Of a stretch of 32,000 bases of DNA, positions 1 to 32,000 are shown in pieces. This DNA comes from an uncultured Nitrososphaerota archaeon (GTDB lineage Archaea > Korarchaeota > Korarchaeia > Korarchaeales > Korarchaeaceae). The DNA lies in contig CAYZRF010000021.1 in assembly GCA_964480775.1 (NCBI GenBank), positions 456 to 32,455 of the forward strand, in the 5' to 3' direction. How positions within the stretch are numbered: position 1 is the stretch's first letter; each line of letters begins with the position of its first letter. The notes beneath the pieces were generated by a model. It saw only the letters and a list, made by a program, of their open reading frames with translations. It did not search any database and was not told where the DNA came from. The translations under genes were made by a program, and so were the position numbers.

Positions 1-379
1 TTGGGTATTGGCCAAATTCATCCTTTTCGTACTTCTTTACCATGTCCCATATGGCCAAAAGAGCGGCAGTAAGACCAGTTAAGGCCTCCATCTCCACGCC
101 CGTTTTGGCAGAGGCCTTAACCTCCAAGTCGACCATCACGAAATTTTCTCCCAATCGAAAATCAACCTTCACGTCCTCCACAAGAATTGGGTGACAATGA
201 GGAATTATCTCAGGAGTTCTTTTCACGGCCATAATGGCCGCAACTTTCGCGACCTCAAAGACATTTCCTTTCTCAACTCTTTGCTCTTTTATTCTTGTTA
301 GACTTTCATCTGTTAATATTATCCTCCCAGTAGCTTTTGCTCTTCTCTTTTGAACTGGTTTTGGTGAGATATCTATCAT
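1..379 (-). CDS. moaC: Cyclic pyranopterin monophosphate synthase MoaC; the C-terminus runs off the window edge
   Basis: Not in the ORF track because it is open-ended. Reverse-strand translation from the ATG at 379-377 reads MIDISPKPVQKRRAKATGRIILTD...VKRTPEIIPHCHPILVEDVKVDF...KTGVEMEALTGLTAALLAIWDMVKK. The IPHCHP and GVEMEAL...DM motifs are MoaC hallmarks. A GGAGGGAG SD lies just upstream of the ATG. Confidence 0.9.
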   Translation of the reverse strand, partial: MIDISPKPVQKRRAKATGRIILTDESLTRIKEQRVEKGNVFEVAKVAAIMAVKRTPEIIPHCHPILVEDVKVDFRLGENFVMVDLEVKASAKTGVEMEALTGLTAALLAIWDMVKKYEKDEFGQYP

Positions 380-407
380 CTCAACTCCCTCCAAATATGC
401 TGTGCAT

Positions 408-791
408 TTAATCCATTACGGACAAACCTTTAACCCCTAACTCATCCTTTACTTTTCTCTTAAGAACTCTTTCAATTCTTTCCACCCCAACCTCATTCGC
501 ATCTATTAGTTCTAAGAAGAGGCATGCTAACTTTTCTGCTGCCTCTTCAGCTATTGGATTAGTGATTCTTATCTCGCAAATCGCGGACTTCATTAACTCA
601 GATAGCTTCTTTTTCGACTTCTCTCTTGAGGGCCTAAAAAATGGAAGGAGCATTTTCAACTTGATTTTAATAGAGCACACAGTGAAACATTGGATTGTAG
701 AGTAAAGGTAACCAGTCTCTTTTCGAAAATTATTACGAAAACCACCTAAGAAATATCTCATTTCATTGATTAACCAATTGAGTTGAACCAA
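408..791 (-). CDS. Small hypothetical protein upstream of moaC; the true start is probably internal (ATG at 653 or 593)
   Basis: ORF track entry. The N-terminal third of the long version overlaps the divergent promoter region and the start of the 783 ORF. The C-terminal part (MKSAICEIRITNPIAEEAAEKLACLFLELIDANEVGVERIERVLKRKVKDELGVKG) looks helical and protein-like. I recognise no family. Confidence 0.35.
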   Translation of the reverse strand: MVQLNWLINEMRYFLGGFRNNFRKETGYLYSTIQCFTVCSIKIKLKMLLPFFRPSREKSKKKLSELMKSAICEIRITNPIAEEAAEKLACLFLELIDANEVGVERIERVLKRKVKDELGVKGLSVMD

Positions 792-1160
792 ACCATATCC
801 TACGCAATAATCGGGACATTGGGCTTAGTTAGCTTAGTTGTATCCTTGCACGGCATCCAGCCATTTATCTCTGATATTGAAAGAAGAGTCGAAACTGGTT
901 GTGTATACTCAGTTCTCAGTGCAATAAGCAACGTAGTCAATTCGGTTGTTGGTGGAGGGTCCGCTAGCGGAATAATATTTACTCCATTCCAAGTTAACCT
1001 TTCAGTTGTTGACAGAATCCTTTTTGCCAGTTGTGGCGATTACAGGGCAGATCTTGAATTTCCTTTCGAAATATCTCCATTAAATGCCTCAATAAGGGGG
1101 TTGGTCAGAATAAAGGCAACATGGTCTGAAAAGGGAGTTTCACTGGTGATTAAGGGATGA
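783..1160 (+). CDS. Hypothetical N-terminally anchored protein, first gene of the six-gene overlapping operon in locus 1
   Basis: TTG start with no internal Met. The N-terminal hydrophobic segment is ISYAIIGTLGLVSLVVSL. N-x-S/T sequons NLS and NAS are present. Its stop overlaps the next start (ATGA at 1157-1160). Confidence 0.5.
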   Translation: MNQTISYAIIGTLGLVSLVVSLHGIQPFISDIERRVETGCVYSVLSAISNVVNSVVGGGSASGIIFTPFQVNLSVVDRILFASCGDYRADLEFPFEISPLNASIRGLVRIKATWSEKGVSLVIKG

Positions 1161-1510
1161 ATGTAGAGATTGATGAAGCTTTAAGAACCTTAGTTTTTGT
1201 AGCATTACTCCTTGCTTCAGGGGCAATCTCCAATAGATTAGCATACTTGAGAGTTAAGAACTTTGGATACAGACTAGCTTCTACCCTTACGGCCCTAAGC
1301 GAAAGATCAGTAAATCACAAAGTGGGTATAGCGCTAGAACTACCAGAGGGTAATTATTCCTTGATTTTCTTCGACAATGGTTCAGCTCTTTTCTCAATGA
1401 ACGGGTACGAAATAGTTCTGAACGGCATTTCAACGGACTTAAGGGGGGAGATCCGAGGCGGGAAAGAATTACAGATTACAAGCAGAGGGGAGCTAATCCA
1501 AGATGGATGA
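1157..1510 (+). CDS. Hypothetical N-terminally anchored protein (candidate minor pilin or TadE-like)
   Basis: The N-terminus MNVEIDEALRTLVFVALLLASG has acidic residues followed by a hydrophobic helix. It shares an ATGA overlap with the upstream gene. Sequons NYS and NGS are present. Confidence 0.55.
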   Translation: MNVEIDEALRTLVFVALLLASGAISNRLAYLRVKNFGYRLASTLTALSERSVNHKVGIALELPEGNYSLIFFDNGSALFSMNGYEIVLNGISTDLRGEIRGGKELQITSRGELIQDG

Positions 1511-1604
1511 AGAAATTGCTGATGCAGTTTGGTTCATAATCGTGATAGCAGCCCTAATACTAGCTATTTTGGCTAGCAACCCACCGCCCTCGCCAATAGG
1601 GTGA
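1503..1604 (+). CDS. Unlisted 33-aa single-pass membrane micro-ORF (MDEEIADAVWFIIVIAALILAILASNPPPSPIG)
   Basis: My own translation; it falls below the ORF-track size cut-off. The ATG at 1503 overlaps the stop of the previous gene, and its TGA at 1602-1604 overlaps the GTG/ATG start of the next. A GAGGGGAG SD lies about 10 nt upstream. It has the same acidic-then-hydrophobic N-terminal pattern as its neighbours. Confidence 0.35.
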   Translation: MDEEIADAVWFIIVIAALILAILASNPPPSPIG

Positions 1605-1882
1605 TGAAGCTGAGGACAATTGCCTTTTTGATTGCCCTCTTGCTTTTATCTCTTCTAGTTATTGATCTTTCAATAAAGAGCATAGTTCCTTCTTGGGCAG
1701 TTAAGGCGAGAGAAGATATTGCTATTAGAACAGTCGAACTCTTTTGGAAGAAGGGTGTTCGACTCGTTTGGGAAGGAGGCTACAGAGAGAACCTCGATCC
1801 CTATGGATTAAGCGTTAAAATCAAAATTCCAGTGCCAAGCTCGCCAAATCAGATATGTGTTGAGATTTCATATAGGAGATGA
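1601..1882 (+). CDS. Hypothetical N-terminally anchored small protein
   Basis: The N-terminus is MMKLRTIAFLIALLLLSLLVIDL. It overlaps both neighbouring genes, which indicates translational coupling. Confidence 0.55.
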   Translation: MMKLRTIAFLIALLLLSLLVIDLSIKSIVPSWAVKAREDIAIRTVELFWKKGVRLVWEGGYRENLDPYGLSVKIKIPVPSSPNQICVEISYRR

Positions 1883-2876
1883 GAGCTTGAGAGAGGTTTT
1901 AGCTATCATAACGATTTTGATCTTGATACTTCCAACATTTATCGTCCCGGATACTAATATCTTGGATAGCAGAATAATTGATGCCGCTTTTGCGGAAAGT
2001 TCTGCATGGATGGAGTCCGAAATAGCCCTACCAAGATATCTCTCATTCATTAGATGTCTGATAGATGAGTGGCTAGCCAATAACTATGGAAAGGATGTAG
2101 ATCAAGTAAGACTTCCAAAGATCATAAATACAGAGGATTGGAAGACATATGCCGAGAACGAAGCCAGGAGTAGGGGAATCATACTCTTTTGCAATGTAAC
2201 GCCCGTAATATTGAGTAGGTCTTATGCAGCTAATGAACTACAAAACAAGGTATTTGCTGGAGGATGTAAGCCAGGGGCTATAGGTGTGCAAAGTTCTTTA
2301 TCCATCTTTGTAGTTTCGAAGAGGGGTTTTGCAGAAGCAGTCGCAAAGAGAAATTACTCTATTTCAGTTTGTCACCCCTGCCTCTATTTTCTAATAAAGG
2401 AAGCTCACAAAAAAATAGAAAAAGAGTTAGAAAACTTGATACCAGACGAAACAGTAGTTGTTGGTGTGAGAAATGACTACATATCAGCAGTATTTCTGCT
2501 TAAATCCAAACTTTTAGATTTAGATAAGAAAATAGACGATCTTCTCACTTCATTAAAGAGAGAGTTCTCCTCAAAAGGAATAGAAATAGAATTCGACGTT
2601 AAGAGAGAAATTTCTATATCAAAAAGCGGAAATTCCGTGAGATTAACTGTATCATACAAGTTTTACATAGAAGTCTGGGATAAAGAGGTTATTTATTGGG
2701 TTAGAGGCCTTCGAAAAGGCTGGTATTTGAAAAATGATCTCAAATTGAAAGCCAAAATGTTGTGCAGGGTTCAAGAGGCGTTCAAAAGGATACCTACCAA
2801 AAATAGAGAGAAAGGACCTGAAAAAAGAGAGAAATCAAGGGAGAGGACAATACCTTGGCTAATACCGCCCAGATGA
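1857..2876 (+). CDS. Hypothetical 339-aa N-terminally anchored protein with a Lys/Arg-rich C-terminus; the likely real start is the TTG at 1887
   Basis: An AGGAG SD at 1874-1878 lies 8 nt before the in-frame TTG at 1887, giving M-REVLAIITILILILPTFIVPD. The C-terminus is KNREKGPEKREKSRER. I recognise no family. Confidence 0.6.
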   Translation: MLRFHIGDESLREVLAIITILILILPTFIVPDTNILDSRIIDAAFAESSAWMESEIALPRYLSFIRCLIDEWLANNYGKDVDQVRLPKIINTEDWKTYAENEARSRGIILFCNVTPVILSRSYAANELQNKVFAGGCKPGAIGVQSSLSIFVVSKRGFAEAVAKRNYSISVCHPCLYFLIKEAHKKIEKELENLIPDETVVVGVRNDYISAVFLLKSKLLDLDKKIDDLLTSLKREFSSKGIEIEFDVKREISISKSGNSVRLTVSYKFYIEVWDKEVIYWVRGLRKGWYLKNDLKLKAKMLCRVQEAFKRIPTKNREKGPEKREKSRERTIPWLIPPR

Positions 2877-3190
2877 GGATCATCCTTCTATTTAATGGCT
2901 TTAAAATATCAACCTATGATTGGTTCTTAGGATCAGAGACTATATTCAATATTTTAAGGAGAATTCTAAAAAGCTTGCTTCTCGAAGTAGATAAAGGACT
3001 TCAATTCCTTAACAGAGTATTTACAGCTTTACTTCCAATTATATTCTTCATCTGGGTCCTGCTTTGGATCATGAACTTGGAGGAATTAAAAGGCCTTCAA
3101 AAATACATCAAGTGGTGGGTTCTATTCTGTTTTGTAATGATAAGCATATCTCAAGGGCTTTCTTTCCTAATAAATGCGAAAATCGACTGA
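2873..3190 (+). CDS. Hypothetical small membrane protein, last gene of the plus-strand operon (the track starts it at the TTG at 2855)
   Basis: The ATG at 2873 forms an ATGA overlap with the stop of the previous gene (2874-2876). Two hydrophobic segments are present (LLPIIFFIWVLLWI and WWVLFCFVMISISQGL). The 3' end overlaps the convergent peptidase ORF by about 80 nt, so one of the two ends may be over-extended. Confidence 0.45.
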   Translation: MRIILLFNGFKISTYDWFLGSETIFNILRRILKSLLLEVDKGLQFLNRVFTALLPIIFFIWVLLWIMNLEELKGLQKYIKWWVLFCFVMISISQGLSFLINAKID

Positions 3191-3581
3191 GCTTTAGGTT
3201 TTTTATCAACTTTGGAAAGAGAACAATTGTAAAAGAAAACAAAAAATAGTAGGAATGGAAATACCCCCTTCCTCTACTCAAACCAATGATGCAAGCAATA
3301 AACAAGATTTTTCCAAGGTCAAAGGAGGAAATAAGAGGGGAAATAGCAATAATGAACTTACAATCTCCGCCTCCAAAGCCAACGCCGTATAATGACAAAG
3401 CAAAAGGAATAGCAGCAAATATTCTAATGAAGACAGAAAAATGTGAATTTCTTAATAAAGAAAAGATGGAATTTAGAGAAAATAGGAATATATTCAATCT
3501 ATTAGGTATCTTGCCTGTCTTGACATCTATCAGAGAACTCAACAATGCTTCCAACATGGCTATAGCCATCATGAGCATCAT
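3108..3581 (-). CDS. Short prepilin peptidase, A24 aspartic protease family, TadV/CpaA-like (no methyltransferase domain)
   Basis: Both catalytic Asp motifs are present in a polytopic 157-aa protein: LIDVKTGKIPNRL and GVGFGGGDCKFII (GxGD type). Confidence 0.8.
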   Translation of the reverse strand: MMLMMAIAMLEALLSSLIDVKTGKIPNRLNIFLFSLNSIFSLLRNSHFSVFIRIFAAIPFALSLYGVGFGGGDCKFIIAISPLISSFDLGKILFIACIIGLSRGRGYFHSYYFLFSFTIVLFPKLIKNLKLSRFSHLLGKKALEICLSLQNRIEPTT

Positions 3582-3582
3582 A

Positions 3583-4158
3583 TCACCCGAATAAATTGCT
3601 GAGTAAGAAAGTTGTCATCAGAAAAGGTATTGAATAGTACATTAGCCACTTTAGGCCCCTTTCCACTTCTTCCGCAATAAATACTGTAAAAGCAGCTCCG
3701 ATTAATCCAAAAGACACGAAATTGCTGTGAGGCTTTCCAAGAAGCATGTACCAAAGGAGTTCAGATATCTTCGAAAAGGCAGCTGACATGACTCCCAACA
3801 TCATGATCAAGAACCTTGCTAAATTCCTTCTATTTTTCAAGAGAGCTGCTCTCTCGGCCTCCAGCTCTTCTACAACTCTCACAATGGATGCAGTGTCCCT
3901 AAGCACTCTACCGATAAATTCTGGCTCTGCTCCAGAGGTCAATATTTCAGCTAACCAAGGACCATAATCTCCGAGAACGGTTTGGAGATTCACCATAATT
4001 TCTTCAATTGTTTTGTCGTCGGCAATAGCTTTCATAACGAGATTCTTGATTTCAGGGTCAAAGAGAGCAACTTGCCTCAGTGCAACGACTGGGTGTCGAT
4101 TAAGTTCCAGTGAATCGGCTAGTGCCTCTATTATCACCGTTTTCGAAGTCTTTTCCAT
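3583..4158 (-). CDS. Half-size T2SSF-domain platform protein (TadC/EpdK-like)
   Basis: 191 aa. A soluble helical N-terminal part is followed by hydrophobic helices (FLIMMLGVMSAAF, FGLIGAAFTVFIA, YYSIPFLMTTFLL). It sits directly downstream of a second half-size paralogue and the secretion ATPase. Starts and stops overlap. Confidence 0.6.
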   Translation of the reverse strand: MEKTSKTVIIEALADSLELNRHPVVALRQVALFDPEIKNLVMKAIADDKTIEEIMVNLQTVLGDYGPWLAEILTSGAEPEFIGRVLRDTASIVRVVEELEAERAALLKNRRNLARFLIMMLGVMSAAFSKISELLWYMLLGKPHSNFVSFGLIGAAFTVFIAEEVERGLKWLMYYSIPFLMTTFLLSNLFG

Positions 4159-4634
4159 AACTTAAACCTCCTAAATGAATATCTGAAGATTGAAACCACG
4201 AATAGACAAATAGAGGTTGGACCGATAAGAGAGGAAGGTATTGTACCGAGAGCAGAAGCGCTAGCCAATAGCATCATTGTTAAGAAAGCCATAGATAGTC
4301 GGATGGCCATTTTATGGTCAAGTTCCTTATTTTCAAGCTCTATTTCCACTCTCATGAAGTTCTTTAGGGTATTAACGATGTCTTGAGAGTTTGCCCCTTG
4401 AAGAAGGGATCTAATTGCCACAGCTAAAGGGCGATAACTCAATTGTTCACAAAATGCGTTTAATTTGCTCTGAAGAGTGTATCCTTCAACAGAGGAAGTA
4501 AGAAACATAGTTCTCATTTCTTTAGCGTAAGGTTCAAGTTTGGACCTAGCTACAAGTTCAACGGCCTTAATCGGACTCCAAGTGAGTCCTAGAGAAAACA
4601 GCTGAATGAACCTCATAACTTGCTTTCGATCCAT
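4134..4634 (-). CDS. Half-size T2SSF-domain platform protein (TadB/EpdJ-like)
   Basis: 166 aa with the same architecture as the neighbouring 191-aa protein. It overlaps the ATPase gene by 22 nt. Confidence 0.6.
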   Translation of the reverse strand: MDRKQVMRFIQLFSLGLTWSPIKAVELVARSKLEPYAKEMRTMFLTSSVEGYTLQSKLNAFCEQLSYRPLAVAIRSLLQGANSQDIVNTLKNFMRVEIELENKELDHKMAIRLSMAFLTMMLLASASALGTIPSSLIGPTSICLFVVSIFRYSFRRFKLWKRLRKR

Positions 4635-6046
4635 GAAGTAGCTCCCTTTATCCTCTTGATAACTTCTTCATTGGTCTTCAAGTTCAGCGAAGATCTGATC
4701 ATTGAGAGAAACCTCTCTGAGGGTTTTGGTTTTACCTCCTCCCAACCACTATCCTCATACCTGTAGAGTTTTTCGGCAACCCTAAATTCCATAAACAACG
4801 TTAAACACCCCATTAGAGCATCTTCCATTCCCCATCTAAACCATTTCCTCTCCAACGAGACAGGATCCTTAGCATGCGTTGTTGCGATCACCCTGAATCC
4901 GCTTTCTTTTGCTAGAGCAAAGGCTTTAGCGTGTTCTTCTGTAAGAATTTCCCCTAAAAAGACTAAATCAGGATTTCTATGCAAAAAGGTGGTCACCACA
5001 CTCTCCCTTTCACCAGGAAAGACGTAGGGATGATGTTTAAGGCCATAACGAGAAAAATCTTCAATTTCCCTTACTTCCTCGATGCTTATGATCCTCCATT
5101 CCCTAGCGGAATATGCTAGAAGAGAGTTAGCTAGTGTGGTTTTGCCTACGCCCGTTCTTCCAACAATCATGATTGGCTGTCTTTCGTACATGGCTTGTAC
5201 TAAATAGGCTGCAAGGCTTTCACTTATCGTCCCTAACGCTATTAAGCGCGACATTGGAAGTCTCGGCAAAGCAGAAAGATTTCTTGCGTCAAACGAAGGT
5301 TTTGATATTGGAGGAATGTCAACTCCAAGTCTAATCTTAGAGTCCTTAAAGGTAAACTCAATCTTTACGGTGGGTTGGTTGAGGTTAAGGGACCCATAGG
5401 GATGCAACTCCACTATCGTTCTAATCTTTTCAAACTCCCTCCTATCTAGGATTAAATTGCTAATTTCAACCCTACCTGCCTCGATGTGATCTATGTATAC
5501 CGGAGAACCCTCAAGGCCGTAGATCTCAGTTATATCATTGCCAGTTGCCAAGATAAGAATGGGCCAAGCCTTTGTAGATCTTACAGCTGCTTCTAAGATA
5601 ATGTCATCTCTTAAAATCTTATTAGAGCCGAGTATCTTTTTTATCTGGTTCTTTCGAAAATTTATAACGTCCCAAAGATCGATTTCCAATGAATCTTCTG
5701 GATAAACTCCTTCCATTAACCTAGAGAGACCTATTGCAAAGATCACACTTCCTGAACCGCAAATCCAGCTCTTGGGTATGAAATAAGTCCTTTTACCATT
5801 CATGCCAAGCATAGCACATCCGAGATCCTCTATTATTTCATCAAAATGTATCTTTGGGGTTTTTAGAGGAGGATAGGGTACTTCCTTTACAAACGCAATG
5901 TGCTTCTCGCTTCCAAGTGCTGCCAACAATCTTGCCTTGTCGTAGGTCTGATAAGGACTGAGAAAAAGATCTAAGGAAAACTCCTCTACCCACTTTATAG
6001 CTGCATTTACGAATCTATGATATGAGTTCTCCTCGTTAAGGCCCAA
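4613..6046 (-). CDS. Type IV filament secretion ATPase, CpaF/TadA/VirB11-like
   Basis: Motifs seen: Walker A IMIVGRTGVGKTTLANSLL, Asp box IISIEEVREIE, Walker B PDLVFLGEILTEEHA and His box FRVIATTHA. The N-terminal domain is about 290 aa. The TTG start is preceded by GGGGTGA. Confidence 0.85.
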   Translation of the reverse strand: MGLNEENSYHRFVNAAIKWVEEFSLDLFLSPYQTYDKARLLAALGSEKHIAFVKEVPYPPLKTPKIHFDEIIEDLGCAMLGMNGKRTYFIPKSWICGSGSVIFAIGLSRLMEGVYPEDSLEIDLWDVINFRKNQIKKILGSNKILRDDIILEAAVRSTKAWPILILATGNDITEIYGLEGSPVYIDHIEAGRVEISNLILDRREFEKIRTIVELHPYGSLNLNQPTVKIEFTFKDSKIRLGVDIPPISKPSFDARNLSALPRLPMSRLIALGTISESLAAYLVQAMYERQPIMIVGRTGVGKTTLANSLLAYSAREWRIISIEEVREIEDFSRYGLKHHPYVFPGERESVVTTFLHRNPDLVFLGEILTEEHAKAFALAKESGFRVIATTHAKDPVSLERKWFRWGMEDALMGCLTLFMEFRVAEKLYRYEDSGWEEVKPKPSERFLSMIRSSLNLKTNEEVIKRIKGATSWIESKL

Positions 6047-6055
6047 CTACTTGGT

Positions 6056-6337
6056 TCACCCCGTGGTGAGGTTGCCTCTGGCTAAATTCTCACTTTCTGA
6101 GCCCCAGAGGCTGCTAAGATGTTCGCTTAACCAATCAATGAAATCCGAAAATTTCTCTTCAGTAAGATCCGGTAGATTCCACAAGAACTCCAAAGCGTTT
6201 GCTACAGGGTTTACAACAAGAGCGAAGAAAGCAGCTATGGTGGCAGCAATCAAAAGAGCAGTTTCTGTTGTCTGAGTTAAACCAGATTCATCCTCTAAAA
6301 AACCCTTGATGAATCTTTTAATTTTCTTAAACAGCAT
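6056..6337 (-). CDS. Flp-type prepilin-like protein (93 aa from the internal ATG at 6337; the track extends it to 6415)
   Basis: A GGAGGTGA SD at 6342-6349 lies 4 nt upstream of the ATG at 6337. The sequence MLFKKIKRFIKGFLEDESG|LTQTTETALLIAATIAAFFALVV resembles the bacterial Flp leader and cleavage motif (F-L-x-D-E-x-G then T/E-containing hydrophobic helix). The gene sits immediately upstream of the CpaF-like ATPase. Confidence 0.7.
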   Translation of the reverse strand: MLFKKIKRFIKGFLEDESGLTQTTETALLIAATIAAFFALVVNPVANALEFLWNLPDLTEEKFSDFIDWLSEHLSSLWGSESENLARGNLTTG

Positions 6338-6609
6338 TTTCACCTCCCAGAGGGGGAAAGCTTGGAAAGGGTATTTAAGACGTCTCTTAGCAGAATACAT
6401 TGTTCTTGCAATCATTATTGGGCGTTTATGCTACTAAACACGTTGTTTTACTGATATCACTCATCAGAAAAACATAGGATATATTCAAGAGTAACAGGGT
6501 AGATATCCAAAGTTTTGCACTTAATTTATCATTTATTATCCCATCAAAAGGTTAATCTAGGAGGGGATTAGGACTAAAAGGATTCCTTTCTTCAAACTTT
6601 CTCATCAAC

Positions 6610-7770
6610 TCATCCAAAGCCTTCCAATACCAGAAGCATCCTATGGGCATCGGTTCTGGTAGCTTCAGAAGGGTTAATTGCTGCCCATATCAGTCTCTTT
6701 ATCCCTTCTCCTTGAGGATCGCTAATTGAGCGAAGTTCATGCGGCCTTACTTCTAGAGATTTAGAAATAAGCCTAATAAACCAAGGAAATAGGGCCAAGA
6801 TACAATTCTTAATGTCACCTGAATTTAAGAGATGTCTCGCTGCTCTAATTTCTTTAGATCCCTCTCTTCTTAACTTACTAACTAGTAAACAAAAAGAAAG
6901 ATCTCTCAACGCAATTCCCAAAAAACCTATGGAGGAAATCAAAAAGAGAAAGGTGTTGAAGCACCCAGTTAAGACGGTGAATAGAGCAGATAAGATCAGC
7001 CTCTTTTTTGCTAATTGCTTCGATGTCTTAATTAGATCAAAAACATCTAAATTTTCTACTTCTTTGCTTGGAATAGTTAGACGGCTTGATAACTTAAAAA
7101 CCAAAAAAGGGCTGAGAAATAGGGCAAAAAAAGATAAATTTGTCTTCAAACGATAGATTAATGCAAAAACAGTAGAAGCTATGTTTAAACTAAATGCTAT
7201 GTGGGAGAGTCTTATTTCTCCCTGGTAGCTCATATAACTAAGTAGAGGAATGCCAATAATTGATGAAAGTAGAAAATAGAAATTTGGAAAAGAAAAACTA
7301 ACGACATTGAAGTCCCCCAAGAAAACTGCTATAGAAAATGTAACAGAACTAACTAGGGCCGAAATTGAAAGGTATTTTAGGAACGTAGGGAAGTTCTTTC
7401 TCTTCCCTATCTTCCGAGCTAGCAATAGGCTAACTGAATCACTGAAACCATACAACGAAGTCCATCCATACAGGAGCGCATGAATTGTTGATATAGAATT
7501 ATCCAAATTCACAAAGGCTGGCAGATATAGAAACATCAGTACACCAGATATTCCAAGGCTTGTAAGACTTTGGAGATAAGAACATGCTCCTAGCATGGCC
7601 CCTAGAACACAAACGAGAAATAAACCTCCAAGATCGTCATAGGACACTTTTATCTGCCAAGCTAGACTATCCCCTATGCTTACTTCTCTTTTAAGTGCGC
7701 AAAAGTAGAGAGAGATTAACAGCACACCGTAAAGAATAGTTAAGAGATACAGGGCCTTATTTGGGTTCAA
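6610..7770 (-). CDS. 386-aa polytopic membrane protein of unknown family with a soluble C-terminal tail
   Basis: About 9-10 hydrophobic segments by eye. The C-terminal region of about 90 aa is hydrophilic (LRREGSKEIRAARHLLNSGD...EATRTDAHRMLLVLEGFG). Its TTG start lies inside the last codons of the upstream ParA-like gene (14-nt overlap). Confidence 0.6.
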   Translation of the reverse strand: MNPNKALYLLTILYGVLLISLYFCALKREVSIGDSLAWQIKVSYDDLGGLFLVCVLGAMLGACSYLQSLTSLGISGVLMFLYLPAFVNLDNSISTIHALLYGWTSLYGFSDSVSLLLARKIGKRKNFPTFLKYLSISALVSSVTFSIAVFLGDFNVVSFSFPNFYFLLSSIIGIPLLSYMSYQGEIRLSHIAFSLNIASTVFALIYRLKTNLSFFALFLSPFLVFKLSSRLTIPSKEVENLDVFDLIKTSKQLAKKRLILSALFTVLTGCFNTFLFLISSIGFLGIALRDLSFCLLVSKLRREGSKEIRAARHLLNSGDIKNCILALFPWFIRLISKSLEVRPHELRSISDPQGEGIKRLIWAAINPSEATRTDAHRMLLVLEGFG

Positions 7771-9118
7771 TGAAATCCCTTCCCATGCCTTTGAGTTTTA
7801 GAAATGATAGTGCAAGATCCAAGAACATTCTATACTCTTGCGATAAGGATGAAATATCTAATTCCTGCCTAGCTGTCAAAGAGCTAGCTGTTTTCTCATC
7901 AAGACCCGCCAAAAGAAGTGCTTCCTTTAGATTTTTCCTCGTTATGAATGCTTCCATTCCATCCGAGAACCTAAGTCTAACCTTTCTTCTAAAGAAAGGG
8001 AATAAATCAATGTGAAAACTAGAAGATTCTATCTCTCTGTAAATATCTTTAGGAACTGGAACCTCTTTGGCCTGAACAATTCCCTTTATAGCTTCTAGTC
8101 GTGGATTGGTTTCTTCCAACAAATCACTGTACTGATTTGATAAATAACCCTGTCCCGACGCGCCTAAGTCAATAGTTGGAACTTGATTATCAAAATTTCT
8201 TACAAAATGAAAGTCCTTACGAAATATCTTGATTAAATGCTTGGCCACACTCCTTTCTTTATAATCAATATCACCGTTGAAACCTTCAATTAGGGAGTGA
8301 TAGAAAGTTGCCTCATGCATTCTTGAAAGTGAAATTGAACAACTTTGAATGCATCGAGAAAACGACTCATCAAAGGGCAATAAATAAGCAGGGACATTCC
8401 AATAAGTTTTTACTAGCTCTTGCAGTTCAGTTGATTGTAAATTATGCCCATATTTGTTTATTATGACAAAAGGAGTCGAGAGATTGTTAATATCTAAAGA
8501 AAAAAGGTGTCTTTTTGTTTGAAGAATGGAATTTTTGTCTGGAAGCAAGACTGGGATTAGCAAACTGACCCATCTTGAGAGAGCCTTAAGCAGAACCCTT
8601 GCTGAGTAGTCCGATGATGGAAAATCTACTATGAGGAACTCAACACCAATCTCGCGAATATATTCCTCTAAAGATCTTAGTCTAAGCAAAAGAAGATCAA
8701 TTGGTTCGTACAACAGCGTCGAAACATCATCGCTTCCAGCAGGAATTACTTTAAGCTTAATGAGATCAGAAAGTTTGCGCCTGATACTCGAGTCTTCGAG
8801 TGAAATCAACGGATCATATACTACTTCCTCAGGGAATTTATTCCCAAGTAAAACATCGTGAAGACCATGAAATCCCTCATTTCCAAGGAATAAGTACGTT
8901 AGATCGGCGTTATGTAGATTAGCATCCATAACCGCAGCCATCTTACCCTCTTCTTCCATTAGATATGACATTATGAAGGATAGAGCCATGCTAACCGAGG
9001 TCTTACCAACCCCTTCGGTGCCAAAGAAACCTACTTTTAGCATTAACCCATCAATATGATGAACGCCTGTCTCAAAGACCCTATTTAAGGAGATCTTGCC
9101 AGCGCAGTTTTCGGACAA
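7757..9118 (-). CDS. ParA/MinD-superfamily ATPase, TadZ/CpaE-like, with a long C-terminal extension
   Basis: A Walker A-like motif VGFFGTEGVGKTSVSMAL is followed by AAVMDANLHNADLTYLFLG, which matches the ParA/MinD layout. The signature lysine of the KGG deviant Walker A is absent (TEG). The maximal ORF overlaps the moaA stop by 34 nt. An alternative start is the ATG at 9043 (MLKVGFFG). Confidence 0.65.
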   Translation of the reverse strand: MSENCAGKISLNRVFETGVHHIDGLMLKVGFFGTEGVGKTSVSMALSFIMSYLMEEEGKMAAVMDANLHNADLTYLFLGNEGFHGLHDVLLGNKFPEEVVYDPLISLEDSSIRRKLSDLIKLKVIPAGSDDVSTLLYEPIDLLLLRLRSLEEYIREIGVEFLIVDFPSSDYSARVLLKALSRWVSLLIPVLLPDKNSILQTKRHLFSLDINNLSTPFVIINKYGHNLQSTELQELVKTYWNVPAYLLPFDESFSRCIQSCSISLSRMHEATFYHSLIEGFNGDIDYKERSVAKHLIKIFRKDFHFVRNFDNQVPTIDLGASGQGYLSNQYSDLLEETNPRLEAIKGIVQAKEVPVPKDIYREIESSSFHIDLFPFFRRKVRLRFSDGMEAFITRKNLKEALLLAGLDEKTASSLTARQELDISSLSQEYRMFLDLALSFLKLKGMGRDFIEPK

Positions 9119-10047
9119 TGGGCTTCTGTGGACTTAAAGTAAGGTTCTCTTTGTGCAACAGCTCTTAATAAGGAGTTGACAACTCCGCCCCAGCTTCCTG
9201 ATCTAAGTTCCTTTAGAAACTTAACAGGAGGTTTACTGGAAAGAAGGCATGTTTTAAAAGCGCCAAAATGAGTGACTCTAATTTTAGTGCAGTGATAGCA
9301 GAAATCAGGATTGCTCATAGACCTTACAAGCTCAACCTTAACATCTCCTAGGTCATATACTGGCCTATCGTGCATATCTTGACGTATTTTAATCGAAATT
9401 GCCTTTTCCTTTATTCTTTCCTCCAGCTCATGGAAATCTACGCCGTATTTCCTAAGAAGAGGGGAGTTTGGATCTCTATCTTGTAGTTCAATTAGCTGGA
9501 CGTCAGCACCTATGTTAGCCGCAAACTCGATCAAAGAATCGAGTTCTCCTTCATTTAACCCCCTTAACATGACGCGGTTAATTTTAAGACGTTTTATACC
9601 GAACGATATAGATTTTTCTATCCCCCTCAACACCTTTTCGAGGCTATCTACACCAGTAATTCTTTGATAAACCTCCTTTTTCAAGGATGGGAGGTTTACG
9701 TTGACCCTGTCGAGACCAGCTTCAATTAAGCCTTGAATTCTTTCCTCCAGAAGGGTTCCGTTTGTAGTGAGTCCTATGTCCTTTATGCCCTCAACCCTCC
9801 TGATCTGAGCTACTATCTCACTCAGATCTTCTCTAAGGAGGGGCTCACCCCCAGTCAGCTTTATTGTTCTGACGCCAAAGTCAGCAAGGATGGCAACGAG
9901 TCTACCAATGTCCTCAGGAGTCATTATTTCATTTTCTTCGTTATGATAGCCCTCAGCATGGCAAAAGAAGCATCTTAGATTGCATTCATGGTTAACTGAG
10001 ATCCTCAAGTTGAGCAGAGGCCTGTCATAGGGGTCTCTGAGTATCAT
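9085..10047 (-). CDS. moaA: GTP 3',8-cyclase MoaA (radical SAM)
   Basis: The radical SAM cluster motif CNLRCFFCH is present, followed by KLTGGEPLLR and GLTTNG, and a C-terminal Cys cluster CYHCTKIRVTHFGAFKTC. Confidence 0.92.
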   Translation of the reverse strand: MILRDPYDRPLLNLRISVNHECNLRCFFCHAEGYHNEENEIMTPEDIGRLVAILADFGVRTIKLTGGEPLLREDLSEIVAQIRRVEGIKDIGLTTNGTLLEERIQGLIEAGLDRVNVNLPSLKKEVYQRITGVDSLEKVLRGIEKSISFGIKRLKINRVMLRGLNEGELDSLIEFAANIGADVQLIELQDRDPNSPLLRKYGVDFHELEERIKEKAISIKIRQDMHDRPVYDLGDVKVELVRSMSNPDFCYHCTKIRVTHFGAFKTCLLSSKPPVKFLKELRSGSWGGVVNSLLRAVAQREPYFKSTEAHCPKTALARSP

Positions 10048-10645
10048 GACGAATTGCCAACTATGTCATATCGAATTTAATAATAACTCTTACCTTTTAC
10101 GAAGGATGGAAAGCCCAGTCCATGAACATAGAGCCAAATCCCCTCATAGATTGAGATATGCCGTTTATACGGTTAGCTCCTCTAGATATAAAGCGATAAA
10201 AGAAGGAAGAGACTTTACTGATCCTACTGGAGACTTAGCAGTGAAGTTGATAGAATCGGCTGGAAACTCAGTTGTCATAAGGAAAGTACTTCCTGACGAG
10301 AAATCATCAATAAGACGCGAGTTAGAGAGTGCTCTAAAAGAAGCAGACGTCATCATTCTGTGTGGTGGAACTGGATTACATCCAGAAGACGTAACTGTCG
10401 AGGCCGCAAGCGGAATATTTGAGAAAGAAATACGGGGCTTTGGCGAGCTATTTAGGCATCTTAGCTTTCAAAGCATCGGATCTGCTGCTATGTTAAGCAG
10501 AGCAACAGCGGGAATTTGTAGGGGAAAGGCGATTTTCTGTCTTCCAGGATCAACGAAGGGAGTAGAGCTAGCCCTCAAGAAACTTATCCTGCCAGAGGCT
10601 GGGCACATAATTTGGGTTGCTAGAGGGTATAAGAACGGTTCTTGA
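10046..10645 (+). CDS. moaB: Molybdenum cofactor biosynthesis protein MoaB/MogA family; the probable real start is the ATG at 10106 (MESPV...)
   Basis: Motifs seen: YTVSSSRY, ILCGGTGLHPEDVTVEA, GFGELFR, MLSRATAG and CLPGSTKG. An AT-rich TATA-like element TTTAATAATAA at about 10074-10084 lies about 25 nt upstream of 10106, which suggests a leaderless or short-leader transcript. Confidence 0.85.
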   Translation: MTNCQLCHIEFNNNSYLLRRMESPVHEHRAKSPHRLRYAVYTVSSSRYKAIKEGRDFTDPTGDLAVKLIESAGNSVVIRKVLPDEKSSIRRELESALKEADVIILCGGTGLHPEDVTVEAASGIFEKEIRGFGELFRHLSFQSIGSAAMLSRATAGICRGKAIFCLPGSTKGVELALKKLILPEAGHIIWVARGYKNGS

Positions 10646-10648
10646 ATT

Positions 10649-12625
10649 CTAACCTAGAAAAAAACCAATATCATCGCCAACAACATATCCAGGCATGTTA
10701 GAGAGCTTATTTTTGAAGTCATCAGATTTGAGAACCTGAAGAAACAGCTTAACAGAGCGTTTATCCAATCTGTCCATCCTTACAAGGAAATCGTACCTCT
10801 CAGTAGTTAGAGGAATGAAATCCAACCCTTTAATCCTTGCTACATACTCTATTCCAAGGCCTACGTCTGCTTCTCCTCTTGCCACGGCCTCAGCAACACC
10901 AGAGTGAGTTTTCCTCTCGAATCCATACCCGTTTATACGCTCTTTTAGCGTCTCAACTGAAATACCCTTCTCTGCAGCCAACCTAGCGATGAAGTAATCC
11001 AAAAGTATCCTTGTTCCAGAGCCTCTATTCCTGTTCACAAACCTTACGTCGTTCCTCAACAAGTCCTCTATCCTGCTAATTCCTTTGGGATTTCCTTTTG
11101 CAACAATTAATCCTTGAACGCGTTCGTACCCTCTAACGAGCTTTGCTACGCCCTTTAAAGAGTAATCCTCCAAGAATCCAACGTTGTACTCACCTGTCCT
11201 AGGATTCAGCGCATGAACCCCTGAGATGTCTGCCTCTCCAGCCCTAATAGCTTCAAAACCTCCCAGAGATCCAACGTTCACGCGGACTATCCTTAGATTT
11301 TCCTTTTTCTTGAGCATTGAGAGGAGAAGTTCAGCTCCTGGGCAGTGACTTCCTATGAATCCAAGATCTGCAGGTCTAACCCCTTCCTGAAAAGGAATGA
11401 CGAGGACCTTTTCTCCTCTTTCTACGTATTCCACATTCTCTGATATTTCTACATATCCGTCTGCCCTGCTGAGAGTTGATATAGCCTCAGATCCTGTAGG
11501 TATTGGAAAAGCCAATATCTCTCCCTTCGCATCTGACAGCAAAGCAACGGGGAGGAAGTTCCTCCTCCCAAGAGTGGAGCGCACTCTCCTTCCCATCTTT
11601 GCTTTTATCGGAACTTGCTCCAAGGTCTTAATTCCAGCCATTTTCCTCACTAAAGGAGATACAAACTTTCTATAGGCAATGAGCGCGCTTGTTGGATATC
11701 CTGGCAACCCAATTACGAACTTATTTCCGATAACACCGAGAATAAAGGGCTTTCCTGGTTTCATAGCCACGCCATGAACGAGTACCCCAGGTTTTCCCGC
11801 TTTGTCTATCGCTTTATACACTACATCACCAGCCCCAGCACTTGTACTTCCAGATACGAGAACTAGATCAGCCCACTTGAGAGCTCCCTTTATTTCACCT
11901 AAGATAGACTCTAGGTCGTCTGGTAATATCCCTAGAACCTTTGGCTCTCCTCCATCCTGCCAAACAGATGTTGAAATAGTGTATGAGTTTATGTCATAGA
12001 TCTTACCGTAATCCAATGGATTTCCAGGAGCAACGAGCTCGTCTCCTGTGCTAAGAATGGCCACAACAGGTTTCTTTACCACTTTTACTTTCGTTCTCCC
12101 TATGGCTGCTAGCAATCCTATCTCCCTGGGACCTAGAATGCTGCCGGAGTGCAATAGGGTTTCTCCTGCAGCCACATCAGTACCCGTGCCCTGAATATTG
12201 GCTCCTGGTGCAACAGATTTGAAAATAAGGAGGAGATCTCCCTTAACTTCTGTTCTCTCCACTAGGACAACCGCATTTGCTCCTGGAGGAATAACGGCTC
12301 CTGTAGCTATCTCAACCGCTTCTCCCTCAGAGACCACACCTTTAAAGGGCTTTCCAGCCTCTGCAATGCCTATAATCCTTAAAGTTACGGGGTTCTCCTC
12401 GTCCGCGCCGAAGGTGTCCTCTGCCTTCAGGGCATATCCATCGTACATGGCCCTATCGAATGAGGGGACATCCACCTCTGAAGGAATGTCCTCTGCAAGC
12501 ACCCTACCAACGGCATCCTTGATAGGTACATCCTCTGATTTAGGGACATAGGAGTAATGCCTTTCTATTAAGCGAGAAACCTCTTCAACGGAAACTAGCT
12601 TTCTAAACTCTTTTCTCTCTCCCAT
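10649..12625 (-). CDS. moeA: Molybdopterin molybdenum/tungsten transferase MoeA fused to a C-terminal periplasmic-binding-protein-like (molybdate/tungstate-binding type) domain
   Basis: The N-terminal roughly 410 aa are collinear with the neighbouring MoeA ([42 protein letters not shown]). The extra roughly 240 aa ([10 protein letters not shown]...VNVGSLGG...NRNRGSGTR) look like a PBP-fold domain. Confidence 0.88.
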
Positions 12626-12634
12626 ATAGATCCC

Positions 12635-13921
12635 TCAGAGCGTGCTTAATTCTGAAACATTCGTAGATATGTAGCGCTTGAATGGGAGAACCTCTACGAT
12701 CTCTCCCTCCTTATACCCCTCTACATCCTCAGGTACGATGAGAAATGCGTCCGCTTTTACCAATGAACTTGCAATTCCAGCACCGGAGATCCTAACAGGG
12801 ATTGCCAACCACTCATTTCCACTTCTCTTAAGCTTGACTCTAGCGAAATGCAAAATTCCTGGTCTTGAAGGTACCTTGCCCACAAGCCTAGCCCTAAGGG
12901 TGTTTATCATCCTCTCACCCTTAATCCCAAGAAATCTCTCAATTAAGGGGACAAGAAATAGCAATGCAGCTACGGCAGCAGATACAGGATAGCCTGGAAG
13001 ACCTATAAATGGCTTCCCATTTGAAAGAACTGAAAGCAGGGTAGGTTTCCCAGGCATAACCCCTACTCCATGAACGATTATCTTTGCTCCAAGTTTTTCA
13101 AGAGCATCTGGAACGAAATCGGATGTTCCAACGCTGGTTCCTCCGCTCGTTAGGATGACATCTGCCTCCTTGCACTCGCTTATTCTCCTTGCGAGTTCAT
13201 CTGCATCATCGTCTACAATTCCCTTGTAAGAAAAGAGACCCCCGTGTTCCTCTACAATTCCTTTAACGAGCCATCTGTTGGAATTCACAATTTTTCCTGG
13301 GGCTTCCTTATCTCCTACCTCAATTAACTCATGTCCCGTGCTTATCATGCCAATAACAGGCTTCTTACGAACCAAAACCTCTTTTTTGTTGATAGAAGCT
13401 AGCAAACCTAGTTCAAAGGCCCCTATTATGGTTCCCTTTGGGAGCAGGACTTCACCTGCCCTGATGTCCTCACCCCTCCTTGAAACGTTCCGGAACGGCG
13501 GAACTTGTTCATAGATTCTGACCATTCCACCACTTTCCTCAGAATTCTCCACCTCTACAACCGCATCGGCCCCTTTTGGCAAGACTGCCCCAGTGTGGAT
13601 CCTTACAGCCTCTCCAGCCCTGACTTCCAAGCTTATCTCCCTGCCAGCTTGAATTTCTCCAATGACTCTGAGTGCAATTGGAGAATGTTGGGATGCTCCG
13701 TATGTATCCTCAGCCCTGACGGCGTATCCGTCCATAGCTGCCCTGTCAAACGGCGGAACATCTTCTTGAGCTCTTATATCTTCAGCTAAAACCCTGTCTA
13801 GGGCATAATCTAGCCCTACGTACTCAGCCTCGGTGGGCTTTAGGTCAAGAGAACTCATGAAAGTTTCCAGAGCTTCTCTTACCTTCATGATCGTTCTGAA
13901 ACCCTTCCATTTGTGGGACAT
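12635..13921 (-). CDS. moeA: Molybdopterin molybdenumtransferase MoeA (stand-alone paralogue)
   Basis: Motifs seen: [38 protein letters not shown] and LPGYPVSA. Confidence 0.9.
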
Positions 13922-13974
13922 CTTGGAACATTTGCGAGTGCACTTATTACGTTTGATGTATTTATCATACTGAG

Positions 13975-14730
13975 ATGAAAGGAGGAACAGGTGGTGTTCT
14001 TACAACCAGAGATCTTATTAGATACGATAGACAACTTCTGATCATTGGTAAGGCTGGCCAGGAGAAACTAAAGAGAGCATCCGTTGCAATAGTGGGAATA
14101 GGTGGGTTGGGTAGCCCGGCTGCTTTCTACCTTGCTGGGGCTGGGGTGGGAAGGCTGATATTGATAGATCCTGAGAGACCAGAGCTGAGCAATTTGAACA
14201 GACAAATAATACATTGGGAAGGCGATTTTTCTCTTCCCAAAGCCCAGTCTGCCGCAGAGAAATTGAGAAAATTCAATTCTGACATCGTTATAGAGCCTAA
14301 ATCAGTCAAAATTACAAAAGAAAACGTTTCAGAAGTCTTAAGTGGGGTAGATGTGGTTGTTGATGGACTTGACAACTTCGAGACAAGGTACCTCCTCAAT
14401 GAGTACTGTTTGGAGCACGGAAAGCCATTTGTACACGCAGCAGTTAGGGGGTTGGTTGGTCAGGCAACGACAATCGTACCTCAAAGATCTCCATGCTTAA
14501 GGTGCATTTTTCCAGAGCCTCCAAAAGCTGAGAAAAAATTCCCGATTTTGGGGGCAACAGCAGGAACTCTCGGCTGTATTGAAGCGTTAGAAACGATTAA
14601 ACTGATAACTGGCTTTGGGAGACCTCTGACAGGGAGACTTCTCATAATAGACCTTGAGGACATGACTTTTAACCTGATAGGGGTGAAGAGGCGGCCAGAC
14701 TGTCCCGTGTGTGGAGGCCTCCATAGTTAG
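13975..14730 (+). CDS. moeB: ThiF/MoeB/HesA-family E1-like adenylyltransferase
   Basis: Motifs seen: RYDRQLLI, the nucleotide-binding loop VGIGGLGSPAAFYLAGAGVG, DNFETRYLLN and two CxxC pairs (CLRC, CPVC). No rhodanese domain is present. The symbol is given by context with the Moco genes; a ThiF or UbaA-type role is equally possible. Confidence 0.85.
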   Translation: MKGGTGGVLTTRDLIRYDRQLLIIGKAGQEKLKRASVAIVGIGGLGSPAAFYLAGAGVGRLILIDPERPELSNLNRQIIHWEGDFSLPKAQSAAEKLRKFNSDIVIEPKSVKITKENVSEVLSGVDVVVDGLDNFETRYLLNEYCLEHGKPFVHAAVRGLVGQATTIVPQRSPCLRCIFPEPPKAEKKFPILGATAGTLGCIEALETIKLITGFGRPLTGRLLIIDLEDMTFNLIGVKRRPDCPVCGGLHS

Positions 14731-14784
14731 TTGAATAATTAATATTTTTAATGCCAAATTCCCAACAGCCGCTAAGACATCCAA

Positions 14785-15954
14785 ATGACCCTTATAGGAG
14801 AAAATAAGCGAAATTTTGCGTCTCTAACGGTTTCAAGGTCTCTAAAGGGCTTTTTCGATTCTATACCAAATACCATCCTGACACCCTATCTATACGATCT
14901 AGGTGCATCCTTTACCCTTCTAGGATCTTTTAGGGCCTTTCCTTCACTGATAAGCTTGATTTCTTCGAGATTTTGGGGAGCTCTCAGCGATGCTACCAAC
15001 AGGAGGAAGCCATTTATCCTTCTCTCCTTCCTCCTTTCAGTACCCTTTTTTCTTGCTTACGCCTTCATAGCCAATAGTCCAGAGGACTACCTTTTGATAA
15101 GGATCCTAAACTCCTTCTTTTCTCTGGAAGTCGGGATTATGCCGGCAACCATAGCTTCTACCTCCACAAGACTTGGAAGAGCATTCGGTGACTATTCCTT
15201 CGCTACATCGGCAGCATGGACATCTGGCGGTATGCTTAGCGGCTGGTTTGTGGAACACTACGGCATTAATCAAGCTTTTCTGCTAAGCATTTTTGGAACC
15301 CTTCTGGCGTCAACTACCTTCCTGTTCACTTACAAAGAGAAGAATGACAGCAGACGTCACAACATAGATTCGCAAAAAATTATACTGAAGACTATTTCAT
15401 TTGATTTGAACCGAAGGGCACAGAATCTGGCCTTAATCGCTGTTTTTACGGCCTTAAGAAGTGCTTTTTTCGGTTTGCCTGCAATGATGAAGATGTACGT
15501 CCTTCTGGGTAGGTCAAAAACGAGCTATACCGTCATCCTAAGCCTAGCTGGATTGACTGGCATAGTAACATCACCACTTTATGGAAGGGCGGTAGACAGA
15601 TTCGGTGCAAGGAACTCCGCGATCGCTTCTCTCTTAGCCTACACGATTTATCTACCGCTCATGGCCCTTACCAACGATCCTGTCCTTTTTGCAATTTTAT
15701 GGGCAATCCCAATAGGAAACCTTGAGTACGCGGCCCTTATGTCCCTAAAGGTAAGGGTTTCTAATCCTAATGGTAGGGCAACGGACATAGGTACGATGGA
15801 GTCTATTTCCTCTTTATTCTCAGCTTTTGGCAACATAGCAGCAGGAGTTGTAATAGACCGGCTGGGCACAGCACCTTCTCTCTTCACAGCAACTACTTTT
15901 GACGCAATTGCCCTTGTATTATTGCTTCGAAAGCCGGATCTCGTGATAAAATAA
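14785..15954 (+). CDS. Major facilitator superfamily transporter
   Basis: 389 aa with about 10-12 hydrophobic segments. MFS-like loop motifs are present (GALSDATNRRKP and GRAVDRFGARN). An AT-rich TATA-like element lies at about 14738-14750. Confidence 0.7.
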   Translation: MTLIGENKRNFASLTVSRSLKGFFDSIPNTILTPYLYDLGASFTLLGSFRAFPSLISLISSRFWGALSDATNRRKPFILLSFLLSVPFFLAYAFIANSPEDYLLIRILNSFFSLEVGIMPATIASTSTRLGRAFGDYSFATSAAWTSGGMLSGWFVEHYGINQAFLLSIFGTLLASTTFLFTYKEKNDSRRHNIDSQKIILKTISFDLNRRAQNLALIAVFTALRSAFFGLPAMMKMYVLLGRSKTSYTVILSLAGLTGIVTSPLYGRAVDRFGARNSAIASLLAYTIYLPLMALTNDPVLFAILWAIPIGNLEYAALMSLKVRVSNPNGRATDIGTMESISSLFSAFGNIAAGVVIDRLGTAPSLFTATTFDAIALVLLLRKPDLVIK

Positions 15955-15993
15955 TAACAAATTCAATTAATTTGGAGGGTGAAGGTATCCTAA

Positions 15994-16704
15994 ATGCCCT
16001 CAACTTCACAGTATACCATAGCTGGCCCGTTGACTAGAGGAACGTTCCTGTCCAGACCAAACAGATTTACTGCTATGATAAAGGTGGATGATGAGACCTT
16101 GAGGCTTCATTTGAGAGATCCAGGAAGGTTAACGGAGCTCTTAATCCCAGGAAGAGAGGTGATTTTCAGGAGAATCGACGATCCCAACAGAAAAACGAGA
16201 GGAGAAGTGATAGGCATTCGTTCAGATGGCACATGGGTGCTGGTAAACTCCTCGCTACATTCAAAGATTGCTAGATGGCTTATTGAAGCAGGCCATATAG
16301 AAGAGCTGAGGGACTGGAACATAGAGAAGGCAGAGTGGAAGTATGGAAAGAGTAGAATAGACTTTCTACTGACGAGGGTAAGGGAAAGGGGTCTCCTCGA
16401 AGTAAAGGGATGCACTTTAGTAAGGAAGGGTGTGGCCCTGTTTCCAGATGCGCCTACAGAGAGGGGAAGTAGGCACGTTTTAGAGCTGATAAATGCTAAA
16501 AAAGAGGGTTTTAATGCTAGCATCCTGTTTCTGGTGCTACGGGGTGACGCGACTGAATTTTCACCAAACTGGGATACTGACCCTAAGTTCTCAAGGAACT
16601 TGGTGCTTGCACATAAGACCGGGGTTAACGTGATTGCCTATTGTTTGAACTTCAACGGGAGAGCTTTAGAACCAAAAAGTAGGCTTAGGGTAATCTTGAA
16701 TTGA
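15994..16704 (+). CDS. sfsA: SfsA-family protein (sugar fermentation stimulation protein homologue, nuclease fold)
   Basis: Motifs seen: RPNRFTAMIKV, HLRDPGRLTELL, SRIDFLL, LEVKGCTLV and FPDAPTERGSRHVLEL. Confidence 0.85.
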   Translation: MPSTSQYTIAGPLTRGTFLSRPNRFTAMIKVDDETLRLHLRDPGRLTELLIPGREVIFRRIDDPNRKTRGEVIGIRSDGTWVLVNSSLHSKIARWLIEAGHIEELRDWNIEKAEWKYGKSRIDFLLTRVRERGLLEVKGCTLVRKGVALFPDAPTERGSRHVLELINAKKEGFNASILFLVLRGDATEFSPNWDTDPKFSRNLVLAHKTGVNVIAYCLNFNGRALEPKSRLRVILN

Positions 16705-16756
16705 TTAGATGGTTTTGGAAAACCGACTTTTTTACCCAAGTAGGTTCGATATCTTG

Positions 16757-17038
16757 ATGTTAAGGAGCAAGGTTTTAGAGGCAATAAAAGAGTTTAACGA
16801 ATTTAGAAGTCCAGAGGCAACAGCAAACTCGTTTTAATTAAAGATAATAGGATTATCGTTAGGATGAATGGAACCTATTGTAGAACATGTGGCCTCTATG
16901 ATTACTTTGAGGATCTTTCATGGAAAATCAAGGGATTACTTGAAAGCTAACGTAAAGATTCTGTCGACGAGAAGAATAGATCATTTCTCCTATGAAATCA
17001 TATATGAGGTGGAATCTCTTAGTAAAAGATCTAAATGA
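16757..17038 (+). pseudogene. Small CxxC protein gene interrupted by two compensating frameshifts (or two homopolymer sequencing errors)
   Basis: Three segments read as one coherent protein of about 93 aa. Frame A 16757-16825 gives MLRSKVLEAIKEFNEFRSPEATA. The -1 frame 16825-16947 gives KLVLIKDNRIIVRMNGTYCRTCGLYDYFEDLSWKIKGLLES. Frame A resumes at 16946-17038 with ANVKILSTRRIDHFSYEIIYEVESLSKRSK. Both switches fall at AAA runs (16825-16827 and 16943-16945). An alternative is an intact 56-aa ORF at 16868-17038. Confidence 0.4.
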
Positions 17039-18629
17039 GAAGCATCACCGCAAACGCAAGCAGAGAGAATATGAAAATCTCTCTAAAGGACGAGGTAAAG
17101 TGTCCTGTTCTAACAAGCCCCAAGGTTCCTCCCATCACTAACGTCTGAACAAAGGCTTGCATCATAATTCCTTCTCTGATTCTCTCTGCTTCATGAGGTG
17201 CGAGAAGAGGGATGTTTAGTATGTTCACTAACATGGCATAGGAACCTATAACTAGCATGAAAGAAAACATTGCAGTAAAGTAATTTCCCATTTTCTCGCC
17301 CTCCGTTTCGATCCAGAGTTCCCTCAACCTAACGGCAAATTCTGAAATTGATGAAAAAGCCTCCTTAAGATCGGCTCCAGCCTCCAAAGCGGTCATAATA
17401 AGCAAAGTTGACATTCTCGAAACGCTTAGCTTTTGCCTCTCAGCCATCCTCTTTAGAATTTCAGTATAAGGAAGTTTCAGTCCAGCCCAAGCCTTGACCC
17501 TGTTGGCGAAATCCTTCAAGGATTTGTATGTTATCTTCATGTATGTTATAGCGTCGCTAAAAGACCTTCCACTCCTTAGTTCAGAGAAGAGATCTTGAAG
17601 GAAAAGTGGGAAGTCAAAAGTCTCGCTTCTCAGCCTTTTTTCCTCCTTAAATATTTGCAAGAAGCCAGCTAAAGCCCCAAGGGAGGTAGAGATGGCTAAT
17701 CTTTGCCACAGATTGAGAGAAAGAATTGGAATCGGGGATTTAATCAGCTTTACCAAAATTCGTGGGGGTAACTTATGAATTAGAACTGTAAAAATAAAAT
17801 ATACAGCAAAGAAAACGGCAATAAAAGATAACCAGGCTTTTATGACGGTTCTTTTCTTAAAATAGAAGTACCTAGGGGCTAGAATCTTAAACAACAATAC
17901 GAAGAAAGGAGATGGGAGTACTGAAGTCATAAGGACAAGGTTGCTCATTCCTCCTCCTCCGAATCCAGAGACCAAAGACTGAAACGTGAACATCAACATC
18001 AACACAAATGGGAGGGCGGTGGACGTCAGAGTATAAACGATTAGGATCATCATCAGTCTTTCCATGCTACTTCTTACGTCCATCATGGTTTTCTCTACTG
18101 ACTCATCAAGTTCCAGCTTTAGCATTTCATCTATGGCTTCTCCTCTAGTGAAGTAGTAATCGTGCAGTCTCGAGTAGATTCTTTTCCATACGCCACTAGG
18201 ACATAGCCTGATGTTTGCCTCAAGCCCTTCTATTGTTCCAGCAGCTAACATTCTAGCTGATGCTGCTTGAAAATACTTTCTCACGTCAGTATCCTCTGCT
18301 ATGTTACTAATCGCCTTGAATGAAGAGCCTAAAGATTTGCCCACCTTTTGTAACATCCAGAGAGTAGCTAGATAAGCCCAGATATCCTTTTCAAGCTTGC
18401 TAGCTATATTCAGATAGGATAGAAAAGGGGTAAATAGCATTAACAGTGATGGAAAGATCACTATGAACATAAGACGTACAGGATCCCTCATATAGCCAGT
18501 ACGATAAAGAGCAGCAGCTATAGCCATCATAACGCCTCCAACGGAGGCGATTCTAAAGATAAACTCCTTCGGATCTTGGTCTGGTATCCCTGCTTTTATG
18601 AAGAACTCTTCATCGAAGAAGAGTACCAC
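17031..18629 (-). CDS. Full-length two-domain type IV filament platform protein (FlaJ/TadC/PilC-like)
   Basis: 532-aa polytopic protein with two repeated soluble helical modules, each followed by transmembrane (TM) helices. Its GTG start overlaps the ATPase stop by 1 nt (TAGTG). Confidence 0.75.
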   Translation of the reverse strand: MVLFFDEEFFIKAGIPDQDPKEFIFRIASVGGVMMAIAAALYRTGYMRDPVRLMFIVIFPSLLMLFTPFLSYLNIASKLEKDIWAYLATLWMLQKVGKSLGSSFKAISNIAEDTDVRKYFQAASARMLAAGTIEGLEANIRLCPSGVWKRIYSRLHDYYFTRGEAIDEMLKLELDESVEKTMMDVRSSMERLMMILIVYTLTSTALPFVLMLMFTFQSLVSGFGGGGMSNLVLMTSVLPSPFFVLLFKILAPRYFYFKKRTVIKAWLSFIAVFFAVYFIFTVLIHKLPPRILVKLIKSPIPILSLNLWQRLAISTSLGALAGFLQIFKEEKRLRSETFDFPLFLQDLFSELRSGRSFSDAITYMKITYKSLKDFANRVKAWAGLKLPYTEILKRMAERQKLSVSRMSTLLIMTALEAGADLKEAFSSISEFAVRLRELWIETEGEKMGNYFTAMFSFMLVIGSYAMLVNILNIPLLAPHEAERIREGIMMQAFVQTLVMGGTLGLVRTGHFTSSFREIFIFSLLAFAVMLLI

Positions 18630-20044
18630 TAAGCTCCCCTCCTAGCCCTTTCAACCCGCCTTCTTAGGTCTGCCACTTTCTCCTGATACTCTCTAACTAT
18701 CGTTGATCTTGGAACTCCTTCTTTTGCAGCGATTTCAATGAATATTTGGCTATTCTTTATTGGATCGCCTAAAAGCTCCCTACCCCTCTTCCTAACAAAG
18801 ATGTCTCTTAGAATAACGTCGTCGGTTGTTGAATCATAGCTCAATTCAGCTATCCTCACAACCCCCCTAAAGTTTCCTTCTTTCCTAAGCAGCGCTGCCA
18901 CCTTAAAATCAGCTATCTGCTCGTTTGTGAGATTGATGGGATCACCTCTAAGCCTCGCTAAGACTCCCTCTATGACGCTTGCATGGAATGTCGTGAAGCT
19001 GGTGTGTCCAACGTGTATGAACTGAACGAGCAATCTGACCTCGGCTCCCCTCGACTCTCCGACGACTACGTAATCGGGTCTCATCCTGAGCACGTCTCTC
19101 AGCAAATCGGGAATCTCCATTCCCTTGACTCCCATTCCTGGTGGTTGACCTATGAGAGAGGTCCAATTCTTGTGTTCAGGAAGGTATATTTCAGGGGTAT
19201 CCTCGACCGTGACGATATGAGCGTGCTTTGGAAGGAGTGAGAGAAGGGCATTGAGGAAGGTTGTCTTCCCTGAGCCAGTTTCACCAACTATAAACCCTGA
19301 AATTCCATGTTCGGCCAGCAACCACAAATATGCAGCCGCTTCTACTGAAACGGCTCCCCAAGAGATTAGTTGTTCAATCCTCGGTCTTACAACAAACTTC
19401 CTTATGGTAAAGGTAGTTCCACCTTCGCTGACCGCAGGTCCATAAAGGGCGTGAACCCTAGATCCATCTGGTAGTTTTCCCTCTAGCCTAGGAACAGCAA
19501 GCGACACCTGCTTTCCTACTCTTTCCGCTAGTTTGAGCACGATTTGTCTGGCTTCTTCCTCTGTTAACTCTATGTTTGTCTCTAACCAAGTCCCTTTCCC
19601 AGCTAGGTAAACAAAAAGCTTTCTACCCCCTCTCGCTGGTAAAGTCACATCTTCTACATAAGGATCCTTCATAATGGGATCGAGTTTCCCCAAACCCTCT
19701 ATATCTCTTCTCAAATAGAATATAATAGAATTTAGTAAATCTTCATCATATTTCTTCTTGAATTCCTTTAGAGTTCTCTTTGCTGCCCACTCATAAAGTT
19801 TGGTAAGCTTGTTTAGATCCTCAAAACTTATCCTAGAAAGAACGTAATCCTTTGCTTTCTCAAGTATTTCTTTATCTGGCATTGGGGGCTCTATAACAAT
19901 GTATTTATCACCCTTGATACCCCTCCATGCAATTCCTTCAACCAGCTCAATGACTTCTTTTAGATCTTTAAGCTCAAGTTTCTTCCTCTTTTCCACAAGC
20001 GCCTGCTTTTCAGGCGTCGCTACCTGTTTCATGTGAAGGTGCAC
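18629..20044 (-). CDS. Archaeal type IV filament assembly ATPase (FlaI/PilB/GspE family); the likely start is the ATG at 20032
   Basis: Motifs seen: Walker A IVGETGSGKTTFLNALL, Asp box IVTVEDTPEI, Walker B RPDYVVVGESRGAE and His box GHTSFTTFHA. A TAGGTG SD lies about 10 nt upstream of the ATG at 20032. Confidence 0.9.
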   Translation of the reverse strand: MHLHMKQVATPEKQALVEKRKKLELKDLKEVIELVEGIAWRGIKGDKYIVIEPPMPDKEILEKAKDYVLSRISFEDLNKLTKLYEWAAKRTLKEFKKKYDEDLLNSIIFYLRRDIEGLGKLDPIMKDPYVEDVTLPARGGRKLFVYLAGKGTWLETNIELTEEEARQIVLKLAERVGKQVSLAVPRLEGKLPDGSRVHALYGPAVSEGGTTFTIRKFVVRPRIEQLISWGAVSVEAAAYLWLLAEHGISGFIVGETGSGKTTFLNALLSLLPKHAHIVTVEDTPEIYLPEHKNWTSLIGQPPGMGVKGMEIPDLLRDVLRMRPDYVVVGESRGAEVRLLVQFIHVGHTSFTTFHASVIEGVLARLRGDPINLTNEQIADFKVAALLRKEGNFRGVVRIAELSYDSTTDDVILRDIFVRKRGRELLGDPIKNSQIFIEIAAKEGVPRSTIVREYQEKVADLRRRVERARRGA

Positions 20045-20285
20045 CTACTCCCATAATGTGATAGACCGGGTTGATTTAGATTATTGAACAAATAAAATGC
20101 TGTGGATCAACATTAAAATCTACCTATGTTTACTAGAAATTACTTATATTTTACAAAATATGATAAAGAAATTCTAGATAAAAGCCAGAAACAGTTGATT
20201 CTAGTAGAAAACAATTCATATAGAATTTTTTGGTTAAATTAACTTATTTTTAAGTTTTCCAAATAGATGGTGATCTTTGATAAGT

Positions 20286-20319
20286 AAAAAATGAAACCTA
20301 AGTAAGAAAAGATAAAAAA
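20286..20319 (-). terminator. Oligo-T tracts downstream of the pilin gene (candidate archaeal intrinsic terminator)
   Basis: On the minus strand, one T6 run (20319-20314) lies 17 nt after the stop at 20336-20338. A second T6 run lies at 20291-20286. Confidence 0.4.
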
Positions 20320-20335
20320 GAGATGAAAGGAGGGC

Positions 20336-20785
20336 CTACCCTCCCCTGTAGAGGTATTCGGTCTGGGTGCCACCAGGACCATAGACTATTATAGAGTAAC
20401 TCTGTGTAGCACTGTAGTTACCTAAGTTTACAGTAAGCTCTGCTACTCCATTTACTTCTAAAACGTCATCGGAACCGCTAACCGCGCCAGCGAGATTGCT
20501 TACATCAAGCTTCTGGTTGTCGATAAAGACTTGCCAAGCGGCAGTACTTCCCGCGCCTGAAATATCATTGGGCCCTAAGTTCTTTACGTATATTATGCCA
20601 TTACTTGATCCCATTCCTGATACTGAAAGTACGGCCAGCGTTGTCTGCCCACCAACGGCCGAAGTCCTTCCTAAGGCGCCAAAGATGTAGCTTCCAATTG
20701 GACTAAAGATTAGTAGGGCTAATGCCACTCCTATTACTAGAATTATAACCTCGACGGCAACTCTCGATATTCCTGCTCTTTTCAT
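20336..20785 (-). CDS. Type IV pilin-like protein with a class III signal peptide (pilin paralogue 1)
   Basis: The ATG at 20785 has an AGGTG SD about 7 nt upstream (the track uses the GTG at 20794). The N-terminus is MKRAG|ISRVAVEVIILVIGVALALLIF. The core shares YVKNLGPNDI and WQVFIDN with the 24504-24974 protein. The gene has its own promoter and terminator. Confidence 0.75.
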   Translation of the reverse strand: MKRAGISRVAVEVIILVIGVALALLIFSPIGSYIFGALGRTSAVGGQTTLAVLSVSGMGSSNGIIYVKNLGPNDISGAGSTAAWQVFIDNQKLDVSNLAGAVSGSDDVLEVNGVAELTVNLGNYSATQSYSIIVYGPGGTQTEYLYRGG

Positions 20786-20835
20786 ATCCCACACCTTCTA
20801 TTCTTTTGTTGACCATGTAGTATACTAATGGAGAG

Positions 20836-20844
20836 TATAAAAAT
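20836..20844 (-). promoter_or_regulatory. TATA box candidate for pilin paralogue 1 (minus-strand ATTTTTATA, followed by CTCTC)
   Basis: This AT-rich octamer resembles the archaeal TATA consensus. It lies about 50-60 nt upstream of the ATG at 20785. The core is almost identical to the one at 25001-25008. Confidence 0.45.
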
Positions 20845-20850
20845 CCTACC

Positions 20851-20890
20851 ATGAAAATCCATGAAAAACCATGAAATACTGTGAAATCTT
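20851..20890. repeat. Four exactly phased 10-bp tandem repeats (atgaaaatcc / atgaaaaacc / atgaaatact / gtgaaatctt)
   Basis: Read directly. The units start at 20851, 20861, 20871 and 20881, immediately upstream of the TATA candidate. The core is TGAAA(T) on the plus strand, which is (A)TTTCA on the coding strand. Confidence 0.8.
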
Positions 20891-20981
20891 TTTCTAAACA
20901 CATCAAACTTTAAAATTAAAGCATTAGAGCGTTTTTCCTTTTATCCAAGAATTTGGAATTTTTTCAAATTAGAAACTGTTT

Positions 20982-21422
20982 TTATCCCGAGGGTTCAGTT
21001 CCTACCAAGTTTGAGACTATGACGAAGTAGGACCCAATGGTCTCATTATAAAACAAGAGGAAGATGATCTCTCCATTATAGACTTTGGGAGGGGCTTTAA
21101 CAGGAACAGTGGAGAAAAAGGTAGTATTAGCCATAACAGAATGCGTACCTGCAACTAGCCTAACGACCACACTGCTATTGTAGACCATAATCTCAGCAAC
21201 TTTGTCACCCTCTAACTCTATGTTAACCACTCTTTGACCAGAGAGAGCCCCACCCTCCTTCATTCTGGACATAAAAGATATCTCAGACGCCACAACTTCT
21301 GCTATAGTTTGAGCCTCCTTTCTCAAATTCAATTCGAAGAAATATGGCCTCAAAAACAAGAAGAACGAAGCTAGGATAAGGCCTATTAGTGCAAGAGCAA
21401 CCCAGATGACCGCTCTCCTCAT
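20982..21422 (-). CDS. Hypothetical N-terminally anchored protein, last gene of the six-gene pilin-like operon
   Basis: The N-terminus is MRRAVIWVALALIGLILASFFLFL. Sequons NSS, NTT and NET are present. An SD GGGGAGGC lies inside the end of the upstream gene. Confidence 0.6.
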   Translation of the reverse strand: MRRAVIWVALALIGLILASFFLFLRPYFFELNLRKEAQTIAEVVASEISFMSRMKEGGALSGQRVVNIELEGDKVAEIMVYNSSVVVRLVAGTHSVMANTTFFSTVPVKAPPKVYNGEIIFLLFYNETIGSYFVIVSNLVGTEPSG

Positions 21423-21426
21423 GATA

Positions 21427-21918
21427 TCAGCCTCCCCAATTTATCCGTATGTATCCAACATGCGAGGTCGTGTTGTAGAAATAGTAGTCGATCGTAACAT
21501 AGTTCTGTCTACCAGACGACGCGAGTCCAGTCATGGTAAGATTCCATCCTCTCTTAAGGTAAACTGAGAGAATTATTTTGTTCGTAGTTGGCTGAAGGGT
21601 TACGTATGTGATCGAAAGATTTGAAAGGGTAACATTCCTCTCATATCGTGGGGGATTCATTACAACTACGTTTACAGAATTGTTCCCATAGATTACAACT
21701 ATATCGTCAGGTAATACTATGGATAGTGTTAGTGAGGCCCCCACTCCTGATGCCACAACCCCTTCAATGCTATTTGCAAGAGAATAAGCTATTCTTTTAC
21801 CTGCCTCCAGACGCTGTTCGGCCTGTCTTGTTCTTATGTATGGATACGTTAACATTAGGCCAGCCACTATTATAGCAGTTGCCAGAACTAGGGCCACCAC
21901 CGATTCTACTACTTCCAT
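21427..21918 (-). CDS. Pilin-like or anchored protein (163 aa)
   Basis: The N-terminus is MEVVESVVALVLATAIIVAGLMLTY. Five N-x-S/T sequons are present. It is translationally coupled on both sides. Confidence 0.65.
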   Translation of the reverse strand: MEVVESVVALVLATAIIVAGLMLTYPYIRTRQAEQRLEAGKRIAYSLANSIEGVVASGVGASLTLSIVLPDDIVVIYGNNSVNVVVMNPPRYERNVTLSNLSITYVTLQPTTNKIILSVYLKRGWNLTMTGLASSGRQNYVTIDYYFYNTTSHVGYIRINWGG

Positions 21919-21921
21919 GAT

Positions 21922-22962
21922 CTATCCCCTAGGTGCAACGGCCTCAACCTCTATTCTCACCGTGTAGGGGAATATGAAGAATGGTATATTGGCTCTACTT
22001 GATGGATTTCCAACCATTAGAACCGAAGCATTATAAGGACCTTGAGCGAAAATGATGTCATCAATATCCATTGGCAGACCAATGCTCGTTATGTTTTCTC
22101 TAATGCTCGTCACATTCATTACGTTGCAACTTCTACCAAAGATCGTATCTCCAACATAAAAGTGATATGCGGGCTGTGCTGTTTCATTGACCAGCAGCTG
22201 ATTCTCCCCTCTCCCTGTGGGATCTCCATTATCTAAGTCAATCCACATCTCTCTCGTAGCGAAGTTCTCTCCGTTCGGTCCAGTGTAGTCAACGAATGCA
22301 TGATATTTTCCTGCGGGAGCACCTTCTTGAATTCCTACATCTATTGTAATCTTACAAATTCCATTAATTAGCTGGGCTCCTTCTGTTGTAATCAAAGTAG
22401 TATCAGCATAAAGAGTTACCTGGGCATTTCCTCCCTGAACAGGAAGACCGTCTTTTGTATATGCTACGATATAAAATCGTGCACTCTCTCCTTCCCAGTG
22501 ATTACCATCTATTTGTCTTTTGTAGTATGGCTCTCTGTAAGAGAGAACATACCAATGTATTTGGGTGTCATTGCTCCCAGGCATCACTGGAAATGTAACA
22601 AGCACCACATCTCCACGCGGTCTAGATGCGTTTGAGCAATTTATGTAAAACTTTGTCTCTGATCCATTCAGGTAAACTAAATACATGCTGACATTGAACC
22701 AAATGCCCGTTCTATTCCAAGCAAGCGTACAAATCTCTCCAACCTTGTTCTTAAACTCTCTTAGTGTCATATTTCCATTCATCACAAAGTCTCTGGAATA
22801 TATGTCACCTATGACGCTGGCTATGCTCCTTGCTAGAACTCTTTCAGAAGCCGTCTCTTGTTTAGTCACCACCCTAGTGAAGGAGACAGCAGTGGCTATA
22901 GCTATCGTTACTAGGACCACGGCCAGTATGACTTCAATAGGTTCACTAACCATTTCATCCAC
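21922..22962 (-). CDS. Large pilin-like or anchored extracellular protein (346 aa; probable start is the ATG at 22953)
   Basis: The N-terminus is MVSEPIEVILAVVLVTIAIATAVSF. It carries 11 N-x-S/T sequons. A GGAGGTGGA SD lies inside the last codons of the upstream gene. Confidence 0.7.
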   Translation of the reverse strand: MDEMVSEPIEVILAVVLVTIAIATAVSFTRVVTKQETASERVLARSIASVIGDIYSRDFVMNGNMTLREFKNKVGEICTLAWNRTGIWFNVSMYLVYLNGSETKFYINCSNASRPRGDVVLVTFPVMPGSNDTQIHWYVLSYREPYYKRQIDGNHWEGESARFYIVAYTKDGLPVQGGNAQVTLYADTTLITTEGAQLINGICKITIDVGIQEGAPAGKYHAFVDYTGPNGENFATREMWIDLDNGDPTGRGENQLLVNETAQPAYHFYVGDTIFGRSCNVMNVTSIRENITSIGLPMDIDDIIFAQGPYNASVLMVGNPSSRANIPFFIFPYTVRIEVEAVAPRG

Positions 22963-23446
22963 CTCCTGACACTATTACCCTAACCTCGCACATTGTTCCG
23001 TTTGATAGCCGAGCTAGAGCTCTTCTTACACCTCTAACCTGGCCTATTATGTTTGAACCAACTATCAAGTTAGGAGAGGGAGGGAAAGAGTGTGAAGTCT
23101 CGTTGTAATAATAGAAAGCAATTCTAACATCAAACTCAGTTAGAGAAAGGCCTGCTTTTATCATACTATAATTCAAGGATAACAAGAGATTGAGTTTGTT
23201 AAGGTCTATTACATATGGATATACAAGTTCACCAGCATTACCCATTTCAGAATAAGCCAAACCTATTGAGGGGGGCGAAACAGACCAATTTCCTGGATTT
23301 TCCAATAGCTGCCTGACAACTAGATCTGCCTTATGCTCAATTCCCTCGCTTATTTCTGCACCAAGCGTTCTAAGTTGCCAAATCCCATAAAAGCCATAAA
23401 TCGATAGTATTAGCGTTGATACGATGAAAGCTATTATTTGCTTCAC
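22955..23446 (-). CDS. N-terminally anchored protein (163 aa)
   Basis: The GTG start has GAGGGGGG upstream. The N-terminus is MKQIIAFIVSTLILSIYGFYGIW. Four sequons are present. Confidence 0.65.
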   Translation of the reverse strand: MKQIIAFIVSTLILSIYGFYGIWQLRTLGAEISEGIEHKADLVVRQLLENPGNWSVSPPSIGLAYSEMGNAGELVYPYVIDLNKLNLLLSLNYSMIKAGLSLTEFDVRIAFYYYNETSHSFPPSPNLIVGSNIIGQVRGVRRALARLSNGTMCEVRVIVSGGG

Positions 23447-23507
23447 TTTTCTAAGCCCCCCTCTATTTCTCCTTAGCTAATGTTAGCCCATTCTCCAGCT
23501 GGTAGGC

Positions 23508-24500
23508 TCAGTCAGGTGGCTCTGGGGGAGGTGGTAGTTCTGGCGGCTCAATGCCGAATAGATCTGCACCCATTGATCTCCAAATCCAGTAGTACTCCAC
23601 TCCCTCCTGATACCCTTCATAACTGATCCGATATGCCTCGTATGGATCGTCGCAGTAGTAAACATCTATAGTTGCCTCAGAACCAGGCCTGTCTTGTGGA
23701 TTTATGATTATTTGATCGGTCTCCATGCCAGATTTCTTGTACCTTATGTTAAAATATGCAATTCCACCGAGACCTGTTAGACCTGGCGTACCTCCAAGAA
23801 CAACCGTATCAGAAGCAAAGGGACCAAATATTCTTTTTATCTGGAAGGGCTCCAACGATATGTATTGACCCCAGAGAATCCTCCCATCTGTGTCAAAATC
23901 GAACTTGATCTCATAACTATTGCCTTCAAGGTTGAAAATTATTCCATGGAAGGTAATTACCTGTCTCCTTCCACCTATGAACGGTAAGGAACTCTGCATC
24001 CAGAAGCACCATTTAGAGGGTAATATCCCGAACGGAGGCAAACCTTCTCCTCCTTCGTCGCCTCCTCCGCCCCCTCCACCACCGCCACCTCTGCCTTCAC
24101 CTATCCTGTATTGAATGTCAGTTAGGTTGGTGCCTAGTATGCCAGTGAAATAGGTATCCCCTTTAGCAAGGGTGTAAATTACGATAACGTTTTCTCCGCC
24201 ACCACCAATCAAAGGCACGGTAATGTTGTGATACCACAGCTCTACCTGCTTAGTTAACATCTTCTCGCTAAGATACTTAAGGTGGTTATCTATGAACGAA
24301 GCCTGAACATCAGAACCCCCAGGCAGCTCGGCTGCCGTATTGACGACTGTTGTCATGTAGGCTAGGGTGTCCACAAAATCCTCATGCACTCCTTCCTCAA
24401 GTTTTACTTCCGGCGGGCTCATGTAAGTAGCCAGCGTCATTATGAGCACTGTTATTACGAAGCCTACCAGCAAGATCGTTCCTGCGCCTTTTCTATTCAT
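23508..24500 (-). CDS. Pilin-like protein (330 aa) with an internal 10-Gly run and a Pro-rich C-terminus
   Basis: The N-terminus is MNRKGAGTILLVGFVITVLIMTL. It contains GEGR-G10-DEGGEG (Gly codons at 24060-24089). The C-terminus is PPELPPPPEPPD. A GGAGGAGGA SD lies 6 nt upstream of the ATG at 24500. Confidence 0.7.
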   Translation of the reverse strand: MNRKGAGTILLVGFVITVLIMTLATYMSPPEVKLEEGVHEDFVDTLAYMTTVVNTAAELPGGSDVQASFIDNHLKYLSEKMLTKQVELWYHNITVPLIGGGGENVIVIYTLAKGDTYFTGILGTNLTDIQYRIGEGRGGGGGGGGGGDEGGEGLPPFGILPSKWCFWMQSSLPFIGGRRQVITFHGIIFNLEGNSYEIKFDFDTDGRILWGQYISLEPFQIKRIFGPFASDTVVLGGTPGLTGLGGIAYFNIRYKKSGMETDQIIINPQDRPGSEATIDVYYCDDPYEAYRISYEGYQEGVEYYWIWRSMGADLFGIEPPELPPPPEPPD

Positions 24501-24503
24501 ACT

Positions 24504-24974
24504 TTATCCTCCTCCTGGAGACCACCCAGCATAAGCAATCGTGGCTCGGGGACCAAAAACTTTGATCGTATGCGAAACATTAGCATTGATTGCCTCCGAG
24601 AGAGTTATATTAATGGATTCTCCAACCCTTAAAGATCCTGAAGCAGGATCTAGCGAACTTATAGTCTTGAACTCATCATCTATAAAAACCTGCCATTCCG
24701 AGGGACCAGAGAATTCAATGTCAGAAGGACCCAAGTTCTTCACATAAACCTTTGCATATGATCCCGCTGTTGCATTCCCAGGATCAAATGCCATTATCTG
24801 AATGTTTGATTTAGGGGTTCCGGCCTCAATTTTTCTGTAACTACCCCTAGTAGCCCCCAAAACCACTTGATAGACTAAGACGGCCAAGGCAATACCAAGT
24901 ACCATTAGTACAATGGCCGTAGTAACCTGAGAGACTCCTCTCCTTCTTTTGCGAAGAACTTGCTGGGTGGTCAT
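24504..24974 (-). CDS. Type IV pilin-like protein with a class III signal peptide (pilin paralogue 2), first gene of the operon
   Basis: The internal ATG at 24974 gives MTTQQVLRKRRRG|VSQVTTAIVLMVLGIALAVLVY. The track's longer version starts at 25034, upstream of the TATA candidate at 25001-25008. The protein shares YVKNLGPSDI and WQVFIDD with paralogue 1. Three sequons are present. Confidence 0.75.
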   Translation of the reverse strand: MTTQQVLRKRRRGVSQVTTAIVLMVLGIALAVLVYQVVLGATRGSYRKIEAGTPKSNIQIMAFDPGNATAGSYAKVYVKNLGPSDIEFSGPSEWQVFIDDEFKTISSLDPASGSLRVGESINITLSEAINANVSHTIKVFGPRATIAYAGWSPGGG

Positions 24975-25000
24975 CCTAACATTAGGTGTATCCTTTGAGA

Positions 25001-25008
25001 ATAAAAAT
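25001..25008 (-). promoter_or_regulatory. TATA box candidate for the pilin operon (minus-strand ATTTTTAT, followed by TCTC)
   Basis: It lies about 27-34 nt upstream of the ATG at 24974, consistent with a leaderless or very short-leader mRNA. The core is nearly identical to the one at 20836-20844. Confidence 0.4.
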
Positions 25009-25046
25009 GCTTTTGTATGCTTAGAATTTCGCATATAACCACGCTT

Positions 25047-25101
25047 TGAAATGAAATGAAATAATAATGAAATATTAATGAAATTCAGTGAAATATGAAA
25101 T
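25047..25101. repeat. Seven copies of TGAAAT in 55 bp
   Basis: Read directly. Copies start at 25047, 25052, 25057, 25068, 25079, 25089 and 25096, with spacings of 5, 5, 11, 11, 10 and 7. The array lies upstream of the TATA candidate in the divergent pilin/peptidase intergenic region. Confidence 0.8.
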
Positions 25102-25319
25102 AAATATATAGCATTTAATTTAAAGTTTTTTCGAGATAGAAATAATTACTACTTCCTAATCCGTAGACAGATCATGGACTGAGAAGATAACAATAACAGG
25201 TGAAATAGTTGTTAGTTAAAAAATTTGAAACTTTTGCTTTCTCGCTGATACCCTTACTCCTTTCTGAGCACAAGATCTTTACTCCCAATTTATTAATTAT
25301 CGCTTGATACCTTGTCGAG

Positions 25320-26057
25320 TTGATGCCTAGAATAGAGCAAATTAGAATAACTGCCTCTTTATTAGTTCTCTTGATTGCAACCCTACAGGACATTAAAGAT
25401 AGAGAAGTTGATGATGTAATCTGGCTGGTTGGTCTCTCTATAGGAGGAATTTTAGATGCCTTCCTCTTGTTTTCCGCGACACCAACAACACAGGAAATTT
25501 TACAGTATGTGAGATTCTCCATTCCTTTTCTGTTTATTATACTGACTTCATGGCGCTTCAAGCTCATGGGAGGCGCCGATATACTTGCTTTCATCACTCT
25601 GGCGATACTTCAACCGAGTCATCCGCTAGGAAAGTGCATGTTTCCTCCGGCTTTCTGTACGATGCTGTACTCAAACTTTCTTATGCTTCTTGTTCCGTTT
25701 TCTTTTCTAATATGGAACGTGAGGCTTATACTAAAGGGAGAGAATATTTTTGATGGATTTAAAGAATCTTCTCTCAGAAAATTCATAGCAAGCCTTTTTG
25801 CAATAGCAATTCAAGCAGAAAGTGCTAAGAATTTCAAATTTTTCTCAGTGGCTCAGGAAGGGGGCTCCCCCGAGAAGAAATTTAGACTCGTCTCAGCACT
25901 CTCGATTCCAGAAACGAAAGAAGAACTGCCGAAGACAGAAGAACATCTAGTGTGGATCTGTCCTTCGATCCCCATGATTCCATTTATTCTAGCTGGGTAC
26001 GTGCTAACCATATTGATAGGGGACCCCGTGCTATTGTTGATAGAGATCTTCAAGTAG
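25320..26057 (+). CDS. Archaeal prepilin/preflagellin peptidase, FlaK/PibD type (A24 family); the probable start is the ATG at 25323
   Basis: Catalytic motifs TLQDIKDREVDDVIW and KLMGGADILAF are present in a polytopic protein. A hydrophilic insert (ESAKNFKFFSVAQEGGSPEKKFRL...) precedes the last TM helix. A TATA-like TTTATTAATTA lies about 30 nt upstream. Confidence 0.8.
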   Translation: MMPRIEQIRITASLLVLLIATLQDIKDREVDDVIWLVGLSIGGILDAFLLFSATPTTQEILQYVRFSIPFLFIILTSWRFKLMGGADILAFITLAILQPSHPLGKCMFPPAFCTMLYSNFLMLLVPFSFLIWNVRLILKGENIFDGFKESSLRKFIASLFAIAIQAESAKNFKFFSVAQEGGSPEKKFRLVSALSIPETKEELPKTEEHLVWICPSIPMIPFILAGYVLTILIGDPVLLLIEIFK

Positions 26058-26069
26058 ACATGAAGCAGC

Positions 26070-26885
26070 TTACTTTCTGGTAGCCTCTCCACCAACATCC
26101 TTAACAAGAGATAGAAGCAAACCCTCTGCTTTTTTTACCAGAGCTAGTGCTTCATCCCTTTTTTGAGCCCTTGCCGACAAGTGAATCAGTAATAGAGGAA
26201 CTCCCAACTCCATCCCCCTTGGATGGCTTTTCACGTAGACCTCGGGATACTTTTTTACAACTTCATCGATGAGAGGAGCTATCGACGACTCAGGAACACC
26301 AGAAATATATAATTCTGTCTCGGCTACTGTTAATTGAGTTCTTGCCCTCAATTCGTCCATCAAATTGTTGAAGATGGCCTTCATCTCCTTCGGAACTCCT
26401 GGCAAAGAGATTATCAGACTATCTCCTTCCTTGATCATTATTCCAGGAGCCGTGCCCGCTGGATTTTCAAGAGGAATAGCTCCTTCAGGTAGTTTTGCCA
26501 TCTTTATCCTGTGTTCTGTGATTTCCATCCCAGCCAACTCATACTTTCTTTTCACAATCTCTAGAGCTCTCTCATTAATTTCCCACGCCCTGCTAAGGGC
26601 ATAAGCCAGCGCTTCACTCGTTTTATCATCATAGGTTGGTCCTAAGCCACCTGTGGATATTATGAGATCTGCTCCTGCGGACAGAGCCGTCTTAAATGCC
26701 CAAGAGATCTCTTCAAAATCGTCCATCACAGTTATACCTCTTTTTACCCTGTAACCTATCGAAGTGAGCTGTTTTGCGAGCCAAGAAAAGTTTGTATTTA
26801 CTACCTTGCCAATAAGCAATTCGTTTCCAATGGATATTATCCAGGCCTCAACTTCATTTGAAGCTTTGGAATCCATCTTTCTCAT
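26070..26885 (-). CDS. cinA: CinA-like protein with an N-terminal MoCF-binding (MoaB/MogA-fold) domain
   Basis: Motifs seen: IISIGNELLIGKVVNTN, ISTGGLGPTYDDKT and SLPGVPKEMK. At 271 aa, it appears to lack the C-terminal PncC deamidase domain of long CinA proteins. Confidence 0.8.
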   Translation of the reverse strand: MRKMDSKASNEVEAWIISIGNELLIGKVVNTNFSWLAKQLTSIGYRVKRGITVMDDFEEISWAFKTALSAGADLIISTGGLGPTYDDKTSEALAYALSRAWEINERALEIVKRKYELAGMEITEHRIKMAKLPEGAIPLENPAGTAPGIMIKEGDSLIISLPGVPKEMKAIFNNLMDELRARTQLTVAETELYISGVPESSIAPLIDEVVKKYPEVYVKSHPRGMELGVPLLLIHLSARAQKRDEALALVKKAEGLLLSLVKDVGGEATRK

Positions 26886-27015
26886 ATGACCAAGACAGAT
26901 TATTTACCTTCCCTTTTTACAACCCAACGAATAATGAAATCATTAAGATAATGCTTGGATCTTAACAGCTCCCTTAATAAGAGGTTTTTATGCTCTAATT
27001 CATAAACATATTAGG

Positions 27016-27438
27016 ATGAGAAAAGTACCACCTGAAATTCTGATATCCACCGTTCTAATGATACTATGTGGACTTTTCTTCATCTGCATTGGAGTTCTCT
27101 TTCTCAAAGTAGAGGTAGAACAAACACAACTACTCTTAATTTCTTATGTTTCAATTATCTTTGGCTTAATATTAGTTGTATTATCAGCTTTCCTGTGGAT
27201 GGGTTACAACGAAGCTAGAATTGGCGCGATAATCATTCACACCTTGATCTTAGTCCTTTCTCCAATTCCATTTGTCTATAGTGTTCCTTTAATGTGGAGG
27301 GTTGGAGAGATAAGAGGTCTCTTAACATCCCTCTCTCTGACTCTTCCAACAGCCTATTCCCTGTTTATACTTTACCTTTTAACTAGACCTGGAGCAGCTT
27401 CGCATATGAAGAAGGTTAGGGCACCGCCATTAGTGTAA
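27016..27438 (+). CDS. Hypothetical four-TM membrane protein
   Basis: ORF track entry with four clear hydrophobic segments. I recognise no family. Confidence 0.5.
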   Translation: MRKVPPEILISTVLMILCGLFFICIGVLFLKVEVEQTQLLLISYVSIIFGLILVVLSAFLWMGYNEARIGAIIIHTLILVLSPIPFVYSVPLMWRVGEIRGLLTSLSLTLPTAYSLFILYLLTRPGAASHMKKVRAPPLV

Positions 27439-27474
27439 AGTTATGATATATAATTACATCTTAAGGGGTAATGC

Positions 27475-28155
27475 TTGATCAAATTGCACAAAACTGCTGT
27501 AGTGATACCCGCGTACAATGAAGCCCAGTTCATAGCAGACGTTGTTTCAAGGGCTAAGAAATATGTAGACAAAGTTATAGTTGTAGATGATGGTAGTACA
27601 GATGAAACAGCAAGATTAGCTGCTGAAAAAGGTGCGATAGTGATAGTGCACGAGAAAAACATGGGAAAATGGATTGCACTCCAAGACGGATTTAAAAAAG
27701 CGGTTGATATATCAGATCTAATCGTCCAGATGGATGGAGATGGGCAGCACGACCCTGAAGAGATACCTAAGTTCATAGCGGCCTTAGAAGAATTTGATGT
27801 AGTCCTAGGGTACAGGTCTAAGAAAGGAATGCCCATCATAAGGAAAATCTCTAATTTTATTACTACAGCAATGTTAAGGCTCTTTTTCTCGTTACAAGTT
27901 TCAGATTCACAATGTGGATATCGGGCATACAAAAAGGATGCTTTAAGAAAACTAATGAAGGTTAAGGCAAAAGGATTTGAGGGGGAAACTGCTTCTCTGA
28001 TCTTGGCTAAAAGACTGGGTCTAAAGATAGGAGAAGTTCAAATAAAAACAATTTACGGTAGGGAGAAATCCAAGATGAAAGTCATAAGAGATACTTACAG
28101 GTTTCTAAGTACTGTTTTATCCATGAAAATTAAGGCGACAAAAGGAGAGATTTGA
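27475..28155 (+). CDS. GT2-family glycosyltransferase (dolichyl-phosphate hexose synthase-like)
   Basis: Motifs seen: VVIPAYNEAQFI, VIVVDDGSTDETA, the DxD-type MDGDGQHDP and SQCGYRAY. Confidence 0.85.
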   Translation: MIKLHKTAVVIPAYNEAQFIADVVSRAKKYVDKVIVVDDGSTDETARLAAEKGAIVIVHEKNMGKWIALQDGFKKAVDISDLIVQMDGDGQHDPEEIPKFIAALEEFDVVLGYRSKKGMPIIRKISNFITTAMLRLFFSLQVSDSQCGYRAYKKDALRKLMKVKAKGFEGETASLILAKRLGLKIGEVQIKTIYGREKSKMKVIRDTYRFLSTVLSMKIKATKGEI

Positions 28156-28247
28156 TTTAGAATTTTTCTTGATTCTTATCAACAATTCTTTCGACTCACT
28201 GTTTATTCAACCTCTATCCTCCACCAAAAAGGCCACATGGAGATACT

Positions 28248-30101
28248 TTATCCATTGGAACACAATATGTTCTTTCTAACTACACTACCTCCCGGGCCAT
28301 GTATTACGATCTCAATGGGCATCTTCTCTTCTCGACAAGAAATTTCCAAGATGATTTCATCACCTGGCCCGATAGTTTTATCCCTAGAGGAAAGGGATTC
28401 TACTCCTAAAACATCGCAAGGTGTGCCTCCAACATATACAACCCAGTTTTTCGGATCTAATACAACTTCTAAAGGTGCTGATTGTTCTTTGCATACAAGT
28501 TTAACCTTAAGGGGATTTAGCTGGCACGATATAATCTCGAAAACAGGAGGTTCACACCCAACAACTGGCTGATAGGCCACAAACCTCGAAGTTCTGAAGG
28601 CTTCTACAAAGCAAGGTAGAGTGAGCCTATACTCTGGTGGCATGTCTAAGCTTACAGCTATCAAGTGAGCTCCCTCCCTCAGGGAACTGTCCCAGGGCTG
28701 TGCTACTTTTCCTACAACGTTGCATCCCACTACTTCTAAGTAGTTCGTTACTCCCATGAAGCCAAGCAAAACAACCTTTTTTCCAGATGCTAAATCACGA
28801 AACCTTCTCATGTCATTCCAAATAGCCCACTGATCTTCTCTAATGACGGGATTTGTCAAAAACCAAGCTATGACGATAATTAATGCTATGGGAGCCATAT
28901 TAGACAAACGAAGAAGTGAAAGAATTTTTCTTAGAGATAGAGCCGAAATTACAGAAAAAGGTAAGGAAAGCTGGAGAACGAACCTAATGCTGAAGCCAAT
29001 AATCGTTATTTGGGCAAAAGAGAGATATGCCAAGGTTAAGTATCCTAAAGTGTAGAGCAACAGCCATTTCTCGCATTCATCCTTGAATCTAAGTAGAATA
29101 AGTCCTGATAATGGGATTGCAACCCAAAGACCCAAATCTAGTTCCATCTTCTTAATGAGCGATAGTAAGGAGTAGATTACTCCTAAAGGATTCAAGTTGA
29201 TGGAAGAAATGGAAAGCTCTTCTCTTATGTAAGTAACCAGCTCGAAAATAACTCCAGGTATCAATAGAGTGGTTATGAAAGCAGAAACCAAAGGAAGGGC
29301 GAAAAACAGCTTCTTTTTTCTAAGAGCGACTATCAACAAAAAAACCAGCAGATACCAAGAAGATATATGCGCAAGAGGAAGCAGGGCTCCTATCAGAACA
29401 CACCAGACGAGCTTGCGTTTAAGCAAAGAATAGACTAAGAATAAAGATATAACATCACAAACCAAATTTGCATAGGTTCCAACATCAAAAAGATGTCTAA
29501 TTCCAGAAGAAATTGGAAGAAGGCTCCAAGCAGAGAGAAGAGCTATTCTTTCACCATAAATTTCCCTTATTATCATGTAAACAAGCCCGGCTTCAACTGG
29601 AATCAAGGAAGAGAGAATCAGCCTAAATGCAAAAACCCAGCCATCGTAGTCCACAACGGATTTAATTGCTCCTCCAGCCAAATGAATTAGGAAAGGGTAT
29701 GTGTGAATGACTTTACCGTTTTCTGCATAATTGATGGACGCCAAGAAGTGAAATGGCTCATCAGGATTTATCCATGAAGCTACTAACGGTCTGTAATATA
29801 TAGACAGAAGAACACCCAAGATATGTGGAATAACAGCGTACGCTAATCCTTTAGCCTCGGATCTTGATACTTCAACCGTAGACAAACGCCAAGAGGAGAA
29901 AATGGCAACGATAGACATAGGATAAATCAACAGAGGGAAAATCCTGAGTAAAGGAACAGCTAAAGTTAGCAATAAGAAACCCATAACAGGAGATATAACT
30001 ATGGATTCTTCAAATTCAGCATTAAACAGCATGTTTGCTACGGAAAATCCTCCAAATAATACGAAGATTGCAATCGCTGCTAAGGAAAATATCAATGCCA
30101 C
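28248..30101 (-). CDS. 617-aa polytopic membrane protein with a C-terminal soluble domain; candidate GT-C-fold glycosyltransferase
   Basis: About 13 hydrophobic segments are followed by a hydrophilic C-terminal domain of about 190 aa. The GTG start has a GGAGA SD. It sits among glycosylation genes. No WWDYG-type AglB/STT3 motif was found. The CDS itself is well supported; the functional call is weak. Confidence 0.55.
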   Translation of the reverse strand: MALIFSLAAIAIFVLFGGFSVANMLFNAEFEESIVISPVMGFLLLTLAVPLLRIFPLLIYPMSIVAIFSSWRLSTVEVSRSEAKGLAYAVIPHILGVLLSIYYRPLVASWINPDEPFHFLASINYAENGKVIHTYPFLIHLAGGAIKSVVDYDGWVFAFRLILSSLIPVEAGLVYMIIREIYGERIALLSAWSLLPISSGIRHLFDVGTYANLVCDVISLFLVYSLLKRKLVWCVLIGALLPLAHISSWYLLVFLLIVALRKKKLFFALPLVSAFITTLLIPGVIFELVTYIREELSISSINLNPLGVIYSLLSLIKKMELDLGLWVAIPLSGLILLRFKDECEKWLLLYTLGYLTLAYLSFAQITIIGFSIRFVLQLSLPFSVISALSLRKILSLLRLSNMAPIALIIVIAWFLTNPVIREDQWAIWNDMRRFRDLASGKKVVLLGFMGVTNYLEVVGCNVVGKVAQPWDSSLREGAHLIAVSLDMPPEYRLTLPCFVEAFRTSRFVAYQPVVGCEPPVFEIISCQLNPLKVKLVCKEQSAPLEVVLDPKNWVVYVGGTPCDVLGVESLSSRDKTIGPGDEIILEISCREEKMPIEIVIHGPGGSVVRKNILCSNG

Positions 30102-30364
30102 TCTCCATCGATTATAATTTGAACTAAAGTCATAATTCTATCTGACTCACAAAAGCCCATGTTTAAAGCAACGTCACACGGATAGTGAAAATTGAATCAC
30201 ATTTCAATTAGTGCCTAGAAACTTTCTTTCTCTTGTCTTGGGTCTTTTCAGTAGTAAAATATCTCGTGAGCCTTCAGTAGGGCATTGTACAACAAGACTG
30301 ATCCGCTTTAGGTTTGATTTCAAAATTTTTATTTAGCTAATTAACTTGGAAAATGGAATAAGCA

Positions 30365-31306
30365 TTGCATAGCGAGAAATTCATAGTTACTGGTGGCGCA
30401 GGATTCATAGGAAGCAGACTAATAAAACGCTTGCTCGAAAGAGGATGTGAAATTATAGTCATAGACAACTTCCACACAGGATCCTTATCAAACCTAGAAG
30501 ATGTACTTGACGGATTAAAATTAGTAGAAGGAAGGAGTAAGAAAATATCTGATCTTGAAATAAGGGTTGATGGAGTTTTTCATTTAGGAATTTACTCCTC
30601 CTCACCAATGTATAGGGAAAACCCAAGAATGGTATCAGATGTCATAGAAGATGGGATAGCTGTTCTTGAGTATTGCAGGAAGACTGGCTGCCCGCTAGTT
30701 TTCGCCTCAACATCGTCTCTCTATAACGGAAATCCCCTCCCTTATAGGGAGGATATGCCTGTTTTTGTAACAGACTACTATACTGAAGCTCGTTACTATC
30801 TTGAAAGGCTTTCAGAGCTATATAGGAGTATGTACGGGGTCAAAAGCACGGGTCTGAGGTTGTTCAGCGTGTATGGGGAGAACGAAATCCCTAAAGGAAA
30901 ATATGCAAATATGATCTCTCAATTCATTTGGTCCCTACTGAGGGAGGAGCCTCCAGTTATATATGGAGATGGCAGCCAAACGAGGGACTTCATCTACGTG
31001 GAGGACGTCGTAAGCGCTTTTTTGACTTCAATGGATTCCGAAAAGGATGGCATCTTTAATGTAGGAACTGGTATTGAAACTTCTTTCAATGAGGTATTTT
31101 CTATGATTAAAGAAGCTTTGGGATCTAAATTGGAACCAAAATACGTTCCGTGTCCGATAAAGAATTACGTCTACAGGACTAGAGCTGATACCACGAAAGC
31201 CGAGGCTCAACTGGGATTTAAGGCTAGAACAGGCTTGGATGAGGGTATAAGAAGAGTTGCTGCGTACTACAGGGGGAAAATAGACGAGATAATTGTTGGT
31301 AAGTAG
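30365..31306 (+). CDS. NAD-dependent nucleotide-sugar epimerase/dehydratase (extended SDR)
   Basis: A Rossmann motif VTGGAGFIGSRL is present, along with ASTSSLYG-like and RLFSVYGE motifs. The catalytic motif reads Y139-T-E-A-R143 rather than YxxxK. The start is TTG. Confidence 0.85.
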   Translation: MHSEKFIVTGGAGFIGSRLIKRLLERGCEIIVIDNFHTGSLSNLEDVLDGLKLVEGRSKKISDLEIRVDGVFHLGIYSSSPMYRENPRMVSDVIEDGIAVLEYCRKTGCPLVFASTSSLYNGNPLPYREDMPVFVTDYYTEARYYLERLSELYRSMYGVKSTGLRLFSVYGENEIPKGKYANMISQFIWSLLREEPPVIYGDGSQTRDFIYVEDVVSAFLTSMDSEKDGIFNVGTGIETSFNEVFSMIKEALGSKLEPKYVPCPIKNYVYRTRADTTKAEAQLGFKARTGLDEGIRRVAAYYRGKIDEIIVGK

Positions 31307-31308
31307 AG

Positions 31309-32000
31309 CTACCTATCACCACTTATCCAACTATTAAGAAGCTCCATTTCGCTCAAAAACCATATAATTGCCTTTCCAACCGCACCTGTCCTACTGAAAA
31401 TTAGTTTCAGCCTCTCAAGATCTTCTTTACTCACTCCTTTGAGTACAAGGATTAATACAGAATAGGTGAGTAATCCCACCAATCCTTCAATGAGAACCCT
31501 AATTAATGGCACTAAGGAGACGAGAATGTGTTCTATAAGGGAGATAACGGTTGCCATCAGTAAGGAAGCTAAAAATATCCTTCCAGAAGATTCTAAGTCC
31601 ACAGAAAAACCGTATGTCTTGTAGACCATGTAATCTAAGAGAAAAATGGTCATAAAGGATACAAGAAGGATAGTAGCAATTAATCCATATATCTCAAACT
31701 TTGGGATCAAGAAAACGCTTGCAGGTACCCCAACAACTAATGATAAGAGATTTGCTTTCATTATCTCGGCTGTTTTTCCTTGACTTGTTAGCAAAGCTCT
31801 AACACTTAGGGATCCTATTGCACAAAAAAGCTGACCAATACTTATTAAAGAGAGGAAAATAGGTGCCTGATAGTATTTCTCTCCAAGGAGTGTGAATACC
31901 AAGGGCCTAGATGTCACAATAACCCACATAGCTGCTGGGACGACAAAGATCGAGGGATACTTAACAGAAGCCCTAAAAGCTTTCCTAAGCTTGTCTGTTT
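31309..32000 (-). CDS. Wzx-like polysaccharide/oligosaccharide flippase (MOP superfamily), C-terminal part; the N-terminus lies beyond the window
   Basis: The reading frame stays open upstream of the track's Met at 31929 to the window edge (...TDKLRKAFRASVKYPSIFVVPAAMWVIV...). The protein is polytopic, and the LLGEKYYQAPIFLSLISIGQLF segment is typical of the polysaccharide-biosynthesis C-terminal domain. Confidence 0.7.
   Translation of the reverse strand, partial: TDKLRKAFRASVKYPSIFVVPAAMWVIVTSRPLVFTLLGEKYYQAPIFLSLISIGQLFCAIGSLSVRALLTSQGKTAEIMKANLLSLVVGVPASVFLIPKFEIYGLIATILLVSFMTIFLLDYMVYKTYGFSVDLESSGRIFLASLLMATVISLIEHILVSLVPLIRVLIEGLVGLLTYSVLILVLKGVSKEDLERLKLIFSRTGAVGKAIIWFLSEMELLNSWISGDR

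Follow-up and report, generated by a model that had tools for sequence, protein, structure and literature searches.

The Epd-like pili of archaea (Methanococcus maripaludis Epd; clade 1 of Makarova 2016; Denise 2019) occur in methanogens, Thermococcales and DPANN, and their loci are documented as combining a pair of tadC genes with MinD-like ATPases, pilins of ~70 aa and a peptidase of their own (PMC4858521). A link between archaeal pili and the bacterial Tad/Flp pilus (T4cP) is already known in the form of TadZ-like proteins (PMC6668835). Among the Thermoproteales, subclade 4D is described without pilins or secreted proteins and, as proposed by Makarova et al., may not make pili at all (PMC4858521); the ATPase of Korarchaeum cryptofilum is its sister in a published tree (PMC4858521 supplement). 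The loci of subclade 4G, also of the Thermoproteales, are described as complex: besides a diverged ATPase and TadC they have a MinD-like ATPase of a distinct kind (arCOG05608) and numerous small predicted pilins and membrane proteins (PMC4858521; preprint 10.64898/2026.04.22.720090).

In this study, we analysed a stretch of 32,000 nucleotides from an uncultured Korarchaeota archaeon, here called the window, in which a cluster of genes encodes a type IV pilus-like filament. The cluster is real; its lineage is archaeal, very divergent and hardly described so far, and it is not a bacterial-style Tad system. [quoted passage not shown] It differs from them in its host, in an ATPase that is not CpaF-like by profile, Foldseek or tree (the Epd ATPase and platform being compared by description), in a minimal peptidase of 157 aa instead of the long EppA, and in a platform split that looks independent. 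[quoted passage not shown] Unlike the Tad/Flp pilus, the locus has no Flp_Fap match, CpaF-clade ATPase, TadZ match or TadZ architecture, and no secretin or TadD; the last absence, upheld from an earlier sequence-only reading of this DNA, is to be expected where a cell has no outer membrane. These Tad-like traits are already known to be common to Tad pili and some archaeal pili. The co-occurrence of a Flp leader, a TadV-like peptidase and a TadZ-like ATPase, which had been put forward as unusual, is therefore not so by itself, the combination having been documented (PMC4858521, PMC6668835).

The locus also resembles subclade 4D and K. cryptofilum Kcr_1303-1309 in its very long-branch ATPase, in the unusually short, diverged TadC (~280-318 aa, 4-TM) common to its family, and in the TFIIB-like neighbour of some loci of that family. 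A candidate pilin, a peptidase, seven further membrane proteins and a MinD-like ATPase set it apart from 4D. [quoted passage not shown]

Gene content and conservation of the locus

All seven minus-strand genes of the sequence-only reading (7/7) were found at the positions and lengths it gave, hydropathy agreed with its transmembrane topologies, and a type IV filament locus in an archaeal (here Korarchaeota) genome was supported, as were the pilin-like protein of short length, the platform in two halves, the P-loop ATPase of MinD/ParA type and the locus's own short A24 peptidase. Among the locus proteins of the window, the curated thresholds of Pfam and NCBIfam were reached by the ATPase and the peptidase alone, and only two labels passed the Pfam cut-offs, T2SSE (46.9 bits) and Peptidase_A24 (42.7 bits). 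Some eight genes had been set aside as unrecognised; for seven, the Pfam and NCBIfam searches gave no family match.

The whole gene set and its order are kept in three related loci (L001, L003 and L086), and most of the set in two shorter contigs (L002 and L085). Every gene is 50-89% identical in amino-acid sequence in L001/L002, with identical gene order; core genes of L003 are 24-57% identical, and the order is likewise kept in L085/L086. Synteny with the moa genes is conserved within the lineage, which argues against recent transfer of the locus, as from a bacterial Tad system.

Predicted components of filament assembly

The 477-aa protein (4613..6046, minus strand) is a secretion/assembly ATPase of the T2SSE (PilB/VirB11/FlaI) superfamily. 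Its Walker A (GRTGVGKTT), Asp box (SIEEVREIED), Walker B (PDLVFLGEI) and His box (ATTHA), all previously noticed, are intact and invariant across 32 relatives (alignment A1). The proposed CpaF/TadA-like affinity was not supported, since profile score, predicted structure and neighbour-joining tree all favour archaeal FlaI/GspE. The family profile places FlaI (6.6e-30) and afGspE (2.2e-29) ~30 bits ahead of CpaF (4.6e-20); Foldseek with the AF2 model (pLDDT 89.9) ranks CpaF (1e-14) behind 2OAP (4.9e-20), FlaI (2e-18) and PilB; and of 100 bootstraps, 98 group the family with FlaI, afGspE and a second ATPase of the window, and none groups it with CpaF. Within the tree the family forms a separate clade (100% bootstrap) that falls outside the sampled ordinary archaeal one. 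This clade is deep, occurring in Thermoproteota (including Korarchaeia and Bathyarchaeia), Asgard and Marsarchaeota, and its ATPases pair with mini-platforms (300-450 aa in total) and pilins of 61-97 aa.

The two small platform proteins, encoded on the same strand, correspond to the two halves, N-terminal and C-terminal, of what relatives encode as one fused protein. The 166-aa protein (4134..4634) comprises a ~105-aa cytoplasmic helical domain followed by two TM segments; hhalign matched it to the N-halves of fused 303-318-aa proteins adjoining ATPase relatives (prob 92%, E 5.6e-7) and found no match to their C-halves, and it aligns to residues 102-241 of a fused 448-aa protein (L020). The 191-aa protein (3583..4158) has a six-helix cytoplasmic domain, then two TM segments, and is homologous to fused-protein C-halves in 20 loci. 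Its AF2 model is confident in the N-domain (pLDDT ~80-87) and of low confidence in the TM part (pLDDT 37-60), and the top three Foldseek matches, weak ones, are the cytoplasmic domains of EpsF (2VMB) and OutF (5NBG; prob 0.90-0.93, E ~1). The claim of two half-size T2SSF platform proteins thus stands as to the split; as to the label, Pfam gave no T2SSF match for the platform proteins of this locus, and T2SSF is reached only below threshold in relatives (N-halves of L004/L006; C-half of L007, E 2.8e-3). That the split runs N-half then C-half, with close relatives fused, suggests an independent, local fission, against homology with the TadB/TadC split.

The 93-aa protein (6056..6337, minus strand) is a prepilin candidate by leader motif, size, position and weak profile matches (E ~0.02). 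Its second ATG is preceded, at a distance of 4 nt, by a Shine-Dalgarno sequence, GGAGGTG. The basic 19-aa leader ends FLEDESG and is followed by LTQTTETALLIAATIAAFFALVV, so that the predicted mature pilin would be 74 aa long, the size of a helix only; a C-terminal N-x-T sequon is conserved. L001 and L003 keep the prepilin motif; the acidic residue stands at +6 rather than at the canonical +5 of Tad/Flp pilins. Homologues of 61-97 aa adjoin ATPase relatives in L011, Heimdallarchaeota (L015-L019) and Marsarchaeota (L023/L024), and this pilin-like family, spanning three archaeal phyla, shares the leader Gly/Ala, an acidic residue at +5/+6 and a hydrophobic helix. We take the FL(E/K)DESG leader to resemble Flp leaders; a literature search for this string returned no match. 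Pfam, including Flp_Fap, gave no significant match for the 93-aa protein, one of nine pilin homologues matched Flp_Fap weakly (E 0.036), and the top three PDB matches of the pilin profile were archaeal Pilin_N pilins (E 0.02-0.08), a weak preference that speaks against a Flp-type prepilin.

The 157-aa protein (3108..3581, minus strand) is a short A24 aspartic prepilin peptidase in which both catalytic Asp motifs, D19-VKTGKIPN and GFGGGD73, are present, as the DxxxxKIPN and GGGD motifs read earlier had indicated. It has neither a methyltransferase domain nor an archaeal C-terminal domain, and scores weakly against the NCBIfam models EppA (20 bits) and FlaK (14 bits). Homologues occur in L001, L003, L011, L013 and L086; similarity to the second peptidase of the window is marginal.

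Accessory proteins

The MinD/ParA-superfamily P-loop protein (428 aa; 7757..9043, minus strand, ORF to 9118) most likely starts at Met26 of the 453-aa ORF, as in all relatives and in the database copy P0121, which is 100% identical over 428 aa. Its NTPase domain is N-terminal, not behind a receiver-like domain as in TadZ, and carries the Walker A motif G-T-E-G-V-G-K-T-S without the signature Lys; the C-terminal domain of ~170 aa belongs to no known family. CbiA scored 19.1 bits, under the Pfam cut-off of 25.4. Searched against the PDB, family profile A2 found archaeal MinD (1ION 3.3e-7, 1HYQ 5.7e-6, 1G3Q 1.6e-5) and gave no match to TadZ, contrary to the TadZ/CpaE-like assignment. The lack of a significant Flp match for the pilin and this MinD affinity together count in part against the sequence-only reading. 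Next to it lies a polytopic membrane protein of 386 aa with at least seven hydrophobic segments (6610..7770, minus strand), which matched nothing in Pfam or NCBIfam and has counterparts at the same position in L001 (50%) and L003 (25%).

Six plus-strand genes (783-3190) form an operon that had been called divergent and is in fact convergent (tail-to-tail) with the minus-strand operon, overlapping it by 83 nt. The first three encode accessory proteins of 125 aa (783..1160; no Pfam match, no known family) and 117 aa (1157..1510; conserved in L001/L002, 63%), each with a single N-terminal TM segment, and a 33-aa micro-protein, MDEEIADAVWFIIVIAALILAILASNPPPSPIG, with one TM segment (1503..1604), which is conserved in L001, L003 and L086 and called as a gene in L001. 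In L007, L010, L012 and L020, an ATPase-platform pair is followed downstream by a homologue of the 125-aa protein (~133 aa), and the signal-bearing neighbour Kcr_1304 of K. cryptofilum is, at 133 aa, of the same size as those of L007, L010 and L020. Then follow a 93-aa protein with a single N-terminal TM segment (1601..1882; homologues in L001 and L003) and an N-terminally anchored 339-aa protein (1857..2876; no Pfam match), the most widely conserved accessory component (L001, L003, L007, L010 and L020). The last gene encodes a small membrane protein of 111 aa with two C-terminal TM segments by hydropathy (2855..3190; homologues in L001, 50%, and L086, 56%), and its 3' end overlaps the peptidase gene on the opposite strand by the 83 nt. 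In L086, where the peptidase is called at 217 aa, the call seems to run on antisense to the homologue of this gene.

The proposed machine and its alternatives

An ordinary archaeal pilus locus also lies in the window (17-26 kb), 8 kb away from the cluster described here, which makes the latter a second, specialised system. The FlaI model gives the ATPase of the ordinary locus 270 bits and that of the focal locus 57; the ordinary platform (532 aa) is above the T2SSF cut-off, the pilins are of 146-346 aa, several with recognisable class III-type N-termini, and a FlaK-type peptidase is encoded there, which argues that the focal system is dedicated to its own pilin. This contrast, together with the separate ATPase clade, the mini-platforms and the short pilins, makes it unlikely that the focal cluster is itself an ordinary adhesion-pilus locus (Aap-like or typical clade 4), odd only through fast sequence evolution, even though every part is archaeal in affinity and archaeal TFF loci are extremely diverse and fast-evolving (PMC4858521; preprint 10.64898/2026.04.22.720090).

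Rather less probable is a machine that builds no pilus and has been repurposed, like subclade 4D with its ATPase, short TadC and TFIIB, for secretion, DNA transfer or a transcription-linked process, for example. Several relatives point that way: a TFIIB-repeat protein lies within the L003 locus (38.9 bits), a Zn-ribbon protein between pilin and ATPase in the Heimdall locus L019 and a HerA-like ATPase beside the pilin in L024, and the ATPases of L013 and L020 have Cys-rich N-termini resembling those of 4D ATPases (PMC4858521 supplement). Kcr_1307, the ATPase that is sister to 4D, probably belongs to the focal family, judging by sizes, context and names in the database ('Candidatus Korarchaeum sp.' P0032/P0036); literature and context suggest that the locus may be akin to the K. 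cryptofilum ATPase adjoining this "pilin-less" subclade. Against repurposing stand the pilin-like gene and dedicated prepilin peptidase of the locus and the secreted Ig-like proteins of relatives, typical filament or adhesion features, and the window locus has no TFIIB gene. Least probable of all is a bacterial-type Tad/Flp system or the closest archaeal sister of Tad, with leader, TadV-like peptidase, TadZ-like ATPase and TadB/TadC split all homologous: gene order, component sizes, the atypical Walker A, the leader and the single weak Flp_Fap match recall it, and the ATPase, pilin, MinD and fission results and the moa synteny speak against it.

In our view the region probably encodes a complete machine for assembling a specialised type IV filament (pilus), from an archaeal lineage that is deep and evolves fast. 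The 93-aa prepilin would insert into the membrane and be cleaved after Gly19 by the minimal A24 peptidase of the locus. The T2SSE ATPase, presumably hexameric, would power the platform of two half-size proteins, which would pull out mature helix-only pilins of ~74 aa and stack these up as a thin filament like those of Flp or Epd. The MinD-like protein would most likely be an ATP-binding positioning or assembly hub (cf. TadZ, FleN and archaeal MinD), and the 386-aa polytopic protein and the six small anchored proteins of the convergent operon are candidate minor pilins or envelope-spanning parts. Two secreted Ig-like (CARDB) genes within the operon of close relatives are absent from the window variant, which weakens the case for adhesion in this genome; because those relatives hold them, surface or cell-cell adhesion would be the likeliest role of the filament.

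Gene content and genomic setting

The type IV filament locus at positions 783-9118 of the window is genuine. It belongs to a divergent archaeal lineage and combines a Tad/Epd-like design with archaeal affinities. All seven minus-strand reading frames are present at the sizes given in the sequence-only reading, together with the plus-strand block. The description of the plus-strand operon as divergent is wrong; it spans 783-3190 and faces the 3' end of the minus-strand operon, which descends from 9118 to 3108, so that the two converge. Their last genes, encoding the peptidase and acc111 (accessory proteins are named by length), overlap tail to tail by 83 nt at 3108-3190. Six plus-strand genes had been counted, which is correct once a conserved 33-aa ORF is included. 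This acc33 gene (1503-1604, plus strand) encodes a single-TM micro-protein that is kept in the related Korarchaeota loci L001, L003 and L086; it overlaps both neighbours by 4-8 nt and is easily missed in annotation. The idea that acc111 arises only as an antisense reading of a longer peptidase gene was rejected, as its frame encodes two clean TM helices and the antisense extension is Arg/Ser-rich. The gene call for the L086 peptidase (18014-18667) gives 217 aa; its extension is an antisense reading of the acc111 homologue and is probably a gene-calling overrun.

All focal genes are found in unchanged order, at 50-89% amino-acid identity, in L001 and L002; L003, a more distant locus, keeps the core genes at 24-57% identity, and the gene order is also retained in L085 and L086. 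This conservation indicates that the focal genes are not chance ORFs. Their start and stop codons overlap by 4-25 nt, and translational coupling is therefore indicated. Named close relatives, such as RLG42357.1 (an ATPase, 75% identical) and P0299, are labelled Candidatus Korarchaeota or Thermoproteota archaeon. Archaeal-type molybdenum-cofactor genes occupy positions 9085-14730 and 26070-26885, in the interval between the two pilus loci of the window and next to them. They encode MoaA, MoaB, ThiF/MoeB, another MoCF_biosynth protein and two MoeA proteins, one of which is fused to a periplasmic-binding-like domain. This arrangement is kept in L001, L085 and L086, and the conservation of these flanks argues for vertical inheritance and not for recent transfer.

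Since an ordinary archaeal type IV pilus locus (17031-26057) shares the window, the focal locus is the second of two systems, a dedicated one that has a peptidase of its own. The ordinary locus comprises a 532-aa platform protein (17031-18629; T2SSF 25.9 bits, above the cut-off), a 471-aa ATPase (18629-20044; T2SSE 99 bits, FlaI model 270 bits), seven pilin-like genes (20336-25034), several with recognizable class III-type N-termini such as RKRRRG↓VSQVTTAIVLMVLG, and a divergently oriented 245-aa FlaK-type A24 peptidase (25320-26057) with the archaeal C-terminal domain Arc_PepC_II. The orthologues of this second ATPase are called as 914 aa in L085 (1-428) and 1531 aa in L086 (1-541) and give Intein_splicing and LAGLIDADG matches, which suggests one intein in the former and two in the latter; the copy in the window is intein-free.

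Three further observations concern the surroundings. Between the genes for the pilin and for the 386-aa membrane protein Mem386, L001 (6950-9603), L085 (12516-15169) and L086 (12499-15167) hold two extra genes, encoding a secreted protein of about 460 aa and a CARDB/Ig-like protein of about 420-430 aa with a C-terminal anchor. The corresponding site in the window is only a 194-nt spacer (6416-6609) whose ends match the L001 flanks, and the putative adhesin cassette shows a clean presence/absence polymorphism. A small cytoplasmic helical protein, which may be a regulator, is encoded at 408-791 on the minus strand, divergently from the accessory operon; it is also present beside that operon in L001 (60% identity) and has no family match. 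No tRNA genes or Rfam elements were found in the window.

Components of the predicted filament machine

The ATPase (4613-6046) matches Pfam T2SSE at 46.9 bits (cut-off 24.9), and the residues of its Walker A, Asp box, Walker B and His box are invariant across 32 relatives. It is very divergent, scoring 57 bits on the NCBIfam FlaI model versus the 270 bits of the second ATPase of the window. The sequence-only reading had called it CpaF/TadA-like, and this placement is not supported. The family profile matched FlaI (6.6e-30) and afGspE (2.2e-29) ahead of CpaF (4.6e-20) and VirB11 (4e-15), with bit scores of 106-108 for FlaI and afGspE versus 75 for CpaF. A confident AF2 model (pLDDT 89.9) ranked its matches in the order afGspE (2OAP, 4.9e-20), FlaI (2e-18), PilB and CpaF (1e-14). 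In a neighbour-joining (distance) tree of 210 core columns, built from a set holding no Epd-like ATPases, the focal family was monophyletic in 100 of 100 bootstraps and grouped with FlaI, afGspE and the other ATPase of the window in 98; grouping with CpaF was recovered in none. Some 60 bacterial loci returned by the genome-collection scan were dropped as tad references, as they proved to be P-type conjugation loci (TraG-TrbB-TrbC-TrbD-TrbE). An exhaustive profile search retrieved 270 cluster representatives (50% identity) at E<=1e-30, the named members coming from Korarchaeota, Bathyarchaeota, Nitrososphaerales, Promethearchaeota/Asgard and Borrarchaeum; the genome scan added loci with ATPase relatives from Heimdallarchaeota and Marsarchaeota.

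Directly downstream of the ATPase gene lie the genes for two half-size proteins, Plat166 (4134-4634; 166 aa) and Plat191 (3583-4158; 191 aa), and iterative HMM searches always found their homologues in this position. Neither matches Pfam T2SSF. Of the ten platform relatives, three fused ones match T2SSF in one half or the other, with 17-21 bits against a cut-off of 25.2. Fused forms exist as one 448-aa protein in locus L020 and one 303-318-aa protein in loci L004-L010 and L012. Plat166 aligns specifically with the N-halves of the 303-318-aa forms (hhalign probability 92%, E 5.6e-7) and Plat191 with the C-halves of the fused forms; the hhalign probability between the two is 3.6%. The Plat191 model, built from only 11 sequences, is mediocre overall (pLDDT 66), with a six-helix N-domain at about 80-87. 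The top three of its Foldseek matches among 350,542 PDB chains are the cytoplasmic domains of EpsF/OutF, which are T2SS platform proteins, with a probability of 0.90-0.93 but E values of about 1 and a TM-score of 0.56-0.64 normalized to the target. Position, topology and the mapping of the halves onto fused relatives fit a platform role, which is well supported though unproven. Being conserved, the split is real, and the order of N-half before C-half, together with the fused forms interspersed in the family, suggests a local fission and not the inherited Tad/Epd split.

The candidate pilin gene (6056-6337) has a strong Shine-Dalgarno sequence before its second ATG, giving a 93-aa product. Its leader and helix, FL(E/K/A)DE(S/R)G↓(L/V)TQT(T/V)E(T/Q)ALLIAAT..., are conserved, as is an N-x-T sequon at the extreme C-terminal end (6056-6100 in the window, L001 and L003: GNLTTG, GNLTQG, NTTTNVT), which would fit with an exposed tail that is N-glycosylated. 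A pilin HMM found homologues of 61-97 aa adjoining ATPase relatives in the Thermoproteota locus L011, the Heimdallarchaeota loci L015-L019 and the Marsarchaeota loci L023 and L024. The Heimdallarchaeota motif is KDRRA↓SPLIEEGILIG. The acidic residue stands at +5 in the Heimdallarchaeota and Marsarchaeota homologues and, owing to a one-residue insertion, at +6 in the pilins of Korarchaeota and L011. The proposal that the 93-aa protein is a Flp/Fap-family pilin (PF04964) found no support: the window protein has no match, and among nine members of the pilin family no Pfam match was significant (Pilin_N in two, E 0.019; Flp_Fap in one, E 0.036). The three best PDB matches of the profile are the archaeal Pilin_N pilins 8FJ5, 9MYG and 8GI2 (E 0.02-0.08), with alignments that span leader and helix. 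Identification as a mini-pilin of archaeal type is therefore credible. The leader may resemble the Flp leader of Caulobacter PilA; a literature text search for the Flp motif found no support for this likeness.

The ParA-like ORF was confirmed, and its start was revised: it most likely lies at the 26th codon, giving 428 aa in place of the longer form, in agreement with the 100% identical database copy P0121 and all relatives. Its family profile matched the archaeal MinD structures 1ION, 1HYQ and 1G3Q (3.3e-7 to 1.6e-5) over the P-loop region and FleN weakly; Pfam CbiA fell below the cut-off. The earlier assignment to TadZ/CpaE is not supported, since no TadZ chain was matched at E<=1 and the NTPase domain is N-terminal, not placed after a receiver-like N-domain. 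The Walker A motif reads GTEGVGKTS (GTGGVGKTT in L003), the signature Lys of the deviant KGGxGK[ST] motif being replaced, and the NTPase domain is followed by a C-terminal domain of about 170 aa of no recognized family. Homologues were found only in nine database clusters and L003, and the component is thus confined to a narrow Korarchaeota group.

The short A24 peptidase was read correctly (Peptidase_A24 42.7 bits, cut-off 26.5), with catalytic D19 and GGGD73 at minimal size. It is barely similar to the FlaK-type peptidase of the window, and a PDB sequence search with it returned no match. Mem386 and the accessory proteins acc125, acc117, acc33, acc93, acc339 and acc111 have no significant Pfam or NCBIfam match, and neither do the pilin and the platform halves; the topologies first assigned to Mem386 (polytopic) and the accessory proteins (N-terminally anchored) are upheld. 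In L007, L010 and L020, homologues of both acc125 and acc339 adjoin ATPase-platform pairs; L012 has one of acc125 in this position. This recurrence marks the two as core accessories of the lineage.

Comparison with Tad, Epd-like and subclade 4D systems

The locus provides no evidence for a bacterial-type Tad system in an archaeon, as had been proposed: none of the Flp_Fap, CpaF and TadZ assignments is supported, and the affinities are archaeal. An atypical Walker A without the signature Lys is common to TadZ and the MinD/ParA-like protein. Tad systems have TadB and TadC with one T2SSF domain each; the focal locus has two half-size genes with a sub-threshold T2SSF signal. Secretin RcpA and TadD lipoprotein are absent from the window, as the sequence-only reading noted and as is expected of an archaeal host.

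Archaeal clade 1 (Epd-like) systems have, by published description, the same parts list: two tadC genes, pilins of about 70 aa, five or more small signal-bearing proteins, further membrane proteins, a FleN/MinD ATPase and a peptidase dedicated to the system (Makarova et al., 2016; PMC4858521). Tad itself derives from Epd-like archaeal systems, and TadZ aligns with archaeal MinD-like arCOGs (Denise et al., 2019; PMC6668835). The co-occurrence of Tad-like features, first regarded as unusual, is therefore a known archaeal pattern (PMC4858521, PMC6668835). What sets the focal locus apart is its ATPase/platform lineage. Clade 1 loci have an ATPase of arCOG01819 (CpaF family) and a long-form EppA peptidase; the focal peptidase scores 20 bits on the NCBIfam EppA model (cut-off 450).

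A further comparison is with Kcr_1307, the sole ATPase of K. cryptofilum in the Makarova tree, which forms a very long branch sister to subclade 4D and has as partners a 280-aa, 4-TM TadC and a 133-aa signal-bearing neighbour (PMC4858521). Subclade 4D combines an ATPase with a TFIIB homologue and a short, diverged TadC, and pilins were not found in it (PMC4858521). A short platform and a TFIIB neighbour also occur in relatives, and 'no pilin' is contradicted here. Compared by description only, the focal family is likely the Kcr_1307/4D-neighbour lineage, because sizes agree, as does gene context, databases give members the name 'Candidatus Korarchaeum sp.', L003 carries a TFIIB-repeat gene and the ATPases of loci L013 and L020 have Cys-rich N-termini.

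In L003 the gene for the TFIIB-repeat protein (12614-13420, minus strand; 38.9 bits) separates the platform/peptidase genes from the accessory operon, and in Heimdallarchaeota L019 a Zn-ribbon protein (8594-9652, plus strand) is encoded between the pilin and ATPase genes; both echo the TFIIB association of 4D. In Marsarchaeota L024 a HerA/DUF87-type ATPase gene (12565-14034, plus strand; 81 bits) directly follows the mini-pilin gene, which hints at a possible link to DNA transfer in that lineage. Korarchaeota go unmentioned in a 2026 MacSyFinder2 survey, which reports only 'simple', core-only TFF systems in Heimdallarchaea (10.64898/2026.04.22.720090).

Significance for archaeal filaments

Much less is known of archaeal type IV filaments than of their bacterial counterparts. 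We put forward, tentatively and as a somewhat doubtful whole, the joint reading that these loci form an undescribed archaeal TFF subtype of Thermoproteota (including Korarchaeia and Bathyarchaeia), Asgard archaea and Marsarchaeota. Its ATPase would be the long-branch Kcr_1307/4D group, its pilins would be overlooked helix-only proteins of 61-97 aa, and 4D-type systems would be filament machines; Korarchaeota would have evolved a Tad/Epd-like architecture independently, through fission of the mini-platform, a hub of MinD-like type and a dedicated peptidase of minimal size.

The function of subclade 4D systems is still unexplained, and a non-pilus role has been suggested for them (PMC4858521). 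If the inferred kinship with Kcr_1307/4D is true, this branch would gain testable parts: a candidate for its pilin, a dedicated peptidase and a defined set of accessories. The importance of the locus grows if this link and the overlooked mini-pilins hold. The triplets of ATPase, platform and mini-pilin homologues in Heimdallarchaeota are relevant to Asgard cell-surface biology. The locus would also represent a second, apparently independent 'mini-pilin + split platform + MinD-like hub' design, as in Tad and Epd pili, and such a case would bear on the origin of that design.

Follow-up and report, generated by a model that had tools for sequence, protein, structure and literature searches.

A small helical prepilin-like family with a Flp-like leader at a probable Epd-like/Tad-like pilus locus of uncultured Thermoproteota

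The window, a 32,000-nt stretch of DNA from an uncultured archaeon, contains a probable pilus locus, mostly on the minus strand, in which a small prepilin-like gene is preceded by a conserved promoter-like region and followed by genes for an assembly ATPase, two small membrane proteins and a prepilin peptidase. The features are listed below, with the strand in brackets.

6056-6337 (-): probable prepilin gene including the stop codon, 93 aa (from ORF, translation, homologue and upstream DNA alignments, and dN/dS)
6281-6337 (-): leader peptide MLFKKIKRFIKGFLEDESG, residues 1-19, ending at Gly19, the predicted cleavage site
6059-6280 (-): predicted mature pilin, residues 20-93 (from alignment A4 and AF2)
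6341-6347 (-): GGAGGTG, Shine-Dalgarno-like for ATG 6337, or carrier of an alternative GTG start (6343-6341)
6365-6402 (-): promoter-like conserved region, from a four-way DNA alignment of the window with L001, L002 and L003
4613-6046 (-): pilus assembly ATPase of the T2SSE/VirB11 superfamily, starting 9 nt past the pilin stop codon
4134-4634 (-): first small platform protein, 166 aa, TadB/TadC-like with a single T2SSF, assigned via its L006 orthologue
3583-4158 (-): second small membrane protein, 191 aa, presumed second platform half from position and conservation in L001, L003 and L006
3108-3581 (-): short A24 aspartyl prepilin peptidase, 157 aa, with motifs D19 and GGGD73 (Pfam)
7757-9118 (-): MinD/ParA-like P-loop protein of 453 aa, divergent in sequence, placed like TadZ/FleN on the upstream side of the pilin-ATPase unit
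6610-7770 (-): polytopic membrane protein, 386 aa, with same-position homologues in L002, L003 and L006
783-2876 (+): four convergent ORFs (783-1160, 1157-1510, 1601-1882 and 1857-2876), each with an N-terminal hydrophobic helix and no leader

Translation of the minus strand from an ATG (6337-6335) to a TGA (6058-6056) yielded a 93-aa product consisting of MLFKKIKRFIKGFLEDESG followed by LTQTTETALLIAATIAAFFALVV, with the putative cleavage between the two. The first-pass annotation had chosen this ATG, preceded by a Shine-Dalgarno sequence, over a 119-aa ORF opening at 6415, and both the homologue alignment and the upstream DNA alignment bore this choice out, with GGAGGTG confirmed at 6347-6341. 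In alignment A1 of the homologues, pilin conservation begins at F-L-x-D-E-S-G, three homologues begin at, or at most 2 residues from, the position of M27 of the 119-aa ORF, and the upstream extensions of two other homologues are unrelated in sequence. The four-way DNA alignment revealed an invariant block, GACGTCTTAAATACCCTTTC (6384-6365), that holds a TATA-like TTAAATA (6378-6372), together with a second invariant block, CAATGTATTCT (6402-6392); in L003, 4 nt are deleted between the former and the start codon. Because the invariant TATA-like block sits within the supposed extension, the 119-aa reading was rejected, although the ORF itself is present. As L001 and L002 lack an ATG at the position of 6337 and keep a GTG matching 6343-6341, translation may start at either ATG 6337 or this GTG, which lies two codons 5' and would lengthen the pilin by two residues. 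The gene displayed a dN/dS of 0.02-0.04 with saturated synonymous sites, and with this constraint and the invariant junction glycine described below, the pilin feature is, at the sequence level, more than chance.

In the distant relative L006, a TATA-like TTTTATAG stands at an equal 35-nt distance to the start codon, and we infer that 6365-6402 is the pilin gene's own putative promoter. An independent strong promoter within a long AT-rich untranslated region had been proposed earlier; a conserved TATA-like, promoter-like element of the gene's own is indeed present, its function being putative, and the spacer has a GC content below that of the window but only mildly so (33-36% versus 41.6%, the 11th percentile of 272-nt windows). 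Scans of the whole window for tRNAs and Rfam families gave no matches, so the spacer holds no RNA known to these scans. In L002 and L003, two Ig-like genes stand between the membrane gene and the pilin; no remnants of them were detected in the 272-nt spacer or in the rest of the window.

The ATPase matched Pfam T2SSE (E = 2e-12), its best NCBIfam matches were FlaI, TrbB, VirB11 and the TadA family, and its best PDB matches were archaeal (afGspE, 2oap, 1.7e-14; FlaI, 7.7e-11), with CpaF reaching only 1e-3; judged by these profiles, it is an assembly ATPase of archaeal type. Two small membrane genes come after it. The protein of the first (4134-4634) has no Pfam match itself and was assigned through its L006 orthologue (28% identity, E = 2e-15), which matched T2SSF (PF00482) just below threshold (E = 6e-5, 23.4 bits against a cut-off of 25.2). 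The second (3583-4158), for which Pfam and NCBIfam returned no family match, is presumed by position and inference to be the other half of a split platform, a layout otherwise read from weak matches and gene position. The peptidase (3108-3581) matched Pfam Peptidase_A24 (E = 8.5e-11, 42.7 bits against a cut-off of 26.5) and, weakly, EppA and FlaK in NCBIfam, and is presumed to be the dedicated prepilin-processing enzyme. A second peptidase, of the PibD/FlaK type, is encoded at 25320-26057 beside a second pilus locus in the window, and the presence of one peptidase beside each pilus locus fits a dedicated peptidase-substrate pair per locus. The pilus-assembly operon with its own A24 peptidase that the first-pass annotation had described was recognisable in the ATPase, the platform genes and the 3108-3581 peptidase.

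Beyond the pilin-ATPase unit, the 7757-9118 protein showed only weak matches, to CbiA in Pfam (E = 0.0014), minD_arch in NCBIfam (E = 1.6e-4) and MinD in the PDB (E = 0.18), with homologues conserved in L002 and L006; by analogy with described systems (Denise 2019, PMC6668835), it may be a TadZ analogue. PDB searches with this protein, both platform halves and the peptidase were uninformative. Neither the polytopic membrane protein (6610-7770) nor the four plus-strand ORFs gave matches in Pfam or NCBIfam. The latter are conserved in L003 and L006 and adjoin the pilin in L011, where no ATPase lies nearby, and they are candidates for leaderless minor pilins or pilus-associated proteins.

Across the family, a secretion ATPase lies beside the pilin in four independent lineages, in three of which an A24 prepilin peptidase is also recognisable. 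The ATPase is syntenic with the pilin in L001, L002, L003, L004, L006 and L012 and the peptidase in L003, L004, L006 and L012, the L001 sequence ending after the platform genes and the L002 sequence inside the ATPase. L003 has the ATPase, the platform genes and the peptidase all present, as in the window. L006, whose pilin is 49% identical over the full alignment, reads MinD-like protein, membrane protein, pilin, T2SSE ATPase, proteins of 171 aa and 188 aa, and Peptidase_A24. In L004 (34% identity), the pilin gene points away from those for a T2SSE ATPase, two small proteins and a weak A24 match, and in L012 (36% identity) the order runs from the ATPase to a peptidase-like gene and the pilin. 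One family member (L008/L009) stands alone with pilus genes absent nearby, and no pilus genes were seen in L010, where the contig ends about 430 nt away on the upstream side. Epd-like and Tad systems both have short pilins, a platform split in two and an ATPase of the MinD/TadZ kind (PMC6668835; PMC4858521). Because the gene adjoins the ATPase and peptidase repeatedly, in a layout that resembles the published archaeal Epd-like/Tad-like one, its product is very probably, to judge from gene order, the major pilin of this machine.

Profiles searched against 1.8 and 5.8 billion proteins recovered only about 23 clusters of small (72-98 aa), unannotated proteins, all from uncultured Thermoproteota, and the family alignment A4 comprises 21 members; the locus search with alignment A2 found three close relatives only. 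Pilin models in Pfam, NCBIfam and the PDB gave no significant match, and a PDB sequence search with the family profile returned only chance matches (protein A repeats, a coiled coil) with E >= 0.05. Three entries from the search of representatives, P0015 (protein A repeats), P0011 (T/A-rich repeat) and P0009 (helicase-associated repeat), were discarded as composition or repeat artefacts. By these searches, neither Pfam nor NCBIfam contains the pilin family, which is previously undescribed. In its architecture, a variable leader and an invariant Gly are followed by an acidic +6 residue and a hydrophobic helix, after which come an invariant Pro and a second helix of amphipathic character, with G19, A27, L29, A35, F37, V42 and P44 as invariant columns of A4 and a mature length of about 60-75 aa.

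The predicted mature window protein begins with LTQTTET and continues with a hydrophobic core, A27-V42 (nt 6212-6259), the invariant Pro44, an amphipathic acidic helix spanning residues 60-84 and, towards the C-terminus, an N-L-T sequon (nt 6065-6073); both the window and the mid subgroup show conserved N-x-T sequons. It measures 74 aa, with 8 D/E versus 2 K/R in its C-terminal half, in agreement with the mature pilin of about 74 aa and acidic tail first proposed. An initial AF2 run with 7 sequences was poor (pLDDT 56.7). The AF2 model (mean pLDDT 68.8, moderate confidence) placed a leader helix at residues 2-15, a break at 16-20 (DESGL) and two helices, H21-57 (37 residues) and H60-84 (25 residues), with no beta domain, and supported a small all-helical pilin architecture; Foldseek of this model against the PDB returned nothing below E = 9.6.

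From member to member the leader differs in sequence and in length (6-23 aa), whereas all 21 aligned proteins keep the junction Gly. The residue preceding it is R or K in 15 of the 21, the +1 residue is Leu, Val or Ile in every member, and Thr at +2 is conserved. In the window pilin, Thr occupies +2, +5 and +7 and Glu +6, and this segment contains no Tyr. The 'bacterial-style' leader reported earlier, with its acidic D-E-S-G, is confined to a subgroup, and 6 of the 21 members carry ordinary basic archaeal leaders such as RRRG or KRKG. Pfam Class_IIIsignal (PF04021) matched no family member at E <= 10. The family HMM, however, aligned with a canonical class III pilin encoded elsewhere in the window, in register at that pilin's junction (RRRG/VSQV, the slash marking the cut), its 11.2 bits being the best of 467 control ORFs. 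A short charged leader, Gly at -1 and a hydrophobic helix, as in class III/type IV pilins generally, are all found, with the caveat that residues +1 to +7 are more polar than is usual at the N-terminus of a pilin. The first-pass prediction of a prepilin-type signal cut after Gly was supported by the invariance of G19 and the in-register canonical match, and we infer a class III (prepilin-type) signal with a predicted cut after G19.

A cut after Ala27 (T-E-T-A/LLIAATIA) would instead produce a 27-residue leader and an archaeal-type mature N-terminus that is hydrophobic throughout, and five remote members carry a corresponding E-A/LL[VL][AT] (EALLVA or EALLLT), which we take to fit a FlaFind-type pattern. 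The invariance of A27 and the odd polarity of the seven residues after G19 point the same way, as does the acidic +5 residue being missing from most archaeal pilins (PMC4371748). A27, however, is preceded by T, Q, E or M and in no member by a basic residue, whereas R or K precedes G19 in 15 of the 21; residues 20-26 show no variation within the window subgroup, unlike the leader ahead of G19; AF2 broke the helix at 16-20 and not at 27; and the cleavage Gly falls on G19 in the alignments with a Flp HMM and with the genome's canonical pilin. We consider a cut at Ala27 unlikely and retain Gly19.

The reading that best accommodates the locus, to which we assign a probability of roughly 70%, is that the gene encodes a prepilin, the major subunit of a type IV pilus (type IVc-like, from an Epd-like/Tad-like archaeal operon), and that it belongs to a new small family with a Flp-like leader that is neither Flp nor Epd. 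Transcription would proceed from the gene's own TATA-type promoter, starting about 10 nt before the ATG, and the 93-aa precursor would insert into the membrane, the basic leader facing the cytoplasm and the acidic C-terminal helix lying on the outer side. The A24 peptidase (3108-3581) would then cut the 19-residue leader off after Gly19, and the ATPase (4613-6046) together with the split platform (4134-4634 and 3583-4158) would extract the 74-residue subunit and stack it into a thin filament, with the hydrophobic N-terminal helices forming the core and the amphipathic helix and a glycosylatable N-x-T tail forming the surface. The MinD/TadZ-like protein, the polytopic membrane protein and the leaderless plus-strand proteins are probable accessory parts. 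That the leader is cut, and at which residue, that filaments form and that these proteins act as accessories are all predictions drawn from sequence.

It appears improbable that the protein is not a filament subunit at all and acts as an uncleaved single-pass membrane protein, either accessory or regulatory to the pilus machine or unrelated to it. Such a role would be in keeping with the lack of a significant pilin model match, with the two family members found away from pilus genes, and with the ATPase gene lying directly 3' with no obvious terminator, which leaves a subunit-level excess of transcript not evident. Against it, this is the only protein of the locus with a leader, Gly and hydrophobic helix in that arrangement, and its size, helical architecture and extreme helix conservation suit a polymerising subunit. 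Were this protein not cleaved, the operon would offer the dedicated peptidase no evident substrate, the pilin-like plus-strand ORFs being leaderless, and the C-terminal N-x-T sequons and neighbouring glycosyltransferases suggest an exposed surface.

Like the Flp/Fap subunits of Tad (type IVc) pili, such as Caulobacter PilA (PDB 8U1K), the protein is small and all-helical with no globular beta domain, and it shares with them a leader of about 13-20 residues ending in [FL]-L-x-D-E-S-G, the Gly at -1, the Thr at +2 and an acidic position close to +5. The Flp motif comprises Gly at -1, Glu/Asp at +5 and Tyr at +6 (PMC3244431, PMC10710030), and Tad pilins have Thr at +2 and a mature length of 40-60 aa (PMC10710030). 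The first-pass annotation had assigned the gene to the Flp type, and the corresponding HMM, Pfam Flp_Fap (PF04964), did not match the window pilin at E <= 10; five of the 21 relatives reached 13.8-15.3 bits (E = 0.018-0.05) against a gathering cut-off of 32.2. The PilFind motif [GAS]-x4-[DE] was likewise absent from all 21 members. A Caulobacter-type Flp HMM, built from a protein search and narrow (Caulobacter-like), ranked 18 family members above all 467 control ORFs, with G19 falling on the Flp cleavage Gly, while hhalign of the family against it covered only 15 columns of the leader (P = 2.8e-4, probability 41%); tblastn of Caulobacter PilA against plasmids gave three Phyllobacterium matches, too few for a profile.

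Genuine membership in Flp/Fap, with a Tad system shared or recently exchanged with bacteria and a subunit processed and assembled as Flp, would account for the close parallel between the leader KRFIKGFLEDESG-LT and KFVTRFLKDESG-AT of Caulobacter PilA, for the conserved Thr at +2, for the short TadV-like peptidase, and for Flp_Fap being the sole Pfam match of the five relatives, in register over profile positions 1-31. We nevertheless regard it as very unlikely, since the window protein is unmatched and its relatives stay far below the threshold, the acidic residue is Glu at +6 instead of +5, Tyr6 and the 8-residue Flp motif are missing, the alignment requires one-residue insertions, and the hhalign match is confined to the leader. 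The mature window protein is also longer than Tad pilins, with a second amphipathic helix, and six family members have basic archaeal-type leaders, RRRG among them. At the level of the locus, the short A24 peptidase without a methyltransferase domain, the presumed split platform and the putative MinD-like second ATPase resemble Tad, whereas the ATPase is far nearer archaeal GspE/FlaI than CpaF, and neither a secretin nor Rcp, TadD, TadE, TadF or TadG was recognised with Pfam or NCBIfam. Recent bacterial origin or contamination was ruled out by the archaeal-type ATPase and by the relatives all being archaeal MAGs. A tentative and rather doubtful extension of the major-pilin reading is that the family represents a surviving archaeal sister lineage of bacterial Flp, in which the [KR]-F-x-x-x-F-L-x-D-E-S-G-x-T leader and the short peptidase would have been inherited and not acquired by convergence.

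Bacterial Tad/Flp pili have been proposed to derive from archaeal Epd-like systems on the basis of ATPase, platform and pilin-length comparisons, mostly in methanogens. The window adds an uncultured Thermoproteota lineage with what looks like that layout, a short helical pilin being encoded together with a minimal peptidase, a MinD-like ATPase and an apparently split platform. It also provides a seed alignment for the annotation of such pilins, a natural peptidase-substrate pair for comparison with the PibD-type pair 20 kb away in the same genome, and a concrete way to test whether the motif in the Flp leader is ancestral or arose by convergence. If the sister-lineage reading were true, the family would for the first time connect an archaeal pilin with Flp directly at the sequence level and would make the archaea-to-bacteria transfer of Tad experimentally testable; if this is merely another archaeal adhesion pilus, the gain would be the annotation of a handful of hypothetical proteins.

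Compared with the PibD/FlaK-processed class III pilins of the second locus in the window (24504-25034 and 20336-20794), the present family shares a basic leader, Gly at -1, a hydrophobic +1 residue, Ser/Thr at +2 and a hydrophobic helix. Those pilins, however, have 150-180 aa and a beta-rich C-terminal domain with a weak likeness to archaellins, whereas the present ones are half that size and all-helical; the second locus also encodes a two-domain platform and a PibD-type peptidase with Arc_PepC_II, as opposed to the presumed split platform and minimal peptidase here. The other archaeal reference is the Epd pilus of Methanococcus maripaludis (EpdE/MMP1685 and EppA; system 1/clade 1 in Makarova 2016, the 'Epd-like' clade in Denise 2019). 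EppA requires Gln at +1, and Epd pilins carry Glu at +5 (PMC4371748), with junctions reading K-G/Q, in contrast to the Leu, Val or Ile at +1 and the acidic +6 residue found here. EppA is moreover large, whereas the window peptidase has 157 aa and scored 20.3 bits against the NCBIfam EppA cut-off of 450, and the host is a member of the Thermoproteota and not a methanogen. In overall organisation the two systems nonetheless resemble each other: both appear to combine an ATPase, two platform genes, a short pilin without a globular domain, a MinD/FleN-like ATPase and a peptidase of their own with extra membrane proteins and several minor pilin candidates at an archaeal locus, and in both a second, general peptidase is encoded elsewhere in the genome.

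The pilin gene occupies the minus strand as a 93-codon ORF from ATG 6337-6335 to TGA 6058-6056, preceded by GGAGGTG (6347-6341), with MLFKKIKRFIKGFLEDESG-LTQTTETALLIAATIAAFFALVVNPVANALEFLWNLPDLTEEKFSDFIDWLSEHLSSLWGSESENLARGNLTTG as its translated product, the same ORF, translation and ATG as in the first-pass annotation. A mechanical ORF call reaches farther upstream, to ATG 6415 (119 aa). Searching 5.8 billion proteins, we found seven close relatives from uncultured Thermoproteota (72-89% identity), among them an identical 93-aa call; the conserved part of their alignment starts at F-L-x-D-E-S-G, three begin at, or no more than two residues from, the position of M27 of the 119-aa ORF, and two others carry N-terminal extensions of unrelated sequence. 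An alignment of the DNA upstream of the gene in the window and in three close loci (L001-L003) showed GACGTCTTAAATACCCTTTC (window 6384-6365) to be invariant; this block contains a TATA-like TTAAATA and falls within the supposed extension of the 119-aa ORF. In L003 a deletion has shortened the stretch from the TATA-like block to the ATG by 4 nt, and L001 and L002 lack an ATG at the pilin start and keep the GTG equivalent to window 6343-6341. In the distant, GC-rich locus L006, the distance from TTTTATAG to the start codon is 35 nt, as it is from the window's TATA-like element to GTG 6343. The relatives' starts, the upstream alignment and the L006 spacing together argue for translation from ATG 6337 or from GTG 6343, two codons earlier. 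The 6415 start is excluded by the invariant TATA-like block inside the extension, the unrelated extensions of relatives and the L003 deletion, which bears out the earlier preference for the short version.

The proposal that the gene has its own promoter also held, the TATA-like element in the invariant block upstream of the start being the predicted promoter; transcription is predicted to begin near 6348, leaving a very short transcript leader. The upstream region described as AT-rich is so only mildly, the 272-nt spacer having 36% GC (11th percentile) against 41.6% for the window. A second invariant block, CAATGTATTCT (window 6402-6392, minus strand, 11 nt), precedes the TATA-like element by 14 nt; all four close loci share it despite divergent flanks, and it may be a regulator binding site. 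Beyond it, the upstream DNA of the window and L001-L003 is no longer alignable. Comparison of the window with L001-L003 gave a dN of 0.03-0.055 at saturated dS (>1.3; dN/dS ~0.02-0.04), and residues 13-70 are almost invariant in proteins whose leaders differ freely. The pilin ORF is a genuine gene under strong constraint.

Two profile searches, an exhaustive HMMER run over 1.84 billion cluster representatives and another over the 5.8-billion set, together yielded a family of about 23 clusters (72-98 aa), all of them lacking both functional annotation and Pfam domains. In an alignment of 21 family sequences, G19, A27, L29, A35, F37, V42 and P44 (numbered from ATG 6337) are invariant, and G19 is preceded by a leader of 6 to 23 residues. 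Counted from predicted cleavage after G19 (G19 being -1), the residue at -2 is Arg/Lys in 15 of the 21, with Ser or Thr there in the window's subgroup; Val, Leu or Ile occupies +1 and Thr, Ser or Asn +2, and +6 is Glu/Asp in 19 and Ser in two. The window's subgroup and a mid-distance subgroup bear N-x-T sequons at the C-terminal end, and two remote members have a GT2 glycosyltransferase gene directly downstream (L010 695-1417, L012 2757-3461), a combination that suggests a glycosylated pilin surface. AlphaFold2 run on this alignment (mean pLDDT 68.8) modelled a leader helix (2-15), a break at 16-20 (DESGL), and a mature part comprising a 37-residue helix (21-57) and a second helix (60-84), with no beta structure; topology and modelled shape are those of a prepilin without a globular domain. 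The second-helix region (residues 47-76, window 6110-6199; NALEFLWNLPDLTEEKFSDFIDWL) also gave weak matches to staphylococcal protein A repeats and matched the multi-repeat protein P0015 at E 3.8e-5; kinship to protein A repeats was dismissed as chance or convergent helix-turn-helix similarity.

No Flp_Fap (Pfam) match was reported for the window protein. Flp_Fap was the most frequent Pfam family among the 21 members, matching five (E 0.018-0.05, 14-15 bits against a cut-off of 32.2) with member residues 15-47 on profile positions 1-31. Against a profile of 30 verified Flp pilins akin to PilA of Caulobacter, hhalign aligned 15 columns only (RFIKGFLEDESGLTQ with KFVTRFLKDESGATA, P 2.8e-4, probability 41%). 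With an HMM of the same 30 pilins, 18 family members outscored every one of 467 control ORFs taken from the window and from four related loci; the window's subgroup reached 13-15 bits, and the canonical pilins of the same genome gave no score. Through one-residue insertions this HMM set G19 on the Flp cleavage Gly and E25 (+6) on Flp Glu5. Flp pilins are defined by Glu/Asp at +5, Tyr at +6 and the PilFind motif [GAS]-x4-[DE] (PMC3244431, PMC10710030), all three of which are absent from the family. On these comparisons the resemblance is real but weak and concentrated in the leader; it does not extend to the whole family, since the leaders of six members are of RRRG, RRKG or KRKG type. The first-pass label "Flp-type" thus stands as a functional and partial sequence analogy but not as family membership, tested via Flp_Fap.

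Cleavage after a Gly had likewise been predicted, correctly as far as the alignments indicate: the best control match of the family HMM was the canonical class III pilin at 24504-25034 (11.2 bits), in register at RRRG/VSQV (slash, junction), which supports G19 as the predicted cleavage site. Cleavage after A27 would share the invariance, and an E-A/L-type site there in five remote members fits a FlaFind-type pattern. A27 is disfavoured, however, by the lack of a basic residue at its -2 position in any member, by residues 20-26 showing the conservation of mature sequence, and by the predicted helix break at 16-20. With G19 as the site, +1 is hydrophobic, in contrast to Epd pilins, in which EppA requires Gln at +1 and Glu is found at +5 (PMC4371748). 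Class_IIIsignal (Pfam) matched none of the 21 members.

The genes around the pilin gene are as follows.
783-2876, plus: four ORFs (125, 117, 93 and 339 aa), each with an N-terminal hydrophobic helix
3108-3581, minus: Peptidase_A24, 157 aa (E 8.5e-11, above threshold; motifs D19 and GGGD73)
3583-4158, minus: second small membrane protein (by position)
4134-4634, minus: first small membrane protein (by position)
4613-6046, minus: T2SSE-family ATPase (Pfam E 2e-12), beginning 9 nt after the pilin gene
6610-7770: polytopic membrane protein, upstream of the pilin gene
7757-9118: divergent MinD/ParA-like protein, upstream of the pilin gene

Local BLAST showed the order of these genes, the plus-strand ORFs apart, to be kept in L003 and in L006, whose pilin is 49% identical. 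Among remoter loci, the L004 member (34% identical) is head-to-head with a T2SSE ATPase, two small proteins and a weak A24 match, the L012 member (36%) is preceded by an ATPase and a peptidase-like gene, and the L011 member adjoins homologues of the window's plus-strand ORFs; one family member (L008/L009) stands alone, and that of L010 is close to a contig edge, which cuts off the view of its upstream side. In L006, the orthologue of the first small membrane protein matched a single T2SSF domain (E 6e-5; 23.4 bits, cut-off 25.2), which would make this a split platform like those of Epd and Tad systems. The ATPase matched archaeal GspE (2oap) at 1.7e-14, FlaI at 7.7e-11 and CpaF at 1e-3; a bacterial Tad locus in an archaeal bin was rejected, the ATPase being nearest archaeal GspE/FlaI and far from CpaF.

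The helix of the plus-strand ORFs begins at or a few residues from the initiator (e.g. MNQTISYAIIG..., MNVEIDEALRTLVFVALLLA...), and none of the four has a cleavable leader; homologues of all four occur in L003, of three in L006 and of two beside the L011 pilin. They are possibly leaderless minor pilins. A 111-aa ORF (2855-3190, plus) shares about 80 nt with the peptidase gene, at the 3' end of the latter; both have homologues in L003, overlapping there too, and the peptidase similarity ends at residue 129. In L003 (1290-3958), the polytopic membrane gene is separated from the pilin by two additional genes with Ig-like surface-protein domains (CARDB above threshold, BatD borderline, Cohesin and A2M weak), and L002 (about 5170-7990) probably has a corresponding insert, judged from size only; the window's spacer holds no remnants of them. 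A molybdenum-cofactor biosynthesis cluster flanks the pilus locus (9085-14730 and 26070-26885), comprising, by reading of translations, MoaA-like radical SAM, MoaB/MogA-like, two MoeA-like and ThiF/MoeB-like proteins, of which Pfam confirmed only a MoCF_biosynth domain at 26070-26885. MoaC and MoaA genes (L011 7054-8446) also lie near the L011 pilin, and the association probably reflects conserved synteny more than any link in function.

The stretch also holds a second pilus locus.
17031-26057: conventional archaeal type IV pilus locus, with a two-domain-type platform and larger pilins
17031-18629: T2SSF platform
18629-20044: T2SSE ATPase
20336-25034: seven pilin-like ORFs
25320-26057, plus: PibD/FlaK-type peptidase (Arc_PepC_II domain)

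Two of the seven pilin-like ORFs have classical junctions (KRAG/ISRV, RRRG/VSQV), which, with the locus's own peptidase, argue that the stretch encodes two peptidase-substrate sets. Collectively, we consider it roughly 72% probable that the gene at 6337-6056 encodes the major pilin of a type IV pilus of the archaeal Epd/Tad-like kind and is the founding member of a pilin family not described before. Archaeal relatives of Tad pili with short pilins are already in the literature as a general idea; new is a Thermoproteota family with an Flp-like leader that Pfam, NCBIfam and the PilFind motif all miss, which makes it a useful addition that can be tested. The published Epd-like/Tad-like layout combines a short pilin without a globular domain, a two-gene platform, a MinD/FleN/TadZ-like ATPase, extra membrane proteins, minor pilins and a dedicated peptidase (Makarova 2016 PMC4858521; Denise 2019 PMC6668835; Sivabalasarma & Albers 2026), and the pilin locus fits it; we infer membership of this clade, which is defined by ATPase and platform phylogeny, from layout. 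The 157-aa peptidase is small and scores 20 bits with the EppA model (cut-off 450), and a peptidase beside each of two kinds of substrate is reminiscent of the way FlaK and EppA share the work.

Follow-up and report, generated by a model that had tools for sequence, protein, structure and literature searches.

The ten-gene locus at 17031-26057 of the window (i.e. the whole 32,000-nucleotide stretch that was analysed) raises the question of whether its products assemble a swimming archaellum or another type IV filament, and of which of its many pilin-like proteins would enter that filament. The DNA comes from an uncultured TACK-group archaeon of hydrothermal (hot-vent) origin, whose relatives bear the labels Thermoproteota, Thermoprotei or Korarchaeota. 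All ten open reading frames were confirmed in position and strand (Table 1) and encode a platform, an ATPase, two paralogous pilins, five more proteins with an N-terminal anchor and a prepilin peptidase of the FlaK type. All ten gene families were found together, with a shuffled gene order, in three related loci (i.e. L001, L003 and L084) and most of them were present in two others (i.e. L085 and L086). Judged from its sequence, this is a real type IV pilus assembly locus and not a swimming archaellum. Its products probably build a chromosomally encoded archaeal type IV pilus of the non-rotary kind, which most likely acts as an adhesive filament on the cell surface.

Table 1. Features of the type IV pilus locus (a slash marks the predicted cleavage position)
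Feature	Coordinates	Strand	Length (aa)	Characteristics
Platform (TadC/FlaJ/PilC type), polytopic membrane protein	17031-18629	-	532	Two T2SSF domains
Assembly ATPase, secretion-ATPase (VirB11/GspE/FlaI) family	18629-20044	-	471	T2SSE match, E 2.6e-28
Terminator-like hairpin on pilin A stop codon	20326-20347	-		Nine-pair stem AGGGGAGGG-TAGG-CCCTCCTTT, then T-rich runs
Pilin A, candidate major pilin	20336-20785	-	149	Class III-type N-terminus KRAG/ISRV
Pilin A promoter region (predicted)	20841-20886	-		Four phased TTTCAY repeats, 10-bp period, abutting TTTTTATA box
F146, leaderless N-anchored accessory protein	20982-21422	-	146	One N-terminal hydrophobic segment
F163a, leaderless pilin-like accessory protein	21427-21918	-	163	Helix and beta domain in AlphaFold2 model
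F346, large pilin-like accessory protein	21922-22953	-	343	Ig/MG2-like beta-sandwich in model
F163b, leaderless N-anchored accessory protein	22955-23446	-	163	Conserved LLExPGNWS motif
F330, accessory protein with class III-type N-terminus	23508-24500	-	330	NRKG/AGTI; conserved N-terminal module of ~120 aa
Pilin B, pilin A paralogue, first gene of accessory operon	24504-24974	-	156	N-terminus RRRG/VSQV
Pilin B operon upstream region	25045-25100	-		At least six phased TTTCAY repeats ahead of TATA-like boxes
Class III signal (prepilin) peptidase, FlaK/PibD type, divergently transcribed	25320-26057	+	245	Peptidase_A24, Arc_PepC_II

An initial annotation had described this region as a second type IV filament locus in the window, which is borne out by the family assignments of the ATPase, platform, peptidase and pilins. 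Its proposal of two machines in one window holds in outline, the other being a Tad/Epd-like set at 3108-9118 with a short A24 peptidase, two small TadB/C-like proteins, a diverged ATPase, a Flp-like prepilin and a MinD/TadZ-like ATPase. The FlaI-like ATPase and full-length two-domain platform placed at 17031-20044 were recovered as a T2SSE match and two T2SSF domains. Pfam T2SSF scored 25.9 bits over the C-terminal half of the platform (residues 343-468) and 15 bits over the N-terminal half (residues 87-213), the latter reaching 26-27 bits in three orthologues. The platform is 82% identical to its L001 orthologue and scored 30.5 bits against the NCBIfam ArlJ model (cut-off 400). The ATPase, starting at GTG 20044 or ATG 20032, carries the Walker A motif GETGSGKT and scored 270 bits against NCBIfam FlaI (cut-off 550), and its best PDB matches were A. 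fulgidus GspE (2OAP, 230 bits) and S. acidocaldarius FlaI (215 bits). It falls in a clade of its own, consisting of ~12 clusters at 59% identity or above, after which identity falls to 47% or less; outside this clade, the nearest sequences (~37% identity) come from haloarchaea (PilB3-type ATPases) and Bathyarchaeota (pilus ATPases), and the extra domains PilB3_N and PilB3_C are absent from the ATPase. The divergent gene was correctly annotated as a FlaK/PibD-type peptidase: it matched Pfam Peptidase_A24 (E 3e-7) and Arc_PepC_II (E 1e-8), aligned end to end with FlaK over residues 13-239 (3S0X, E 3.5e-9) and has QDxxxRE and GGAD at the positions of both FlaK catalytic Asp motifs, with a score of 64 bits against NCBIfam FlaK (cut-off 330).

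Pilins A and B had been annotated as two major-pilin paralogues. Their paralogy was confirmed (32% identity, E 3e-14; hhalign 99.9%) and the conservation pattern of a major pilin was found in pilin A only. The first 50 residues of pilin A are 98% identical to those of L001 and the remainder 51%; with this conserved start and variable rest, pilin A looks like a major pilin. Pilin B, whose start at 24974 agrees with its orthologues, is evenly conserved (82% then 87%). In L084, the pilin A-like genes are multiplied to four copies. A joint profile of the pilin family matched the flagellar-like T4 pilin of P. calidifontis (8FK7) over its full length (E 4e-9; hhalign 93.6%), as did the single profiles of pilin B (E 4e-7) and pilin A (E 9e-5), and Pfam Pilin_N was present in four members of the wider family.

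Pilin B heads a six-gene operon (20982-24974), which had been proposed to be Shine-Dalgarno-coupled; this proposal agrees with intergenic gaps of 1-4 nt (with one exception of 61 nt) and a GGAGG-like Shine-Dalgarno motif ahead of every internal start. The pilin A gene had been called monocistronic. The hairpin at its stop codon is the best terminator-like hairpin of the region and, together with the upstream TTTTTATA box, makes a single-gene transcript plausible. In a pattern test, the TTTCAY repeat matched six times in the window, where 0.18 matches were expected, and every match lies upstream of pilin A or pilin B. In L001, these repeats are conserved upstream of pilin A and partly conserved upstream of the pilin B operon.

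All seven pilin-like proteins have one N-terminal hydrophobic segment, consistent with their annotation as anchored proteins. A check for class III signal peptides had been proposed for all seven; a K/R-G site precedes the helix in three (i.e. pilin A, pilin B and F330), and the other four (i.e. F146, F163a, F163b and F346) start directly with the helix. An anchoring segment is present in all five accessory proteins and a recognisable cleavable leader is missing from four, which may never be processed or enter the filament. An approximate FlaFind-type regular expression matched none of the seven N-termini, so that cleavage is predicted from the K/R-G site with its adjoining helix and from the alignment to 8FK7.

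Machines of this general type are known, and the five accessory proteins come from small lineage-restricted families without database annotation. No homology to known minor pilins was detectable in Pfam or NCBIfam or, for F163a, by Foldseek and PDB sequence searches. Neither F146 nor F163b nor F330 matched any Pfam or NCBIfam family. Orthologues of both F146 and F163b occur in L001, L003, L084 and L085; a putative F146 family member in L086 (9613-10023) matches DUF7266 (3.7e-5), and F146 weakly resembles F163a over the N-terminal helix (hhalign 60%). The F163a family consists of only 17 clusters among 5.8 billion proteins and that of F346 of only 11. The AlphaFold2 model of F163a is confident (pLDDT 88, pTM 0.75) and shows a 'lollipop' of a helix (residues 2-57) and a nine-strand beta domain, for which neither Foldseek (best E 0.18) nor sequence searches gave a PDB neighbour. 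F346 had been annotated with 346 residues; the gene is real and its start is most likely ATG 22953, as in the NCBI call P0121. Its model is only moderately confident (pLDDT 61 overall), with a helix (3-58), an alpha/beta module and a beta-sandwich (145-239, pLDDT 70-86) for which Foldseek returned only generic MG2/Ig-like domains; the sequence contains 11 N-glycosylation sequons. In F330, a poly-Gly hinge (residues 138-147), also seen as a poly-Gly run in the L003 orthologue, is followed by a fast-evolving C-terminal part, and only the N-terminus is conserved (52% identity to L001 over the first 50 residues, 27% over the remainder). Pilin B and four accessory proteins have 19-32 sequons per 1000 residues, as compared to 0-8 in cytoplasmic neighbours.

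These properties bear on whether the accessory proteins are filament subunits. It is possible, if doubtful, that F146, F163a, F163b, F346 and perhaps pilin B are instead membrane-anchored parts of the assembly machine, acting in the manner of ArlF/ArlG as a scaffold in the pseudo-periplasm or an anchor to the S-layer, or as a PilN/PilO-like alignment complex; the role of half the locus would then change and its identity as a pilus system would stay. The four proteins with neither leader nor K/R-G site would suit such a role, but leaderless pilin-like proteins also occur in other archaeal multi-pilin loci (preprint 10.64898/2026.04.22.720090). The uniform conservation of pilin B, similar to that of the ATPase and peptidase, is unusual for a surface-exposed subunit, and pilin B gave the strongest match to NCBIfam ArlG (23 bits, E 5.6e-5; pilin A, 17.5 bits; both below the cut-off of 110), yet by itself it matches the pilin 8FK7 and not FlaG. 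In favour of machine parts, FlaF and FlaG likewise descend from pilins and are N-anchored with a beta-sandwich (PMC10334743, PMC4425475); however, Foldseek gave no FlaF, FlaG, PilN or PilO structure in the PDB, and the continuous 56-residue N-terminal helix of the F163a model is typical of subunits that pack into a filament core.

The identity of the filament was examined by profile searches (Pfam and NCBIfam), in which FlaH, FlaX, FlaCDE and FlaF gave no match in the locus. With an ATPase and platform far below the FlaI and ArlJ cut-offs, the original decision not to call the locus an archaellum is upheld. Of the homologues named as arguing otherwise, FlaH and FlaF were not detected and FlaG was touched only by the sub-threshold ArlG matches of the pilins, whose best solved relative is 8FK7 and not FlaG. 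A P-loop/Walker A motif was found only in the ATPase in all six loci (i.e. this and the five related loci), indicating that no FlaH is encoded, and KaiC-type Pfam matches were absent within 10 kb in the relatives. Pilin A scored 17 bits against Pfam Arch_flagellin (cut-off 29.5) and pilin B matched arch_flag_Nterm with E 0.028. The kinship of the pilins to the flagellar-like 8FK7 accounts for these weak matches to ArlG and archaellin models. As the pilins share a superfamily with archaellins and FlaG, the filament could structurally resemble a flagellar filament. A flagellar-like, possibly rotating filament (i.e. a reduced or alternative archaellum without FlaH, in which lineage-specific proteins replace FlaF, FlaG and FlaX) is nonetheless very unlikely. 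FlaI is the best NCBIfam model for the ATPase, but the match reaches only half of the required score, and A. fulgidus GspE is at least as close to the ATPase as FlaI is. The minimal ATPase without extra domains, the FlaK-type peptidase and three N-anchored proteins that, at ~150 aa, are about as long as FlaF and FlaG would fit a reduced archaellum; the lack of FlaH/KaiC here and nearby in relatives argues against it, as does the P. calidifontis filament, which shows no supercoiling and is counted among the pili (PMC10334743). The region after the hydrophobic helix of pilin A is Gly/Pro-rich (SPIGSYIFGALGRTSAVGG), apparently unlike the polar helix extension of archaellins. Least probable of all is a short pseudopilus for surface display or secretion (bindosome- or type II secretion system-like), for BasE, although the second-best NCBIfam match of the ATPase, scored only 180 bits (cut-off 1000), and the many pilin-like proteins per one bulk pilin are accompanied by no genes for a class III-signal substrate-binding protein or ABC transporter in the locus and by a pilin A with a major-pilin pattern and multiplied copies in a relative.

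For a non-rotary adhesive pilus, a five-step mechanism can be proposed, the first three steps being based on family assignments and established type IV pilus biology and the last two extrapolating further. The FlaK/PibD-type aspartyl peptidase would process pilin A, pilin B and F330 by cutting off their short basic leaders. A hexameric ATPase docked on the two-domain platform would use the N-terminal helices of the pilins to pull them out of the membrane and would polymerise them. Pilin A would be the bulk subunit, as suggested by its own, apparently strong promoter and terminator, invariant helix, fast-evolving head and multiplication in a relative. Pilin B, F146, F163a, F163b, F346 and F330 would be low-abundance pilin-shaped subunits that prime assembly and either cap the filament or give it added functions; of these, F330, with its hinge and hypervariable C-terminus, and F346, with its Ig-like domain and sequons, are the best candidates for exposed adhesive parts. 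As phased TTTCAY repeats lie upstream of each of the two pilin promoters, a single DNA-binding regulator may act on both transcription units.

Comparison with known systems places the locus among archaeal pili. The initial label of a 'bacterial-style' tip complex is unnecessary and without homology support, multi-pilin loci being known in archaea (PMC4858521). Bacterial minor-pilin complexes (GspH-K; FimU-PilVWXE with PilY1) share its genetic logic, i.e. one abundant pilin and an operon of low-abundance pilin-shaped proteins with a larger variable protein, but sequence or fold homology was not detected and four members here lack a leader peptide; the likeness to priming or tip complexes is an analogy only. 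The archaellum (ArlB/F/G/H/I/J with ArlX or ArlCDE) has an ATPase, platform, FlaK-type peptidase and filament subunit of the same superfamilies, and likewise has N-anchored accessory proteins of ~150 aa. It differs in ArlH, ArlX, ArlCDE and ArlF, which have no matches here, and in ArlI, ArlJ, ArlG and archaellin, whose models score far below their cut-offs. The P. calidifontis pilus (PMC10334743) also comes from a TACK archaeon, its locus similarly encodes an ATPase and TadC-type platform, and its pilin is a full-length homologue of both pilins here, at only ~19% identity (hhalign). The Pyrobaculum locus is ~5.4 kb and includes a KaiC/FlaH-like ATPase (PMC10334743), unlike the present locus, which in its stead has five N-anchored accessory proteins and a peptidase of its own. 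Multi-pilin loci of archaea (Makarova et al. 2016, PMC4858521) include the euryarchaeal PilB4-type (clade 2) loci, those of subclades 4C and 4F and the complex Thermoproteales 4G systems. In contrast to these, the present accessory families have no Pfam/NCBIfam match, except for DUF7266 in a distant putative orthologue, the ATPase lacks PilB3_N/PilB3_C and no MinD/FleN gene lies inside the locus. The general layout is shared: an ATPase, TadC and a PilA-like major pilin are combined with several small proteins predicted to be minor pilins and with a larger minor pilin/adhesin that is Ig-like and varies in length. System 2, whose haloarchaeal PilB3-type ATPases lie nearest to the present clade, also has pilin-like proteins reported without a class III motif (2026 preprint, cited above). 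As such multi-pilin loci have already been described, the present locus is a variant specific to its lineage and not a new machine.

The ten-gene region at 17031-26057 is a genuine, conserved type IV pilus locus that is not an archaellum and represents a lineage-specific variant. All ten ORFs that the initial annotation had proposed for this region were found, on the strands assigned there and with nearly the same coordinates. They comprise a platform protein, an ATPase, two pilins (i.e. A and B), five N-anchored accessory proteins (i.e. F146, F163a, F346, F163b and F330) and a divergently transcribed peptidase. Coordinates of these genes and of associated features are collected in the table.

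Features of the second type IV filament locus and its surroundings (window coordinates unless stated otherwise)
Feature	Coordinates	Strand	Remark
Platform	17031-18629	minus	
ATPase	18629-20044	minus	
Pilin A	20336-20785	minus	
F146	20982-21422	minus	
F163a	21427-21918	minus	
F346	21922-22953	minus	alternative start, GTG at 22962
F163b	22955-23446	minus	
F330	23508-24500	minus	
Pilin B	24504-24974	minus	
Peptidase	25320-26057	plus	
TTTCAY arrays	20851-20886, 25045-25100	minus	in L001, 9205-9240 and 5055-5125
Gene junctions with Gly-coding ends	18629-18650, 21422-21440, 21918-21935, 22953-22975, 24500-24520	minus	
Tad/Epd-like filament locus	3108-9118	minus	
Molybdenum-cofactor genes	9085-14730, 26070-26885		separating and flanking both filament loci

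The core machinery carries the features expected of an archaeal type IV filament (TFF). The ATPase belongs to the secretion ATPases of VirB11/GspE/FlaI type, has both Walker A (i.e. GETGSGKT) and Walker B motifs, and matched Pfam T2SSE with an E value of 2.6e-28. Its best PDB matches were 2OAP and 4II7 (215-230 bits), S. acidocaldarius FlaI scoring 215 bits and an Archaeoglobus GspE-type ATPase 230 bits. Close relatives of this ATPase form a clade of ~12 clusters (90% identity), all from uncultured archaea labelled Thermoproteota, beyond which identity drops abruptly from at least 59% to 47% and then 37%; the closest ATPases outside the clade were haloarchaeal PilB3-type and Bathyarchaeota pilus ATPases (~37% identity). 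Exact-sequence look-ups returned no match for the ATPase or for F346, and a genome-collection scan using patterns back-translated from the ATPase alignment, which were generic for Walker A, returned bacterial and DPANN ATPases and missed the close clade. The platform is of the TadC/FlaJ type and proved to be two-domain as proposed, with T2SSF matches covering residues 87-213 and 343-468. At 25.9 bits, the second of these exceeded the gathering score, and the N-terminal match, at 15 bits here, reached 26-27 bits and exceeded the gathering score in three orthologues. This internal duplication was not detected by hhalign of the N- against the C-terminal half but was detected by separate Pfam scans. 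Matches to Peptidase_A24 and Arc_PepC_II predict that the peptidase is a class III signal peptidase of the kind required by a TFF. Residues 13-239 align with the solved FlaK structure 3S0X (E 3.5e-9), and the QDIKDRE and GGAD sequences coincide in this alignment with both catalytic-Asp motifs of FlaK.

Pilins A and B are paralogous (32% identity, E 3e-14, profile-profile probability 99.9%), and each has a predicted class III signal peptide followed by a hydrophobic N-terminal helix, as expected of TFF filament subunits. The pilin family profile matched 8FK7, the solved flagellar-like type IV pilin of P. calidifontis, over its full length including the K-G/hydrophobic N-terminus (E 4e-9; hhalign 93.6%). 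FlaG ranked below 8FK7 for this profile, at E 0.005. When the pilin A and pilin B families were searched separately, 8FK7 was the best match for both and neither reached FlaG. Both pilins gave sub-threshold matches to Arch_flagellin, pilin B matched arch_flag_Nterm at E 0.028, and Pfam Pilin_N was present in members of the pilin family. Scores of 23 bits (pilin B) and 17.5 bits (pilin A) were obtained on the NCBIfam ArlG model, for which the cut-off is 110. The weak FlaG signal of the pilins reflects shared ancestry of archaellins, FlaF/FlaG and the 8FK7 pilin lineage, and is not evidence for a stator. Among 1.84 billion cluster representatives, the pilin A/B profile produced 58 matches at E <=1e-3.

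The two pilins differ in their conservation relative to L001, the most closely related locus. The first 50 residues of pilin A are 98% identical and the remainder 51%, a conserved N-terminus with a diverged remainder being the classic major-pilin pattern; the pilin A gene is present in four copies in L084, another related locus. Pilin B is 82-87% identical throughout, a level comparable to that of the ATPase and peptidase. From such features of the seven small proteins (i.e. both pilins and the five accessory proteins), including their conservation relative to L001, we infer that pilin A is the bulk filament subunit, that pilin B and the small proteins with no leader serve as structural partners of low abundance (i.e. 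priming or tip subunits or, in the main rival reading, a membrane-anchored scaffold), and that F330 and F346 are exposed, adhesive or variable parts.

The locus had been described as encoding seven pilin-like anchored proteins. A single N-terminal hydrophobic segment was indeed present in each of them, whereas a basic segment with Gly as its last residue, immediately ahead of the helix, was confined to pilin A (KRAG/ISRV), pilin B (RRRG/VSQV) and F330 (NRKG/AGTI). In the other four (F163a, MEVVES...; F346, MVSEPIE...; F146, MRRAVIW...; F163b, MKQIIAF...), the helix starts from the first residues with no leader. Processing of the N-termini is predicted from these sequences. None of the seven N-termini fitted a FlaFind-style expression, a result attributed to a limit of the pattern used rather than to a lack of processing. 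N-glycosylation sequons occur at 19-32 per 1000 residues in pilin B and four accessory proteins as compared to 0-8 in cytoplasmic neighbours, which fits surface exposure of these five proteins.

The accessory families are narrowly distributed, with 17 clusters for F163a and 11 clusters among 5.8 billion proteins for F346, and homologues of the accessory proteins are labelled Thermoprotei and Korarchaeota. A Pfam scan of 34 accessory orthologues produced a single match, to DUF7266 in a distant putative orthologue; the five families otherwise matched nothing in Pfam or NCBIfam, and a literature search for DUF7266 returned nothing. F146, F163a and F346 were weakly linked in profile comparisons via the N-terminal region. 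In the confident F163a model (pLDDT 88, pTM 0.75), an N-terminal helix of 56 residues is joined to a beta domain of nine strands, a modelled shape that is the pilin 'lollipop', and no PDB neighbour was found by structure (Foldseek) or by sequence. For F346, modelled with moderate confidence (pLDDT 61), a helix of 56 residues is predicted together with an alpha/beta module and a sandwich of Ig/MG2-like type, and only generic Ig/MG2-like matches were returned by Foldseek. F330 is only 27% identical to its L001 counterpart beyond the N-terminal module. C-terminal of this conserved module lies a run of ten glycines (residues 138-147; window 24060-24089), three poly-Gly runs being present in the orthologue from the related locus L003, and the protein has a Pro-rich tail, PPELPPPPEPP, at residues 319-329. 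Judged by its sequence, the Gly run looks like a flexible hinge joining a pilin-like stalk to a variable head.

The genes from pilin B to F146 form a six-gene block with intergenic spacings of 1-4 nt, apart from a single spacing of 61 nt, and a GGAGG-like Shine-Dalgarno motif precedes each internal start. Gly-rich C-termini (i.e. WGG, SGGG, PGGG, PRG and RRGA) were observed for proteins of the operon. As the last codons serve as the GGAGG-type Shine-Dalgarno sequence of the next gene, these glycines result from dual coding, as a by-product of translational coupling. Pilin A is preceded by a TTTTTATA box, and its stop codon coincides exactly with the strongest terminator-like hairpin of the region, after which T runs occur; its C-terminus is RGG, the codons of which make up the hairpin stem. 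No RNA families were found in the window using Rfam.

Immediately ahead of the TATA boxes of the two pilin transcription units are arrays of phased TTTCAY repeats with a 10-11 bp period, comprising four repeats for pilin A and at least six for pilin B. The arrangement TTTCAY-N3-6-TTTCAY occurs six times in the 32-kb window as compared to 0.18 expected, all six within the two arrays. The array and TATA box before pilin A are kept in L001 and L002 and those before pilin B are partly kept, whilst the arrays are absent from the GC-rich relatives L003 and L084. This distribution suggests that one regulator may act on both pilin units in this sub-lineage, with the TTTCAY array as a candidate shared operator.

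All ten families are present in L001, L003 and L084, with a shuffled gene order and one block inverted in L084, and most of them are present in the more distant loci L085 and L086. That the families occur together in spite of such rearrangement provides good evidence that they are functionally linked. Synteny of the flanking molybdenum-cofactor genes in the relatives, together with an unremarkable GC content, indicates that the locus is chromosomal and not on a mobile element. The molybdenum-cofactor set consists of MoaA, a MoCF_biosynth protein, two MoeA paralogues (one fused to a PBP-like domain), a ThiF/MoeB protein and a CinA-like MoCF_biosynth protein; the MoeA pair adjoins the pilus locus in L001 and L003, and also adjoins an unrelated Bathyarchaeota pilus ATPase in L088. 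A glycosylation-type cluster at 27475-31306, encoding a GT2 glycosyltransferase, an NAD-dependent epimerase and a 617-aa polytopic membrane protein (28248-30101; no family match), also adjoins the locus. The membrane protein is 35% identical to a 621-aa protein located beside pilin genes and glycosyltransferases in L084 (15533-20865), and is a possible partner in pilin glycosylation. A small conserved gene on the plus strand at 16709-16950, convergent with that of the platform, is broken into ORFs of 42 and 28 aa, an intact 85-aa counterpart being present in L001 (13036-13293); the break reflects either a pseudogene formed by frameshift or deletion, or an error in the assembly.

The window was also said to hold two different filament machines with different kinds of peptidase, and the gene content of the Tad/Epd-like locus supports this. 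This locus encodes a 157-aa A24 peptidase with a weak EppA match, two small TadB/C-like membrane proteins, a diverged secretion ATPase, a 119-aa Flp-like prepilin with an ...ESG/LTQTTETALLIAATIAAFFALV segment, a polytopic membrane protein and a MinD/TadZ-like ATPase. Beside it, on the plus strand at 783-2876, are four small N-anchored proteins (125, 117, 93 and 339 aa) with no family match. No homology to the accessory families of the pilus locus was found for small N-anchored proteins at 783-2876 or 6056-6415.

Membership of known systems was assessed using family scores and gene content. An archaellum, already discounted by the initial annotation, was rejected on family scores. The ATPase scored 269.8 bits on the FlaI equivalog model (cut-off 550) and the platform 30.5 bits for ArlJ (cut-off 400). 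Nor, by the bit scores against solved structures, was the ATPase nearer to S. acidocaldarius FlaI than to the Archaeoglobus GspE-type enzyme. No protein of the locus matched ArlH/FlaH, ArlX, ArlCDE or ArlF in Pfam or NCBIfam at E <=0.1, no G....GK[ST] P-loop was present outside the ATPase across the six loci examined, and no KaiC-type Pfam matches occurred within 10 kb in the relatives. Detection of FlaH, FlaF or FlaG by profile had been named as the result that would indicate an archaellum; the nearest approach was the sub-threshold ArlG matches of the pilins, for which 8FK7 is the better match, and the F163a model had no FlaF or FlaG fold match in Foldseek. The Sulfolobales Aap, Ups and Bas pili were rejected with scores of 12.9 bits for UpsA (cut-off 130) and 180 for BasE (cut-off 1000); a check against components of these systems, such as the Fe-S protein AapX, found no more than four Cys in each of the seven pilin-like and accessory proteins. 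A bacterial minor-pilin tip complex (i.e. GspH-K, FimU or PilVWX) was rejected as there was no Pfam or NCBIfam match and F163a had no Foldseek match. The description of the minor pilins as 'bacterial-style' thus stands as an analogy only, with no homology found, since archaeal loci of like plan have already been described, consisting of an ATPase, TadC, a PilA-like major pilin, a number of small proteins predicted to be minor pilins, a larger Ig-like pilin/adhesin that varies in length, and pilin-like proteins lacking a class III motif (Makarova et al., PMC4858521; 2026 Sivabalasarma and Albers preprint).

A broader reading, that the clade is a previously unclassified TFF branch in which 'flagellar-like' pilins operate with no FlaH and the leaderless quartet forms a new base, stator or priming complex, is improbable. 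The predicted pilin-shaped quartet is conserved and the modelled head of F163a has a fold with no solved relative; if true, this reading would provide an independent view of how pilus systems gain archaellum-like accessory modules. Type IV pili of archaea show great diversity, and to our knowledge very few from outside Sulfolobales, haloarchaea and methanogens have been investigated. As a lineage-specific pilus, the locus extends the Pyrobaculum 'flagellar-like' pilin family to an uncultured hydrothermal lineage and a different genetic setting without KaiC, defines five conserved, unannotated accessory families, one with a confident pilin-like model and no structural neighbour, and offers a candidate shared operator for pilin regulation. 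These results are of use for annotation and for models of pilus-to-archaellum evolution and do not overturn current understanding.

The P. calidifontis filament is non-supercoiling and is classed as a pilus, and its locus differs from most others by the presence of a KaiC-like gene (Kreutzberger et al., PMC10334743). Filament packing of the P. calidifontis type is ten-stranded. An 8FK7-family pilin is common to that system and the present locus, which differs in having no KaiC-family ATPase. Euryarchaeal system 2 (i.e. the PilB3/PilB4 type) has signature accessory pilin families such as arCOG02911 and a clade-2 ATPase. The comparison with it covered the PilB3-type ATPases (~37% identity) that are nearest outside the clade, the DUF7266 match of a distant putative orthologue, and F346, which fits the description of the variable-length Ig-like pilin. 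The ATPase of this locus is minimal and lacks the extra domains of the PilB3 type. The locus is distinctive by its combination of 8FK7-family pilins, a single fused platform, a minimal ATPase and its own peptidase with no KaiC or MinD and five accessory families that, bar the distant DUF7266, have no Pfam or NCBIfam match.

Follow-up and report, generated by a model that had tools for sequence, protein, structure and literature searches.

The window analysed here is a stretch of 32,000 nucleotides (G000:C21:456-32455) from an assembly, designated G000, of an uncultured hot-vent archaeon. The assembly holds 1,821,388 bases in 49 contigs, with 42% G+C, and is 90% complete. The minus strand carries a type IV pilus-like locus. 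Pilin gene 1 (20336..20785, minus strand) encodes 149 aa with a class III-type N-terminus and starts with an ATG at 20785. Downstream of it lie the genes of a secretion ATPase (18629-20044, minus strand) and then of a TadC/FlaJ-like platform protein (17031-18629, minus strand). Even a weak match to the archaellin family (PF01917) was limited to pilin gene 1 in G000, and nothing scored above the cut-off. On the other side of pilin gene 1, a spacer of 187 bp separates it from a six-gene unit (20982..24974, minus strand), which ends at 20982. This unit consists of pilin gene 2 (24504-24974, minus strand, ATG at 24974) and five pilin-like genes, each encoding an N-terminal hydrophobic helix. A prepilin peptidase gene (Peptidase_A24 and Arc_PepC_II; 25320..26057, plus strand) is divergent from pilin gene 2.

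A search of all window ORFs for DNA-binding domains gave no match, so no regulator was located in the window. A second type IV filament-like cluster, with a Peptidase_A24 protein, a T2SSE-type ATPase and several unannotated ORFs, was found at 3108-9118 and carries no TTTC array. Orthologues of the secretion ATPase in two related genomes, G001 (contig C49, locus L014) and G002 (contig C7, locus L016), were matched in two to three pieces within frames of 1523 and 919 aa, which suggests intein insertions in these two proteins and not in that of G000.

Repeat arrays at the two pilin promoters

Array 1 (20851..20886, minus strand) consists of four TTTCAY units with exact 10-bp spacing (10/10/10). 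Read on the gene strand, the units are TTTCAC, TTTCAT, TTTCAT and TTTCAT, with TTTC starting at 20886, 20876, 20866 and 20856. Counted from the first T of the TATA box TTTTTATA (20836..20843, minus strand), these starts are at -43/-33/-23/-13. The preliminary description had placed four repeats at 20851, 20861, 20871 and 20881 of the plus strand, 10 bp apart and directly upstream of the minus-strand TATA core. Coordinates and spacing were verified, and the gap between the end of the array and TTTTTATA was found to be 7 bp. These 7 bases (20844-20850) occupy the expected position of the BRE. The ATG of pilin gene 1 follows a GGTG and lies 58 nt past the first T of TTTTTATA. Orthologous promoters from three genera keep ATTTTTAT(A/T) 45-60 nt ahead of the start codon. 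A crude alignment of TATA-like boxes of G000 yielded no BRE consensus, and an argument from a weak BRE is therefore not possible.

Array 2 (25047..25101, minus strand) lies in the spacer shared by pilin gene 2 and the prepilin peptidase gene. The same core had been reported to recur in this interval, and seven TTTCA units were found there, spaced 7, 10, 11, 11, 5 and 5. The array adjoins a candidate TATA box, TTATATG (25032..25038, minus strand), and its proximal TTTC has the -13 position seen at pilin gene 1; relative to this box, TTTC starts at -13, -18, -23, -34, -45, -55 and -62. A second TATA-like box, TTTTTAT (25001..25007, minus strand), lies 33 nt ahead of the ATG of pilin gene 2 and is conserved; relative to it the starts run from -44 to -93. 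A distance of about 40 bp between array 2 and TTTTTAT had also been described. The related genome G003 has TTATTTG where G000 has TTATATG. Which of the two candidate boxes serves pilin gene 2 is ambiguous. If TTTTTAT is the reference, the units at -44, -54, -65, -76 and -86 lie 31, 41, 52, 63 and 73 bp upstream of the -13 position. These distances correspond to 2.95 to 6.95 turns at 10.5 bp per turn, indicating that the units share one helical face even with this box as the reference. In units of array 2 that are otherwise AT-only, an isolated C and the A following it are retained, which argues for base-specific reading and against a purely periodic A/T signal for histones.

Both promoters are also preceded by a palindrome, RTTTC-N6-GAAAW, whose half-site ATTTC equals the array core. 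One copy (20961..20976) lies 133 bp upstream of the pilin gene 1 TATA box and another (25128..25143) lies 136 bp upstream of TTTTTAT. Only four non-coding matches to the palindrome were present in G000, and three of them are in the pilus locus (20961-20976, 25128-25143 and 16983-16998).

Genome-wide rarity, conservation and a third promoter family

The frequency of such arrays was estimated at several levels. With at most one mismatch, the three-unit pattern had 2 matches in the window versus 0.00 in 100 dinucleotide-preserving shuffles. Chains of at least three same-strand TTTCAY with gaps of at most 16 occurred twice in the whole G000 genome, namely as arrays 1 and 2. The density of TTTCAY itself in non-coding DNA exceeded that in coding DNA only 1.45-fold (2.40 versus 1.65 per kb). 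When Tandem Repeats Finder was run on the G000 genome, many chance arrays of two copies were returned in non-coding DNA, and at a period of 9-12 only arrays 1 and 2 reached 2.9 and 3.5 copies. The scan was extended to 43 species genomes of the phylum, 40 of them of the same class. The three-unit pattern was found only in G000 and in the orthologous promoter of G004, and reversed-pattern controls in the same scans gave 0 matches. It had been asked at the outset whether TGAAAT-type repeats are equally dense in most AT-rich spacers. They are not, as arrays 1 and 2 are unique in the genome, and the regulatory reading was not refuted on this ground.

The core was also counted without the strict unit sequence. 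Phased TTTC chains (9-11 bp) of at least four units occurred three times in the non-coding DNA of G000: at the two pilin promoters and at G000:C12:45470-45504. Three-unit TTTC chains without a register constraint were at background level in G000, so that a regulon beyond arrays of at least four units is uncertain; accordingly, only these arrays and their orthologues were counted as members of the promoter class. When three phased units had to be followed by a TATA-like box 8-12 nt on, TTTC ranked first of the 256 tetramers, with 4 non-coding matches versus at most 2 for any other tetramer. The fourth of these matches precedes a gene of the UDP-glucose/GDP-mannose dehydrogenase family. No enrichment was seen for lone TTTCA sites at a set distance from a TATA box (5 matches versus 1-7 for control pentamers), and a wide regulon of single sites was rejected on this count. 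Elsewhere in the genome, three TTTCC units 10 and 11 bp apart (G000:C1:90462-90486) adjoin a TTTTTTAT box in the register of the arrays, at about -35/-25/-14, ahead of the gene of a 588-aa protein without a Pfam match above the cut-off.

The conservation of the arrays was then compared among the orthologous pilin gene 1 promoters of G000, G003, G004 and the metagenome contig L051, whose pilin is 71% identical. TTTC starts at -43/-33/-23/-13 from the TATA box in both G000 and L051. In G003 the starts are at -43, -33, -24 and -13, with two units drifted to TTTCC and TTTCT, and in G004 they are at -33/-23/-13, the -43 unit being absent. The unit positions of array 2 are identical in G000 and G003. 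In the four-lineage alignment, which has a mean column identity of 76%, invariant columns made up 18/30 of units 2-4, 11/14 of the BRE/TATA block and 9/48 of the 5′ UTR, where 4 of the 9 belong to the ribosome-binding GGTG. Because the array-bearing lineages are close kin, this conservation is partly shared ancestry. Two TTTC units are also present, at roughly the same position, in the more distant pilin promoter L053.

G002, a fourth species of the same genus, had no array at any of its three pilin promoters; the alignment shows a gap of about 27 bp in place of the array, and the promoter that is kept still looks working. Pilin gene 1 is tandemly duplicated in this genome (L016:9170-12052, G002:C7), with an ATPase fragment between the copies, and the promoters of both copies are near-identical and array-less. 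The palindrome ahead of pilin gene 1 is kept in G002, G003 and G004, and hence also in an array-less species. In G004 it has moved from -133 to -123, exactly 10 bp. Together with the one unit fewer, this shift indicates that the G004 promoter differs by one clean helical turn.

Variation within populations was also considered. None of the sequencing runs listed for the locus is an RNA run. Among the differences listed for population contigs of four runs there was no indel that would mark an array length variant, contigs being a kind of record that drops rare variants. A variant strain from an independent vent metagenome had listed differences at 20786-20833 and 20893-20906 and none listed at 20834-20892. 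This is suggestive of the array/TATA stretch 20834-20892 being spared, with seven further differences standing outside those listed.

The third array, G000:C12:45470-45504, precedes the gene of a secreted, sequon-rich protein (locus G000:C12:45470-47499; L092:3470-5503). This 247-residue surface protein starts with a signal or anchor segment, continues as a helical body and contains about 12 N-glycosylation sequons. At the orthologous promoters, TTTC is at -35/-25/-15 from TTAAAT in G002 and G004 and at -25/-15 in G001; when the TATA octamers are aligned, this register is one base off the pilin register. Paralogues with longer arrays were present in G000 (C1:69195), G002, G003 and G004, and G002 and G004 have a further array before the gene of a secreted protein with a Pro/Thr linker. 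Since G002 carries arrays at these other surface genes, the array has been lost at its pilin promoters and not elsewhere. Taken together, the sequence comparisons support a small, genus-wide promoter class for surface proteins.

Some further features of the surface-protein family were noted. The ORF in G000 ends at 247 aa, coding-looking Lys/Glu-rich sequence continues for about 280 nt, and the frames of the orthologues stay open for 340-380 aa; possible causes are a frameshift, a stop and an assembly error. A protein atlas search with the surface protein gave only sub-threshold leads. In a genome of another genus (L103, G014:C143), the equivalent operon, which encodes the surface protein and a membrane winged-helix protein, has a perfect GTTCCACT/AGTGGAAC inverted repeat adjoining the TATA box and no TTTC array. 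This inverted repeat lies about 60 nt ahead of the surface-protein gene.

A proposed cooperative regulatory array and competing explanations

How Korarchaeia regulate their genes is almost unknown, and outside Sulfolobus little has been learned about the control of archaeal type IV pili. We were particularly interested in what these arrays could do. The preliminary description had read the same-face repeats as a cooperative regulatory array, and this reading gained support from the uniqueness of the arrays in the genome, the TATA register in four lineages, the recurrence at unrelated surface-gene promoters and the ordinary predicted curvature of the DNA. On present sequence evidence, the repeats are probably bound cooperatively, on one face of the DNA, by a sequence-specific factor regulating surface-structure genes, a judgement held with some confidence and well short of certainty. 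Direct repeats at one-turn intervals, held in register with the TATA box at several promoters and in several species, fit a row of identical protomers, with the last of them next to TFB/TBP. In the proposed mechanism, a DNA-binding protein would recognise the core (A/T)TTTCA, and its protomers would bind cooperatively in a row along a single face of the helix, one protomer per turn. The protomer nearest the promoter would sit 13 bp upstream of the TATA box, beside TFB on the BRE, where it would most likely aid TFB/TBP recruitment, making the repeats an upstream activating array. In this manner a few further cell-surface genes could be brought under common control with both transcription units of a single type IV pilus machine.

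The direction of regulation depends mainly on the position of the units. Archaeal activators that recruit TFB/TBP usually have sites upstream of the BRE, whereas repressor sites usually overlap or follow the TATA box (PMC5512572). Activation is preferred here because the array units are upstream of the BRE, the usual place for an activator; given that a protein binds, we consider activation clearly the better choice over repression. Were the array instead a repressor operator, the cooperative row would spread over the BRE and the TATA box and silence the surface genes until released by a signal. The proximal unit is only 7 bp from the TATA box, and at the C12-type promoter TTTC is only 4 bp ahead of TTAAAT, which would suit such spreading. 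Moreover, cooperative filaments on tandem sites are a known mode of repression (MetJ, omega, AvtR). This explanation is nevertheless judged unlikely, because every unit is upstream of the BRE and the stretch over and beyond the TATA box and the start site, where most archaeal repressors bind (PMC5512572), is free of units, and because the closest precedents at filament promoters are activators. The array-less, working-looking promoter of G002 is decisive for neither activation nor repression.

Explanations that need no dedicated factor were given less weight. The arrays contain T3-T5 runs every 10 bp, alternating with GG in array 1, and a histone gene is present in G000; the periodic runs could cause bending or fix the place of an archaeal histone particle beside the promoter. 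Such a purely structural role is considered improbable. In an approximate wedge model, the predicted curvature of the arrays ranked at the 85th and 67th percentile among non-coding positions, and a phased A6 control scored about twice as high as the arrays. In addition, the opposite phase of array 2 is free of G/C, the bases of TTTC are conserved individually and not as W/S classes, and other tetramers form no comparable periodic tracts at promoters. Neutral replication slippage, which would have produced a short minisatellite in two promoters by coincidence, is the least probable of the explanations considered and is hardly credible. It would account for the three nearly identical 10-mers of array 1 and for a unit number of 3, 4 or 0 between species. 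It does not account for the presence of the core at two paralogous and further unrelated promoters in a fixed TATA register in several species, nor for the divergence of the unit flanks while TTTC stays. Such arrays are also lacking elsewhere in the non-coding DNA, and no length variant is listed in the population contigs. The repeats were also considered as RNA-level, terminator, iteron or small-ORF features, and all of these were rejected. As the arrays are upstream of TATA boxes and no co-directional gene lies upstream of array 2, a terminator or RNA-level role common to both arrays is unlikely.

As a separate observation, the single histone gene is preceded by about 900 bp without a long ORF (G000:C5:67441-68338), in which TTTCA/TGAAA is clustered in both orientations.

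Parallels with known systems and candidate reader proteins

Upstream sites at other archaeal filament promoters were compared with the arrays. In M. maripaludis, four 6-bp EarA sites immediately upstream of the archaellum promoter BRE are required for transcription (PMC5512572). Thermococcales have one to three neighbouring EarA sites, set at a constant distance from the BRE, and a leader of 30 nt at the first archaellin gene (PMC10665913). The arrays resemble these EarA boxes in being several short direct sites just upstream of the BRE/TATA region, at the first gene of a type IV filament operon, with a copy number that varies by species (1-3 in Thermococcales, 4 in M. maripaludis) and a leader of about 30 nt; an EarA-family gene is also encoded in G000. 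They differ in the core, which is TACATA or A(C/G)(C/G)TACA(T/C) for EarA and (A/T)TTTCA(Y), without TACA, here. Moreover, the target of EarA is the archaellum operon, whereas a pilus is concerned here in a lineage outside Euryarchaeota, the units described here are strictly one helical turn apart, and the presence of EarA does not track the arrays.

A second parallel is found in Sulfolobales, where the UV-induced ups-pilus promoters have an essential A(N)TTTC at -44 to -39, just upstream of the BRE (PMC5817253), an element on which Orc1-2 footprints (PMC6061795). Like the array units, this DNA-damage element of the ups/ced/tfb3 promoters is non-palindromic, contains TTTC and lies just upstream of the BRE at type IV pilus promoters, and G000 likewise has an Orc1/Cdc6 paralogue beside an initiator-type copy. 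If the TATA box starts near -31 relative to the predicted start site, the proximal TTTC at -13 from the TATA box is within about 2 bp of the Sulfolobus geometry. Every unit contains TTTC; an A two positions ahead of it was seen in the proximal unit of G000 and in G004, and not in most units, nor in L051 or G003. The Sulfolobus element is single-copy, whereas arrays and no wide single-site regulon were found here.

A third comparison concerns mini-ORB clusters, whose individually weak units are bound cooperatively by Orc1/Cdc6 when clustered (PMC1904270). Short repeated units are common to both, and the spacer before one orc1/cdc6 gene of G000 has four ATTTCA and an invariant CATTTCACGTC; the arrays differ in having no TTCC...GAA dyad. 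The preliminary description had stated that no described regulator has this motif. The statement has to be amended in that the A(N)TTTC/Orc1-2 element of Sulfolobales and the EarA sites are known parallels. The element may work like EarA-type or Orc1-2-type upstream sites, although its motif is not that of EarA and agrees with A(N)TTTC only in part.

Three proteins were considered as possible readers of the arrays. The first choice, which we put forward tentatively, is a membrane-bound winged-helix protein of 293 residues encoded directly downstream of the C12 surface-protein gene (G000:C12:46621-47499). Its signal peptide and ectodomain are followed by one TM helix and, in the last ~75 residues, by a cytoplasmic winged-helix tail (HTH_24/DUF7343), and its gene is in the same position behind the surface-protein gene in G002 and G004. 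Membrane-bound regulators of archaeal pilin genes are described or predicted (PMC6396743; PMC4858521). Compared by topology, the candidate resembles one-component regulators of the ArnR/ArnR1 type in being membrane-anchored with a cytoplasmic winged helix, and here the gene belongs to an array-bearing operon. It differs in that the signal peptide, the ectodomain and the TM helix precede a C-terminal wHTH, and in that the family is present in 37/40 genomes of the class, far wider than the arrays, so that its distribution does not single it out. If this protein were the reader, it would provide a compact archaeal case of transmembrane signalling straight to a promoter, and promoters would be tethered to the membrane if the sensor docks on the array.

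The second choice, ranked slightly lower and equally tentative, is an EarA-family protein (G000:C20:29407-29736; PF07381, 86 bits versus a cut-off of 22). The family is restricted to genera g1 and g2; it is present in G001 and G002 and as a fragment at a contig end in G003, and it was not detected in G004, a genome that is 78% complete. No archaellin (PF01917) above the cut-off was found in any of the 40 class genomes, and EarA must thus have some non-archaellum target here. If the EarA-family protein were the reader, EarA would be a general regulator of type IV filaments and not just the euryarchaeal archaellum regulator. Its gene overlaps that of a 368-aa protein with a weak winged-helix match (G000:C20:29407-30823, L062:1468-2884), and the two genes are probably co-transcribed. 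PDB sequence searches with the wHTH tail and the EarA homologue gave no matches.

An Orc1/Cdc6 paralogue is the third choice, regarded as doubtful. G000 has two orc1/cdc6 genes. The best match of the C4 product is Sso Orc1-1 (253 bits). For the C2 product, 1FNN (181 bits) ranks ahead of Sso Orc1-1 (125) and A. pernix ORC2 (115). We take the C4 copy to be of the initiator/Orc1-1 type and the C2 copy to be the paralogue, a provisional assignment to clades. Beyond these three, the reader could also be something else. None of the candidate factors correlates cleanly with the arrays in the genomes compared; G002 owns both the EarA-family and the membrane wHTH protein and has array-less pilin promoters. 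As a broader possibility, we tentatively envisage a small surface regulon, comprising the two pilin units, the glycoprotein family and perhaps glycan genes, which would be run by helically phased, TATA-locked TTTC arrays in a genus of Korarchaeia-like archaea and read by the EarA-family protein or by the membrane-spanning winged-helix sensor. The analysis provides a sharply defined cis-element (core, spacing and TATA register), a handful of surface-protein promoters and three candidate proteins. Binding can therefore be tested with recombinant proteins, and no culture of the organism is needed.

The spacer before the Orc1-1-type gene was inspected as well. Four ATTTCA were found in 122 bp, which has a probability of about 0.001 for that spacer alone, and the cluster ties for second-densest in the genome. 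Since by our estimate four ATTTCA in 250 bp are expected 2-4 times somewhere in the genome, the cluster is only a lead. The spacer itself is origin-like (G000:C4:24190-24520, L048:2632-2960). It contains a conserved GGAGTKGAAA, which is the canonical GGAGTGGAAAC in G003 and G001, and this element, the invariant CATTTCACGTC and other blocks are kept across five species.
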